Below, one piece after another: positions 1 to 53,321 of a DNA stretch of 53,321 bases. Both the position numbers and the translations under genes were made by a program. Below the pieces are notes generated by a model, which had not been told where the DNA came from, did not search any database, and was given only the letters and a program-made list of their open reading frames with translations. Each line of letters opens with the position of its first letter. Position 1 is the stretch's first letter. Origin of the DNA: a virus (taxonomy: Duplodnaviria > Caudoviricetes); the IMG/VR virus record IMGVR_UViG_3300031463_000010, positions 1-53,321 of that record, one strand, 5' to 3'.

Positions 1-5
1 CTGGG

Positions 6-884
6 ATGCTGTCCCATTTCCAGGCATCATCGGCGTACAACAGAGTTGAGATATACGCGCGGGGAGCTACGCTCAACAAAAATGCGGTCTCGATCAGAAC
101 TGTCACTGCAGGCGGCACGGTTCTCTCGTCTGTTGAGGTCCTGGGAGAAGGCCCAGCACGCGTTGAAGTATACCCAAGTCTGATGGTCTCCGGTGGCATC
201 AACGTAGGCAGCGCTACCGGGGCAGGTACAGGACAGGTGAAGACGAGCGGTGACATTACGGTCTCCGGTGGTATCAACGTGGGAAGTGCTACCGGGGCTG
301 GCACAGGACAGGTGAAGGCGAGCAGTGACATTACGGCCTCCGGTGGTATCAACGTGGGAAGTGCCACCGGGGCCAGCACGGGTCAGGTGCGGGCGAGCGG
401 TAGTATACTCAGCGCCGGTGGCATCGCGGCTGGGAGTTCATCACAGTCTGTCAGCACAGGCAATGTCTGGTTCACAGGTACGCTACAGTCGTACAAAGGT
501 GGTACAGCATATACCGTCTATGGGTACGTTCCATTATCTACAGTACTCACCCATGACAGTCTCAATGAAGACCCGATAAATGCTGGAAACTACACCATCG
601 GACACTCAGGAAGTTCTGCAACATATAAATTTGGGTTCCCATCTAGTGCCAAGGCAATCATGGTACGACTCGCTGGGAAGTGGAGTTCTGCCAATGACTC
701 TTATGCAGCGTACATGTGTTATACATCAGGGGCGGTTGGTGTACTCATTCGTGCTGAGGTAGCTAACATCTGGGATGACAACTTCGGGCCTGTAATGCTC
801 GACAGCAACGGTATGTGTGAGCTCAAAGTTGTTGGCGCAAATATGTTGGCGATATACGTGGGGATAATAGGTTACTTCATATAA
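6..884 (+). CDS. Tail fibre, C-terminal part (probably 5'-truncated by the window edge)
   Basis: Gly/Ser/Thr-rich, with 25-aa repeats (VSGGINVGSATGAGTGQVKTSGDIT) and a C-terminal beta-rich domain ending IIGYFI. The frame is open back to the window start and precedes the lysis genes. Confidence 0.75.
   Translation: MLSHFQASSAYNRVEIYARGATLNKNAVSIRTVTAGGTVLSSVEVLGEGPARVEVYPSLMVSGGINVGSATGAGTGQVKTSGDITVSGGINVGSATGAGTGQVKASSDITASGGINVGSATGASTGQVRASGSILSAGGIAAGSSSQSVSTGNVWFTGTLQSYKGGTAYTVYGYVPLSTVLTHDSLNEDPINAGNYTIGHSGSSATYKFGFPSSAKAIMVRLAGKWSSANDSYAAYMCYTSGAVGVLIRAEVANIWDDNFGPVMLDSNGMCELKVVGANMLAIYVGIIGYFI
186..480 (+). repeat. 75-bp coding tandem repeat (3 near-identical copies plus 1 degenerate)
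   Basis: Units start at 186, 261, 336 and 411, each with a TCCGGTGGYATCAACGTRGG-type core (degenerate in the fourth). Confidence 0.9.
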
Positions 885-997
885 TAAACAAGAGGAGAGC
901 AATGTTCTTCGGACATCCTAGGGAAGAGCACCGCTATTGCAAGACGTGTCAGCGCACGACGCTGCACAGAGGTTGAAGTGTTGGAGAGGGAGCATCT

Positions 998-1192
998 ATG
1001 CGCGTGTATCACAAAGAAGGTACTGAAATCACCACGCCGGACGGGAGGGTGGTGCGCCATCGCGTAGCCTTAGAGCGCATGGCGCGGCATCATCGGACGC
1101 AGAACTGTGAGAACCGCTACAGGGAGCGCATTTGGTTCAGCACACATTGTCCTCAACCATCACTCACTTTATGCTTACAGGAGGTCGCATGA
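998..1192 (+). CDS. Hypothetical protein
   Basis: GGAG-rich RBS; ATGA overlap with the next gene. Confidence 0.4.
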   Translation: MRVYHKEGTEITTPDGRVVRHRVALERMARHHRTQNCENRYRERIWFSTHCPQPSLTLCLQEVA

Positions 1193-1542
1193 AGTTACAG
1201 GATTTGGTCACAGCCGAACAACCTATAGCGCGGTTGATGGAGCAGAAGATGTCCGCCCTCACTGCCTACCGCCTGGCTTTGATTGCGCGTCAGATGGAGC
1301 CCTATCTTGAGGCGTTCAAGAAACAGCGCCTGGAGATTGCACGACGTTATGGCGAGGAGAGGGACGGACAGGTGACCGTGCCACCAGAAAGGGTGACAGA
1401 ATTCTTGAATGAGATGCAACCCATTCTCGATGAGGAAGTGGAGATAAAATTCCGTCCTATATCCCCGAAGGACATAGACGGACAGATTTCACCACAGGAC
1501 ATCTACAGCCTCTGGTGGCTGTTCGACAATGAGGGTGAGTGA
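1189..1542 (+). CDS. Hypothetical phage protein following the tail fibre
   Basis: AGGAGG RBS before ATG 1189 (MKLQDLV...); helical, acidic C-terminus. Confidence 0.65.
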   Translation: MKLQDLVTAEQPIARLMEQKMSALTAYRLALIARQMEPYLEAFKKQRLEIARRYGEERDGQVTVPPERVTEFLNEMQPILDEEVEIKFRPISPKDIDGQISPQDIYSLWWLFDNEGE

Positions 1543-1603
1543 CGACGTCAGGTAAATTTTCGTAACAGAAGATATAAATAAACAACATCACAGTCAACGT
1601 GCT

Positions 1604-1894
1604 ATGAGAACAACACAGACGATGGTCGAACTTGCAAATATCAGAGAGCAACTCAACCAGATCGATAGCCGTCTCGCGCGTGTCGAGACATTGATGTCCG
1701 TGCATAACTCTACGTGCCCTTACCGCGAGGATATTGCACGCGCGCGCAACAATAATGACCGCATAAAGACGTTGGAAGAACAAATCAACGACATGCGCTT
1801 GACATCGGCACGCAATGGTGCAATGTTCGGCGGTGTTGTGGCATTAATATCGAACGTATTACCAACACTGTTGCGTGCCATAGGTATTATATGA
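1604..1894 (+). CDS. Holin-like/membrane protein (coiled coil plus C-terminal TM helix)
   Basis: Coiled coil followed by hydrophobic GAMFGGVVALISNVLPTLL; lies directly upstream of the endolysin. Confidence 0.55.
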   Translation: MRTTQTMVELANIREQLNQIDSRLARVETLMSVHNSTCPYREDIARARNNNDRIKTLEEQINDMRLTSARNGAMFGGVVALISNVLPTLLRAIGII

Positions 1895-1909
1895 CTGGAG
1901 GTATATGTT

Positions 1910-3565
1910 ATGGTAACCAACACGTTGCTCTGCATGCACTGGGCGCCGATGCATGCCGGACAGCAGGACGACAACTTTGCTATAAGGCTCAGCCCTCCGG
2001 TGATAAAGATAATGTTCTCCGGGGAGACAGTACGACGTGCCGATGTAGCACTGCAGGCAGCACAGAAGCTGCTCGTACTCAGAAACTATGAGATCAGTGA
2101 GAATCTCAAATGGGGTGGGCGCGGTCTGCGTGACCGCAAGCATGCACTTGAGATAGCCGACCGCCATTCCGATGAGTGGTTGCGCATCCTGAGCAAGAAC
2201 AATTTATGGGATGATAAGTTGGCCGTCGAGGGTCTCAACGAGCCTCGAGTGTGGGCAGATGAGCCACCCGAGCTGTCTGCTGCGTATTACGCACGGCTGA
2301 CGGCAAATATGGCATCATCGCGCGTGCGCGTCGTTGCGTTAAACCTTGGCGTGGGATGGCCTGGGAACGGACAACCACAAGAGCCGCCCGATTCACCGCC
2401 GATATGGAATCCATTCATCGAAACTATCGAAGCGATCTGGAAGTACAAAGGATTCCTGGGACTGCACGAATACTGGTATGTCAACGGCCCGCAGGAAAAC
2501 TGGGGATGGTGGGCAGGACGTTTCCGCGCCTGTCCATGGGACGTGCCAATCATCATCACCGAGTGTGGGATCGACAGCCATGTCGTTCCAGGAGGCGACT
2601 ATTATGGCTGGCAGGGCATGGGGCGCCCGGATAAGGCGCAAGTATATCTCTCACAGCTGGCGGCGTATGAAGCACAGTTGGTAGCGGATGGCCGTGTAAT
2701 CGGGGCCACAATATTTACCTACGACTTCGAAGACAACCATTGGGCTACCTATTGCACACGCCCTGTGGAGTTCACGACACTGTGGCTAGCACATGCACAA
2801 AAGGTTCGCGATGGACTTTATGTAAATAACCCACCAAGCCCATGGCCGCTGCCTCGGTATAGCAAGCCAATATGGAAACCAAACGCACCGGCAGGTGTTC
2901 CACTGGCAAAGCATCTGTGGCCGGAAGGAGGGACACCAGTGCAGCCACAACCACAACCACAACCACAACCACAGCCACAAGACGTGTGGGGAAGTATTGA
3001 GATCACCAGATGGAAGGAGCTGTGTGAGAAGTATGGGAAACAATACAACATCGATCCAAGGATATTAGGAACGTTGATCGCGTTAGAGAGCAACGGTGAT
3101 CCCAACGCCATAAGCCCATCAGGCGCGGTGGGACTCATGCAGGTAATGCCACGCGACGCCGGACAGCAATTTGCTAACCGTCCGACGAAACAAGAGTTGC
3201 TCGATCCTGACGTCAATGTACAGACCGGCACGTCAATACTGGCGTCAAACCTGGCTGCCAACGATAATAAACTGTTCCCCGCATTAGCAGAGTATTACGG
3301 AGGCCCTGCCGCCGCTAAGAACATGAAGAGTGAAGCCGCACAAACATATCTATCGAGGTTCGTTAAGCAGTGGCTCAGACTGTGGGGCACGACGCCCCCC
3401 ATAGAGACCACAATCAGTCGCGATACGGTTGTGCATGCACGCTGGTGGTCGGAAGAGGCGACACGGAAGTTGGAGAGCGCATTAGAGCTGATAAGGGAGG
3501 CTCGTCGCGAGCTGGTAGAAGAAGTAACAACGAATCTTTACGACGTTGAAAGCGCAGTCGACTAG
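1910..3565 (+). CDS. Endolysin: TIM-barrel glycoside-hydrolase-like domain, PQ linker, SLT lytic transglycosylase
   Basis: GLNEP / LHEYW / IIITECG clan GH-A-like motifs; QPQPQP linker; SLT motifs ALESNGDPNAISPSGAVGLMQVMP and YYGG; GGAGG RBS. Confidence 0.85.
   Translation: MVTNTLLCMHWAPMHAGQQDDNFAIRLSPPVIKIMFSGETVRRADVALQAAQKLLVLRNYEISENLKWGGRGLRDRKHALEIADRHSDEWLRILSKNNLWDDKLAVEGLNEPRVWADEPPELSAAYYARLTANMASSRVRVVALNLGVGWPGNGQPQEPPDSPPIWNPFIETIEAIWKYKGFLGLHEYWYVNGPQENWGWWAGRFRACPWDVPIIITECGIDSHVVPGGDYYGWQGMGRPDKAQVYLSQLAAYEAQLVADGRVIGATIFTYDFEDNHWATYCTRPVEFTTLWLAHAQKVRDGLYVNNPPSPWPLPRYSKPIWKPNAPAGVPLAKHLWPEGGTPVQPQPQPQPQPQPQDVWGSIEITRWKELCEKYGKQYNIDPRILGTLIALESNGDPNAISPSGAVGLMQVMPRDAGQQFANRPTKQELLDPDVNVQTGTSILASNLAANDNKLFPALAEYYGGPAAAKNMKSEAAQTYLSRFVKQWLRLWGTTPPIETTISRDTVVHARWWSEEATRKLESALELIREARRELVEEVTTNLYDVESAVD
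2942..2980 (+). repeat. CA(A/G)CCA hexamer repeat encoding the QP linker
   Basis: cagccacaaccacaaccacaaccacaaccacagccacaa. Confidence 0.9.
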
Positions 3566-3571
3566 CTGGGT

Positions 3572-4387
3572 ATGGAAGCGTTTCGCGTAGGAGTGATTGC
3601 AGACGTACATGTCGGTTCTATGTTCGGCATATGGCCGCCGGACATGCGCACGTCCAGTGGAGGGCTATACAAACTCAACCGTGGTCAGGAGTATCTATGG
3701 GAGAACTGGCTACGCATTGCAGAGGAAATACCCCCGCTGGACGTGTTGATATGGAATGGGGATATAGTAGACGGGAAACAACCAAAGGAAGGCGTTCGTT
3801 TCGTATTGGAGACGGACATAATCCACCAGGCAAAAGCCTTCCTTGAGGCGGCCAGACCGTTCCAGAAGAAGGTTGTTGGTGTGACCTATGTGACAAGGGG
3901 GTCGCGCTACCACGACGTTGAGGATTCCGCAACAGAGATGATTGCGTATACATTGAATGCACGCCAGAACGTTCATGGATGTTACAGCCATGACTGGTTG
4001 CTGTTCGAGACGTGCGGGCTCCTATTCGATGTGGCACATTCCCAGTCGGTAATGATGCGCTACATCACCACACCATTGGAACGTGAAGGCCAGTTCAGTG
4101 ACATGGCAGGGCTGCATGCCGATGTGATCGTGCGCTCGCACAGCCACCAGATGTTGATATCGTACATCGAAGGGGCAAACCGTGCTCCCTTGCGCGCCGA
4201 GATATCCACACCAGCATGGCAGCTTGAGACGTCCTATGTCATGCGCAGGAACACTCCAAACCGTGGTGTGCGCCGCAACCTTGGTATGGTTGTCATTGAG
4301 GTAGCAGATGGGTTCCCGCGTGCCATACCTTATGTGTTTCCGCATCCGCTTCCAGAGCGCATAGCGATCGATGAGTTGGAGGAATGA
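3572..4387 (+). CDS. Calcineurin-like metallophosphoesterase
   Basis: ADVHVG, NGDIVDG, GSRYH, AH and SHSH metal-binding motifs in the canonical order. Confidence 0.8.
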   Translation: MEAFRVGVIADVHVGSMFGIWPPDMRTSSGGLYKLNRGQEYLWENWLRIAEEIPPLDVLIWNGDIVDGKQPKEGVRFVLETDIIHQAKAFLEAARPFQKKVVGVTYVTRGSRYHDVEDSATEMIAYTLNARQNVHGCYSHDWLLFETCGLLFDVAHSQSVMMRYITTPLEREGQFSDMAGLHADVIVRSHSHQMLISYIEGANRAPLRAEISTPAWQLETSYVMRRNTPNRGVRRNLGMVVIEVADGFPRAIPYVFPHPLPERIAIDELEE

Positions 4388-4653
4388 TGCAAGACCCGGA
4401 CTTTACGATGAAGGATTTGCTGATAGAGATTTTACAGCAACAATATCTTGATACCGGTGGAGGTGTGAGTGTAGAAGAGATTGCAGATCAACTCGGATGT
4501 AGCAGTGCATGGGTGCACAAACGTCTAAGGAAGCTGGCAAAGGGTGGTAAGTTAGTGGTGCGCTTCCAAACGCGCACGAGATCGGATGGAAGGCCATGCA
4601 AAGTGCCTGTGTACTCATTAAAAGGTGATTCTGAGGTATTGACAAGTTCATGA
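4384..4653 (+). CDS. Winged-HTH DNA-binding protein
   Basis: VSVEEIADQLGCSSAWVHKRLRKL followed by the wing GRPCKVPVY; ATGA coupling to the upstream gene. Confidence 0.75.
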   Translation: MMQDPDFTMKDLLIEILQQQYLDTGGGVSVEEIADQLGCSSAWVHKRLRKLAKGGKLVVRFQTRTRSDGRPCKVPVYSLKGDSEVLTSS

Positions 4654-4667
4654 TTTTGTGTTACAAT
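4639..4667 (+). promoter_or_regulatory. Sigma70-type promoter
   Basis: TTGACA (4639-4644), 17 nt, TACAAT (4662-4667), with an extended -10 TG. Confidence 0.75.
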
Positions 4668-4714
4668 AGCAGCAAAACCTGGTGAGGAGGTGCTATTGTA
4701 ACATGGTGGGAAGG

Positions 4715-4936
4715 ATGAGAGACAATAAGACACGCTACATGTCGTGGAGGCTCACTGAGGAGCAATACAGAGTCGTGGATAAGGTCGCAAAGCTGTTGGA
4801 AGGAAATCACTCAATGGCGCTGCGCTTCATCATTAACGACTTCGCACGACGCCATGGCATGTTGGATGACAGTGACATTGACCTTGGCGTAAGTTTGGAG
4901 GAAGAAAATGGAATACTACACAAAGCCTTGGTATAA
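4715..4936 (+). CDS. Small ribbon-helix-helix-like DNA-binding protein
   Basis: TRYMSWRLTEEQY...NHSMALRFII fits a beta-alpha-alpha pattern; exact start uncertain. Confidence 0.5.
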   Translation: MRDNKTRYMSWRLTEEQYRVVDKVAKLLEGNHSMALRFIINDFARRHGMLDDSDIDLGVSLEEENGILHKALV

Positions 4937-5102
4937 GAGCAAGACCATTTGGTTCTTTCTACTGTTCCTGGCAGTATCGGTGGCGAACTTGTTCGGGTAC
5001 AGCGCTTACAGCCCCGATCCACAGACACAGGAGATCATCAACATCGCTGTAGCAATTGTGGGGATCATATTGCGTGCGGTCAGCAGTAAGGGGATTTCGT
5101 GA
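4908..5102 (+). CDS. Holin-like protein (2 TM)
   Basis: KPWYKSKTIW N-terminus and two hydrophobic segments; GGAGG RBS. Confidence 0.7.
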   Translation: MEYYTKPWYKSKTIWFFLLFLAVSVANLFGYSAYSPDPQTQEIINIAVAIVGIILRAVSSKGIS

Positions 5103-5103
5103 G

Positions 5104-5340
5104 ATGGTGAAAAAGTGGGCACAGAAAGTCGACCTTGATGAGGGAAGCCTGACAGCGCTGGGGTGGCCAAGTGCGTCCAAGATTGCAGGGAAAATATCGA
5201 GTGGTAAGGTAACCTATAAAGAGGCCATCCAGAAGCTCGTGTTCATCGCAAATGTGAGCGGAAGGAAGAACCCAGAGCTGGCAAAGAGGGCAAGGGCTAT
5301 CATCGCAACACTGCGCAGGCAATTTGGTAAAGAGGACTAG
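5104..5340 (+). CDS. Small basic hypothetical protein
   Basis: ATG 1 nt after the holin stop codon; Lys/Arg-rich. Confidence 0.55.
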   Translation: MVKKWAQKVDLDEGSLTALGWPSASKIAGKISSGKVTYKEAIQKLVFIANVSGRKNPELAKRARAIIATLRRQFGKED

Positions 5341-5359
5341 GGAGTTTCCCTAGTCCTCT
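5331..5359. terminator. Perfect hairpin at the convergence of the two transcription arms
   Basis: AGAGGACTAGGGA-GTT-TCCCTAGTCCTCT; contains both convergent stop codons; no U-tract. Confidence 0.65.
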
Positions 5360-5559
5360 ACATATTCACAAAATGCAGGCCCGCCGCTGTTCACACTGAC
5401 ACGGCATGGGTCAAGGCGCGTGCATTTCTCACACGGAACGTACCGCCGTAACCTTCCGACATCCTCTATCCTGATACGAGCCCTAGGCTTGCGTCCATGT
5501 TCCACATTCCCTTCATTGTTGATCAGCTCAATCAGTTCGCATACGAGCGTGCCACTCAT
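5350..5559 (-). CDS. Small Cys-rich hypothetical protein coupled to the Tas gene
   Basis: ATGA overlap with the 5556..6341 stop; CEKC...C...C motif. Confidence 0.6.
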   Translation of the reverse strand: MSGTLVCELIELINNEGNVEHGRKPRARIRIEDVGRLRRYVPCEKCTRLDPCRVSVNSGGPAFCEYVED

Positions 5560-6341
5560 ACATACTCAACTCCTGTGTGTCCTAGGACTGCTTGGACATA
5601 TGGAGGCGTGACCGGAAGTCCCTCGCATTCCCTCCATTTGACCCATAGGTTACATAGGAAAATCTTTATCATAGCACGCATTGCCATCATGTGGATGTGA
5701 CCATCCGTGTACTTATGACGGTGCTTCTTCCCAGTACACGCGCTTGCTGGCCTGTTGCATTGTTCACACCACGGCGATCGGTACTTGTTGTGTATGCGCT
5801 CTTTGTAATCGTAGTAGAAACTTACCCATGGCTCTGTCTGGCTGCGTAGGAACTGCTGGCCTATAAGGTAGCATGTGGACTTCAGCGTGTTATTGTAATG
5901 CATCGGCTCTCCAGCCCTCCGGTACTCGCGCTTCCCATCCACGACAGCATATCCGGCGTAGCGCCACAGCGCAGACACTGTCCTGAACTTGCCAATATCG
6001 TCTATTTGTGCGAGCAGCTGGGCTGCAATACCACCAGCGCGCAGTCCATTGAACTGAGTTATCCACGGCCACACTGCGATCTCAGACGCCGCGTTGATCA
6101 TGCTCTCCCGTGCATACTCGACTGCGTCCTCCAGGTTTAAGCGCTTGATCATTGCAGCCTCAAACTCGGCTTCCAGTGCACACGCCCCCCGCTCGACCGC
6201 ACTAATGCGTGCCTTGTGCGCCATCAGCATCCGGTACAGTTCGCGCCAGAAGCTGAATGCCTGGAACAGCTGCGCATGCTTCCTTGGTTTTAGTCTGCGT
6301 GATGTACTGACGTTTGCGTTAGGTAGAAGTTCTTCTTCCAT
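5556..6341 (-). CDS. tasA: TIGR-associated TasA-like protein (IS110/Nop-domain RNA-binding protein, no nuclease domain)
   Basis: N-terminal coiled coil; GLRAGGIAAQLLAQIDDIGKFRTVSALWRYAGY and HIHMMAMRAMIKIFL match the IS110 C-terminal/Nop fold; no DEDD RuvC or HNH domain and no IS110 catalytic SG loop; AAGGAGG RBS; the array lies immediately upstream. Confidence 0.8.
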   Translation of the reverse strand: MEEELLPNANVSTSRRLKPRKHAQLFQAFSFWRELYRMLMAHKARISAVERGACALEAEFEAAMIKRLNLEDAVEYARESMINAASEIAVWPWITQFNGLRAGGIAAQLLAQIDDIGKFRTVSALWRYAGYAVVDGKREYRRAGEPMHYNNTLKSTCYLIGQQFLRSQTEPWVSFYYDYKERIHNKYRSPWCEQCNRPASACTGKKHRHKYTDGHIHMMAMRAMIKIFLCNLWVKWRECEGLPVTPPYVQAVLGHTGVEYV

Positions 6342-6372
6342 CTTTACCTCCTTCCGTACTTGTTATGTAATA

Positions 6373-6633
6373 TTATTCGCACTCCCTCAGCGGTCGTCAC
6401 GTGGCGCGTGGCTCGCATGTGCGTCCTGGGTTCCATAAGCTCTTAGGCTCGCATACAAGATGTGGGTTCCATCCTTGTTATGGCTCGCACAAACCATCCG
6501 GTTTTCACACCTCCCTGGCTGCAACGCGCTGCGCGAGCTCCATCATGCTCTACGACACGCACTGTGTCGATGGGTTTCATGGCCGCTATGGCTCGCATGG
6601 AGGAGGTGGGTTCCACTCCCGTCTTGGCTCGCA
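6373..6633 (-). ncRNA. TIGR-type dual-spacer guide RNA array (7 x 36 nt)
   Basis: On the - strand, edge repeat TGCGAGCCA and loop repeat TG(G/A)AACCCA alternate with variable ~9-nt spacers. Edge repeats start (+ coordinates) at 6373, 6409, 6445, 6481, 6516, 6553, 6589 and 6625. Confidence 0.88.
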
Positions 6634-6644
6634 TAGCACCGGCA

Positions 6645-8981
6645 TCACTCCAACCTAAGCCCATGCATTGAACCCCAGGAACTGCCATACTCCGCCTCTG
6701 CCGACCACGGTATTTCCGGGTAAATGCGCTCCGCGGCCTTGACCAATGCGTTTTCAACGATCTTGGCTGCTTCTTCCTTCCTATCCTCTGGCACCTCCAC
6801 AACTATCGAGTCATGAACAAGTATAACCGGAAACGCCCCAATCTCCAACAGCGCGTCAAAGCAGTCTATAAACGCCTGTAGTGTAAGATCACTTGCCGCG
6901 CCCTGGATCGGGTAGTTTATTGCCCCCTTGCGTACCTCATCGCTGTTCCCAGAAAAGATGAATGGAAAGTGAAATCTCCTTCCAGCACGGGACTGCAAAT
7001 AGCCTTGTGTACGCGCACGCTCGTACTGCTCCGATCGCCACTCGACCGCACGCTTCAACACCTCATTGAAGCGTGCGACATACTGCTTCACCACACTACG
7101 CGGGACTTGAAACACTTGTGCGCTCGACTCCTCCGATCCACCATACAGCCATGAGAACACAAACCGCTTTGCATGCGACCGCTGCGTCTTGGTATATCCC
7201 TCACCAAACATTGCACGTGACACCTCACCATGCACATCCCCGCCGCGCTGGTACACGTCAATCAAGAATGGATCACCACTCTCACATGCAGCAACACGCA
7301 ACTCCCACTGTGACCCGTCCACCGCAACCAGGACATGCCCGGGGGGTGCGGTGAATAAATCACGCACCAACTTCCCATAAAATCCTTCTTCCTGCTCGTC
7401 TGCACGTGGTATGTTCTGGATGGATGGGTTCGCCGCGGACAACCTTCCTGTCACCGTCCCTGTCTGACGCCACTGCGGATGCACACGATACAAGCCGTCT
7501 GGTGTTGGGCGTGCCAACTCCATGAGCGGGTGCAGGTATGAGGCAAGCATCTTCTGCACGCGCCGATAGCGTAGCAGTGTGCGCACGAATGGATTTTCCT
7601 GATCCATCTGATTCAATACCGCAGCCGCGGTGCTGTTCTCTGAGAGCCCAGTGACGTGTTTCCTTGGCATCTTCAGCGTTTCATACAGGTAGTTGGCACA
7701 TTGCTGAGATGAGTTCGGGTTGAACGATGGTATGCCTGTTATCGCCTGCAGCTGCCTACACAGCATGGCTTGTTCGTCCTCAAATTGTTTTATGAGTTCC
7801 TTGAGCTTGGGCATGTCAACACACACACCGTGATGTTCCATGCGCGTAAGTCCAACCGCAACGCGTGGCAGGAAGTCAAAGACAAACCCGTCCCTGCCTT
7901 GCTTTCCAAGCACTGTACGGAGATGATCGTGTAGTAAGTAGGTGTAATAGAGGTCGCGGGACAAGTATTCCCCAATCTCCTGTTTGGATACGTCCGCCCA
8001 GCGTCCACGCACAATGACTCCCTTACTCCAGTCTGTGGCATCAAAGAAGAATGCGGATAACTCCTTCAAACCCAATGGGACGTGCTCGTTCCACGCATGC
8101 GCAAGTGGGAGTGTGTCCCATCCAAACGCTATGGGCACCCCATACCTTGCCAGGTGGACGAAGTCGAACTTCACGTTATGTCCACCTAACTTAGCTGCAT
8201 GCTTACGCACCATCCAAGCGATGTGTGGGATCATGTCCACGACACGCTCTTCAGGTATTACGTATGCATAGAACGCACGGCCATTGATCGGGACACCGAT
8301 TCCGACCATGATGATGCGTGCGGTGCTTGGGTCCAACGTGTCCGTCTCGATGTCGATCACGACGTACGGGGCGCGTGCAATGGCGTCGTATGGGAATTTC
8401 TTCGGATCGTCTAGCCACACCGTCCGCAGGTGCATCTTTGGCTCATACGGCGAACGCCGCGCCAGCTTTGCAATCCCTTGGAGGAACAACGGCGACTCGG
8501 ACATGCGCCGCAGGATGTAAGCAGGGTGCGGAAGCGCGATCATCCACGCGCTCAGCTCGGAGCTGTACATCCATACGAACTGATCATCCACGCCGAACGC
8601 GTCCGCGGCCTCACGCCCGAACAACGCTATGTAACGCCGCCCTGCGGAGATGCCGTTGCGCACGACGTTGAGCAGTGCATCACGACATGCGTTGCGCGCC
8701 AGCGGGACGTCCAGCGTCTTCGCGTCCGTCGGAAGGCACAGCACGGAGTTCGTCATGAGCACACTGTCCGGATCAATGCCCACACAACACATGGCTTGGC
8801 GCAGGAGGTTTCCGCTCTGACCGACAAACGGACGTCCTAACACGACCTCTGTGCGTCCAGGGGACTCGCCGACCACCAGGATGTCCGATGTGTTTGAATC
8901 CGGTGGTATATATGGCGGCACGAAGTCACGATTCTTCAACGGACATATTTCACATCTTGCCAATGGATATTTTGCTTCCAT
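6645..8981 (-). CDS. polA: Family A DNA polymerase with N-terminal family-4 uracil-DNA-glycosylase domain and 3'-5' exonuclease
   Basis: UDG motifs CEICPL, VGESPG..E...GRPFVGQSG and HPAYILR; Exo I DIET; polymerase motifs TGRLS, DGSQWELR, AKRFVFSWLYG and VHDS; GAGGAG RBS before ATG 8981. Confidence 0.93.
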   Translation of the reverse strand: MEAKYPLARCEICPLKNRDFVPPYIPPDSNTSDILVVGESPGRTEVVLGRPFVGQSGNLLRQAMCCVGIDPDSVLMTNSVLCLPTDAKTLDVPLARNACRDALLNVVRNGISAGRRYIALFGREAADAFGVDDQFVWMYSSELSAWMIALPHPAYILRRMSESPLFLQGIAKLARRSPYEPKMHLRTVWLDDPKKFPYDAIARAPYVVIDIETDTLDPSTARIIMVGIGVPINGRAFYAYVIPEERVVDMIPHIAWMVRKHAAKLGGHNVKFDFVHLARYGVPIAFGWDTLPLAHAWNEHVPLGLKELSAFFFDATDWSKGVIVRGRWADVSKQEIGEYLSRDLYYTYLLHDHLRTVLGKQGRDGFVFDFLPRVAVGLTRMEHHGVCVDMPKLKELIKQFEDEQAMLCRQLQAITGIPSFNPNSSQQCANYLYETLKMPRKHVTGLSENSTAAAVLNQMDQENPFVRTLLRYRRVQKMLASYLHPLMELARPTPDGLYRVHPQWRQTGTVTGRLSAANPSIQNIPRADEQEEGFYGKLVRDLFTAPPGHVLVAVDGSQWELRVAACESGDPFLIDVYQRGGDVHGEVSRAMFGEGYTKTQRSHAKRFVFSWLYGGSEESSAQVFQVPRSVVKQYVARFNEVLKRAVEWRSEQYERARTQGYLQSRAGRRFHFPFIFSGNSDEVRKGAINYPIQGAASDLTLQAFIDCFDALLEIGAFPVILVHDSIVVEVPEDRKEEAAKIVENALVKAAERIYPEIPWSAEAEYGSSWGSMHGLRLE

Positions 8982-11403
8982 CGGATGCTCCTCGGAATGT
9001 TGGTGCAGGTGCATTCAGTCCCATCTCCGACGCCTTGTCGACGTCGATTCCGTAGTAAATCCCGCCTTGGAAATTCATTGGTGGTAAGATGTACTGTCCA
9101 ATACGTTCCTCCAACTGTGACCTCAGGACGTTGATGTCGGGAAGCGAGCTGCGGAAACGACACAGCCAATGACGTGCTGCAGTAAGGCTAAACCAAAGCA
9201 CCCGATGGGCGCTGTCCCATATTGCTGCATTCATCGCCCAGCTCTCACCGCTGCGGAACGCATGCATGAACAACTCCACCAACTCGTCCGCAGACGTAAG
9301 CGACCCCAGGTTCTTGTTGAACGCGGTGGAATAACAGTGTTCAACATACATTTCCATGAACTGCTCAGGGTCGACCAAGAAATCAACACCCTCACGCTGT
9401 ATGAACATTGAGAACAGCTTCAACCCTACCAAGAGAATTGCCGCGCTGTGGGACATGCGCTCGAACTGGATATAACGCTGGGCGCTCAGAAGCGCAACGC
9501 GTACCATCGGCTTGATGTCGTCGACACCCAATTCAAGCGACCACCTTATGTAGTGCCACGCGAAACTGCGCAGCATGTGTTCCATATCCACCAGGCGGCG
9601 GAAGTTCTCACGAAACGTGTCGTTGTGCAGATCGCTCTGATTCAGGCGCACAGGGACACAGCGCTCCCGCAGCGCACTGTCTGCGAAGACACCTTCACAG
9701 TCCATAGCAACTGGCGCTTCCAAATGAAACGCCACGACCGAAAGATCGGCACGTCCACGAAGGTCATAGGTGTCATCGTACATACGCCGCAGTGTGGATT
9801 CCACCGCGTCAGCGTTTGGCGACGTCGGGCGGAACTCTGTCAACCACACCGGCGTGCTGCGTGACGCGGACAGTGTGGACAGCAGCGCGAACTGTGTCAC
9901 ATCGGCACTGATCGGATTGCCAGGCGCGCCGACGAGCGGCATGGCCAGGTGACGCAGTGTGGAGGTCTTTCCGCTGCCACGCTGACCATGGATAAGGAGT
10001 ATCGGGAAGCGCACACCACACATTTCCAATATCGTCTTGAACGGCGTCGCCAGCGTCCACCCCATCACCGGAAGCACCACGTGATCATGATTTATCCCCA
10101 TGATCACGCCGAGCATCTCGTGCAGGTCGAATGTGTCCCTATTCACCAGGTTTCCGATCAACGTCCCCAACGAGAAACGCGCGGCGCGATCCCAGAATAC
10201 CGACACCTTCGATCCCGTTGGATAGACGATCCAATCCTCTGGTGACAGAACGAAAAGCCGCGACCCGCCAATGTCATATCGCCCGGTGCTACGGCTCAAG
10301 AGCACACGCTGACGCGGGGCACAGCTGACCAGCGCCGACCAGTAAACCGTAGCGTCCTTGTCCGATCCAAGCCAGGCGCATGTGCGAATGCCGTATCGGC
10401 TCAGGAACGCGTTCACCGAACGCCGCGTTTCAAAGTCCTGTTGCGTCGCGGCCACCTCGCGCTTGCCCATAGACCATATGATCTCTAGCATCAGCCCAGC
10501 CTCATCACCATTGGCATCGTAGAGCACACCACGAGCCAGCGCTGCAAAGTTGGCCAGCAGCTGTGCATTCTTACTCCTACGCAAGTCCATTGGCGGGACA
10601 TCACGCTTCGGCGGAATCTCGTCGTCGGAATCCACTACATCGTCATCATCATCACTGACCTCCATGGACTCACCACTCATACGGATGGCTTTGTCCACCG
10701 TCACACTGATGTAGTGTTCACCTTCCTCAGACGCCTTGTCACTGATGAGCGGCATTACCATCTGGATGGTGTCTCTGGAGACCCCCCATGCGGAAAGACG
10801 CAGTGCGATCCGGAAGTCCCGCTCGCTGCGCGACAATCCTGCAGGTATCTGCCATATCCTGCGATCGTATTCACCGAGTCGGCGCAGATCGTCAATCGGA
10901 TACACCCGTTCCGGGTAAAACCCAATGACCTCTACAAGTCTTTGGGGGTTATACTTTGTGTTGTAGGTGTTGGGGACGCGCAGGATGCGCGAAGCATCCC
11001 ACGCGTTCCCGGGCTCACCTGCGTGGCGCGCGACGGCCTTGTTCGCCCCTTCGATGAGTTCAGATGACGGGGTGAACTCGGTCAGCATCCAGTAAAGGTG
11101 ATACCGCCCGTCGCCGCCGCTACTCACGATGATGGACGGTGGGAGCATGACCTTAGGAATGGAATCGCCCCCAACGTCGTAGTCTAACCATACAACGGAA
11201 GCCCCGATCACCGACGTGCGGTGTGCGTCGGGGGCACTGTGCACACCAGGGCTGAAGTACACATCACGGCTGCGTGCACCAGCTGGTGGATAGTCCAGCT
11301 GCAGCAGGTCGCGTACTGTGACAAACTCTGGACGGCGCAGTGCCCCAACACGCACGTAGCCGTCGAGGGGAGCACCACGAAAGACGGCCTCGAAGAAGTT
11401 CAT
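8950..11403 (-). CDS. Primase-helicase (RepB-like AEP primase plus P-loop helicase)
   Basis: VWLDYD, PSIIVSSGG..YHLYW, DASRILRVPNTYN and SRSERDF motifs; Walker A GQRGSGKT. Confidence 0.85.
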   Translation of the reverse strand: MNFFEAVFRGAPLDGYVRVGALRRPEFVTVRDLLQLDYPPAGARSRDVYFSPGVHSAPDAHRTSVIGASVVWLDYDVGGDSIPKVMLPPSIIVSSGGDGRYHLYWMLTEFTPSSELIEGANKAVARHAGEPGNAWDASRILRVPNTYNTKYNPQRLVEVIGFYPERVYPIDDLRRLGEYDRRIWQIPAGLSRSERDFRIALRLSAWGVSRDTIQMVMPLISDKASEEGEHYISVTVDKAIRMSGESMEVSDDDDDVVDSDDEIPPKRDVPPMDLRRSKNAQLLANFAALARGVLYDANGDEAGLMLEIIWSMGKREVAATQQDFETRRSVNAFLSRYGIRTCAWLGSDKDATVYWSALVSCAPRQRVLLSRSTGRYDIGGSRLFVLSPEDWIVYPTGSKVSVFWDRAARFSLGTLIGNLVNRDTFDLHEMLGVIMGINHDHVVLPVMGWTLATPFKTILEMCGVRFPILLIHGQRGSGKTSTLRHLAMPLVGAPGNPISADVTQFALLSTLSASRSTPVWLTEFRPTSPNADAVESTLRRMYDDTYDLRGRADLSVVAFHLEAPVAMDCEGVFADSALRERCVPVRLNQSDLHNDTFRENFRRLVDMEHMLRSFAWHYIRWSLELGVDDIKPMVRVALLSAQRYIQFERMSHSAAILLVGLKLFSMFIQREGVDFLVDPEQFMEMYVEHCYSTAFNKNLGSLTSADELVELFMHAFRSGESWAMNAAIWDSAHRVLWFSLTAARHWLCRFRSSLPDINVLRSQLEERIGQYILPPMNFQGGIYYGIDVDKASEMGLNAPAPTFRGASDGSKISIGKM

Positions 11404-11408
11404 ATTAC

Positions 11409-11798
11409 CTACCCTACCAGGTAGTTTCGAACTCGCACACGTTTACCGAACTGCGGACTGTCCTCAACCTCAGTCTGAACCCACAACTCACCCCCAACAA
11501 TATCTGCCGTCGAGACACCGTCGTACGGCAGTCCAAGCGCGTCGAACATTGACTTCGTGCGACCGACGCCAGGCCCACTCAGCATCAGGTTGTCATAAAT
11601 GACAGCGCCTGCGTATTCCTCCGGCTCAACGATTACCATCGAGATGGAGAGCATTGGATTGCCAGAGGACTTGGCTGACACTCGCTTCGCTGATGCAACG
11701 CGCACGAAGTACCGCCCAGCAGGCGGAATCTCCAGGCTTGTCAAGTCTAGGCTGATGACGTCATCAGCATGCTCAACAGTTACGTTATTCGGAATCAT
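11409..11798 (-). CDS. DUF669-like single-stranded DNA-binding protein
   Basis: PPAGRYFVRV...AKSSGNPMLSI...IYDNL pattern; adjacent to a Sak4-like ATPase. Confidence 0.7.
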   Translation of the reverse strand: MIPNNVTVEHADDVISLDLTSLEIPPAGRYFVRVASAKRVSAKSSGNPMLSISMVIVEPEEYAGAVIYDNLMLSGPGVGRTKSMFDALGLPYDGVSTADIVGGELWVQTEVEDSPQFGKRVRVRNYLVG

Positions 11799-12595
11799 TT
11801 TTCACTCCTCCTTAACAGTTTTGTTGCTGTTGGATCCACTATTTCCCTTGGAATCTCCGGGTCATACTGATTCTTTGCATAGTATCGCCCACCACTTTCG
11901 GTAAACAGGACCGAGGCCGTCCTGCGTGTGCCCGTATCCTCGGATGAGGCCACCGATCCATCCGGAAGACGCACGCGGCGCACAAGCCTTCCTACAATGT
12001 TCATATAAGCGGGGATGTGCACCTGTGCCGCGCCTTGGATCATCGGAACGTACGATGAGATAGAGTCCGTCTCATTGGTGATCAGTCGCTCCTGTGCCGT
12101 GACCACCACGTGTAACGGCAGCTGCACAAGCACAGACACCAATGACAGCATCCGAGACAATATCAAGTTCCAGTCCGCCAGCCGCGTTATCGGTGACTGC
12201 GTCAGGTCTATCGGACCAGAAGAGCCTACATCGTACGGAAGACCGGCAACCTCATACACAATAATGCGTTGCAGCTCGGTAATGGTATCCACAACCACCG
12301 TTTTGAAGTTCACGTCCGGTGGTATGTCGTAGCGCTTGCGGAATGAGTGATCAGGCTTCGGCGCGCGCAGAAAGTTGATCACCTCACTGACATCTGAGAA
12401 CGATGTGACGTCGAACACTATCGGCGGCGGATTATTGTCCCGCAGTGTGATTGGATTGCCCGCCGCGTTCAGGATCAACGTGCGCGCCGTGCGCTCGTCC
12501 TGGTCGAACGTGCCACACAGTCGCGTCTTCCCCACACCGCTTGCGCCGTAAACCAGAAGCTTTATGTAAGCTGCTTCAAAGTTGTGTCGTTTCAT
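11795..12595 (-). CDS. Sak4-like (AAA_24) ATPase/recombinase
   Basis: LLVYGASGVGKT, TVVVDTITELQ, VVVTAQE and YYAKN motifs. Confidence 0.85.
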   Translation of the reverse strand: MKRHNFEAAYIKLLVYGASGVGKTRLCGTFDQDERTARTLILNAAGNPITLRDNNPPPIVFDVTSFSDVSEVINFLRAPKPDHSFRKRYDIPPDVNFKTVVVDTITELQRIIVYEVAGLPYDVGSSGPIDLTQSPITRLADWNLILSRMLSLVSVLVQLPLHVVVTAQERLITNETDSISSYVPMIQGAAQVHIPAYMNIVGRLVRRVRLPDGSVASSEDTGTRRTASVLFTESGGRYYAKNQYDPEIPREIVDPTATKLLRRSEK

Positions 12596-12795
12596 AGTAC
12601 CTCCTCCAAATCATCTAACGATTCCCGCAGCGCGTGGATGCGCTTGCGGAACGCCTCACACTCACTACCAGATGGTATCCCGCAGTCCTCGTAGAGGCGC
12701 TCCAGGAGACCAAACTGTCGTCGCACAGCTGCAAACAACTGATTAAAACCTACAACAATGGTAACCTCATCTGCAGGCTTCCCGCGCTTGTACAT
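12592..12795 (-). CDS. Hypothetical protein
   Basis: GGAGG RBS; ATGA overlap with the downstream gene. Confidence 0.55.
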   Translation of the reverse strand: MYKRGKPADEVTIVVGFNQLFAAVRRQFGLLERLYEDCGIPSGSECEAFRKRIHALRESLDDLEEVL

Positions 12796-13862
12796 TCATC
12801 CTCCCCATTTCTATGCTTCATGGTGCTTTCAAGTATCTCCATGTAGTCCACGCCCTCATCCGCTGCGAGACATGCATCTCGCGCCGGACAGTTAGGACAC
12901 TTATAGCGGTCCTTGTACGGCATGGGCAACACCCCGTCCCGTGCACGCCGTGCAGTATACAGCATGTTATGTGCCTCGGTCATGAACTGGTGGAACGTGC
13001 TCTCCACGACACGCTTGCTAACCAACATCTCCTCGCGGTGGAAGAACATACTGTCTCCCGCCTGTGAGAGGTATTCCAACTCCCCAGCGTACAGCTCTAG
13101 TGCAGACTCCTCAGGTATCCCCAACTCGCCAGCACAACGAATGATTGTCTCGCGGTACGCCTGCAGCGTCGTCTGGACGGTGCTACGGACAGCACGGCTG
13201 GGCATGCCATTGCGCAGCAAGGGAATGTCATACGGATCGGTGGTGCTGATGATATTGTAAATCACGCCGTGCACCGGTCGATCAAAAACCTTCTCCGCAG
13301 CCCACGCGTAAATGTACGGCTGAACATCCCATGTGATCCCATGGACGGCACGTGGAACGTTCTTCGTAGTCTTGTGTTCCATAATGTACAAGCCGCCCGT
13401 GCTGCGCCGCACCGCAAGTCCATCCCACGTCCCCGCGACCACGACATCGTATTCCTCCAAGGGGATGTGGAACGTCACTTCGGTGTGGATGACATCAAGG
13501 TCGTCATCAGCACCGCTACGTGCAAGCCAGCTATGATAATTGTTCAACAGCCGTTTGGCAACAAGACACAACTGGTTGTGGTTTTGTTTCTCTTCCTCCA
13601 ACATGCTCGGGCCATACCGATCCAAGTCCTCCTTTACTGCGATGTCGAGCGCGTCGGAAAGTGGTGTGCCGGTGAGGTAGTACAACTCCAGTGCACGGTG
13701 CACCAACGTCCCTAACACAATCCAGTCCGGGCGCTCGCGCGGCTCGAAACCAAGCCCCATGTGCTCGTCCGTCCAATACCACCTGCGTGGACACGAACGG
13801 TATGCGTTGACGCCCGACACATGTACCTGTCTATGTAGCGGCAAAACAATTTTCTTTTCCAT
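12750..13862 (-). CDS. PD-(D/E)xK exonuclease, Cas4/AddB-like with 4 Cys
   Basis: CPRRW, GTLVHRALE, WDGLA..MEHKTT, QPYIY and CPNCPARDAC motifs; TGATG coupling at 13862. Confidence 0.85.
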   Translation of the reverse strand: MEKKIVLPLHRQVHVSGVNAYRSCPRRWYWTDEHMGLGFEPRERPDWIVLGTLVHRALELYYLTGTPLSDALDIAVKEDLDRYGPSMLEEEKQNHNQLCLVAKRLLNNYHSWLARSGADDDLDVIHTEVTFHIPLEEYDVVVAGTWDGLAVRRSTGGLYIMEHKTTKNVPRAVHGITWDVQPYIYAWAAEKVFDRPVHGVIYNIISTTDPYDIPLLRNGMPSRAVRSTVQTTLQAYRETIIRCAGELGIPEESALELYAGELEYLSQAGDSMFFHREEMLVSKRVVESTFHQFMTEAHNMLYTARRARDGVLPMPYKDRYKCPNCPARDACLAADEGVDYMEILESTMKHRNGEDECTSAGSLQMRLPLL

Positions 13863-14092
13863 CAGTACGGAGCCTCCCAACACGGTGGATCTCCTGGCAG
13901 CCCTAACTCAACAAAGATCGTATCCGGTGTTGGTGCAATGAAATCGCCATACAACGCTGCCTTCATCCCCCATTCCACACCGTTCCAACGCTCATAGAAG
14001 CATGCCCCGCACATGCACCTACGCACGAACTGTTGGAAGAGTGGGATTAGGACGATCAAGGCCACCACAATCAAGAATTTTCTTCCAGACAT
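13862..14092 (-). CDS. Small membrane-anchored hypothetical protein
   Basis: AAGGAGG RBS; hydrophobic N-terminus FLIVVALIVLIPLF. Confidence 0.55.
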   Translation of the reverse strand: MSGRKFLIVVALIVLIPLFQQFVRRCMCGACFYERWNGVEWGMKAALYGDFIAPTPDTIFVELGLPGDPPCWEAPY

Positions 14093-15417
14093 TGTACGAC
14101 CTCCTTTTCATCTCCATATTTAATGAGTGCTCCTGGACAGCGTTTGCGCAACCATCGCAGCACCGCAAACACGTGATCCTCTTTCCTCTTTATCACATTG
14201 AACATATGCCGATCCACCGTACCTACACACTCCAACTCAATAACGTGCACCCGACGCTTTTGTCCTTGGCGATGGACACGACCGATCGCCTGCTCATGTT
14301 CAAGCCGCGAATACGTTGAATCCCATAAGATCAACGTGTGCAGGTGCTGGAGATTATGCCCATGGGACAGTCTCGCGTACGTCCCTACGACAAACTGATC
14401 CACGTCACTACGCCCGGATTGTTGTAATGCCGCCTTTATCGCGTCCACAGTGGCATTGTACCTTGACATGATGACCGCAGGTGCGCCACCGTTGTCAAGG
14501 TAATCGCGAAACCACAGCATCTTGGCGCTTTCGATACCATCCTCCTGTGGATGGCTAGCACAGCGATGGAGATGTGTGAACCGCGCCACGGCGTTGGTGA
14601 TGAAGACCTGGTACACCTCACCGTCCATCCCTTCCAACTCTACAACCGCACTGTCCTCAAGCCGCTGGTACAGTGCCTGCTGCTTCGGTGGCATCTCCAA
14701 CGGGATGCGTTGTACCAGCGGCTCTTCTGGCATTGGGATGCTTACGTCCTCATGGCGGCGTACCAACAGGTAAGACTCAATCGCCTTGCGGAACGCTATC
14801 GGATTCAACAGCTCACCCACACGCCACGCACCCCACTGGTCAACATATACATCGAACCACATGCGCAGGAATGCCCACTTGGATGTGAACGAGCGTGGAG
14901 CTATCCAATGCAACAGCCCCCACAGGTCGGCAGGACGATCTGCAATGGGCGTTCCGGTGAGTCCCCAGCGGTAGTCGCTGCTCAGCGAGGATATCCCTTT
15001 GGTGCGTTGGGAACGCTTTGCAATGTTGTGTACCTCATCCACTATGACGACCGTCCAGTACTGCTGCTTGAACCAATCACGCACCCTTGAACGGTCATTG
15101 AACTGCTCATAGTGCCCGATAACCCAACGCACCGTAGGCTCTTTGGCAATGATTTCCGGTGTGTCACGCACACCAGAAATCTCCCGAACCGACACGCCAT
15201 GGACGTTGTTTTCCTCCATGACGCGGACGATCTCATCAACCCACCAACGCTTCAACACCTTCGGGCAAATCACTAGGATGTGCCGCCGTGACGACTTCAA
15301 CCACAGCGCGGCGGTTATTGCCTGCCGCGTCTTCCCAAGACCGACAGCATCACCTAGGATCGCACCACGGCGCGTGATTAGGAACTGCGCGCCTTCCTCT
15401 TGGTAATCCCAGAGCAT
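14071..15417 (-). CDS. SNF2-family helicase
   Basis: LWDYQ, DAVGLGKT, DEVH, LTGTP, GHNLQ and QAIGRVHRQGQ motifs. Confidence 0.92.
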   Translation of the reverse strand: MLWDYQEEGAQFLITRRGAILGDAVGLGKTRQAITAALWLKSSRRHILVICPKVLKRWWVDEIVRVMEENNVHGVSVREISGVRDTPEIIAKEPTVRWVIGHYEQFNDRSRVRDWFKQQYWTVVIVDEVHNIAKRSQRTKGISSLSSDYRWGLTGTPIADRPADLWGLLHWIAPRSFTSKWAFLRMWFDVYVDQWGAWRVGELLNPIAFRKAIESYLLVRRHEDVSIPMPEEPLVQRIPLEMPPKQQALYQRLEDSAVVELEGMDGEVYQVFITNAVARFTHLHRCASHPQEDGIESAKMLWFRDYLDNGGAPAVIMSRYNATVDAIKAALQQSGRSDVDQFVVGTYARLSHGHNLQHLHTLILWDSTYSRLEHEQAIGRVHRQGQKRRVHVIELECVGTVDRHMFNVIKRKEDHVFAVLRWLRKRCPGALIKYGDEKEVVQCLEENS

Positions 15418-15857
15418 GCCTCAAGCCTCCTCACCAATATATACGCGTGCCGCAGCGCAGCACGACAATGTTCATTTGCGGGAATGTGTGACACATGCTC
15501 ATCGAGCTCACGTGATGAGACCTGTGCCTGTACCGCGGGGTCTTGGAAGGCCAGGCGGTCTCCCACCGCCTCACGGAGCATTCCAATGACCTCAACTGCG
15601 GGGAATGTGCTGCCCATTTGGTGCGTCGGAGCGTACAGGCGGAAGCGCTCTACCAGGACACCGTCCGCAGCACAGGCCAGCCTGCGCAACAGCTTGGCCT
15701 CCTGCGGCCAACTCATCATGTAGAAGCGCATACGAAGTTTGGATCGGTGAACATGCATCGTTACAATACCACAACTCGCCCCAGGATCAATCACCACTAC
15801 TGACCTGTCACCAATCCATACGTCGCTCCGCCAATACGCTCCGCCGTAACACCGCAT
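15378..15857 (-). CDS. RuvC-like Holliday junction resolvase-fold protein
   Basis: VIDPGASCG, VLVERF and EHCRAALRHAY motifs; start uncertain. Confidence 0.6.
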   Translation of the reverse strand: MRCYGGAYWRSDVWIGDRSVVVIDPGASCGIVTMHVHRSKLRMRFYMMSWPQEAKLLRRLACAADGVLVERFRLYAPTHQMGSTFPAVEVIGMLREAVGDRLAFQDPAVQAQVSSRELDEHVSHIPANEHCRAALRHAYILVRRLEACSGITKRKARSS

Positions 15858-15909
15858 CAGTTTTGTATCACCTCCAATTATAGCGTAGCACACCAAGATT
15901 AAAAATGCA

Positions 15910-16365
15910 TTAAGGGAAGATTAAAGTTCGCTCCAAAACCGCTGTTGGATACAAAAATCGCCGCTCGCTGATCATCTGGATGATGGCATCGTCGTTACAT
16001 CGCCCACGCAGATACCGATAGCATTGGGGAAGCCAGCTGCCATCGAATGCAGCGTCGAGCGCGACAGAAAGGTTCTGCATGTCTACGACGATCATTGCAC
16101 ACCGTCCTGTACATCCCAACCCCTTCGGAAGCCCTCCCAACTCTTGCAGCTCTGGGAGGACAATCTCCGGCCACCCAGCCTTGCGGAATAGTGGGATGGA
16201 GCGCACAAGCCGTTCATACTCATGGCGTTCAATCATGTACGACGGCGAACCCCACAACAACTTGTGCAGCTCCCGGAACGGTATGCGCTCGCTGGGGTAG
16301 GCAAGCTGTAACAGGTAATTGTGAATGTCCAGCGCAACTCGTACGTGCACGTGTAGCTTGGCCAT
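15910..16365 (-). CDS. Hypothetical protein
   Basis: Fills the operon gap 2 nt after the upstream stop codon. Confidence 0.6.
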   Translation of the reverse strand: MAKLHVHVRVALDIHNYLLQLAYPSERIPFRELHKLLWGSPSYMIERHEYERLVRSIPLFRKAGWPEIVLPELQELGGLPKGLGCTGRCAMIVVDMQNLSVALDAAFDGSWLPQCYRYLRGRCNDDAIIQMISERRFLYPTAVLERTLIFP

Positions 16366-16367
16366 AT

Positions 16368-16619
16368 CTACACCATCACCGCGTCAAGACAGTCCAGGCA
16401 AACAGCTGCAGACCTTTTGTTCCGCGCAGCCCATGTACCTTTGGGGATAACCGTCCCGCAGTTCATGCATGGTGCGTCGCTGCGCAGCTTCGCCGCATGC
16501 CAGTGCCCTCCCGCGCGCGCCACGAATGCGAGCAGCTTTTCCGGCGCAGCGCTTTCGTCGCTAAATACTTTGTATAGGCGCTGACCATCCCACATGTAGC
16601 CATCAGGAAGTCCGTCCAT
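16368..16619 (-). CDS. Small zinc-finger protein
   Basis: CMNC...CLDC; GGAGG RBS. Confidence 0.65.
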   Translation of the reverse strand: MDGLPDGYMWDGQRLYKVFSDESAAPEKLLAFVARAGGHWHAAKLRSDAPCMNCGTVIPKGTWAARNKRSAAVCLDCLDAVMV

Positions 16620-17316
16620 TCCATCTCCTCCAGTCTATCTTGATTTCGTGTTGTGTGCACTTAACTTCTTTCGCGATCGATGTAATCACATTGCGCGCCG
16701 ACGTGTCCACCAGCACACTATTTTTGCTGTGGAATGAAGGACGCCCGTCCAGTGATAACAGGAGCATGTAGCGGTACTCCACACCATAGCGCGTGAACCA
16801 CAGCAGCGAGTTGATGTTGTCACGAAACACCCATGACATACAGGCAAAGCTGTTCAACACCGGAACCGACATCTTCAGCGTGCACACGTGCGAACGCACG
16901 ATCCAGTAGTCCCACGCAAGCACGTCGCAGATCAGACAGTTCCCTTCACGTTCCATGAATTCCTCTAACGAGCGTCGCGTGCGCTTGCTGATTGGAGTGG
17001 TTTCGTCACGGATAACGTCCAGGGCGAACACATCATGCCATTTTTTAAGCAGATTATAGTCACGGGGGGATATTCCGCGAACTTCAACCACACGCGCAGG
17101 TGCATGTACATCCCCTGTGTACGTGTTGAGTGCGAACAACTTCAGTTCGTCCACGTCACCGTAGAGCTCATACGTGTCAAACAGCCTGCGGTCATTCCAT
17201 CGCCAATACAGCTGATGCGCCACTGTCCCACCAATATACACATTGGCGACATTGGTGGTAAGGTTTCTCCTTACGTCAATCACAGTCTCATTGGAAAGAC
17301 GCAACCGTATGGACAT
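16603..17316 (-). CDS. GxxPRD-family paralogue 8
   Basis: GISPRD...SKRTRRSL...RYGVEYR. Confidence 0.7.
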   Translation of the reverse strand: MSIRLRLSNETVIDVRRNLTTNVANVYIGGTVAHQLYWRWNDRRLFDTYELYGDVDELKLFALNTYTGDVHAPARVVEVRGISPRDYNLLKKWHDVFALDVIRDETTPISKRTRRSLEEFMEREGNCLICDVLAWDYWIVRSHVCTLKMSVPVLNSFACMSWVFRDNINSLLWFTRYGVEYRYMLLLSLDGRPSFHSKNSVLVDTSARNVITSIAKEVKCTQHEIKIDWRRWNGRTS

Positions 17317-18016
17317 TGTCCGTCAACTCCCCTAATGCTATGTCCTCTGGGGCTTCCTCAAGCAGCTCTGCCAGTACCTTAAAAAGTGTACCACCCTCAC
17401 CGTACGTCGCGTAAACATTCGTGCCCAGCGCTCCTTCGGGGTAGAACGTCCCACGCAGCGCCCGCCATGTACGCCCATAGCGCAGCATGTACGCCTCAAC
17501 GTTTGGGTCGCTGCCCAGCACCATCCACATCTCATCACCGTTGCAGTCAACCTGCAGGTCGGCTTGTCCAACCACGTCCATGACAAGCGCGCGCAGCGAA
17601 CGCTGTATGTAGTCATAGTACAGGTCGCACAGTACGCAGTCGCACGCCAGATAGTGTTCCAGCGAGCGTACTGTGCGCAGGGTAATGTCATTAGGGAGGA
17701 ACGAATGTATGTCGCGTAGGAACGTCTCCGACGTACGCGCACTAAAGCCTTTCACGTAAAAGACGATGGGCCTGTCCCGCGGCGGCACACCGTGGATGAG
17801 GATATGGTGAGGATTGTCATAAATCTTACCTGTGAGTGCGTGCAAGACGCGGCTCTTTCCCACGTGCGCTGACCTGACCAGCACTTGGATGTCATTCCAG
17901 ACCCACGACAACGCCGCCCGTTGCACACCGCGTACCAACACCGCATGCAAGCGCGTGTGGTGCTTAAGCCTACTTGCCATGAGGGGTTCATCATGTATGT
18001 CAAGCATCACCGTCAT
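17288..18016 (-). CDS. GxxPRD-family paralogue 7
   Basis: GVPPRD...TLRTVRSL...YGRTWR; GGAGG RBS 6 nt before ATG 18016. Confidence 0.7.
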   Translation of the reverse strand: MTVMLDIHDEPLMASRLKHHTRLHAVLVRGVQRAALSWVWNDIQVLVRSAHVGKSRVLHALTGKIYDNPHHILIHGVPPRDRPIVFYVKGFSARTSETFLRDIHSFLPNDITLRTVRSLEHYLACDCVLCDLYYDYIQRSLRALVMDVVGQADLQVDCNGDEMWMVLGSDPNVEAYMLRYGRTWRALRGTFYPEGALGTNVYATYGEGGTLFKVLAELLEEAPEDIALGELTDNVHTVASFQ

Positions 18017-18656
18017 AGAGCACCTCCAGCTCTGGGACGTACACGTCCTCAGCCAGGCAGTCAAATGCCTCAGCAATGCTTGTACGCAGCTCTGCACCGT
18101 CGCGCGTGTAGCGCACCATGTAATAGACGCTGTGCGCACGCGTACGCCATGATACCAACCTCCAAGAACGTCCGTAGTCCAGTAAGTCCAACGCCTTTTC
18201 TAAGCTTTCGGTAAATGTCATTGTGTTGCGCCCGAACTGCCATAGCGGCACAGCGCCGCTGTAGACCATGCGCGCCTCCAGCGCTATACAGCGCTGCCCA
18301 GGGTCTACGTGGAACATGCAGACCATGTCACACTCGCGTCCACGTGCATATGCCTGCAGCGACGCCAGCGTGCGTGCGGTAAACCTGCGCATGCGCGCCA
18401 GCACTAATACCTCATCCCAAGGCATAAATAGTATAGGCATGAGCGCGTACTGGTCGCGGCGCGACAGACCAGGTATGGTGGTGTATTTCTGGTGCGTTTC
18501 GAAAACCCGTCCTGTCCTCCAGTGCACAATGTATTCCCCTGATAGGCCCTTTGTACACATTGTCACGAAGTCGCTGTCCATGGTACTCCACTGGAGTTCG
18601 ACTGCGCGCCCGCACACCTGTGCGATAACTTTCCCTTCCTGTCTACGTAGTCTCAT
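18000..18656 (-). CDS. GxxPRD-family paralogue 6
   Basis: GLSRRD...TARTLASL...YGRSWR; ATGA overlap. Confidence 0.7.
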   Translation of the reverse strand: MRLRRQEGKVIAQVCGRAVELQWSTMDSDFVTMCTKGLSGEYIVHWRTGRVFETHQKYTTIPGLSRRDQYALMPILFMPWDEVLVLARMRRFTARTLASLQAYARGRECDMVCMFHVDPGQRCIALEARMVYSGAVPLWQFGRNTMTFTESLEKALDLLDYGRSWRLVSWRTRAHSVYYMVRYTRDGAELRTSIAEAFDCLAEDVYVPELEVLYDGDA

Positions 18657-19267
18657 TTCAGACTTATCTCCTCCCACGGTGGGCAAGTTATTAAAGTTAT
18701 TGCATCCTCTGGCACGCCGCACAAGAATGCCAGCGCACGGCGTATGCCAGAGCACATATCATCATGGTAAACCTCAACATGTGTATACTGTATGAGCTTG
18801 CCAATGCGCGCGTAACGCCACGTACGCCCGTAGCTGAACGCGCGCTCCAACTCATCTCCACTGTTGGCGTTGGCATACGTATACCCGTCCCAATACGGAA
18901 GCAGCGTGCGCGTGTCCTGATACAGGAAAGGCCGCGCCAGCACCTCTCTTCGCATAATCATCTGTACCAAATCCTGTGGCGGGTACGCGCGCAGTGACGC
19001 CAGCGTGCGTGATGTCAACAAACCGCTATATGCCTCTATAATGTCCTCCCACGTCATGTCCATGACGCTGTGCAGAACGTCCCAATCGCGGGGGGATACA
19101 CCATGCAAGTTATACGTGCGCGCTGCACCGAACACCGCGCCGTCGCTGCGCGCGACGAACGGCACAATGTACCATGACGGGCTACAGTACAGTGAGACCT
19201 TATGTAGCCCGTCACTGTACTCAAAAGTGTAAGACCCCTCAACACCGTCAAGCGAGAACTTGTACAT
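18653..19267 (-). CDS. GxxPRD-family paralogue 5
   Basis: GVSPRD...TSRTLASL...RPFL...YGRTWR. Confidence 0.75.
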   Translation of the reverse strand: MYKFSLDGVEGSYTFEYSDGLHKVSLYCSPSWYIVPFVARSDGAVFGAARTYNLHGVSPRDWDVLHSVMDMTWEDIIEAYSGLLTSRTLASLRAYPPQDLVQMIMRREVLARPFLYQDTRTLLPYWDGYTYANANSGDELERAFSYGRTWRYARIGKLIQYTHVEVYHDDMCSGIRRALAFLCGVPEDAITLITCPPWEEISLK

Positions 19268-19853
19268 AATCAACCTCCTCCCACGTTGGCAGCTCTGACG
19301 CACTCACCGCGCCCTCTGGGACGCAGAGGATAGCTGCCAGTTTGCTGCGCACCACACTGCCAATGTCATGCGCCTCTACAACACATGTCACCTGCACGCC
19401 GCGTGCACTTATCATGGCGTAGCGCCATGTACGCCCATACCCGTCCAGGCGTTCCACTTCTCCCTCATCAGCGAGATAGTACATCGGCACGTTGGGGGCA
19501 GTGAGCGGCCTTATAGTGCGCACGTAAGGACGCACCACCGCGCGCCCTCCGACAGCTACATAGCACAACATGTCACGCATATCGCATTGTGCGGTGATTG
19601 ACTGCACTGCGCGGCGCGACATTCGTGACTGGCACGCGCACAACACATCACCCCACGACGCACTGAAGCACGTCGCCAGCAATCGCCAGTCGCGTGGTGG
19701 AACGCCAAAAATAGTGCGCACCTCTGGTGGGCCAAATACAAACCCATCACTGGTGCGCACCACAGGTTGTGAATTGCACCACGATAGCCGAGCTGACATC
19801 TTATCGCGTAGCACATCGTCGTGCCACTCAAAGCGGTAATCTATGCTATACAT
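19248..19853 (-). CDS. GxxPRD-family paralogue 4
   Basis: GVPPRD...SRRAVQSI...RPYV...YGRTWR; TGATG overlap. Confidence 0.75.
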   Translation of the reverse strand: MYSIDYRFEWHDDVLRDKMSARLSWCNSQPVVRTSDGFVFGPPEVRTIFGVPPRDWRLLATCFSASWGDVLCACQSRMSRRAVQSITAQCDMRDMLCYVAVGGRAVVRPYVRTIRPLTAPNVPMYYLADEGEVERLDGYGRTWRYAMISARGVQVTCVVEAHDIGSVVRSKLAAILCVPEGAVSASELPTWEEVDYVQVLA

Positions 19854-20494
19854 CAGCGCCTCCAGAAACGGGGTTTATCTACCAGCACAACATCATCTGG
19901 GGAACGCCCAAACGCATTTGCAATGAACTCGCGTACCTCTTGGAACTCGCGGTCGCGGCGCACGGCAATCACCTTCTCGTACCCGTAGACGTACACGTGC
20001 GCCGTCATCCATGTCGCCCCGAAGTCATATATTGCCTCGGCTTCCTCCTCGGTACGCCCTAGCCAATACGCGCTGGGGACGTACCAGTGCAATAGTACTG
20101 GTCTCCCAGTCTTTATGAGTGGCCGATATGTCGCTATACGCGCACTCTGCCAAAAGTCGCAGATTAAGTCGGTTGACTGTAAAACCGCGCCCAGCGATTT
20201 TAGAGCACGCGGACTGAGCCTACCGCTGTCCACAATGCGTGAGAAATCGCGCGCGTGGAACTCTAAGAGCACGCCCCAGTCGCGCGGCGGAACACCCATA
20301 ATCCTGACCTCGCGGATAGGGCCAAACATTGTGCCGTCCGCCAGGCGGACAACGTAGACCTCCCTCGGAGCGATTGAGTAGTGTACGAAGTCTTCAATCG
20401 CTCTTTCGTCCCACCAGAACGCATATTCCAGCGGACGCCCGTCCAGCGTAGAACTTCCCTCTAGGTGAAACCTAAAACGGTCAAACATTCTCAT
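19853..20494 (-). CDS. GxxPRD-family paralogue 3
   Basis: GVPPRD...SPRALKSL...RPLI...FGATWM. Confidence 0.75.
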   Translation of the reverse strand: MRMFDRFRFHLEGSSTLDGRPLEYAFWWDERAIEDFVHYSIAPREVYVVRLADGTMFGPIREVRIMGVPPRDWGVLLEFHARDFSRIVDSGRLSPRALKSLGAVLQSTDLICDFWQSARIATYRPLIKTGRPVLLHWYVPSAYWLGRTEEEAEAIYDFGATWMTAHVYVYGYEKVIAVRRDREFQEVREFIANAFGRSPDDVVLVDKPRFWRR

Positions 20495-21071
20495 TGCACG
20501 CCTCCAACTCCAGCTGGCTGGCGTGTAGCCAGCTAGCCACAACCGCGCGCACTATGCCGAGCTCTGGGAACGCGACAGGCAGCGTCCCCAGGAAGACGCC
20601 GTCTACGTAGAGGGACATCATTTGCCATCCCTCCCCGTAGTTTGAAAAGCGTAACAGCGTTTCAGCAGTATCAGCGCTCAAGAACCCATTACGCCTTTCC
20701 CATCTTACGGGTATCTGCGCGACATATGGCCGCAGCACCACCTGACGGTCATCTTGGGTTATACCGACTACATACCAGTCAAGCGGCGCGAGCATACGCA
20801 GCGAGCGGCGTGTACGCATGCTGGCGCGCCGTAGGACGTCCAACACGGTATGTAGCTCACCGTGCACGCCGCGCAGCATACTGCGGTCACGTGGCGATAC
20901 ACCTAACAGTTCTCTGAACTCCCGTGGCCCGTATATGCGGCCACTGCCCAGGTCAAGAACGTAGCTTCCGCAGTTTGGGTACGCTATCGCGTACCAACAT
21001 TGCTCGTCCTCGTACATCACGATACGGGCCTTGCCACCTTCCCAGCGGGCATTAAAGACGTAATCAGTCAT
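20481..21071 (-). CDS. GxxPRD-family paralogue 2
   Basis: GVSPRD...SMRTRRSL...RPYV...YGEGWQ. Confidence 0.75.
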   Translation of the reverse strand: MTDYVFNARWEGGKARIVMYEDEQCWYAIAYPNCGSYVLDLGSGRIYGPREFRELLGVSPRDRSMLRGVHGELHTVLDVLRRASMRTRRSLRMLAPLDWYVVGITQDDRQVVLRPYVAQIPVRWERRNGFLSADTAETLLRFSNYGEGWQMMSLYVDGVFLGTLPVAFPELGIVRAVVASWLHASQLELEACNENV

Positions 21072-21663
21072 TGCCGAACACCTCCTCCTCTAGTGGGGAA
21101 ACGTCAACCTCTCCACACCAACATGTTATAACCGCCTGTAACTCGCGTAACCCACGAGTTACAGCGAACACACCCAATCTGGTGTAGTCCACCTCCACCG
21201 ATACAATCCGCCATTCACGCCCGTAATAGGCGTAGCGGAAGCACTGTTCGAGGGTGCGCGCCCCCACGAACGTGCTCCTGTGGAGGGAAACGCTCACCCG
21301 TGGAGCACCAACATTCTTGACAAATGGACGAAAGAATGCCAGCCTGCGCGACATGTCCAACTCGCGCACATACCCTTCCGCCCCAAGTGCGGAGCATAGG
21401 GAAGCATACGTGCGCTCGGTGACATATCCGTGCGCATGCCGTATGATTTCGCGTGCCTCCCCCCAATACACGGGCAACTTGTCGCTGTCGCGTGGGGATA
21501 TGCCTCGGATAGGGATAGCCACTTCCCTTCCGTAGACCTTCCCCGTATATATGTCGTACGCGAACTCCCACTCGCTGTGGGGCTCATAGTTCCCACGGCG
21601 AGTGAGTTCGTAGTCCTCGACGGCAATCAATATCTCGCTGCCACTATGTGACCTAATCAACAT
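21064..21663 (-). CDS. GxxPRD-family paralogue 1
   Basis: GISPRD...TERTYASL...RPFV...YGREWR; GGAGG RBS before ATG 21663. Confidence 0.75.
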   Translation of the reverse strand: MLIRSHSGSEILIAVEDYELTRRGNYEPHSEWEFAYDIYTGKVYGREVAIPIRGISPRDSDKLPVYWGEAREIIRHAHGYVTERTYASLCSALGAEGYVRELDMSRRLAFFRPFVKNVGAPRVSVSLHRSTFVGARTLEQCFRYAYYGREWRIVSVEVDYTRLGVFAVTRGLRELQAVITCWCGEVDVSPLEEEVFGND

Positions 21664-22786
21664 TCCAGTCCTCCAGCTCAATCCGTCGCACCCAGTGAGG
21701 GGTGCTGGGTGCATTGCGCGGAACTACCGCGACTACCTCGAACGGTGGACGCTCCCCCCACGGCGTGTAGCCATCGGTTATTACAACGGCTACACGCACG
21801 CGAGTTTTCCGTTGCGCTTCCCGTGCGAGCGCGAGCATGTCCGTACCACCGCCGCCGACTAGCTTTACCTCGGTGGCGCGCCTTACCTGCTGCAGCGTAG
21901 CCACCTCGGTATCGCCTGTGGCGACGTACACAGGCGTATTCAGTGCCCGTGTAACCCCGTCTATTACCTCCAGCGCACGGCGCAGTTCGCGCTCCGACAT
22001 GCTCCCCGACGTATCGGCGCATAGTACGACGCTTGGCACATCGGTCACCCAGCGCGGCGTCAGTACGGGAGCGCGCGCCGCGCTCCTGCGTCCAGGACGC
22101 GTCCAACACGCACGGTTGTCCCCCTCGCGCGTGAGCGCATTTGACAGAATGCGCCGCAACAGCGCAGTAGGTGTAGGCCGTGGCGCTAAAACGCCGTCAG
22201 CCCACCTACGTAGCCCCTGCGACGCGTCCCCCCATTGCCGCACTGCCACAGCAACCTGCGCTGCAATGGCGGGAGTTTCCGCAGCGGCGGCCTCGTCCAC
22301 GGGGAGCTCCCACGGACGCTGATGGCCATCCGCACCGCTGCCAGCGAGCACAAGGCTGCTGGCGGCAATGTCGGCCAGGCCGTCGCTATTCAACTGGGAA
22401 GCATAGAACTCCGCCGTTTTTTGTGGGGGACTTTTAAAGGAGCTGGGGGTCACCGCCCCCTGTGGCAGTCGCCACGGCGGCAGCTGAAGGTCATCATTAA
22501 TCTCAGCGTCCCCTGCCAGGTTGGCAATCACCTGCGGGAGCGCTGATAGCCGAGCGTAATGACCCCGTAACAGGTGCGTGGCCTCGTGCACCAATACGGT
22601 GGCTTGCTCGGCCACGTCTAGCTGCTGCCACCAGTCGGGGTTGACGTACAGCCGCCAGCTGGTGTCAACGGCAGCCGTGCCAACCTCGGAGGATATGACC
22701 TCGCGTAGACGATACACTGCAACCGCTAGTGGGGGTGCAATCAGCGCCACCCGTGCACGTGCGCGGGAGATAACGCTACCGTTCAT
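21653..22786 (-). CDS. DUF2201-type metallopeptidase-VWA protein
   Basis: HEATH zincin motif and NLAGDAEIND; VWA MIDAS DTSGSM, GGGGTD and ITDGY. Confidence 0.88.
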   Translation of the reverse strand: MNGSVISRARARVALIAPPLAVAVYRLREVISSEVGTAAVDTSWRLYVNPDWWQQLDVAEQATVLVHEATHLLRGHYARLSALPQVIANLAGDAEINDDLQLPPWRLPQGAVTPSSFKSPPQKTAEFYASQLNSDGLADIAASSLVLAGSGADGHQRPWELPVDEAAAAETPAIAAQVAVAVRQWGDASQGLRRWADGVLAPRPTPTALLRRILSNALTREGDNRACWTRPGRRSAARAPVLTPRWVTDVPSVVLCADTSGSMSERELRRALEVIDGVTRALNTPVYVATGDTEVATLQQVRRATEVKLVGGGGTDMLALAREAQRKTRVRVAVVITDGYTPWGERPPFEVVAVVPRNAPSTPHWVRRIELEDWNVD

Positions 22787-23046
22787 CGCCCACCCCCGAG
22801 CATGACAACTGCCAAGGCCGCGTCCAGCTCGGCACTGATGTTCTCGTTCTCGTCCGCAGCCGCACCACTCTCTAGCACGCGCACCAGCTCATCACCGTGC
22901 TGGAACACGGCTTCCGCGGCTTCTGGGGATAGCCTTAGAAGCCACTCGTCAAATTCTTTCGCCCCCTGCCCCACTGGGGGGCTGGTGCGTTCCCCCATGT
23001 GCCAGGCGAGCATTGCCTTGACGCTTTTTAGACATGCCTTACGCAT
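22783..23046 (-). CDS. Hypothetical protein between the AAA and VWA genes
   Basis: GGAGG RBS; ATGA overlap with the VWA gene. Confidence 0.6.
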   Translation of the reverse strand: MRKACLKSVKAMLAWHMGERTSPPVGQGAKEFDEWLLRLSPEAAEAVFQHGDELVRVLESGAAADENENISAELDAALAVVMLGGGR

Positions 23047-23057
23047 TTCTCTCCTCC

Positions 23058-24146
23058 CTACATCATACCAATGTCACGCAAGAGTGCGGACGCGCGCCTT
23101 AAGACGTCCGTGGGGATGCGTAGGCGATTGCGCACCCCTGCCTGTGCTAGGACGCGTATGGCTGGCACGGCAACGTCCTCGGACGCCTCAAGCGCTCTTA
23201 AGATAACACCCCAGCACGCCTCCCATATTTTGGGAAGTTCTTCCGAATTGGCTGCCCACGCGGCCAGCTGTGAAAGCGCCGCCCACGCCTCCTCTGGCCG
23301 CGTGGGGAGCGGTGCTCCTGCGAGCAGCTCCTGTGGGGATGGCAATTTTACCGTCTCTACCCACCCACGGAACTGCGCTGCCGCGCCGCGCCCCACCGCC
23401 CCACAGAGCAATGGGAACGCCACCGCCCACATGGCGTCCCCGAACGTGGCGTCACAAGCCACGAGCAGTGGCAGCGCAAGACCATACCATCCCCGAGGAG
23501 TAGGCACGGTATAGTCGCCCTCAGCAACCTCGTCACCGCACAGTGGGGATGGGTGGGCATGTCCCATGGCGCGCGCGAACGCGGCAATGCGCGCACGCCA
23601 GATTGGTAGATTATTTTCCCACCCTTTAGGCAATAGGGGGATTTTAGGGGTAGGAAAGTCCGCAATCACCCCCTCTGCCCACTGGTCAACGTCAAGATTG
23701 ACCTCCACGTGGGCTAGTCTAGTAAGGACGGGTAGCGGAATATCCGCATTCCCATACTGGGCAGAGGAGTTTGTCGCTGCCACAATAGAAACACCTTGGG
23801 GTAGCGCGTGCACGCCTGCGCGCCGCTCTAGTATAAGACCTAGCGCAGCGTTCAGCGTGGCTGGACGCGCCGCGCCAAGGTCATCAAGGAACAAAATGTC
23901 CCCATCTTTCACGGCCACGAGCCAATGGGGTGGTGCTACACGCACCATCCCCTCTGTAACGTAGGGGATACCACCTAGGTCTTCGGGCAGCAGTAATGAG
24001 AGCTCTAGAACGTGGAGCGTGCGGTTTAACGCTTTTGCTATTGCACGCAGCCCAGCCGTCTTTCCGACGCCAGGGTCACCGTGCATAAGCACGGGAACAC
24101 CCGTTTGTAGCGCTATCGCAACTTGGTCTACTGTGTTATAATTCAT
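23058..24146 (-). CDS. MoxR-like AAA+ ATPase
   Basis: HGDPGVGKT, EDLGGIP, ILFLDDL, IVAATN and PTPRGW motifs; GGAGGAGG RBS before ATG 24146. Confidence 0.9.
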   Translation of the reverse strand: MNYNTVDQVAIALQTGVPVLMHGDPGVGKTAGLRAIAKALNRTLHVLELSLLLPEDLGGIPYVTEGMVRVAPPHWLVAVKDGDILFLDDLGAARPATLNAALGLILERRAGVHALPQGVSIVAATNSSAQYGNADIPLPVLTRLAHVEVNLDVDQWAEGVIADFPTPKIPLLPKGWENNLPIWRARIAAFARAMGHAHPSPLCGDEVAEGDYTVPTPRGWYGLALPLLVACDATFGDAMWAVAFPLLCGAVGRGAAAQFRGWVETVKLPSPQELLAGAPLPTRPEEAWAALSQLAAWAANSEELPKIWEACWGVILRALEASEDVAVPAIRVLAQAGVRNRLRIPTDVLRRASALLRDIGMM

Positions 24147-24167
24147 TTTCCTCCTCCAAGTGATTGC

Positions 24168-24200
24168 GTCCAACCTACACCACGGTAGTGTAGGTTGGAC
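24168..24200. other. Perfect intergenic 13-bp hairpin
   Basis: GTCCAACCTACAC-CACGGTA-GTGTAGGTTGGAC. Confidence 0.6.
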
Positions 24201-24208
24201 GGGCACGA

Positions 24209-24562
24209 CTACAGCTCAAACGCACAGAATGTAGTGCCATCTTCAGCGACGGCACGTGCGCCACCATCAGCCATTTCAACTATCAGCTTTGCTATTGGAC
24301 TGTCCTCCTCCAAGATAACCGCTTTCCCTACCTCGACGGTAGGGTACACGGTTTTATCGCACGGGTAGAATGTGTCCAATATGCGACGGGCTGCCTCGAC
24401 GTCGGGCATACCCTCATAAAACGGCGTAGGCGCGCCGCAAATTGCTAATGCCCATCTTACCTTCACTCTGGCCTCTACCTCATCGGCTTCTTCAGCCTGC
24501 GCGATGACCTCTTCAGCCTCATTGAGTGCCTCTAAAGCACTTTCCCTAAACGTCTTAAACAT
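24209..24562 (-). CDS. Hypothetical early protein (acidic)
   Basis: GGAGG RBS; operon context. Confidence 0.7.
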   Translation of the reverse strand: MFKTFRESALEALNEAEEVIAQAEEADEVEARVKVRWALAICGAPTPFYEGMPDVEAARRILDTFYPCDKTVYPTVEVGKAVILEEDSPIAKLIVEMADGGARAVAEDGTTFCAFEL

Positions 24563-24568
24563 TTTCGC

Positions 24569-24877
24569 TTACCTCCTGTATCTTATTTCAATCACAGCAA
24601 ACTTGCGCGCGCCAATAATGACGTAAGGCGCGCGCCGAAAGGCCTCGACGGCCTCCAACGCGCGCCGCTCCTCGTCCGTCAATTCTATTGGTGGACGTTC
24701 TATTGCGTCCAATAGGGCACGTGCGAACCGCAGCGTGCGTGTTCCGTCCTTTTCCCGAAATGGCACGTATCCCGTGTCAATGTGGGCCAGTGCCAGTATG
24801 CTTTTCATTATGTCCACCGCTTCAGGCAGCGGTGCACTGTCCACTTGTTTTAGTAATTCTTTTTCTTTGTTCGCCAT
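24569..24877 (-). CDS. Hypothetical early protein
   Basis: GGAGGAG RBS downstream of the promoter at 24934. Confidence 0.7.
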   Translation of the reverse strand: MANKEKELLKQVDSAPLPEAVDIMKSILALAHIDTGYVPFREKDGTRTLRFARALLDAIERPPIELTDEERRALEAVEAFRRAPYVIIGARKFAVIEIRYRR

Positions 24878-24905
24878 TTTCTTTCTCCTCCAATGTTTTG
24901 ACTAC

Positions 24906-24934
24906 ATTGTACCACAAAATTTTGCGTTTGTCAA
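24906..24934 (-). promoter_or_regulatory. Early sigma70 promoter P4
   Basis: TTGACA, 17 nt, TACAAT, with extended -10 TGTGG on the - strand. Confidence 0.85.
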
Positions 24935-24972
24935 GGGGTTAGTGCGCAAGTGACGGGGTTAGTGCGCAAGTG
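24935..24972. repeat. 18-bp direct repeat adjacent to the P4 -35 box
   Basis: GGGGTTAGTGCGCAAGTG at 24935 and 24955. Confidence 0.85.
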
Positions 24973-24974
24973 CC

Positions 24975-25014
24975 AAAAGACAACAGGGGGTTGACGCCAC
25001 CCCCTGTGTCTTTT
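24975..25014. terminator. Intrinsic terminator (bidirectional)
   Basis: AAAAGACAACAGGGGG...CCCCCTGTGTCTTTT. Confidence 0.75.
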
Positions 25015-25031
25015 GCTGGGTGCTGGAGCTG

Positions 25032-25223
25032 TCAAGATACGTGCACGATAAGGGTATCCGTGTCCTCCAACTCCTCTACTAGGCACATATCACGCTTAAC
25101 TTGGGCACGGCAGTAGCCGTGCCCGTCAAGAATGATTTTGTCGTCCTCAATACGTATGTCACCCTGTAATCGGATGTAGCCACCGTCAATGGTCACGTGC
25201 ATAATACCAAATCTCTCCTCCAT
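25032..25223 (-). CDS. Hypothetical early protein
   Basis: ATG 25223 (MEERF) after AAAGGGGG, between a promoter and a terminator. Confidence 0.6.
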   Translation of the reverse strand: MEERFGIMHVTIDGGYIRLQGDIRIEDDKIILDGHGYCRAQVKRDMCLVEELEDTDTLIVHVS

Positions 25224-25265
25224 GGTCTCTGAACCCCCTTTTTGCGGTTGTTCTATTTTACTTTC

Positions 25266-25294
25266 ATTATACCACAATGTGGTACATTTGTCAA
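25266..25294 (-). promoter_or_regulatory. Early sigma70 promoter P3
   Basis: TTGACA, 17 nt, TATAAT: perfect consensus. Confidence 0.88.
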
Positions 25295-25344
25295 GGGGGT
25301 AGAGGGGGTTTTTTCGTCTTTTTTAAGGTTTAATGGGTAGGGAT

Positions 25345-25756
25345 TGTGTTACAGAGATGTACCACAATGTCGCTAAAATCTAACTAAAGGGGTGAAAAAC
25401 TCATTGCGCAAATGTTATAACATTTCATATATAAACTACAACGTAATACCTATTCGCGTGCGGTTTTTCACCCTTTTAGTTAGATGGATGTAGATTTCTG
25501 TAGATTTTAGTTTACATAACGATGTAGATTTCGTTAGAATTTGGGTGTGTTACAGATGCAGCACAATGTACGTGGTTGTCACACAGCCGAAATTCTACGT
25601 TGTGATACGCATTTTGGGGTGAAATGTTAGAGAAATTTTTCACAACCTACGTTGTGTTACGCATTTTGGGCCAGAAATCTCTTGCAAGAACCGCAAGACA
25701 GCGGGTGAAACAGCTCTGTGCGTCAAACGGGGGTGGGGGGTGCGGGGGGTGGGGGG
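25345..25756. repeat. AT-rich non-coding region with inverted and direct repeats and a G-tract
   Basis: 23-bp inverted repeat 25378-25400 / 25463-25485 (1 mismatch); 24-bp direct repeat at 25595 and 25647 (1 mismatch); G-runs 25729-25756. Confidence 0.75.
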
Positions 25757-25768
25757 ATTATGTCAAGT

Positions 25769-25802
25769 AAAAAAGGCTGCGGTCCGTGAAAGACCAGCAG
25801 CC
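25769..25802 (-). terminator. Intrinsic terminator
   Basis: - strand GGCTGCTGGTC-TTTCACG-GACCGCAGCC-TTTTTT. Confidence 0.75.
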
Positions 25803-25826
25803 GTTCTTGGTATTTCTGACTGTGGT

Positions 25827-26117
25827 TCAGTAATGTCCTAGTGCGTCGTGGGTGCTTTTGCGGGCATACCCACATTTCGGGCAATAGAACCAGTCGTCTT
25901 CTTGCGCCTCTTCATACGGACCAATGATACGCCATCTGGCATACCAGCCGTTCCATGGTTTGAGACGCTGGGCGGCCTCTAACGCCTCTTCGCGGTGGGC
26001 AAATCTACCATGGCCGTACCAGCTGGCGTAATCGGGATGGCCGTGGCTAACCTGGAGTTCCCATGGCAAGACAACCTTTTCTTCTCTCCTACCCGATTTT
26101 GCCATCGGGCTAGGCAT
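25827..26117 (-). CDS. Hypothetical early protein with C-terminal zinc ribbon
   Basis: CPKCG...H..H; lies between a promoter and a terminator; start uncertain. Confidence 0.65.
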   Translation of the reverse strand: MPSPMAKSGRREEKVVLPWELQVSHGHPDYASWYGHGRFAHREEALEAAQRLKPWNGWYARWRIIGPYEEAQEDDWFYCPKCGYARKSTHDALGHY

Positions 26118-26134
26118 ATTTTTATTCTACCCCT

Positions 26135-26163
26135 ATTGTACCACAATGTACTGCATTTGTCAA
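26135..26163 (-). promoter_or_regulatory. Early sigma70 promoter P2
   Basis: TTGACA, 17 nt, TACAAT, with TGTGG. Confidence 0.85.
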
Positions 26164-26224
26164 GTGGTTTGGCTGCCAATTTTGTCATCTGTCGCCAGAA
26201 ATTTGTGGCAAAGTGGGTTGGGGG

Positions 26225-26256
26225 AAAAAGAGAGCACCAGCGGGTGCTGGTGCTCT
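26225..26256 (-). terminator. Intrinsic terminator
   Basis: AGAGCACCAGC-GGGT-GCTGGTGCTCT stem, followed by a U-tract on the - strand. Confidence 0.75.
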
Positions 26257-26282
26257 GCTAGGGGTACATCTGAATAACGGGG

Positions 26283-26495
26283 TTATAGTGTTATGATTTT
26301 CACATCTTTCACCTCTCTCGCTAGGTTTGGTACTTCTAGGTAATAGCCACAATCGCTACTGTCTATAAGTACTATAAACGTGCCTCTTATGCCTCTACCG
26401 CACCAATTACATATACCGTGACTGGCTGCACGAGCTTTCTTGTCTACTGTTTCTCTTGCGATATGGGCACATTGCCTACACAGGTTTCGTTTCAT
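26283..26495 (-). CDS. Small zinc-finger early protein
   Basis: CRQC...CNWC. Confidence 0.6.
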   Translation of the reverse strand: MKRNLCRQCAHIARETVDKKARAASHGICNWCGRGIRGTFIVLIDSSDCGYYLEVPNLAREVKDVKIITL

Positions 26496-26506
26496 CTTTC
26501 ACCCCC

Positions 26507-26857
26507 CTATGCTGTTGCGTCCACGGGTTCTACGTACATTAAAATCCCATTCAGGTCTACCATGCCATATCTTTTGAATTCTTTAATCTTCTCTTCAAAT
26601 TGCTCTGTTTCTAGGTACTCTATTGTGATGACACCTTCTGACAAGGTGTCTTTCTTTGTGGGAAAGTACATTCTTTCCCAAGTATCAGAAAACGCCAGAG
26701 CCCAAACATGTCCTATGGGTGCGCCACATATGGCACATACCCCCCGTGCTTCTCTCTTGTTCTTGACGGGGGTTAGGTCACCCATGTCGTGCGAACCGTG
26801 CGAAGCACATACGAGACATACGAGCTCATCATCTCTATTTTTATATGCGTGTATCAT
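26507..26857 (-). CDS. Zinc-finger early protein
   Basis: CLVC...CAIC; AGGAGG RBS. Confidence 0.7.
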   Translation of the reverse strand: MIHAYKNRDDELVCLVCASHGSHDMGDLTPVKNKREARGVCAICGAPIGHVWALAFSDTWERMYFPTKKDTLSEGVITIEYLETEQFEEKIKEFKRYGMVDLNGILMYVEPVDATA

Positions 26858-26887
26858 CTTTTATGCCTCCTATCGTATTTTGACTAC

Positions 26888-26916
26888 ATTATAACACAAT
26901 GTTTTTACTTTGTCAA
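26888..26916 (-). promoter_or_regulatory. Early sigma70 promoter P1
   Basis: TTGACA, 17 nt, TATAAT: perfect consensus. Confidence 0.88.
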
Positions 26917-27265
26917 GTACCTAGCGCTAGTAATTAACCGTTAGTACCCACGCAAATACGAAAATAGCCTAACGCTAGCCATATGTGGCACTAACCCTAG
27001 CGCTAGGCGCGTTATGTCAACGTGCGTGTGGCGCTAACCTAACGCGAGACGCGCGCGCCGACTTGACATAACGCACCTGCCAATCGCCATTTGCCAGAAA
27101 TCTATGCTTTCCTACGAAAACCTCGGCAAATCTGCGCCAGCAGATTTGCCACGGGACTGGTTGGCAGGGGGGTACGGTATCGGCTCGTTAGACCCCCTCT
27201 CCAAATCCGCAACTAATCGACATTTATCTGGACAAAATCTACCAAAATCCACAACTAACCCGTCC

Positions 27266-27294
27266 TTGACATTTTTCCTGTGTTGTGTTATTGT
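27266..27294 (+). promoter_or_regulatory. Promoter for the packaging genes (probably a leaderless transcript)
   Basis: TTGACA, 17 nt, TATTGT with TG; ATG 27301 lies 6 nt downstream with no SD sequence. Confidence 0.6.
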
Positions 27295-27300
27295 AAAGCT

Positions 27301-27723
27301 ATGAAGGATCAGATCATCCAAGCGCTCAAATCCGGTGAGGATGACGTCGTAGCGATTGCTGCGCGCTTTCAGGTCTCTCCGGCCTATGTGCGCAAGCTGC
27401 GCCGGGAGCTCTACAGTCCCCAACAGCCCCGGCCTGTGTTGGAGCGCCGCCTGAACACGCTCACGACGCAGACGGTGCGCAAGGTTCAGCAGATGCTTAA
27501 GAGCGACCGGCTCTCCGAGCGTTCGACCCTGCTCTTGTTGAAAATCCTCCTCGAACACCTGCGTGGGATGTATCATGTGCAGCTGTCCTACAACAACGTC
27601 TTCGTGGATGCGCGCAACCAGACGATGACGCCCGTCGACATGACGACGCTGGTCGACATGCTTGACGAGCGCTTGAACACCGACGACCTGCGGCGCATTG
27701 TGCAGGCAGAGGCGCCAGAATGA
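27301..27723 (+). CDS. Putative terminase small subunit (HTH)
   Basis: VVAIAARFQVSPAYVRKL HTH; ATGA overlap with terL. Confidence 0.65.
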   Translation: MKDQIIQALKSGEDDVVAIAARFQVSPAYVRKLRRELYSPQQPRPVLERRLNTLTTQTVRKVQQMLKSDRLSERSTLLLLKILLEHLRGMYHVQLSYNNVFVDARNQTMTPVDMTTLVDMLDERLNTDDLRRIVQAEAPE

Positions 27724-29333
27724 TCGACCCTGAGGAGCTGCGGCGTGCTGCCAGGCTGACGTTGGCGCGGCGGGATTTTATCACATTCGCGCAGCTGATG
27801 GAGCCGACGTATGCCGCGCCGCCGCACATCCGGCTCATCGCGGAGCACCTGCAGAAGCTCGCCGAGGGGGAGATAAGGCGGTTGATTATCCTGATGCCGC
27901 CGCGCAGTGGGAAGAGCTGGACGTGCACGCAGCTCTTCCCGGCGTGGTACTTGGGGAGGAATCCAGCACATCGTGTTATCATCACCGCGCACACTGCGGC
28001 GCTGGCGGAGTCGTTCAGCATCGCAGTGCGCGACGTCATCGACGGGCGTCCGGCGTTCCGGGAGGCGTTCGCCGGTGTGCGTGTGTCCGCAAATCAACGT
28101 GCGGCGTTCCGGTGGGCGTTGCATGGGTACCGGGATACCATGATCGCCGCAGGTGTGGGCGGCGGCATCACCGGGTACGGGGCGCATTTGCTTATCATCG
28201 ATGACCCGGTGAAGAACTTCGAGGAGGCGGTTTCGCCCAGCGTGCAGGAGCGCAATTGGATGTGGTATACCACCACCGCGCGCACACGCCTCGTCGGTGA
28301 GGGGAAGGTGTTGGTGGTAATGACGCACTGGGCGGAGAGCGATCTGGCAGGGCGGATATTGGACTCCCCGGAGGGGAAGGATTTCCATGTGTTGGCGCTG
28401 CCCGCGGAGAGTTTGGGGACATGGACCGATCCAACGTGCGATGAAGCGTATGTGAATGCACTTGATCCGTTCTCCCGGAAGTATGTCTTCCCCGACGCGT
28501 TGGGGCGGCCACGCGGGACGCCATTGTGGCCGGAGATGGGTTATGACCGTGAGTTCCTACAGCGTGCTAAGGCGTTGTTGGGCTACCAATACCAAGGGCT
28601 GTACCAATGCTCCCCAATCGCGCCGCAGGGGAATATGTTCGAGCGCGCCAACATCCGCGCGGTGACGCAGGCACAGCTGGTCGAGGAAGGGTACAAGGTC
28701 GCTGCGCGTGTGCGTTCTTATGACCTGGCGTTCAGCGCGGACGAGCACGCCGATGCCACGGTCGGGTTGCTCCTTACGGTGTATCATAAGGAGGGGCATA
28801 CGCTGCTGGTCGTTGAGGACTGTGCACACTGGCGTGCGGAGTGGAATGAGTCCGCGGAGAAAATCCTTGCGATTGCGCAACAGGACGGGAAGGAGGTTGT
28901 GATCCTGGTAGAGGCGGTGGCGTCACAGAATGTCGCATTCAAGTCGCTGCGGCGCGACCCACGGCTGGCAATGCATCACATCATCCCCATCACGCCGGAT
29001 AAGGATAAGGTATCCCGTGCGCAGTACACCATGCGCTGGGTCGGATTGAAGGCGCTGTGCTTGCTCTACCCCTCCCCCAACACCCTACCGCCATGGGCAG
29101 AGGGATTTATCGAGGAGTTGAGTGCGTTCCCGTTCGCGGCACACGATGACCGTGTGGATGCGCTCACCCAGGCGGTGAACTACCTCCAACCACTACTTGA
29201 CAGTTTGTTATCGAGGGGATATAATGTTTCCGAGAACATGCCTGAACGTCCGCGGCGGCGCTTCTGGGTGTTTGATGAATTGGGACAAGCAGTAGAGACT
29301 GTGCGAGATCGCCTTGTGTGGAGGGTTAATTAA
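27720..29333 (+). CDS. terL: Terminase large subunit
   Basis: MPPRSGKS, GGGITGYGAHLLIIDDPVK, VMTHW, YDLA and HDDRVDA motifs. Confidence 0.95.
   Translation: MIDPEELRRAARLTLARRDFITFAQLMEPTYAAPPHIRLIAEHLQKLAEGEIRRLIILMPPRSGKSWTCTQLFPAWYLGRNPAHRVIITAHTAALAESFSIAVRDVIDGRPAFREAFAGVRVSANQRAAFRWALHGYRDTMIAAGVGGGITGYGAHLLIIDDPVKNFEEAVSPSVQERNWMWYTTTARTRLVGEGKVLVVMTHWAESDLAGRILDSPEGKDFHVLALPAESLGTWTDPTCDEAYVNALDPFSRKYVFPDALGRPRGTPLWPEMGYDREFLQRAKALLGYQYQGLYQCSPIAPQGNMFERANIRAVTQAQLVEEGYKVAARVRSYDLAFSADEHADATVGLLLTVYHKEGHTLLVVEDCAHWRAEWNESAEKILAIAQQDGKEVVILVEAVASQNVAFKSLRRDPRLAMHHIIPITPDKDKVSRAQYTMRWVGLKALCLLYPSPNTLPPWAEGFIEELSAFPFAAHDDRVDALTQAVNYLQPLLDSLLSRGYNVSENMPERPRRRFWVFDELGQAVETVRDRLVWRVN
29197..29225 (+). 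promoter_or_regulatory. Consensus sigma70 promoter inside the terL 3' end
   Basis: TTGACA (29197-29202), 17 nt, TATAAT (29220-29225). Confidence 0.75.
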
Positions 29334-29587
29334 TGCAAAGAGCCCCTAACGTTCCTGTTACAATTGAGGACCTCGATCGACGTCTGCGTGTGATCGAGCG
29401 TCTACTTGGCATTGATGTTGTGAATGAGGAGGCGGAGCCGTTGCCCATCGCGCCGCCATCTGTGCCTACAGCCGCTGCAACGGGCATGGCGATGGGGGGT
29501 GGTGCCGCTCCGACCGGCCCGCTGAATCGACGGACCACCACAACACCGTCGCCGGGGACGCTTCCACCACCGCCTTTAATGGAGTGA
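29333..29587 (+). CDS. Hypothetical Pro-rich protein
   Basis: TAATG overlap with terL; GGAGG RBS. Confidence 0.6.
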   Translation: MQRAPNVPVTIEDLDRRLRVIERLLGIDVVNEEAEPLPIAPPSVPTAAATGMAMGGGAAPTGPLNRRTTTTPSPGTLPPPPLME

Positions 29588-29817
29588 GTGCGATGGATCG
29601 ATGTTGTCATGCACGGTTTGTACGATGGAATCCGACGGATGGTAAGCGCTGTCTGGTGCAATGCAAGGACTGTGGGGTTGTGTTCCAGCTTCCCGCAGGG
29701 ATTGCATCGGAAGACACTGCGGTACGTGTGCCGTTCGATGGTGTATGGCGTGAGGCTGATTGGTATTTCCGTGAGAAGTATTCTCATATGTTCGACATTG
29801 AAAGGAGCAGTGTGTAA
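29584..29817 (+). CDS. Small Cys-containing hypothetical protein
   Basis: GTGA overlap; CCH...CKDC motif. Confidence 0.45.
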   Translation: MSAMDRCCHARFVRWNPTDGKRCLVQCKDCGVVFQLPAGIASEDTAVRVPFDGVWREADWYFREKYSHMFDIERSSV

Positions 29818-29921
29818 TGTTAGGCCGACGCATTGGATTCATTGTATGTCCGCGCTGTGGGCACGAGACGATATCCGATGTGAAGCGTTGTCCGTGGTGT
29901 GGATATTCTGAGTAGTGTGGG

Positions 29922-31781
29922 ATGAATCTTCTCCCTAAAACACCTGCTGAGATACTGGAGCGCTTCAACTACGCGCAGACGATATTCCGTGAACGCAATG
30001 AGCTAGTGAAGCTATGCCGCGAGATGTACGCGATGAAGCGTGAGCGCACCAGCACGTTCCTGGGGGAGCGTGCGACGGCATGGCGGCGCTCGGTCGCTCC
30101 AGAGTATTGGTGCTCCAGCAATCGTGTGCAGAACGCGGTGGACATTGCCACCGCGATCCTGAGCGGGTATCCTCCGCAGTACCGGGTTACCATTCCTGGC
30201 AGCACGGACGACGTTCTGCCGTCGCGTGCGGAGAAGTTCCTGCTCGGTGTGTGGCGCGCCAACTCGCGGCGCTGCAACGCTGATCTGTTCCGGCGCATCT
30301 GCTTCCGGTGCGTCCTAGATGGGGCTGTGGTGGTGCGTGTGACGTGGGACGTCAATGCGCCAGAGCCGCAGGTGCGTACGATCGAGGCGCCGGATGGAGA
30401 TGCGTGGGTTGTGGCGACATATCCTGATGGACGCATTCCCTTACGCCTGGATGTGCTTCATTGGGATCGTGTCTATCCGATCGGCGCGCCGGTGGAGGAC
30501 ACGCCGTTCTCTGAGATTGTTTACGCCGCCATGCGCCCCTATTCCGCCGTTTACCGAGAATGGGCAGACGTAGAGGGAGCCACCATGCCTCCCGCGCCTA
30601 CGCGTCCTACCAAAGAGCGTGGGCCTTCTGTGCCTGCAATGGAACGGGAGGCATTGTACCTGGAGTGGTGGGGATATGATGACAACGGCGATGTGCACTA
30701 TATGGTGGTGTATGACGGTCAGGAAGTCCTTCCCCGGCGTGCCATCGGGTATCCGTGCATCCCATTCGTGATCGGCGCGTTCAAGGAGGTCGATCACGAC
30801 ACGTCGTCGCTGGCATATCTACCGTTTGTCTATCCAATCCTATGGACGGTGGAACGTGAGGAATACATGCGTTCGCGTGTGTTCCGCATTGTGGACATGC
30901 TTGCCAACCTTCCCCCTGTGCACCGCGGTGCGACGCCACTTTCCGTAACAGGAACATGGGGTGAGATCATTAACCTCACGGATGAGCGCGAGCGTATTGA
31001 GTTTCCACAGTGGCCGGGGAATCCTCCAGACGTGTGGCGCGTGTTGGAGGACATCGACGTCCAGGAATCACAGGGGACGTTCAGTAGTGCGATGTATGGG
31101 CAGGTTTCATCGCGCATCAGTGGTTATGGATTGTCCCAGTTGATTGGTGCAGACACGCTGCGCATGGACACGCCGCGCTCGAATCTTGAGTTGTTATATG
31201 GGAATGTAGGCGAGATGTTGTTCTGTTTGTTGCGTGCATTCTCATATCATCAACACATCGCCACGACTGTGCAGGTGCGCGGACGTACGCTGGAGTCCAT
31301 GCTTGCGGGGCGTGAGACGGAGGGCATGGTTGTCGATGCTTATCTGAAGCAGCGTCAGGCCAGTGATGAGCAACGCCTTGCTATCATCGGTGCGCAGCTG
31401 GCGTCGCTGCCCAAGCCGCCGGTGTCGATGGACTACATTCTCGAACACTACTTCGGTATTGCGCAGCCAGAGGATGAGAAACAGCGTGTCATGACGGATG
31501 AGATCATGCGTGATCCGTTGGTGCGGCTCATTGCCATGGCGAATGTATTGCAGGAGCAGGGTTCACCGTATGCGCCCGTCGTGCTTGAGCGTATTATGTC
31601 GATGGTACAACAAAAGGCCGGTGGTGAAGCGTCCGGAGGCGGGCGTGCCCCAGAGCCAGAGGAGTTGGGTCAGGTTGGCATGGGCATGCCACAGGCGGTG
31701 ATGGGCAATCCTGTGGAGGAGCAGGGCATGGGATTGCCGTTCAACATGCGTGAGGGAGGGCCGATCGATGAAATGGCTTAA
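29922..31781 (+). CDS. Portal (head-tail connector) protein
   Basis: 619 aa after terL; GYPCIPFV and ISGYGLSQL portal-like segments; low-complexity M/G/P tail. Confidence 0.8.
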   Translation: MNLLPKTPAEILERFNYAQTIFRERNELVKLCREMYAMKRERTSTFLGERATAWRRSVAPEYWCSSNRVQNAVDIATAILSGYPPQYRVTIPGSTDDVLPSRAEKFLLGVWRANSRRCNADLFRRICFRCVLDGAVVVRVTWDVNAPEPQVRTIEAPDGDAWVVATYPDGRIPLRLDVLHWDRVYPIGAPVEDTPFSEIVYAAMRPYSAVYREWADVEGATMPPAPTRPTKERGPSVPAMEREALYLEWWGYDDNGDVHYMVVYDGQEVLPRRAIGYPCIPFVIGAFKEVDHDTSSLAYLPFVYPILWTVEREEYMRSRVFRIVDMLANLPPVHRGATPLSVTGTWGEIINLTDERERIEFPQWPGNPPDVWRVLEDIDVQESQGTFSSAMYGQVSSRISGYGLSQLIGADTLRMDTPRSNLELLYGNVGEMLFCLLRAFSYHQHIATTVQVRGRTLESMLAGRETEGMVVDAYLKQRQASDEQRLAIIGAQLASLPKPPVSMDYILEHYFGIAQPEDEKQRVMTDEIMRDPLVRLIAMANVLQEQGSPYAPVVLERIMSMVQQKAGGEASGGGRAPEPEELGQVGMGMPQAVMGNPVEEQGMGLPFNMREGGPIDEMA

Positions 31782-31850
31782 GTGGTACCTTCTGATTAAG
31801 GGCATGTTTCTGGCTTACTATTTCTTGTCGCATTACAAATGGAGTTGACT

Positions 31851-32012
31851 ATGCCGCTCAAGAAGGGTAGGTCGCGCAAGGACATTCATGACAACATCCG
31901 TACGCTCATTGATGAGGGACGTCCGTTCGATCAGGCTGTGGCGATCGCATTGCGCGTCGCTGGTGTGTCAAAGAAGCGCAAGCGCAAACGCGGTCGCACG
32001 GGTAAGGAGTAA
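31851..32012 (+). CDS. Small basic phage protein (MPLKKG...QAVAIAL type); not in the ORF track
   Basis: Translated by hand: MPLKKGRSRKDIHDNIRTLIDEGRPFDQAVAIALRVAGVSKKRKRKRGRTGKE; GGAG RBS. Confidence 0.8.
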   Translation: MPLKKGRSRKDIHDNIRTLIDEGRPFDQAVAIALRVAGVSKKRKRKRGRTGKE

Positions 32013-32026
32013 AGGAGTAAGTTGAT

Positions 32027-33460
32027 ATGTTGTTTACTGGTGGTGGATCGAGGGTAACGCAACAGACTCCTAACACACGTGAAGACAATCCGCGGGAGTC
32101 CCGGAGCCGGGGTGAATCTGGAATAGGAAGGGCGGCACCTTTCCGTCCGATGCCTAATGCGAGTCCTTCCCCCACTCCGCAGGGCACTCCTACGCCTGGT
32201 GCTGCGCCTGCTGGCGCTGGTGCGCAGGGTGGTGGTAGAAGGGAATCCGGATTGTCCCATGCGCGGGCAGGTGTAACTGCTGGTGGGCCTGTTCCTTCCC
32301 CTGCACCACCTACAACGACGCGATATGGCGGTATGTTCGCACCAACGCCTACGCCTGCCGTGGAGCCGGATTTTGGTGGTGCTGTAGTACCAAACCCACC
32401 TACACCTCCTTACCCGGCTGGTGGAGGAGGGGGAGGAGGAGCGCGTGGGTTTGGTGGTGAAGAGCCCAGGCGTGGGACGTTCACTTGGGCGGATGTTTAT
32501 CAGGGTGCGCGAGGGTCATTCGTAGCACCAAAGTATGGTGGTGTGACCGCACCATATTTCACTAATGTGTCACCCAGCACACTTCCTCCGGGTTATAGTG
32601 GTGGTCCGGCGTCTCCGACGGTGAATGTAGTAATCAATCCTGCTAATGAGAAGCCAGCTGCTCCGGATATGCGTTTGACAGGGACGAGCATCCTGTATGA
32701 TGTCAATAGACCTTACGTGGATACTACGCATGTGACACCGCTTTCCAATGTCGCGTATTACATGCCGCCCGGAGCCGCTGCGACATCCCCGGTGGCAACT
32801 ACTGGAACTGAAGCGGGTGCGACCGCTGCGACAGGTACTGCCGCGCCACAGACTGCGGCCACAGGCACAACGGCGGGGGCGCTACCTGGGACTGCTGCTG
32901 GTGTGGCAGCGCCGCCAGCCGGGACGCCACAGTCCGTTGATGAATTAGCTGACTACTATGCACGCAAACTCCCTGGAACCGGTGCGGAGTTTGTTAATTG
33001 GCGTGAGGTTGACTCGATGTGGCCTGGAACGTTTGGGGAGTTCGATGCGTGGGTCGATGCGTTTACGCGTGAGCATGGTTATCCTCCGTGGTCTGGGTCA
33101 TTTCATCCTACTGAGGTTTTGCGTGAGAATGCGGCAGCACGCGATTGGGGTATTCGTTTCATGATGCAGAATGGGCGCCCGCCGACTGATGAGGAATATA
33201 AGTCGGAGTGGTATGCCAACCGTTTCGGCCTGGGTCCGTACGATTACGACAACCCTGCGTTCTTTGGCGCGCCGCTTGGGGCCGGTTGGGGCCGCTTCTT
33301 GGCGCGTCGATGGGGTCCGCACGGTTGGGGTGAACCGTGGAACCGGCATGGGCACGGTGGTGGTAGTAGGGGACGTAGATCGGCGCAGCAGGGCGGCGGC
33401 GGCGGTGGTGGTTATGAGGTGACAACGCTTCCGATCTCTGGACCTGGAATGGGGGTGTGA
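32027..33460 (+). CDS. Pro/Gly/Ala-rich putative internal virion protein
   Basis: Low complexity; AAGGAG RBS; within the structural operon. Confidence 0.6.
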   Translation: MLFTGGGSRVTQQTPNTREDNPRESRSRGESGIGRAAPFRPMPNASPSPTPQGTPTPGAAPAGAGAQGGGRRESGLSHARAGVTAGGPVPSPAPPTTTRYGGMFAPTPTPAVEPDFGGAVVPNPPTPPYPAGGGGGGGARGFGGEEPRRGTFTWADVYQGARGSFVAPKYGGVTAPYFTNVSPSTLPPGYSGGPASPTVNVVINPANEKPAAPDMRLTGTSILYDVNRPYVDTTHVTPLSNVAYYMPPGAAATSPVATTGTEAGATAATGTAAPQTAATGTTAGALPGTAAGVAAPPAGTPQSVDELADYYARKLPGTGAEFVNWREVDSMWPGTFGEFDAWVDAFTREHGYPPWSGSFHPTEVLRENAAARDWGIRFMMQNGRPPTDEEYKSEWYANRFGLGPYDYDNPAFFGAPLGAGWGRFLARRWGPHGWGEPWNRHGHGGGSRGRRSAQQGGGGGGGYEVTTLPISGPGMGV

Positions 33461-33461
33461 G

Positions 33462-34406
33462 ATGCCTGCAGTAGAACCGATTGTAAATGATGTTGAGGGA
33501 AATATCATTGCGCCTTATGGCGTTGTAAGTCCACCTGAGCCTTGGACGTCTCCTCCTCCACATCCTATGGCTCCGTTATACAGTTCGATGAGTACCAAAC
33601 GATATCACGGACTGCGTCCTTCGGGATGGATTGGGATTCCCAATGTGCCGGGAGTAAGCTTCTATCCGCAGGGGCCTATGGCGCCGAACTGGCTGCAGCA
33701 GCCAACATTGACACGGCAGATGTTGGAGCGTGATCCAAGCGCGGCGCTGCGCAATGTCATAAACAGTGCTATTCCGTATTTGGATGATTACACACAGGTG
33801 CGCATGGCACAGTGGCTTGGGCAGCAGGAACATCAGACGTATGGTGGTTATATGAACCTGAGTCCGCCTGCTCCTCCGAGTGTTACATCCAGTCAGTCAG
33901 GACGCACGCCGACGATAACAAACCAACGCATCCCTGGGATCGCCTACATCACTCAAGATCGCTTCCTTGCAATGGCAAACCTATTCGACCCTACAGCGGT
34001 AATTGCAAGGGCATTTGGCACTTCTACTAGCAATGTTCCCAACCTTATCCAGAACAATCAAAACTTACAGCAGTTTGCGCAGGCGATGGATTGGCTACGT
34101 TCTTACCTACAGGTCGCGGCTGGAGGCGCGCCGCGGATGGTTGGTGGCAAGATGACATTGCCCACCGCTGCCGATCGCCTTGGTGCATTGGATGCACTGC
34201 GCACGCTCGAACAGCAGGCACAGGCTGCAGCTTCCGCAGGCAATTATCCGATGGCAGCTGTGATAGGTGTCGCGCACATGCTGGTCAATCCCGCAATGAA
34301 CCGTCCTCCTGAGTGGGGTGGTGTCGGAGGCGCACGCGCTGTGTTGCAGCCTGGTCAGAACACTCCGATGCGTGGTGGAATGTTGCGTAACGTGGCACTG
34401 GCATGA
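33462..34406 (+). CDS. Putative internal virion protein
   Basis: Tightly coupled in the structural operon; Pro/Gln/Ala-rich. Confidence 0.6.
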   Translation: MPAVEPIVNDVEGNIIAPYGVVSPPEPWTSPPPHPMAPLYSSMSTKRYHGLRPSGWIGIPNVPGVSFYPQGPMAPNWLQQPTLTRQMLERDPSAALRNVINSAIPYLDDYTQVRMAQWLGQQEHQTYGGYMNLSPPAPPSVTSSQSGRTPTITNQRIPGIAYITQDRFLAMANLFDPTAVIARAFGTSTSNVPNLIQNNQNLQQFAQAMDWLRSYLQVAAGGAPRMVGGKMTLPTAADRLGALDALRTLEQQAQAAASAGNYPMAAVIGVAHMLVNPAMNRPPEWGGVGGARAVLQPGQNTPMRGGMLRNVALA

Positions 34407-34594
34407 TAAACGATGTGAAGCGTGGTTATCGCGGCGCACTTGAGGCATGGTACAAGATTCTGCGCACCTCATTGGAAGCACAGCAGCGCTCTGAGCCTGA
34501 ACGCCCGAGCAATGCACCTCCGCGCGTTCCAAAATTCATTCTGCGTGATTATTTGGTGAGGTTACAGGATGAAGTTTACCGGAACCGGCGGTGA
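34403..34594 (+). CDS. Hypothetical protein
   Basis: ATGA overlap upstream; overlaps the start of the giant gene. Confidence 0.5.
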   Translation: MINDVKRGYRGALEAWYKILRTSLEAQQRSEPERPSNAPPRVPKFILRDYLVRLQDEVYRNRR

Positions 34595-37500
34595 AGGTAA
34601 AACACCCTCTCCATCATCACCTACTCCTCCTCCACCACCTCCGCCTGTCCAACCTGGTGCTGGGGCGATTAGTGGTGGTGGTACGCCGATGCGCACGATT
34701 ATACGCGGGCTTCCTGAAAGATCACCATGGCTAGATTACCGTTGGGGAAGTAACGTCGCACCGGGTCATTGGAGGCCACATCCACGCTACATTGGTAATG
34801 AGTACCAGATGAAGCGCTGGATGGCAAACCGCTATGACATTTATCCAGAGGGGAAGCCACAGACATACATAGAACTCCCTGCTGGTGAGACGTTGGAGAA
34901 GGATGTCACAACGCGTGCTCCAACCGGCAGTGAGGTAACCTCTGCCGCGCTTGTCCAGTCTGGCGCTTCATCTCCTACGGTGCAGTCGGAGTCTGTGCTT
35001 GCCAAGCCATTGGAAGAAACGCCGGGAAGCGGTGTTGAGGCGTTTGGGTGGGCCTCAGCGGTGAAGGACGTCGTCCCCACGTTCTCAGGTGTTGTCGGGA
35101 AGGCAGTGTGGGAACTCTTATTCAACGGTGGTATATCCAAGGCATTCCATTATCTTACGACACCTACACCATTGGAAAAGGAGCCGGAGGTACCCAAGCC
35201 TAAGGAAGAAGAAACCCGTGAGCCTGAGAATCCAGTCGCCGAGCATGGATGGAGTACGGACTCTTCGCCGCTCAACTACCTCAAGGAATGGGCGGTCGAC
35301 GCATGGAATGACATAAAGCGTCGTGTGACTGAGGGGATTTCCAATGTCACAGCTACGACGCCACAGACCACACCTCCCCCACAAGTACGGCTTGGCGCAG
35401 CCGCGCCTGAAGAACGTATTAAGAGCAGTGAGGAATTTCAAAAACAGTGGATGAATCAGAGTTCGTCCGGACTGAATCTGGACTGGGTCATTCCAACGGT
35501 CACGGACGCGGTGATGAAAGTGTTCGATGCCTCCGTGCGCATAGCGGAGACGGGGTTCGGCTCGATCCTCTACGGGAACAAATCTACAGAGTGGGGGGTG
35601 GACACGCCAGAGAAGCGCCGTGCGTTCAGTGCAGCACTGGGATCAACGTACAGCGGCGAAATTCGCATGCGTGCTCTCTACAACGCCATCCTGCGTGAGG
35701 GGCCGAACGTCTCATCGGCGCGCATTGAAGAGCTGCGTGCACTCTATGAGGACCCGCTCAAGGAATCCATTGGAAGGATGGTTTTCGATCCGATCAACGT
35801 CTTGCAGTTTGGCATTGATGCCATTCGACACTCCTCTGCCATTGCACGGCACCTTGAGCTCATGAGCCCATTGCTTACTGAGGGTGTGAAGATACCGAAG
35901 GGGCTTGATGAGGCCGCCCGTTCCGAGTTCATCCTCAAGAACCTTGCGCCGACGAGCGAGGTAGAGCAGTGGTTGCATGACCTTGCAACTGTGAAAGGAC
36001 AGATGCGCGCTGCGTCCGGGCCTGTGGATAAGTTCATGGCGCTCATCGCTCCACGCGTCAAGGACACACAGGTGTACAAGACGGTCTCTGACGTCTCGCA
36101 GATGGCAGAGTTTATTTCTGGTGTGATCTCCGAACGTGTCAAGGCGCGCATGTTGGTAGACCCTGACATCGTGGCGCGTGGAATCAAAGAGGGCACTGAA
36201 GAGTTTGCCAAGGAGTATGTGTCACGCTTCCAGGCGGTGATGTCGTTGGTGGCTGAGAACATGGTCAAGCTGGCGTCCGACGACACTGAGGAGGTCCGTG
36301 CCGCTGCGGTTGTGCTTGAGCAGCTTGGATTAGGGCATGTTCCTACCTCGCGATCCGGACGCACGCTTGGGCTGATACTGCGTCGCATGGTCACAGATGA
36401 TGAAGGCAATATCGGTGATATCAGCAAGGCGTTGCGGCTTAACAAGGTCATGTCCCCGGATGATGTGGCAAGCCTATGGACAAGAAAAATGCACCGTGTG
36501 TTGGAGGAACTGATTCCAACATCATCATGGGAGAAGTCGTTATCCCCGGTGCGTAAGGTCCTACGCAAGCGTGCAGCGTTGGACAGGATATTCGCCCGCC
36601 TGTTCATGGGAATGAATGCTGGCTACGCCGTGAACAACATGGCGAGCAATCTTATGTCTATCGCAATGGTAGGGTACAGCCCGTTCGCATCGCTGCGTGC
36701 TGAGGAAATCGCACAACGCGTTGGTGCACGCATATTTGCAGCCTCACGTGGGATTGGTGCTGCGGAGGAGCTGGCGAAGCCAGGTATAACCACCATCGGA
36801 CTTGTGTTAGGACAGCGCGGTGAGCAGTTAGCGTCCGAGATCGTTGTTGGGCAGGCCTTTGAGCGCGCTGTCAATCAGTTGTCCAAGGATGCCACAGCGG
36901 TCATATTTGCACAGATGCCGGATGATCTGGCGTCGGTGTTCAAGAGCGACCCGCAGGCGATGAAGTGGTTGCAAGGGCGCGTTGCGCGTGTGCTACGGAT
37001 GGGGAGTGAGTGGCCACAGCACTTGCAGAAGGAGATCATGGACTATCTATCCAAGATGGGTGCGTCGGTCACTCCCTCAAGCATATCAGTCTCGTGGGCG
37101 CCGTGGAAGCAGCTTCCGCCAGAGATTGAGCAGGCGATGCACGACCTGGGAATGACCGACCTGGCACGGGCGCTTGAGTTGTCGGCGCTGACCAGTTCGT
37201 CTCCAGACGAGTATATCGACCAGCTCAACGCGTTGAACGCACATCTGCGGGATCATTTGAAACGCATCGCTGATATGCAACCGCCATCTCCTGGCCCTGT
37301 TCCAGGATCAATCTCTGCGGAGGCGGTAGATATTGCAGCGTCTGCAGCGGATCACGCCACAAGTGAATTGGCCAACCTTAATGAGCCCACGATCGCGAAG
37401 GCAATTGAGGAATTGGCTGTCTACGTCAGTGATCAAGACAACAAGCTGCGTGAGTTGTATGCGCGTGCACAGATGAAGGCGTTGACAGCGGCTCCCAAGG

Positions 37501-40500
37501 ATCAATTGCGTGCTAACCACATCATCGAGGAGCTGGCCAACGACCAGCGCGATGTAATCAATCAAGCGACAGCGGCACAGCGTGAGCTGTTGGTGAGGTA
37601 TCTGGCCAGCCCGGTTCCGGACAGTCCTGAGGAGGCCGCAGCGAAACTGCATGATTTCATGCAGGACATTAAGAAAATCTACGACGACGTTGTTGACCAT
37701 ATGGAGAAGGCATATGCCAGCCGCCTGTTCAACGAGATCGCGGATATAACTGGATTTGACCTTCCATATGACATGTTGGTGGCTGCCAGTGATGAGTACA
37801 TCGTCGATTATTCCATCATGGAGCACGCCTACCAAATGAACTTGATCACTGGCGCTGTGCCCAAGTACAGGAAACCGCTCCCAGAGGATGTGCTTGCCCA
37901 ATTCCATAAGTTTGTGGTTGATGCGGTGGGTAAGCCGTATGGTCAGTTAAGTTTGGATGAGAAGGTAAAACTCCTCAATATTATGCACCGCACGATAACG
38001 CCGAATGCGCCTTCATTCATGAATGCGAAGGATGTGCGGCGTTCTTTGAGGTTGCTTGGTCGTGACTTCAAACGGCTTGTCAGGAGCGTCCCACACGACC
38101 TGCGCATCAATGTGGAGATGCCACAATTCAACTCGGCGTTGGGTAAGTGGGAGGCAGTGGGTGTTCCTGCCGTCACCACCGCACCTCCTAGGCATATTCC
38201 ACCAGGACAGATTTCGACCGCCTCGTCCGCACTTTCTGAGTTGAACATGGGCAAGGGCGAGTTGTTGGGTGTGTGGTCGGTGCGCCCCACCGGAAAAGCT
38301 TCGAAGTTTTCATCCTTCAAGTTGGAGAACAGCTATCCGGCGCAGGTGGCAGACAAGCTACGCGATAGTTACACGCAGAAGACCAGGGTGTGGAGCTTCG
38401 CGGTATACAAGGTTGATGATGATCGCTACGTGATTATCAGTCCGATGCCGGGTCTTGATGGGACGCATTCACAGGCGGTCTTGAGTATGATCAGCGAACT
38501 AGACCTGCCTGCGAACGCAGAGGTAACATGGTATGCCTGCACTCCAGCCATTGAGGACACATACGTGATTCGGACTGGGAGTGTACATGATTTGCTCCAT
38601 GGGAAGATGCAAGAGTTCAAGAGCGCTCCGGCGATAGGGAAGGCTCCTAAGGAGAAGGTCATTCATCTGACGGAAGAGGGTCCTCCTCCACTTCAACAAC
38701 CGATCGAGTTTCCTGATGTTATAGTCATAAGAGCATGGAAAGATGACAAACCGCCGCCTGCTCTCATACACGCATTCGAGAATGGGCATGTCATCCCATT
38801 CGCGTCGACCGACGTCGAAGGATACCACTTCTTTGGGATAGGTGATGCCGCAGGTGACTTCAGCAAAATCGTTGATGCAATGCGCAATAAGCTTGGCACT
38901 AGACCAGGTAAAGTCGTGTGGGGGGTAATCCACAAGAACGGTGTTGTTCTTCTGGGCAGTGAATGGTATCTCTCCGATAAAGTTTTGGTTCCACCGGTCA
39001 GGCACTACCTGAAAGAATATTTTGGTGACCTTCCAATACTAAATCTACCTGGTATGCGTTTGTCATCTGATTTCTCCGAGGGTGCTAAAGTAGCGGATTT
39101 GGTGGCCGCGGAGATTCCTAACTGGACAGGGTTCACCTACGCGCAACGCGACACCCCAATGGATATGGAGCGTGCGGCACGTATCGTGAAAAGTGCGCTC
39201 GCCGGGCAGTTTGACGATCCCAACGTGAAGATGTTGATCATAAACGGCAAGACCGGGGACGCGTATGTCTCCGGTGTGTTGGACGTTCCGCTCATGGACA
39301 TGCAGGATATCTACATCGCCTGGAGCACACCGGACGGAATATTGATCACATCCTCATGGGATAAACGCCGAGAAGCCATACAGGCACTCCTAAAGACCGG
39401 CGTTGGGGAGGACGTTCCGTTCGTATGGTTTGGCCCGCAGGGGAATGGAACGATAAGCCTGTACTACAACACCATTATAAATGTTGGAATTTCCCGCCCG
39501 AGCACGGTGTACCGCGGCTTGCCTCGTGACGTCACGATTGACTTCTCCGGTGTTGTGTTAACCCCGTATGGGAAGTTCGACTCTTATTTCCACTCCGTGG
39601 TGACCGGCGTGCGTGACATAGACGCACTCCGTGAACTCTTCAAGGCGGATTTGGGTATGCCTGTTGAGATGTTCTACTCCTACAACGCCGGGAGCAAGAC
39701 GTTGCGGGTCATGTCCGGTGAGAGGCGCACCGTCAGCGCTGACACACTCGCAGGTTGGATCGAGAGTCTGAGGGAGGTCCCGTTCCCGGAAGACACAGTT
39801 GTGGAAATACCCGAATACGGTGTGCGTATTGGCCTCAAGGAATTGTTGGATAGAAAGCTCGCTGACGATCCAAGCGCGCCGTTGTGGTTGGGCATGGTGG
39901 ATCGCATGAACGTCCCTGAGTTGGGGACTCAAGCGTACTTCTATCGCACGTCCGACAGGGCGGTCACTGTTACATTGCTTGGTGGTGATGTTGAACTGGA
40001 GGATGCGTACGACATCATCGGGGCCAACCCAGACCTGATCCCGAACGCCAGTAAGTGGCGTGTGTTGGTTGGGGAACGTGACGGTGGCTTTCGTACCATT
40101 GCGGATGACATCAAGTTCCCACCGATGACCCATGCTGACCTAAGCGTTGAGTCCATCAGCGAGTCTGCCCCATATCACTCACGGGCCAGGGGATCATGGG
40201 GATGGGGTGTGTTTGAGATGGATAAAGGAATCCTTACAATGCGCAGTGACGTCTACCTCGCTGATCTAAACAATGACTTCGCGGTGCGTCATTTGAGGCC
40301 TGTACCTGATTCGTCAGAGAGGGTCTTGCGCATCCCGATCGTGCCTGGGTTGGTCGGTCCGGAGATATACATTCCGGAGAACTTCCCGATCGTTGAGGAG
40401 AAATTTTACTACGATACAGTTGACAAGTTGAGGATCACACGCGTCAAGGACGTGCCACGCTACTTCAACGTCGTCGAGATGCGTGACATAATGGACGATC

Positions 40501-43500
40501 TCCTCGGACGCACTGCGAACAGCTACGTCATGATCGATTCTGACATGATGCTGGGTCAGGCGGCGAAGCGCAGCCAGCATATGTTCCGACTGGACCGCTA
40601 TGGTGCGTTCATGTTTGAAGATCACATCGTATACCCTGGCATGGTGTCGGCCCACGTGGACAACGTCGCAACACGCATCACTTTGGTTGGGAACGCTGCC
40701 GACATTCGGCGTGTGCTTGAACGCATTCCTGATGATATTCCATATCGTTTCCGCGTCGTCGACTATGCCATGGCAATCACCTACGATAGATCGATTGATG
40801 ACATGTGGGACATGTCACGCGAGGATGCACTGCGGTACCTTGACGATATCATCAAAGGCCCACCGAAGAAGGTGTTGTTCGATTCTCGCGTTGTGGAGCC
40901 AAGGCTGATCGCAGACGAGAACAACAATCCTATCGCATTCTCATACGATGATGTGCTTGAGATTGTAGGGGAGCGTCAATACAGCGGTGGCACGATGACG
41001 AGCGACGATGTCGTGTCACTGGTGGTCGATAATGGGAAGGCATGGTTTTACGTTGGAAATGTTCCGTATAGTGATTATGTACGTGACTTAACCAGTGCCG
41101 AACGCATCTTACATCCTCGTGCCGTTTTGATGGGAAGGTATTCGACGCTCACGAAGCGGATGAAATGGGTGACGGTGCGGGATCATCCGCTGGATAGAAA
41201 CGTTATAGAGGCGATCGCGTTGGCGGCGAATGAGAATCCGGCCATACTGGATGATTATATCGTCACTCTCGATGGGAACTGTGTTGAGGTCAATGAGCTG
41301 CTCCTGCGCAGCATGCACGTGGACAAGGAACCGCTCAGCCCTGGAATGGCTCGTGGTATCAAAGAGATGAAGGAGGACATAGCAGAGCTGCGGCGCGTCA
41401 TGAACACCGCGCTCGTTGGGCCGGAGCCGCAGCAGATAGAAGGGTTCTTTAGTTCACTTAGATGGATACCGCAGTATGTCCGCTCCAAAGACAACCGAAT
41501 GATGCGGTGGGCGGCGGTTCTCATGGACGAGAACACCTTTCATCCGAATAAGCGCCTGCTTGTGGTGTTTAGTGAGAAGCCAATCGAGGCCGAAGACCTG
41601 GTGATGCATGGGAGAATTCATGGCACTCCACGCGCAGTCATAACCGTGGAACGCGGACCAATCAGCGATGGAGTGAATGTTATGTTCGTTGACAAGCAGC
41701 CGCTTCCTATTGATCTGCTGAACATTGGATTGGGAGGGAATAAAGAGGTATCCATCAAAATGGCTCCGGTGGGTGCACCTGGGGCGTCAACTTATGGGAG
41801 CACTCCGCTCGGCATGTCATTTACGATGCGCGTCCCGTCGACGCTTACCGATGAAGAATGGAAATGGTTCACCGGTAACTTGGAACACATACCGGTATAC
41901 TCACGCATCGCAATACTTCCAAAGGAGGAGGAAAAGCACGTCATCGGTGTGTTTCCAATGTACTGGAGGTGGCAGGATCGCGGGATTGAAGTACCCGCCT
42001 CTTACACAATGCCGTGGTGGGAGATATCCTACGCGATGAATACTGATGTGGACAACCTGATCATGTTGGAGATGGTCGGGCAGAACCACATGCGTTTGAT
42101 GCCTTCCAAGGTACCGGTCGAGCGTGCGATCGAGGTGCTTAAGGATATCGGTTTCCCGCGCTTCGGCGTCATCCTTGAGGTTCCGGACGTCGGTGTGCTG
42201 TATCCTGAGCAGGGGACGATATCTGACTTCGAGAAGGCCATAGCACAGATTGAGAATAACTTATTGAATCTTGATCTCAACAATCCGCAGACATGGTATC
42301 TCGCCCGCAATGTTGAGCTGGAAGGTTGGAAGAAGAAGACCATTGCAATGCTCAACATGGAGGAGGCGGTCGCCGCGCGCAAGGAAGTCGAGAGGATTGT
42401 AGAGGACTCCATTGCCAGTGAGCGCCTGAGTAAGGAATATGTGATGGGCATGCTGGACTCCATGGCAAGGGCATGGGGTGACACATATCAGCAGCCAAGC
42501 ATTTATTGGTATCAGTTGTTCAAGCTCAGGGTCAAGGAGTTGTACACCGGCGCCGCCGGGACGTTTGTTGCTGACTTCAAGAGCGTTGCGGAGAACATGC
42601 CGTTCCTGCGTGGGTTAGTGACGCTTGATTCGCGATACGGCACGAACCCGGATACCCTTATCCATGAGCTGATGCATTTCGCGGAGCAATGGCTACCGTT
42701 TGACGATCGGCTTGTCCTGTCTGAATACTTCGGAATCTCACCGTATGCGTGGGATCGTGACGCTGTAGAGGCGTTTGCGGAGCTAGGAGTATCTTACCTG
42801 ACAAAACATAAAGACCTACCAGAGAACCTCCTCGGTGTGTTCGAGCGTGTGTTCGATTTCATCCGCAACATGATAAGACACGCGATGCGTTGGCTGACGA
42901 AGCAACCAGCACACACCATTCCGCCAGAGGTCATGGCAGTGTACGACCGCGTGCTCGGTGTGTTGGAGGCATATCCGCGTGCACAGGAACACATGCGTGC
43001 TAAAGCTGAGGTGCTGCGCAGGGTCATTGAGGACGCCAAGGCACTATACAGCAAGGATGCATCATTACTACAGCGGCTGTACACGATGGATAGCATCTAT
43101 GATGATCTGGCACGGTATGACAGTCTTGAACCAGGTGGCGAGCGTGCAGTGGATGAGCTGCTCAGCCGCTTTGCTGTGCGCTCTGAGGCTGCCCCTGAGG
43201 ATAGTGTTACAGAGATGGCGCGTGAGGCAGCGGAGGAGATGCCACGTCCAGGAGACACATCACCAATACCTCAGACGCCATTTGCGTACTTCAAGGATGA
43301 GTCCGGAAGGATTCACTATGTGTTAACGCCAGATCGTCCAGAATGGTTGGGCAATGAAATTACGAAGGAAGATTACATAAGTTACCTGAACGACATTGAG
43401 GCACGCGTTGCACACAACCCCTATGCCAAGGCATTGGTGGACTCGATGCGCGACGCGATCAATAATCCGAAGCCGCTTCCCGGACCTGGCGCGTTGGATC

Positions 43501-45371
43501 AAGTAACATTCAACACGGAGAAGGCACTTGATTTCATTGACGCAGCTATACGACATGCGCAGTCGGTTAGCGCTCCACAGACGGATGAAGTAATACGCCG
43601 TGCCATTGGCCCGCTGGATGATTCGCTGGCACAGTGGATTAGAAAGATTGAAAGCTATCAATCGGATATATACGCTGCGGCTACATGGTACGCTACATTC
43701 GTGCGCAACGAGGCGCTACTGGATTATCCTGATCGTCGCACTATCGATTTCATCATACAGCTGATCTTCCCATGGGGCTACTGGTACACGCGTATGATCC
43801 CGAAGTGGGCATCGTCGATTGCCACGTCGCCAGCGCTGTGGGCGTTTTACTTTAAATTGAAGCAGGCGATCCGCAACTCCAACGCAGGAAATATCGACCT
43901 TCCAGATTGGGCTCGTGGTTCGTTGGTGTTGCATCCTCCTGGATTCGATGGACACATCTACTGGAACATCGAACGGACATTCTTCCCGGTCAGCACGTTG
44001 TTTGACGTCTTCGATGACGAAGACAGGATGCGTGATGTGCTTGGAAGGACGTTGACACAGCTCGGATCGTTTGGACCGGGGCCACACCCGCTGTTGTGGT
44101 GGGCATATGCTGCGGAGCGCGCACTTCTGAAGGAGGATCGTGACGCGCTCAGGACGATTGGGTACCTGGCGCCAGTGACGCGTGCGTTCGCGTCGTTGAC
44201 AGGTACAGTCCTTGAGCCGTGGCTATGGACACGTGATCCATACACTGGTGAGCTGCGTGCCGGTGTGGGCGGCACAAAATGGGATTTGGCACGCGCCACA
44301 CGTTACCTGTCTGAACTCCAGCGTCGTGGGATCATATCACCAGATGCTGCAGTGTATGCTGCAACGACGCACAGTGGGCCGTCGTTCGAGCGCGCGTTGT
44401 GGGAGGTGTTGAAGATACAGCGCATTCCAGCGCTGTTCGCTGTGCTCACCGGGTTGCGTGTCACACCGCGTGGCACTTGGGAGGACGAACTGGCACGGCA
44501 CACACAACGTTATGTAGAGTTGTCGAAGAAGGTTGGCAGCTCCGAGGCGGCGCGCCGTGTGTTAGATGATGCTCCGTGGGTCGGTGTGGCATGGATGGCA
44601 TACGACAACGACCTTACCAGGCTCAGCTCGCTGACATGGAATGTGCTGCGGCGCGTACCGCCTGGAGATGTTGGAAGGAAAATGTTCGACACCGCTGGCC
44701 TGACCGACGTGATGCGGCGTAAGTTCTATGAGGACAAGGGTGATTTGTCAAGGTGGCATCCACGCGACGTGGAGGCGTTGCGGAATGCTGTCATAGACCT
44801 TGCGCTGAAGCTGAAGTCACCGGAGCGTGAAAAGGCGCTAGAGTTTGAGGAAGCACGCAAGCGTCGATCAGCCTTGTACCAAGAGGCGGAGAGGCTCTTC
44901 CCTGGCATGCAGGATAAACAAGCCGAATACTTCCGGATCGCTGCGCGGGATGGTGAGGAGTCTGCTAATGCATATGCAGCGCAGGTTGGGCTATTCAAGT
45001 ATTGGGACTGGTCGCGCAATAAGATTGCAAACGATCCAATACTGCTGCGCTACTACGCCGATCCGGAGGATGTTGAACACGTGGCACAATCTATTGTGGA
45101 GACCGCAGCTGAGTCCTATTGGCCTGGAATCCATGCGTTGAATGAAGCTTATTGGAACTTGTATAATCGGGACAGGACACAGGCGAAGAGCCTGCTGAAC
45201 CGAAATCCTCAGTTATTGCGATACTGGAAGTGGCGTAAGGAGGCATTGAAATCAGCAAAATCACGGCTGAAGGACTTGCGCGAAGAAGTAGGAAGTGGTA
45301 AAATAGACATAAGTATGTATCCCATTGAGGAAACGATAACACAGAAGGCATTGGGAGAAGTTATTCAGTAA
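34569..45371 (+). CDS. Giant (3600 aa) internal/ejected virion protein, large polyvalent protein-like, with a zincin motif
   Basis: Single uninterrupted ORF; TLIHELMHF...EAFAE motif at about 42660-42780; helical N- and C-terminal thirds. Confidence 0.7.
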   Translation: MKFTGTGGEGKTPSPSSPTPPPPPPPVQPGAGAISGGGTPMRTIIRGLPERSPWLDYRWGSNVAPGHWRPHPRYIGNEYQMKRWMANRYDIYPEGKPQTYIELPAGETLEKDVTTRAPTGSEVTSAALVQSGASSPTVQSESVLAKPLEETPGSGVEAFGWASAVKDVVPTFSGVVGKAVWELLFNGGISKAFHYLTTPTPLEKEPEVPKPKEEETREPENPVAEHGWSTDSSPLNYLKEWAVDAWNDIKRRVTEGISNVTATTPQTTPPPQVRLGAAAPEERIKSSEEFQKQWMNQSSSGLNLDWVIPTVTDAVMKVFDASVRIAETGFGSILYGNKSTEWGVDTPEKRRAFSAALGSTYSGEIRMRALYNAILREGPNVSSARIEELRALYEDPLKESIGRMVFDPINVLQFGIDAIRHSSAIARHLELMSPLLTEGVKIPKGLDEAARSEFILKNLAPTSEVEQWLHDLATVKGQMRAASGPVDKFMALIAPRVKDTQVYKTVSDVSQMAEFISGVISERVKARMLVDPDIVARGIKEGTEEFAKEYVSRFQAVMSLVAENMVKLASDDTEEVRAAAVVLEQLGLGHVPTSRSGRTLGLILRRMVTDDEGNIGDISKALRLNKVMSPDDVASLWTRKMHRVLEELIPTSSWEKSLSPVRKVLRKRAALDRIFARLFMGMNAGYAVNNMASNLMSIAMVGYSPFASLRAEEIAQRVGARIFAASRGIGAAEELAKPGITTIGLVLGQRGEQLASEIVVGQAFERAVNQLSKDATAVIFAQMPDDLASVFKSDPQAMKWLQGRVARVLRMGSEWPQHLQKEIMDYLSKMGASVTPSSISVSWAPWKQLPPEIEQAMHDLGMTDLARALELSALTSSSPDEYIDQLNALNAHLRDHLKRIADMQPPSPGPVPGSISAEAVDIAASAADHATSELANLNEPTIAKAIEELAVYVSDQDNKLRELYARAQMKALTAAPKDQLRANHIIEELANDQRDVINQATAAQRELLVRYLASPVPDSPEEAAAKLHDFMQDIKKIYDDVVDHMEKAYASRLFNEIADITGFDLPYDMLVAASDEYIVDYSIMEHAYQMNLITGAVPKYRKPLPEDVLAQFHKFVVDAVGKPYGQLSLDEKVKLLNIMHRTITPNAPSFMNAKDVRRSLRLLGRDFKRLVRSVPHDLRINVEMPQFNSALGKWEAVGVPAVTTAPPRHIPPGQISTASSALSELNMGKGELLGVWSVRPTGKASKFSSFKLENSYPAQVADKLRDSYTQKTRVWSFAVYKVDDDRYVIISPMPGLDGTHSQAVLSMISELDLPANAEVTWYACTPAIEDTYVIRTGSVHDLLHGKMQEFKSAPAIGKAPKEKVIHLTEEGPPPLQQPIEFPDVIVIRAWKDDKPPPALIHAFENGHVIPFASTDVEGYHFFGIGDAAGDFSKIVDAMRNKLGTRPGKVVWGVIHKNGVVLLGSEWYLSDKVLVPPVRHYLKEYFGDLPILNLPGMRLSSDFSEGAKVADLVAAEIPNWTGFTYAQRDTPMDMERAARIVKSALAGQFDDPNVKMLIINGKTGDAYVSGVLDVPLMDMQDIYIAWSTPDGILITSSWDKRREAIQALLKTGVGEDVPFVWFGPQGNGTISLYYNTIINVGISRPSTVYRGLPRDVTIDFSGVVLTPYGKFDSYFHSVVTGVRDIDALRELFKADLGMPVEMFYSYNAGSKTLRVMSGERRTVSADTLAGWIESLREVPFPEDTVVEIPEYGVRIGLKELLDRKLADDPSAPLWLGMVDRMNVPELGTQAYFYRTSDRAVTVTLLGGDVELEDAYDIIGANPDLIPNASKWRVLVGERDGGFRTIADDIKFPPMTHADLSVESISESAPYHSRARGSWGWGVFEMDKGILTMRSDVYLADLNNDFAVRHLRPVPDSSERVLRIPIVPGLVGPEIYIPENFPIVEEKFYYDTVDKLRITRVKDVPRYFNVVEMRDIMDDLLGRTANSYVMIDSDMMLGQAAKRSQHMFRLDRYGAFMFEDHIVYPGMVSAHVDNVATRITLVGNAADIRRVLERIPDDIPYRFRVVDYAMAITYDRSIDDMWDMSREDALRYLDDIIKGPPKKVLFDSRVVEPRLIADENNNPIAFSYDDVLEIVGERQYSGGTMTSDDVVSLVVDNGKAWFYVGNVPYSDYVRDLTSAERILHPRAVLMGRYSTLTKRMKWVTVRDHPLDRNVIEAIALAANENPAILDDYIVTLDGNCVEVNELLLRSMHVDKEPLSPGMARGIKEMKEDIAELRRVMNTALVGPEPQQIEGFFSSLRWIPQYVRSKDNRMMRWAAVLMDENTFHPNKRLLVVFSEKPIEAEDLVMHGRIHGTPRAVITVERGPISDGVNVMFVDKQPLPIDLLNIGLGGNKEVSIKMAPVGAPGASTYGSTPLGMSFTMRVPSTLTDEEWKWFTGNLEHIPVYSRIAILPKEEEKHVIGVFPMYWRWQDRGIEVPASYTMPWWEISYAMNTDVDNLIMLEMVGQNHMRLMPSKVPVERAIEVLKDIGFPRFGVILEVPDVGVLYPEQGTISDFEKAIAQIENNLLNLDLNNPQTWYLARNVELEGWKKKTIAMLNMEEAVAARKEVERIVEDSIASERLSKEYVMGMLDSMARAWGDTYQQPSIYWYQLFKLRVKELYTGAAGTFVADFKSVAENMPFLRGLVTLDSRYGTNPDTLIHELMHFAEQWLPFDDRLVLSEYFGISPYAWDRDAVEAFAELGVSYLTKHKDLPENLLGVFERVFDFIRNMIRHAMRWLTKQPAHTIPPEVMAVYDRVLGVLEAYPRAQEHMRAKAEVLRRVIEDAKALYSKDASLLQRLYTMDSIYDDLARYDSLEPGGERAVDELLSRFAVRSEAAPEDSVTEMAREAAEEMPRPGDTSPIPQTPFAYFKDESGRIHYVLTPDRPEWLGNEITKEDYISYLNDIEARVAHNPYAKALVDSMRDAINNPKPLPGPGALDQVTFNTEKALDFIDAAIRHAQSVSAPQTDEVIRRAIGPLDDSLAQWIRKIESYQSDIYAAATWYATFVRNEALLDYPDRRTIDFIIQLIFPWGYWYTRMIPKWASSIATSPALWAFYFKLKQAIRNSNAGNIDLPDWARGSLVLHPPGFDGHIYWNIERTFFPVSTLFDVFDDEDRMRDVLGRTLTQLGSFGPGPHPLLWWAYAAERALLKEDRDALRTIGYLAPVTRAFASLTGTVLEPWLWTRDPYTGELRAGVGGTKWDLARATRYLSELQRRGIISPDAAVYAATTHSGPSFERALWEVLKIQRIPALFAVLTGLRVTPRGTWEDELARHTQRYVELSKKVGSSEAARRVLDDAPWVGVAWMAYDNDLTRLSSLTWNVLRRVPPGDVGRKMFDTAGLTDVMRRKFYEDKGDLSRWHPRDVEALRNAVIDLALKLKSPEREKALEFEEARKRRSALYQEAERLFPGMQDKQAEYFRIAARDGEESANAYAAQVGLFKYWDWSRNKIANDPILLRYYADPEDVEHVAQSIVETAAESYWPGIHALNEAYWNLYNRDRTQAKSLLNRNPQLLRYWKWRKEALKSAKSRLKDLREEVGSGKIDISMYPIEETITQKALGEVIQ

Positions 45372-45381
45372 ACGGAGGATA

Positions 45382-46017
45382 ATGGATATGGAGTTCGCCG
45401 ACGCACAAGAGGTAACCACGCCTGATGCGGTAGAGGAAGCGCCTCCTGCACAGCCTGTGGTGGAATCGAGCGTTGTGGAACCTCAACCTATACAAGAAGT
45501 TGGGGTGGCCCAGACGTCGTCCAAAGAGATGGAATGGTTGCGTACACAACTCGCACAGGCCACCGAGCGCATCCGTGAGCTACAGTCGCGTCTTGAGGAG
45601 TATGAGACCGCAGCGATGGATGATGAGGAGCGCGCACGGTGGGAGCTGGACAAACATCGTCGCGAGTTGGAAGAGCAACAGCAACAGCTGGCAGAGATGC
45701 AGTACGCACAACAGCTGTACGGTTACTACAGCCGGTTTGTGCCTGCCAACGCGATCAAAGGACAGTCTCCTGCGGAATGGCAACATTCGGTGTTGACGCA
45801 CCTGACCAATGAGATTACCAGGTTGCGGCGTGAAAATGAGGCGCTACGCAAGTCTGCAGCGCCTGGTCAAGGGGCGCCGCGTGTTGGTTCAGTTGAGTCA
45901 GGGAAGTCAGCGTCGCGCAAGACCATCTGGCAGATGACTCCTGAGGAACGGCAACGGCTGTTGGAGCGCGCGCGTGCTGGGCTTACCACACCAGAAGATT
46001 ATCCACCATTAGAATAG
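45382..46017 (+). CDS. Capsid scaffolding protein
   Basis: Acidic N-terminus and coiled coil; directly upstream of the MCP; GGAGG RBS. Confidence 0.75.
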   Translation: MDMEFADAQEVTTPDAVEEAPPAQPVVESSVVEPQPIQEVGVAQTSSKEMEWLRTQLAQATERIRELQSRLEEYETAAMDDEERARWELDKHRRELEEQQQQLAEMQYAQQLYGYYSRFVPANAIKGQSPAEWQHSVLTHLTNEITRLRRENEALRKSAAPGQGAPRVGSVESGKSASRKTIWQMTPEERQRLLERARAGLTTPEDYPPLE

Positions 46018-46032
46018 GGAGGTAAATGAAAA

Positions 46033-47055
46033 ATGGCTGACGTTGCCAGATACTCAACACTTACTGCAGAACAACGTACTTTCTATGAGATGGAAATGCT
46101 CATGCGCGCTGTGGGTGCTTTCACACACCTGTCAATGGCGCAGATGGGCATTGCCCCAGCAACACAGGTTCCTGAGAACAGTGGTGACACCATCAGCTGG
46201 CGGAAGATGTCCTCGCTCGCCGCTGTGACCACGCCTCTGACGGAAGGAATCACTCCTGAGCCGCACGACATCAGCATCACCTCGGTGACGGCTACCGTCC
46301 AGGAGTACGGCGCCTATGTGTACTACACACGCAAGCTGGCACTGATGGGGATCGACCGTGTGGCCGCGGAGGCTTCGGATGCGCTGGGCGAGCAGGCCGG
46401 TGACAGTCTGGATCAGCTGGTGCGCGATGTCATTGTCGCTGGTACAACCGTCCAGTACGCGGGCACCGCAACACAGCGCTCTGCTGTTTCAGACAAGTTG
46501 ACCGCAGCGGAGATTCTAGAGGCCGTAGCGACGCTCAAGGCCAATAAGGCACTGCCTGTGGCCGATGGTAAGTACTACGTGATCATCCATCCGTACACTG
46601 AGTACGACATCATGAGCGATGACACCTTCAAACAGCTGTTCTACTATGTCAAGGAACGCAGCGATGAGAATCCGCTCGTGACTGGCTACATCGGTGATGC
46701 GCTTGGATGTCGCTTCTTCGTGTCACCCAATGCGAAGTACTGGGTGGATGCTGGTGCCAGTAGTAAGGACGTTTATGCTACCATGGTCATCGGTAAGGGC
46801 GCGTTTGGAATCGGTGGTCTGTCTGGATACATGCCTGCTGCCGTGCGCGAGCTGACCACCAACTCCGCTGAGTCCGCAAACACCGGTGCCAAGGTGCGGC
46901 CATTGCGCCTGATCCAGAAGGATTTCGGTAGCGCGGGCACGTCGGACCCACTGAACCAGCGTGCTACGATCGCGTGGTACACCACGTTCACCACGGCGCG
47001 GCTGTTGGAATGGGCGATGGTTCGCATTGAACATACCACGACATTAGGAGGCTAG
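46033..47055 (+). CDS. Major capsid protein (N4-gp56-like family)
   Basis: VPENSGDTISWRK, PLTEGITP, QEYG, YYVIIHP and DPLNQRATIAW motifs; GGGAGG RBS. Confidence 0.92.
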   Translation: MADVARYSTLTAEQRTFYEMEMLMRAVGAFTHLSMAQMGIAPATQVPENSGDTISWRKMSSLAAVTTPLTEGITPEPHDISITSVTATVQEYGAYVYYTRKLALMGIDRVAAEASDALGEQAGDSLDQLVRDVIVAGTTVQYAGTATQRSAVSDKLTAAEILEAVATLKANKALPVADGKYYVIIHPYTEYDIMSDDTFKQLFYYVKERSDENPLVTGYIGDALGCRFFVSPNAKYWVDAGASSKDVYATMVIGKGAFGIGGLSGYMPAAVRELTTNSAESANTGAKVRPLRLIQKDFGSAGTSDPLNQRATIAWYTTFTTARLLEWAMVRIEHTTTLGG

Positions 47056-47056
47056 T

Positions 47057-47467
47057 ATGGCATACCTTAAACCTAGTGAGGTTATTCAACTCACGCTCTC
47101 TGAGCTGGCTACACTGAGCAACACGACCAACTTGGATGTGATCAGTGTTCCTTGCGACATGGAAATTTACTCAGTGCACATGAAGCTAGGAACGACCGGC
47201 GGCTCCAGTGGCAACACAGATGCTACCGTCTATTACACCGCGCCGTCCGGTGGCTCAACCAGCAGTGGCAATCTGTGGACGGTTGGGACTGGTGTGGGCC
47301 GGATTGCCTACAACGCCTCAAGCAAGTACTTGGACTTCACCCGCGACAACATGAACATCACTTTCATTGAGCGCGGAGGTACACTGTCGTTGAACGTCAG
47401 TAGCATCCCTGGCACCGCATCCACAAACCTGATCATCACCATCACTGGGGCACCTATAAAGCCTTGA
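47057..47467 (+). CDS. Capsid decoration-like beta protein
   Basis: Ser/Thr/Gly-rich beta protein immediately after the MCP. Confidence 0.55.
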   Translation: MAYLKPSEVIQLTLSELATLSNTTNLDVISVPCDMEIYSVHMKLGTTGGSSGNTDATVYYTAPSGGSTSSGNLWTVGTGVGRIAYNASSKYLDFTRDNMNITFIERGGTLSLNVSSIPGTASTNLIITITGAPIKP

Positions 47468-47476
47468 GCAGCCGCA

Positions 47477-47506
47477 TAGGGAGGGAGTGATCGAACTCCC
47501 TCCCTA
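47477..47506 (+). terminator. Hairpin after the capsid genes
   Basis: TAGGGAGGGAGT-GATCGA-ACTCCCTCCCTA; no U-tract. Confidence 0.6.
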
Positions 47507-47529
47507 ACATACAAAATAGGAGGAAGGGA

Positions 47530-48159
47530 TTGGCCACACGGAGTGCTCAGAGACAACCCGTCCGCGGTTCCGCACGGGTAGAGGAAAATGACCCGAACGC
47601 GCTGAGCCTGGAAGTGCTGCTGAACCGCCTTAAGCAGCTAGAATCGCAACAGAAGCTTCAAGCAATTGAGATGCAAGCCCTGCGCGACGAATCTGCTCAT
47701 CTGCGTAAACAACATGAACAGGCATTGCGTGAGAAGCAGCAAGCCGAGGAAGCGCTGCATGCTGCGTTGGAAAAGCTCGAACAGGTACGCAAGGAGCCTT
47801 TGCCGGACGCGAACAACGTAGCGATTATTGAAAGGGTTGCTGCAGTTCGGGCGCTTGAAAATGTAAAGGCGAAGCGAGAGAAGATGATCGACCTGGTCAG
47901 GAATGGGAAGCGCGTTCCTGTGGTCAATCCCTCCAATGAGCCGGTTATGGTGACACTCAACGGGGTGAGCTGGATCGTGCCTCCGGGCGAGTCAGAATTG
48001 CCAGAGGCCTTCCTTTCTGCATGGGAGGCACATATAGAGGAAGAGCGCTTTGCCGAGCAGCGTGACTCACGCATACGCAACGTCATGCTCCCATATGGAA
48101 CGCTGGAGGCATGGCGCAGCGGAGGGCAGAAACCTGACACGTTGTGGAGTGAAGAATGA
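47530..48159 (+). CDS. Coiled-coil hypothetical virion-associated protein
   Basis: TTG start after AGGAGG; long coiled coil and a VTLNGVSWIVPPG beta motif. Confidence 0.65.
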   Translation: MATRSAQRQPVRGSARVEENDPNALSLEVLLNRLKQLESQQKLQAIEMQALRDESAHLRKQHEQALREKQQAEEALHAALEKLEQVRKEPLPDANNVAIIERVAAVRALENVKAKREKMIDLVRNGKRVPVVNPSNEPVMVTLNGVSWIVPPGESELPEAFLSAWEAHIEEERFAEQRDSRIRNVMLPYGTLEAWRSGGQKPDTLWSEE

Positions 48160-49241
48160 GTGTGACACGTGCACAACTGCGCCGTTCCATTGGTGTGCGC
48201 ACGCGGCAGCCGTTCTTTGAGCGTTATAACAGCGGATACCTCACAGCATCTTCTGTCGGTCCCACATCGCTGGTGGATCAAGGTAACCTGAAGCAGGAAG
48301 ACGATTTCTGGAACGGTCAGTATTTGTACCTTTCAGGGTATGACATAAGCCGTGTGATATCCGACTTTGTAGGCAGTACGGGGACGCTGAGCTTCCGCGA
48401 GCCAATATCTGGGAACATTACAGATAAGCGTTATGAGATATGGGGGCAGTTCAGTGCGCACGACGTCAATGCCGCGATAAACCAGGCAATACGGGACTCG
48501 TGGCCTTTCTTCTTTGACAGTGTGCGCGAATACATTGTGATAAAATACGGGACCAACAGCAAGCTGTCACTCAGCAATACTGCTAGGTTCATCTATCGCG
48601 TTGCTATGGAGAATGTCGCGCTGGAGTATGGAACAGTCACCAGCACTCCATCACAGCAGAACTACCTGGTGGACTCATCGAAATCATTTGACTCCTCATA
48701 TATCGGTAAAGAGGTACGTATTCATAATGGGACGTCTGCTGGGGATCGCCGTGTGATCACTGAAGTGATTAACTCAAGCACGGTGAAGGTGGCGTCCGCA
48801 TTCACCAGCACGCTAGACACCACCAGCGAATACGCGATAGCATCAAACGCGGCGGAGGACTCCGACTACGACATTGTGTTTGCGTGGGACATTCAAAGCG
48901 CGAGCAATTCTAACGCTGTGGAGTTCCTGACATCGCTAGAGTACCACTACGGCTTGATAGCACGCGTGGACTACGAGGCGGAATTCCAACCGCTTTCCTC
49001 TGACACCGATACGACGGACTGTCCGTCTGAGTATATCGAGCTGGCAGCTATCGCGCGCCTTTACCTGATCAGACTTGCCTCTGCGCCACGTAGCGAGATG
49101 GACACATGGGTTGGGCTGCAGCGCGCGTACAGTGATGCGGCACACGCTTACGCACAGACATACGCATACCGGCACAACGCTGGTGTGATCGCGACGTGGG
49201 GCACCAGCGGACTGCTGCCGGAGCCGTTCCGTGAGGATTAG
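48156..49241 (+). CDS. Head-tail adaptor / tail tubular protein A-like
   Basis: VTRAQLRRSI...VNAAINQAIRD...YIELAAIARLY adaptor pattern. Confidence 0.65.
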   Translation: MSVTRAQLRRSIGVRTRQPFFERYNSGYLTASSVGPTSLVDQGNLKQEDDFWNGQYLYLSGYDISRVISDFVGSTGTLSFREPISGNITDKRYEIWGQFSAHDVNAAINQAIRDSWPFFFDSVREYIVIKYGTNSKLSLSNTARFIYRVAMENVALEYGTVTSTPSQQNYLVDSSKSFDSSYIGKEVRIHNGTSAGDRRVITEVINSSTVKVASAFTSTLDTTSEYAIASNAAEDSDYDIVFAWDIQSASNSNAVEFLTSLEYHYGLIARVDYEAEFQPLSSDTDTTDCPSEYIELAAIARLYLIRLASAPRSEMDTWVGLQRAYSDAAHAYAQTYAYRHNAGVIATWGTSGLLPEPFRED

Positions 49242-49243
49242 TC

Positions 49244-51310
49244 ATGTCTACATCGCACGTCACGATGACGGTAAACGGTACAAAGTACCGTTTTATCGTC
49301 CAACCAGAGTCATGGGCAGTTGTGGACATTGTCGACTTCTCGCCACGTGCCGTCACAGGGATGCCGACGCGCTCCGAGCTGGGGCTGTACCTGGACGTGG
49401 GACAGGAGTCATTCCAGCATGGGTATGGGTATGAACGCTTCACACAGCTCGGCGGATATGCCTGGACAGGGCACCTGGTAGACACGTCTGCCGGGTTTGC
49501 GTGTCTGTTCACGGAGCCGTCTTATGTAGACTACATTAGTGACACATCAGACTATCCACCCAGCTGGTGTGTGCATCGTGATCTGTTGTTCATCAGCACC
49601 GGGTCGTATCTATATGGGCTACGCTCGGATGGTAATCTGCAACCAATAACAGCGATCGACTACATAACAAGCATCGTCAGCAATGGGTCACGCATGTTCA
49701 TTGCGCGGCGCGGCGTGATAGGATCATTCTCGAAGCGCATGCTCGTTGCTGACGCTGGTATAGTAAACCACTCCGACAGCACGCACCTATATACACTTAC
49801 TGAACCGTATTGGTCTACAACGCCACAGGTGTTTGCTGGTGGAAAGGTATATATCTATGACGGCGTTGGGATTGGGCAATTACGTGATGTCACCGCCAAC
49901 ACAAGCAACTCGCTGACGATATCATCGGCGTGGAATATAAACCCTACCGAGGGGGACCGGTTCATTGTGTTCAATGATGCCGGTGTGGCCACGAATCCGC
50001 CGTATGACTTCTACAAGCTGGCATTGTTCGGTGGGTATGTGTGGGGGGCGGAGTCATACAGTCCTTACTTACATTTTTGGTCAGACACTGAAGGATTATC
50101 TGCGGAGGGGAACGGTAATTCCGACGTCAACGCTATAAGAGTCGGCCCCGGTGAGTATCTGATCAATAACATGATCGCATTCAACAATCAGTTACTTGTC
50201 ATGCGTGAGGACGGCGTATGGGCCATCGGGGATGATAACGTTGCATATCATCTACTGAACTTTGCTGATGAAGCACATGTCAATAACTTCCGTGCGGCAT
50301 GTGTATGGAACGGTTTCCTATACTTCACCGTGCGCAACAAGCTGTACCGCTATAAATCTGGTCTGCAGGACGCAACACCACCATACTGGGATACACACTG
50401 GCCGTTCAAGGCGTTTGGAGATTTCTCCGCACTCGTGCCGCGTGGAAAGTTCCTACACGCGTTTGGGCGCGCGAACGACACAACAACGCTCGAATCTACT
50501 GAACAGAACAAGTTTGGAGTAGTCCTCCGGACTGATGACGCAGCGTCGTGGCATAAGATCGCAGATGTTTACCAAAGCGGATACGATGTGAAGGACATAC
50601 CATTGGCGTTCTACGACTCTGCGAATGATTACCTGTACTACGGTGTGCGCATGAGTGCGCATGTGGACCGGTTGTACATCTACCGTGTGAAGTTTGATCC
50701 TATGAGCGATCTTCCGCACCGTGCATTCCCGACGTCCGGCGATCATAACCTTTACACATCATTCTACGATCTCAACATGATCCCGATACCAAAATCGTTC
50801 GCGCGTGTAACGTTGGATGGTGACTTCCCAAGCGGGACGAGCGTCGTTGTGAGTTACCGTGTCGATGACAGCACGTCGTTCACCACGCTCGGAACTATAA
50901 CATCCGCCGGACAGTATCTTGACTTCCCATCGAACACAACAGGCAAACGCATTCAGTTACGTCTGAACTTGAAGACGACCAGCTCGACAAGCACGCCGCT
51001 GATCCGTGCCGTTGTGCTTAAGGTGATGGCACGTCCAAACGTCAAGTATGGTGCTACATTCGACGTCATAGTCGAGGATGACATGTTTACCCCGGATCAG
51101 GGAGCGAGTGAGCTGAATGCTAAGCAAATCCGTCAGGCGTTGATGGCGGCGCGTGACAGTGTCGCGCCGATCACATTCACCGATATATATGGGGAGTCAC
51201 ACGCTTCATACCTTTCCTCACTGCGCTTCATGCTCCATGATTACGTCAACGAACAAGGGGAGATCGTGCGCACTGGAGAGGTAGCGCGGTGCACAGTTGT
51301 TTATGTGTGA
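49244..51310 (+). CDS. Tail nozzle / tail tubular protein B-like (beta-propeller)
   Basis: 688 aa, beta-rich; C-terminal GKRIQLRLNL...TPLIRAVVL. Confidence 0.65.
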   Translation: MSTSHVTMTVNGTKYRFIVQPESWAVVDIVDFSPRAVTGMPTRSELGLYLDVGQESFQHGYGYERFTQLGGYAWTGHLVDTSAGFACLFTEPSYVDYISDTSDYPPSWCVHRDLLFISTGSYLYGLRSDGNLQPITAIDYITSIVSNGSRMFIARRGVIGSFSKRMLVADAGIVNHSDSTHLYTLTEPYWSTTPQVFAGGKVYIYDGVGIGQLRDVTANTSNSLTISSAWNINPTEGDRFIVFNDAGVATNPPYDFYKLALFGGYVWGAESYSPYLHFWSDTEGLSAEGNGNSDVNAIRVGPGEYLINNMIAFNNQLLVMREDGVWAIGDDNVAYHLLNFADEAHVNNFRAACVWNGFLYFTVRNKLYRYKSGLQDATPPYWDTHWPFKAFGDFSALVPRGKFLHAFGRANDTTTLESTEQNKFGVVLRTDDAASWHKIADVYQSGYDVKDIPLAFYDSANDYLYYGVRMSAHVDRLYIYRVKFDPMSDLPHRAFPTSGDHNLYTSFYDLNMIPIPKSFARVTLDGDFPSGTSVVVSYRVDDSTSFTTLGTITSAGQYLDFPSNTTGKRIQLRLNLKTTSSTSTPLIRAVVLKVMARPNVKYGATFDVIVEDDMFTPDQGASELNAKQIRQALMAARDSVAPITFTDIYGESHASYLSSLRFMLHDYVNEQGEIVRTGEVARCTVVYV

Positions 51311-51318
51311 GATAGTGT

Positions 51319-53321
51319 ATGCCAACACCAGTGTACAACCCATGGGAACGCCGCGAAGAACGCCCAAGGATGCGTTATCCGCGCTATATCCGTCCATATC
51401 CACGCCGCCCACGCAAAATGATCCGCAGGCTGAAGTGGGGCGGTGTGATACGACAGCTGCTGCGACAGCCACGCCCACGCAGGCATGCAAAGCGACGTGG
51501 GACGAGATACGATGCGGACAGCTACCTGGAGGCACGTGCAGCCCAAAACGTGGAAGGCTCGTTGGAAGAGCGTATCTTTTACAAAGCGTTGGTGGATCAT
51601 GGGTTCATCCCTGGCGTGGACTTCGTATTCCAGTCGAGCGAGTTCGGTGGGCGCGTCGAGCTGGGTGGTTTGGTAGCAGACTTTGTGTTTCCTGTACCAC
51701 GCCTGGTTGTCCAGGTGATGGGCCAATATTGGCACAGCACTCCGGAGATCGAAGCGCGCGATGTCACACAGCAGGCGCTGTTGGAGATGCTCGGCTACAC
51801 AGTGATGTTCCTGTGGGCAGGTGTGGTTCGCGATGAAGTTGCACTTGAACGGTGGGTTGATAATAACTTATTGCATTTGTGGGGAACGTCGTCGCACCCA
51901 CTTGCAAGTGGTTCTAGTGAGGCGCCGTTTACACAGATGCTATTTGGAGGGACTATGAACGAGTACTTCCAACTCCTCCAGCGCGTTCAGGACCTGGAAA
52001 AGCTGATTAGTAATCTGAACGTCGACGAGCGTTTCAATCGTATTGAGGAGGCTATATTCTCTGGGCGTGGTGGGCCAGAGCTGCGCATCACCAGTGCGAA
52101 CATTGCACAGACGCTACGCAGCGCCAACTACATTGAGGGAACTTCTGGATGGAGGCTGGATAGGGATGGCAACGCTGAGTTCAATGACGTGGTTGTGCGT
52201 GGGACGATATATGCATCGTCTGGTAGGATTGGCGGATGGACGATTAGTTCAACCAAGTTGGTCGGCGGTGACGCTGAGCTGAACAGCGCAGGAAAGTTGA
52301 TACTAGGGAGCGGAAACGATGTGTGCGTCATCGATGCCACTGATGCTACCTACCGACTATGGGCCGGTAACGCCACAGCGTCATCCGCCCCGTTCCGTGT
52401 GGGAAAGGACGGAAGCGCTTATGTCCAGAGCTTGACCGTAACCGGCGAGTCAAAGAGCAGCAATTACTTGGCTGGACTGCGTGGATGGCATATAACTGGA
52501 AATGGTGATGCCGAGTTCAACAGCGCCGTCATTCGGGGGGAGCTGCGCGCGACAGTGTTCCACTTTGGTACGATACAAGCCGCTGGCGGAGTGTTGGTCG
52601 TGGCGCCGTCAGCAGCGCTTGCCAGTGACATAAGTGACACGCAGACCTCATTTGGCTTGACTGAGGTTCCGTTCTCCATCAATGACTTCATCCGGTTACA
52701 GGACTATATAGGTGGTGCTGTAAGAAGCGAGACCATGAAGATCACTGCGATCTCTGGAAACACCGTAACTGTGATACGTGCTGTTTCCGGAACGGCGTAC
52801 GCCTGGACGAAAGGCACAGCAGTGGTGCGTTGGATGGATCGCATTGTCCTGGACGCGAGTGACGGGGAGCATACACCTTACATCAGTGTCATTGACCAAT
52901 ATGGAAGTGGAATCAATGACTATGCCTTACGTATGCGCATAGGCGAGCTGTGGGGCAGTTATGGGTACACATCATCAGCTTACGGAATGGCTGCCGGTTC
53001 CGAGACTGGGATATGGGTTGGAGTGGATGCCACAAATGGCTTCCGCATCATGCAGGGAAGTACACCAAAAGCGCATTGGGATACCTCCGGCAACATCACC
53101 ATCGGGGAAGTAGCGTCGGGAAAGAACAACGTCTACATCACCTCTGGTGGGGTGTATATCCGCAACAACACGGTCAACCGCATTGCCCTGGACGCCAGCG
53201 GGGTGTTGACCTTGAACGACACCGCAGGCAATGCGGTGTTCACCTTCAACACATCCGGGGCGGCGGAGCTGACGCGCAAGATTACCCTCCCCGGAACCTC
53301 CAGCGCGATTGCCATCGGTGC
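51319..53321 (+). CDS. Tail fibre/tip protein with N-terminal Arg-rich segment and DUF559/Vsr-like domain (3'-truncated; not in the ORF track)
   Basis: Frame read by hand is open from ATG 51319 to the window end: SLEERIFYKAL...ADFVFP..RLVVQVMGQYWH...RD...LGYTVMFLW, then the tail-tip motif SANYIEGTSGWRLDRDGNAEFNDVVVRGTIYA. Confidence 0.8.
   Translation, partial: MPTPVYNPWERREERPRMRYPRYIRPYPRRPRKMIRRLKWGGVIRQLLRQPRPRRHAKRRGTRYDADSYLEARAAQNVEGSLEERIFYKALVDHGFIPGVDFVFQSSEFGGRVELGGLVADFVFPVPRLVVQVMGQYWHSTPEIEARDVTQQALLEMLGYTVMFLWAGVVRDEVALERWVDNNLLHLWGTSSHPLASGSSEAPFTQMLFGGTMNEYFQLLQRVQDLEKLISNLNVDERFNRIEEAIFSGRGGPELRITSANIAQTLRSANYIEGTSGWRLDRDGNAEFNDVVVRGTIYASSGRIGGWTISSTKLVGGDAELNSAGKLILGSGNDVCVIDATDATYRLWAGNATASSAPFRVGKDGSAYVQSLTVTGESKSSNYLAGLRGWHITGNGDAEFNSAVIRGELRATVFHFGTIQAAGGVLVVAPSAALASDISDTQTSFGLTEVPFSINDFIRLQDYIGGAVRSETMKITAISGNTVTVIRAVSGTAYAWTKGTAVVRWMDRIVLDASDGEHTPYISVIDQYGSGINDYALRMRIGELWGSYGYTSSAYGMAAGSETGIWVGVDATNGFRIMQGSTPKAHWDTSGNITIGEVASGKNNVYITSGGVYIRNNTVNRIALDASGVLTLNDTAGNAVFTFNTSGAAELTRKITLPGTSSAIAIG

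What the first reader, a model, noticed from the sequence alone, without database searches (positions are those of the whole stretch)
5556..6633. Phage-encoded RNA-guided system: 36-nt dual-spacer array plus Nop/IS110-domain protein (TIGR-TasA type)
Seen: between the polA stop (6645) and the RBS of 5556..6341 lie seven 36-nt units. On the coding (-) strand each reads TGCGAGCCA-[spacer A]-TG(G/A)AACCCA-[spacer B]. Spacer pairs 5'->3': AGACGGGAG/CCTCCTCCA, TAGCGGCCA/TCGACACAG, TAGAGCATGA/CGCAGCGCG, GGGAGGTG/GATGGTTTG, TAACAAGGA/CATCTTGTA, AAGAGCTTA/GGACGCACA, CGCGCCACG/CTGAGGGAG. All spacers differ, so this is neither a satellite repeat nor a CRISPR array. The downstream protein has the IS110 C-terminal/Nop RNA-binding fold and no RuvC or HNH domain. 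Established: TIGR-Tas systems (Faure et al., Science 2025) have edge/loop-repeat arrays processed into 36-nt tigRNAs with box C/D-like motifs. Their two spacers read opposite DNA strands without a PAM, and TasA is the nuclease-less form. Inference: this phage makes a programmable DNA-binding RNP at the end of its replication operon, perhaps to silence host or competitor-phage loci. The system class is known; this instance and its targets are probably not.
Basis: partly seen in the sequence, partly recalled or inferred. Interest (0 to 1): 0.95.

Follow-up and report, generated by a model that had tools for sequence, protein, structure and literature searches.

The report
Phage TIGR-TasA guide-RNA locus
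This phage carries a genuine but ordinary example of the recently described TIGR-Tas system, a small nuclease-free protein with an array of two-part guide RNAs, and its near-identical relatives carry visibly reshuffled arrays.

Summary
On the minus strand, 6633..6382, seven 36-nt units sit between the polA stop and the start of a 261-aa gene. Their repeats are TGCGAGCCA (edge) and TG(G/A)AACCCA (loop). Four units are canonical, two (units 3-4) are degenerate, and the last has a divergent loop repeat. The pattern gave 4 matches against 0 in 100 shuffles.

The protein scores above the curated cutoff of NCBIfam's TIGR-Tas model. Its model (pLDDT 90.9) best matches TasR and TasH structures. It aligns only to their Nop part, has no room for a nuclease, and keeps the Tyr/His pre-tigRNA processing dyad. 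It is therefore a dual-repeat TIGR-TasA.

A 96%-identical protein is already in the 2025 catalogue, and TasA was shown in 2026 to be an RNA-guided repressor. The scan has found TIGR-Tas loci before on other DNA.

No target was found in the phage itself, 66 related loci, viral contigs or cellular genomes.

Additions: position 9 of each spacer is a fixed purine, leaving 8+8 variable bases. Relatives 92-94% identical in flanking DNA carry 3, about 11 or about 14 units. Spacers diverge at about the neutral rate while repeats are conserved.

The parts
6382..6633 (-). [quoted passage not shown]
   Evidence: Pattern test: 4 matches against 0 in 100 shuffles. The same repeats flank tas in relatives: 308 units, all on the tas strand.
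6562..6633 (-). Units 1 and 2, canonical (TGCGAGCCA / TGGAACCCA or TGAAACCCA)
   Evidence: Both have counterparts in L059. Spacer B of unit 1 is identical in L058 and L059.
6490..6561 (-). Units 3 and 4, degenerate: box C changed to TCG or CCG, with 1-nt length changes that cancel over 72 nt
   Evidence: The start of degenerate unit 3 is shared with L059.
6418..6489 (-). Units 5 and 6, canonical (unit 6 edge repeat ends CCT)
6382..6417 (-). Unit 7, the tas-proximal unit, with divergent loop repeat TGACGACCG. It is conserved, with point changes, in L058 and L059.
6377..6381 (-). Truncated terminal edge repeat TGCGA
   Evidence: Arrays ending in a 3'-truncated edge repeat are described in PMC12045711, section 4.
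6347..6351 (-). GGAGG ribosome-binding site of tas, 5 nt upstream of the ATG
   Evidence: sequence
5556..6341 (-). tasA: 261-aa nuclease-free Tas (Nop-domain) protein
   Evidence: NCBIfam NF052498, 149.7 bits against cutoff 100. PDB profile hits to TasR and TasH. AF2 pLDDT 90.9. Foldseek top hits 9mty and 9w04. pN/pS 0.10-0.16.
6087..6275 (-). Residues 23-85: long N-terminal helices. They correspond to the coiled-coil dimerisation region of Tas proteins.
   Evidence: Helices 23-50, 58-67 and 70-85 in the model. The correspondence is inferred from the TasR structure description.
5721..5768 (-). Residues 192-207: C-x2-C-x6-C-x4-H insertion, zinc-knuckle-like and variable in the family
   Evidence: Cysteines present in 9 of 37 rows of alignment A1
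5577..5600 (-). Codons of Y248 to H255: the Tyr/His dyad equivalent to SpTasH Y289/H296, the pre-tigRNA processing residues
   Evidence: The alignment places Y289 and H296 on this motif. The residues are named in PMC13421893 (passages). Y is present in 32 of 37 rows and H in 31 of 37 rows of A1.
6645..9014 (-). Upstream gene: family-A DNA polymerase with N-terminal UDG and 3'-5' exonuclease domains. No terminator-like site lies between it and the array.
   Evidence: 0 terminator-like sites
5350..5559 (-). Downstream 69-aa ORF overlapping the tas stop. Found only in the two close relatives, so it is not a general Tas partner.
   Evidence: tblastn hits in 2 of 66 loci, L058 and L059; no Pfam or PHROG hit

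Best explanation
This is a dual-repeat TIGR-TasA locus at the end of a tailed phage's replication gene module.

Shown here: a 36-nt-period array with box D (UG) and box C (CCA) at the ends of two alternating repeats; an adjacent nuclease-free Tas protein with the Tas fold; and a retained Tyr/His processing dyad.

Inferred from the published family:
1. The array is transcribed with polA and tas.
2. A TasA dimer binds the precursor at the repeats.
3. Y248 and H255 cut inside the edge repeats to release 36-nt tigRNAs. Four or five of the seven units look competent.
4. Each RNP binds an unwound DNA site in which spacer A pairs with one strand and spacer B with the other (8+8 variable bases plus a purine each).
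5. Having no nuclease, it blocks transcription or replication at that site rather than cutting.

The targets are unknown. They are not in the phage's own genome.
For: Array:
- (4 matches against 0 in 100 shuffles).

Protein:
- NCBIfam TIGR_Tas model E 1.1e-43, 149.7 bits against cutoff 100, residues 39-237.
- The A1 profile hits TasR 9mty_A residues 111-322 (E 1.1e-50) and TasH 21kl_A residues 80-308 (E 3.2e-33), in both cases downstream of their N-terminal region.
- The AF2 model has pLDDT 90.9.
- Foldseek top hits are TasR (TMq 0.69, rmsd 2.2) and TasH. IS621 is weaker at E 1.8e-3.
- Y248 and H255 align with SpTasH Y289 and H296.

No N-terminal extension is possible. The ORF starts at the first start codon after a stop, and all three sense frames of the array have stops.

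Family association:
- 308 units with these repeats were found in 44 of 67 sequences, all on the tas strand and 0 on the other strand.

Selection:
- tas pN/pS is 0.10-0.16, like polA at 0.09-0.15.
- Repeats in homologous units differ at 6 of 108 positions, against 22 of 108 for spacers.

Expression hint:
- A 741-nt contig in an RNA-library run (X13) runs from the polA 3' end through a 3-unit array variant into tas.
- No terminator-like site was found in 5200..6900.

Published function:
- TasA binds 36-nt tigRNAs (PMC12045711, section 5).
- TasA represses transcription in an RNA-guided way (bioRxiv 10.64898/2026.09.09.750476, section 12).
Against: - No target was found by any search: searches are all at chance level.
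- Two of seven units are degenerate and a third has a divergent loop repeat. Part of the array may give no functional guide.
- Spacers of homologous units diverge at 22 of 108 positions, against 218 of 1466 four-fold sites (Fisher p 0.13). There is no sign of purifying selection on individual guides.
- The RNA evidence is a contig from an RNA library of a 90-95%-alike relative. DNA carry-over is not excluded, and a contig cannot show processing.
- Processing, RNP formation, dimerisation and DNA binding were not and could not be tested here.
- Pfam's Nop family did not match. The only Pfam hint is Transposase_20, below cutoff, and Foldseek listed no Nop5 chain among its significant hits. The Nop label therefore rests on the papers.
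Confidence: 0.85

Rival explanations
1. The locus is a decaying relic. The array is eroding and its guides no longer match anything, so TasA does little or nothing in this phage.
For: - Units 3-4 are degenerate, unit 7 has a divergent loop repeat, and unit 6 has lost the A of box C.
- Spacers drift at about the neutral rate.
- No target was found.
- A close relative keeps only 3 units.
Against: - tas is under purifying selection as strong as that on polA: pN/pS 0.10-0.16 against 0.09-0.15.
- Repeats of homologous units are conserved (6 of 108 differences) while spacers are not (22 of 108; Fisher p 0.0019, pooled and not independent).
- The Y/H dyad is intact.
- Another relative has about 14 units.
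- Failure to find 16-18-nt targets is expected without the host genome (discussion of 10.64898/2026.09.09.750476).
Confidence: 0.1
2. TasA regulates the phage's own genome, acting on its transcription timing, replication or packaging through imperfect self-matches.
For: - The locus is embedded in the replication module next to polA.
- Faure et al. and Xu et al. both list lifecycle regulation among the possible roles.
Against: No self-site with 2 or fewer mismatches exists in either half-site order with gaps of 0-2. There are 2 sites at 3 mismatches, against 0-6 in 20 spacer-shuffled controls. The contig may be incomplete, because ORFs run off both ends.
Confidence: 0.04
3. The gene is an IS110-family transposase remnant and the repeats are unrelated to it, or the repeat region is translated as a 12-aa repeat protein on either strand.
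For: - PHROG 4285 is labelled 'transposase' (E 7.5e-37).
- There is a weak Pfam Transposase_20 hit (E 0.061).
- An 85-aa antisense ORF at 6401..6658 is open across the array.
Against: - Transposase_20 scores 14.2 bits against a cutoff of 21.3, and no DEDD/RuvC-like N-terminal domain hit appears. The protein has only about 22 disordered residues before its first helix.
- All three sense frames of the array have stops.
- Open antisense frames are explained by composition: 11 of 14 related arrays have one, against 8.6 +/- 1.6 after shuffling spacer letters, with 32 of 300 shuffles reaching 11.
- In L059 the antisense strand is broken into several short ORFs.
- Array length differs between close relatives: 3, 7 and about 14 units.
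Confidence: 0.01

Closest known systems
Dual-repeat TIGR-TasA systems (for example FpTasA of Flavonifractor plautii; Faure et al. 2025, PMC12045711)
   Same: A solo Nop-domain Tas with no nuclease. An array of two alternating short repeats with two short spacers per 36-nt unit. UG and CCA boxes. The array is adjacent to tas on the same strand. A mobile-element host.
   Different: - The sequence relation to FpTasA itself was not tested, because no FpTasA sequence was used here.
- The array lies between polA and tas with no terminator.
- The middle of the array is degenerate.
- The protein has a C-x2-C-x6-C-x4-H insertion found in 9 of 37 relatives.
The 96%-identical protein (P0001 type) and the 58% relative (P0002) listed under one tree node in Table S1 of Faure et al. 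2025
   Same: Same clade, same length and same repeats. The loci of L058, L059 and L001 carry arrays with identical edge and loop repeats.
   Different: - The window's exact protein variant was not found in the held copy of the table, which is cut.
- Arrays differ in unit number and in most spacers.
TaTasR (PDB 9MTY)
   Same: The best sequence-profile and fold match over the Nop and coiled-coil part. The same UG...CCA box logic is described for its repeats.
   Different: TaTasR has an N-terminal RuvC nuclease (residues 1 to about 110) and cuts DNA. This protein lacks that domain.
SpTasH of Salicola phage CGphi29 (PDB 9W03, 9W04, 21KL)
   Same: - Phage-borne and dual-repeat.
- 8-nt spacers, as reported for SpTasH and as inferred here.
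- The Y289/H296 processing dyad is conserved here as Y248/H255.
   Different: SpTasH has an N-terminal HNH nuclease, which is absent here.
MbTasA and PlTasA (stem-loop TasA; Xu et al. 2026 and bioRxiv 10.64898/2026.08.11.744272)
   Same: Nuclease-free Tas that binds DNA through two spacers. MbTasA represses transcription.
   Different: [quoted passage not shown] This one is dual-repeat and keeps the loop.
IS110/IS621 bridge-RNA recombinases (PDB 8WT9)
   Same: A shared RNA-binding fold: Foldseek E 1.8e-3, TMq 0.52.
   Different: There is no DEDD catalytic domain and no bridge RNA. The Pfam Transposase_20 hit is below cutoff.

Membership tests
TIGR-Tas | Tas protein with the Tas-type Nop/coiled-coil fold | tested here: met
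   NCBIfam NF052498, 149.7 bits against cutoff 100. Profile hits to TasR and TasH, E 1e-50 and 3e-33. Model pLDDT 90.9; Foldseek top hits TasR and TasH.
TIGR-Tas | Adjacent array of two alternating 8-12-nt repeats separated by spacers of about 9 nt, 36-nt unit, on the tas strand | tested here: met
   Seven units at 6633..6382. 4 matches against 0 in 100 shuffles. 308 units in relatives, all on the tas strand.
TIGR-Tas | Box D (UG) at the start and box C (CCA) at the end of both edge and loop repeats | tested here: met
   Met in units 1, 2 and 5. Unit 6 has CCT in its edge repeat. Units 3, 4 and 7 have TCG or CCG in at least one repeat. The motif definition comes from PMC12045711, section 8.
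TIGR-Tas, subtype TasA | No HNH or RuvC nuclease domain | tested here: met
   The match starts at residue 111 of TasR and residue 80 of TasH. Residues 1-22 are not helical, with pLDDT under 50 for residues 1-8. No nuclease family appears in Pfam or NCBIfam. Stops in all sense frames upstream rule out a longer ORF.
TIGR-Tas, dual-repeat class | Conserved Tyr/His processing dyad on the C-terminal loop of the Nop domain | tested here: met
   Y248 and H255 align with SpTasH Y289 and H296. Y is present in 32 of 37 rows and H in 31 of 37 rows of A1.
TIGR-Tas | Array processed into 36-nt tigRNAs bound by Tas | not testable with these tools
   The only evidence is a 741-nt contig from an RNA library of a relative that spans polA, the array and tas. 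Contigs cannot show ends or processing.
TIGR-Tas | Tandem-spacer recognition of both strands of a DNA target | not testable with these tools
   No natural target was found. Binding needs a bench test.
TIGR-Tas | Symmetric homodimer through the coiled coil | not testable with these tools
   Long N-terminal helices are present in the model. The oligomeric state was not established here.
IS110-family transposase | DEDD (RuvC-like) N-terminal catalytic domain plus a Transposase_20 C-terminal domain | tested here: not met
   No DEDD domain hit. Transposase_20 scores 14.2 bits against cutoff 21.3.
Box C/D snoRNP Nop5/56/58 | Pfam Nop domain, with fibrillarin and L7Ae partners | tested here: not met
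   No Pfam Nop hit at E up to 10. No Nop5 chain is among the Foldseek rows printed, and those with E under 0.001 that are shown are TasR and TasH chains. Partner genes were not looked for.
CRISPR-Cas | A single repeat of 25-36 nt with spacers of similar size, plus cas genes | tested here: not met
   Two alternating 9-nt repeats with 9-nt spacers. None of the 33 phage ORFs scanned matched a PHROG labelled Cas. No Rfam match in 5200..7000.

The most novel reading that the evidence does not exclude
In this phage lineage the guide repertoire is made and remade in place, without any capture machinery. Units are lost and gained by recombination between the short repeats, and sometimes only one spacer of a pair is replaced. 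Units are duplicated in tandem, and spacers then diverge by point mutation at about the neutral rate while the repeats are held constant. Natural populations carry 3-, 7-, about 11- and about 14-unit alleles at one locus. If this is right, it bears on the question both TIGR papers call open, namely how TIGR arrays obtain new spacers. It would also mean that many guides at any one time have no target.
Probability: 0.3. Interest if true: 0.55.

Novelty: new member of a known kind. Interest (0 to 1): 0.28.

Why it matters
As an instance it adds little. The class, its mechanism and the repressor role of TasA are published, and a 96%-identical protein is already catalogued.

Its use is as a natural series. 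Three or four closely related phage genomes, 92-94% identical in flanking DNA, carry the same locus with very different arrays. This allows array evolution (unit loss, gain, half-unit replacement, spacer drift) to be read directly, a question the papers leave open.

The fixed purine at spacer position 9 also sharpens target searches for this clade to 8+8 variable bases.

Tried and rejected
1. The single-sequence AlphaFold model was unusable (pLDDT 46.2). It was replaced by the model built on alignment A1.

2. Nothing was found in the phage collection by blastn, nor in viral contigs with the single protein.

3. Self-targeting was rejected. There are 2 sites at 3 mismatches, against 0-6 in 20 shuffled controls.

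4. Cross-targeting was rejected. 268 spacer pairs of the clade were searched against the window and 66 loci. This gave 35 hits at 1 mismatch or fewer and 0 exact, against 16-46 in 30 re-paired controls.

5. Target scans of viral contigs, in the order A8-RY-rc(B8), gave:
   - unit 5: 4 loci (two distinct sites, AT-rich, without the exact junction);
   - unit 1: 7 loci (one exact 18-mer, in three near-identical contigs);
   - unit 2: 2 loci;
   - unit 6: 0 loci.
   The flanks of the two unit-2 loci (L078, L079) were not inspected.
   Exact 18-mers in genome contigs gave 4, 2 and 9 loci in scattered taxa, and no genome was hit by two guides. The reverse half-site order was not scanned in the collections.

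6. The idea that guides spell a ribosome-binding site plus a start codon was rejected clade-wide. Three of the four canonical window guides look like this in the A.rc(B) order. Across the clade, 31 of 267 pairs carry an SD-like word, against 31.4 +/- 1.1 after re-pairing. Five of 267 carry SD plus a start codon, against 3.8 +/- 1.7.

7. The 69-aa downstream ORF as a Tas partner was rejected. It occurs only in L058 and L059.

8. A host could not be inferred from cellular relatives. Six loci at 31-36% identity come from MAGs of several phyla. The phage has no tRNA genes.

9. Homodimer prediction gave no verdict: score 0.39 against a mark of 0.42, with controls at 0.00. It is not used as evidence either way.

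10. The half-site order could not be read from the papers' text. The reported 8-nt 3' overhang together with the 'C - 5' rule fits the order A.rc(B) by my own geometry. This is inference.

The comparison was redone from stored coordinates. That automated count leaves out the last unit (unit 7), whose loop repeat is too divergent for the detector. Its differences are visible only.

12. A test for excess half-unit replacement was not pursued. There are three cases, they are not independent, and they are too few for a test.
Full report
WHAT IS THERE

The window is a whole single-contig assembly of 53,321 bp. It belongs to a tailed phage. PHROG hits include the large terminase, major head protein, tail proteins, DNA polymerase, primase, helicase, a Sak4-like annealing protein and an exonuclease. 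ORFs run off both ends, so the contig may be incomplete or permuted.

The replication genes lie on the minus strand. On that strand the order is as follows:
- polA at 6645..9014, with UDG, 3'-5' exonuclease and family-A polymerase domains.
- Seven 36-nt units at 6633..6382.
- A truncated edge repeat TGCGA.
- GGAGG, then the ATG at 6341 of a 261-aa ORF (5556..6341).
- A 69-aa ORF that overlaps the stop of the 261-aa ORF.

THE ARRAY

Each unit reads edge repeat TGCGAGCCA, spacer A, loop repeat TG(G/A)AACCCA, spacer B.

- Units 1, 2, 5 and 6 are canonical. Unit 6 has CCT for CCA in its edge repeat.
- Units 3 and 4 are degenerate. Each repeat has 2-3 mismatches, box C is changed to TCG or CCG, and the 1-nt length changes cancel over 72 nt.
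- Unit 7 has the loop repeat TGACGACCG.

The edge-N9-loop pattern with up to 2 mismatches has 4 matches in the window and none in 100 dinucleotide-preserving shuffles. A chain detector found nothing in 200 shuffled windows. Rfam has no match in 5200..7000.

The repeats begin with UG and end with CCA. These are the box D and box C motifs defined on the TasR structure (PMC12045711, section 8, read).

THE PROTEIN

Family libraries:
- NCBIfam's TIGR-Tas model matches at E 1.1e-43, 149.7 bits against a curated cutoff of 100, over residues 39-237.
- Pfam gives only Transposase_20, below cutoff (14.2 against 21.3 bits).
- PHROG 4285 is labelled 'transposase'.

Homologues and structure:
- I found 102 homologues and aligned 36 of them with the query (A1).
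- The A1 profile hits two solved proteins. One is the 331-aa TasR of PDB 9mty over chain residues 111-322 (E 1.1e-50). The other is TasH (21kl and seven further entries) over residues 80-308 (E 3.2e-33). In both cases only the part downstream of the N-terminal region is matched.
- A single-sequence model was poor (pLDDT 46.2). With A1 the model reached pLDDT 90.9 and pTM 0.85.
- Foldseek against the PDB ranks TasR first (TMq 0.69, rmsd 2.2 A), then TasH chains, then the IS621 and ISCro4 recombinases, more weakly.

No nuclease domain:
- The first 22 residues are not helical, and residues 1-8 have pLDDT under 50.
- The array upstream has stops in all three sense frames.
- No nuclease domain can therefore be hidden upstream. 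This is a TasA.

Processing residues:
- SpTasH Y289 and H296 are reported as the catalytic residues for pre-tigRNA maturation (PMC13421893, passages seen).
- The 2026 preprint states that this dyad marks dual-repeat systems (section 10).
- In the alignment these residues fall on the motif Y-x6-H, which here is Y248 and H255. In A1, Y is present in 32 of 37 rows and H in 31 of 37.

Variable insertion:
- A C-x2-C-x6-C-x4-H insertion at residues 192-207 is present in 9 of 37 rows.

COMPARATIVE EVIDENCE

Searches with A1 returned 57 viral loci and 6 loci in cellular MAGs. A search with the protein returned 3 metagenome loci.

Allowing 2 mismatches per repeat, I found 308 units with these two repeats in 44 of 67 sequences (66 loci plus the window). 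All were on the tas strand and none on the opposite strand. Relatives with only 42-58% protein identity use the same repeats with unrelated spacers.

Across 267 unique spacer pairs, position 9 of spacer A is a purine in 97% and of spacer B in 98%. The variable part is therefore 8+8 nt. This matches the 8-nt spacers reported for SpTasH.

IS IT ALREADY KNOWN?

- The class was described in 2025. I read sections 4-8, 10, 24 and the figure legends of PMC12045711.
- TasA was shown to be an RNA-guided transcriptional repressor in a 2026 preprint. I read sections 5, 10, 12 and 13 of 10.64898/2026.09.09.750476.
- Table S1 of the 2025 paper lists the 58% relative.
- Under the same tree node it lists a protein 96% identical to this one. 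The motif occurs 6 times, and the passages shown match P0001.
- The window's exact variant was not found. The held file is cut, so this proves little.
- The supplementary PDF could not be read. It may hold the target geometry and array alignments.
- The scan's earlier notes show several TIGR-Tas loci already found on other genomes.

TARGETS

- The phage has no self-site beyond chance.
- No guide of the clade matches the window or any fetched locus beyond chance.
- Four scans of viral contigs and three of genome contigs gave 0-9 loci each. There was no convergence on a genome or gene, and the only homologous flanks were between copies of the same or closely related contigs. The flanks of the two unit-2 loci were not inspected.
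- Three of the four canonical window guides look like ribosome-binding sites. This is not a property of the clade.
- Xu et al. warn that short spacers give many false matches. Without the host genome, this negative result is weak.

ARRAY EVOLUTION

L058 and L059 have the same polA-array-tas-orf69 arrangement.

Flanking genes:
- The two genes flanking the array, polA and tas, are 94-95% identical in nucleotides.
- Their four-fold sites differ at 11-17%.
- pN/pS is 0.10-0.16 for tas and 0.09-0.15 for polA.

Array content:
- The arrays have 3 units (L058) and about 14 units (L059), against 7 in the window.
- Unit 1, unit 2, the start of degenerate unit 3 and the last unit have counterparts in the relatives.

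Divergence in automatically paired units:
- Spacers differ at 22 of 108 positions.
- Repeats differ at 6 of 108 positions.
- Four-fold sites differ at 218 of 1466.
- Spacers against repeats give Fisher p 0.0019. Spacers against four-fold sites give p 0.13.
- The comparisons are pooled and not independent, and unit 7 is not included.

Other observations:
- In three pairings one spacer of a unit is kept (0-1 differences) while its partner differs at 4-5 of 9 positions.
- Identical contigs have identical arrays: L001/L002 share 15 of 15 units and L007/L008 share 21 of 21. Pairs at 88-94% flank identity share few units: 0 of 7, 1 of 3, 2 of 9, 2 of 3 and 2 of 3.
- Tandem duplicates exist in 2 arrays. 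There are 4 near-identical pairs among 1,411 within-array pairs, all 36 or 72 nt apart.

Public runs:
- Four runs, labelled hot springs or microbial mat metagenomes, hold 90-95%-alike relatives.
- X2, X4 and the RNA-library run X13 carry the 3-unit allele.
- X7 carries an allele in which 288 nt replace 150 nt, which makes about 11 units.
- The X13 contig spans polA, the array and tas. This is a weak hint of co-transcription and no more.

A literature search for tigRNA together with spacer turnover, spacer acquisition, array expansion or duplication listed only the 2025 paper among its 12 shown rows of 389 (listing only).

VERDICT

The locus is an ordinary new member of a published family, and close relatives are already catalogued. 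Its mechanism is inferred from that family. Its targets remain unknown. The modest added value lies in the 8+8 refinement and in the natural series of array alleles.

Noticed in passing
L058:5853-5960; L059:5078-5569; window 6382-6633: Phages whose flanking DNA is 92-94% identical carry 3-, 7- and about 14-unit arrays at the same site. Sequencing runs add an allele of about 11 units. Only the first units and the last unit are shared, each with point changes in the spacers.
   Followed up: yes
L012:4766-4873; L009:4851-4922: Tandemly duplicated guide units: three identical copies in L012, and two copies differing at 1 of the 16 variable bases in L009. This suggests that arrays can grow by unit duplication.
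   Followed up: partly
308 units in 44 sequences (for example L001:3699-3950, L006:4585-4980): Position 9 of both spacers is a purine in 97-98% of 267 unique pairs (G 63-71%). The repeat is therefore effectively 10 nt, and each spacer carries 8 free bases.
   Followed up: yes
window 5721-5768 (residues 192-207 of TasA): A C-x2-C-x6-C-x4-H insertion, zinc-knuckle-like, is present in 9 of 37 aligned relatives and absent from the others. One relative was named after a zinc-ribbon ribosomal protein by its source.
   Followed up: partly
window 34569-45371 (+): A single 3,600-aa ORF lies in the structural half of the phage, with no Pfam family above cutoff.
   Followed up: no
window 6645-9014 (-): The phage DNA polymerase I carries an N-terminal uracil-DNA-glycosylase-superfamily domain ahead of its exonuclease and polymerase domains.
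   Followed up: no
window 6542-6570 and 6372-6400 (-): Two weak sigma-70-like sites lie inside the array. One spans spacer B of unit 2 and degenerate unit 3. The other lies at the last unit, just upstream of the tas ribosome-binding site. They are consensus matches only.
   Followed up: no
L071, L076, L077 (positions 301-318, or 221-238 in L077): An exact 18-mer equal to spacer A plus the reverse complement of spacer B of unit 1 occurs in three near-identical viral contigs, inside a glycine-rich stretch. This is within chance expectation for one lineage.
   Followed up: partly
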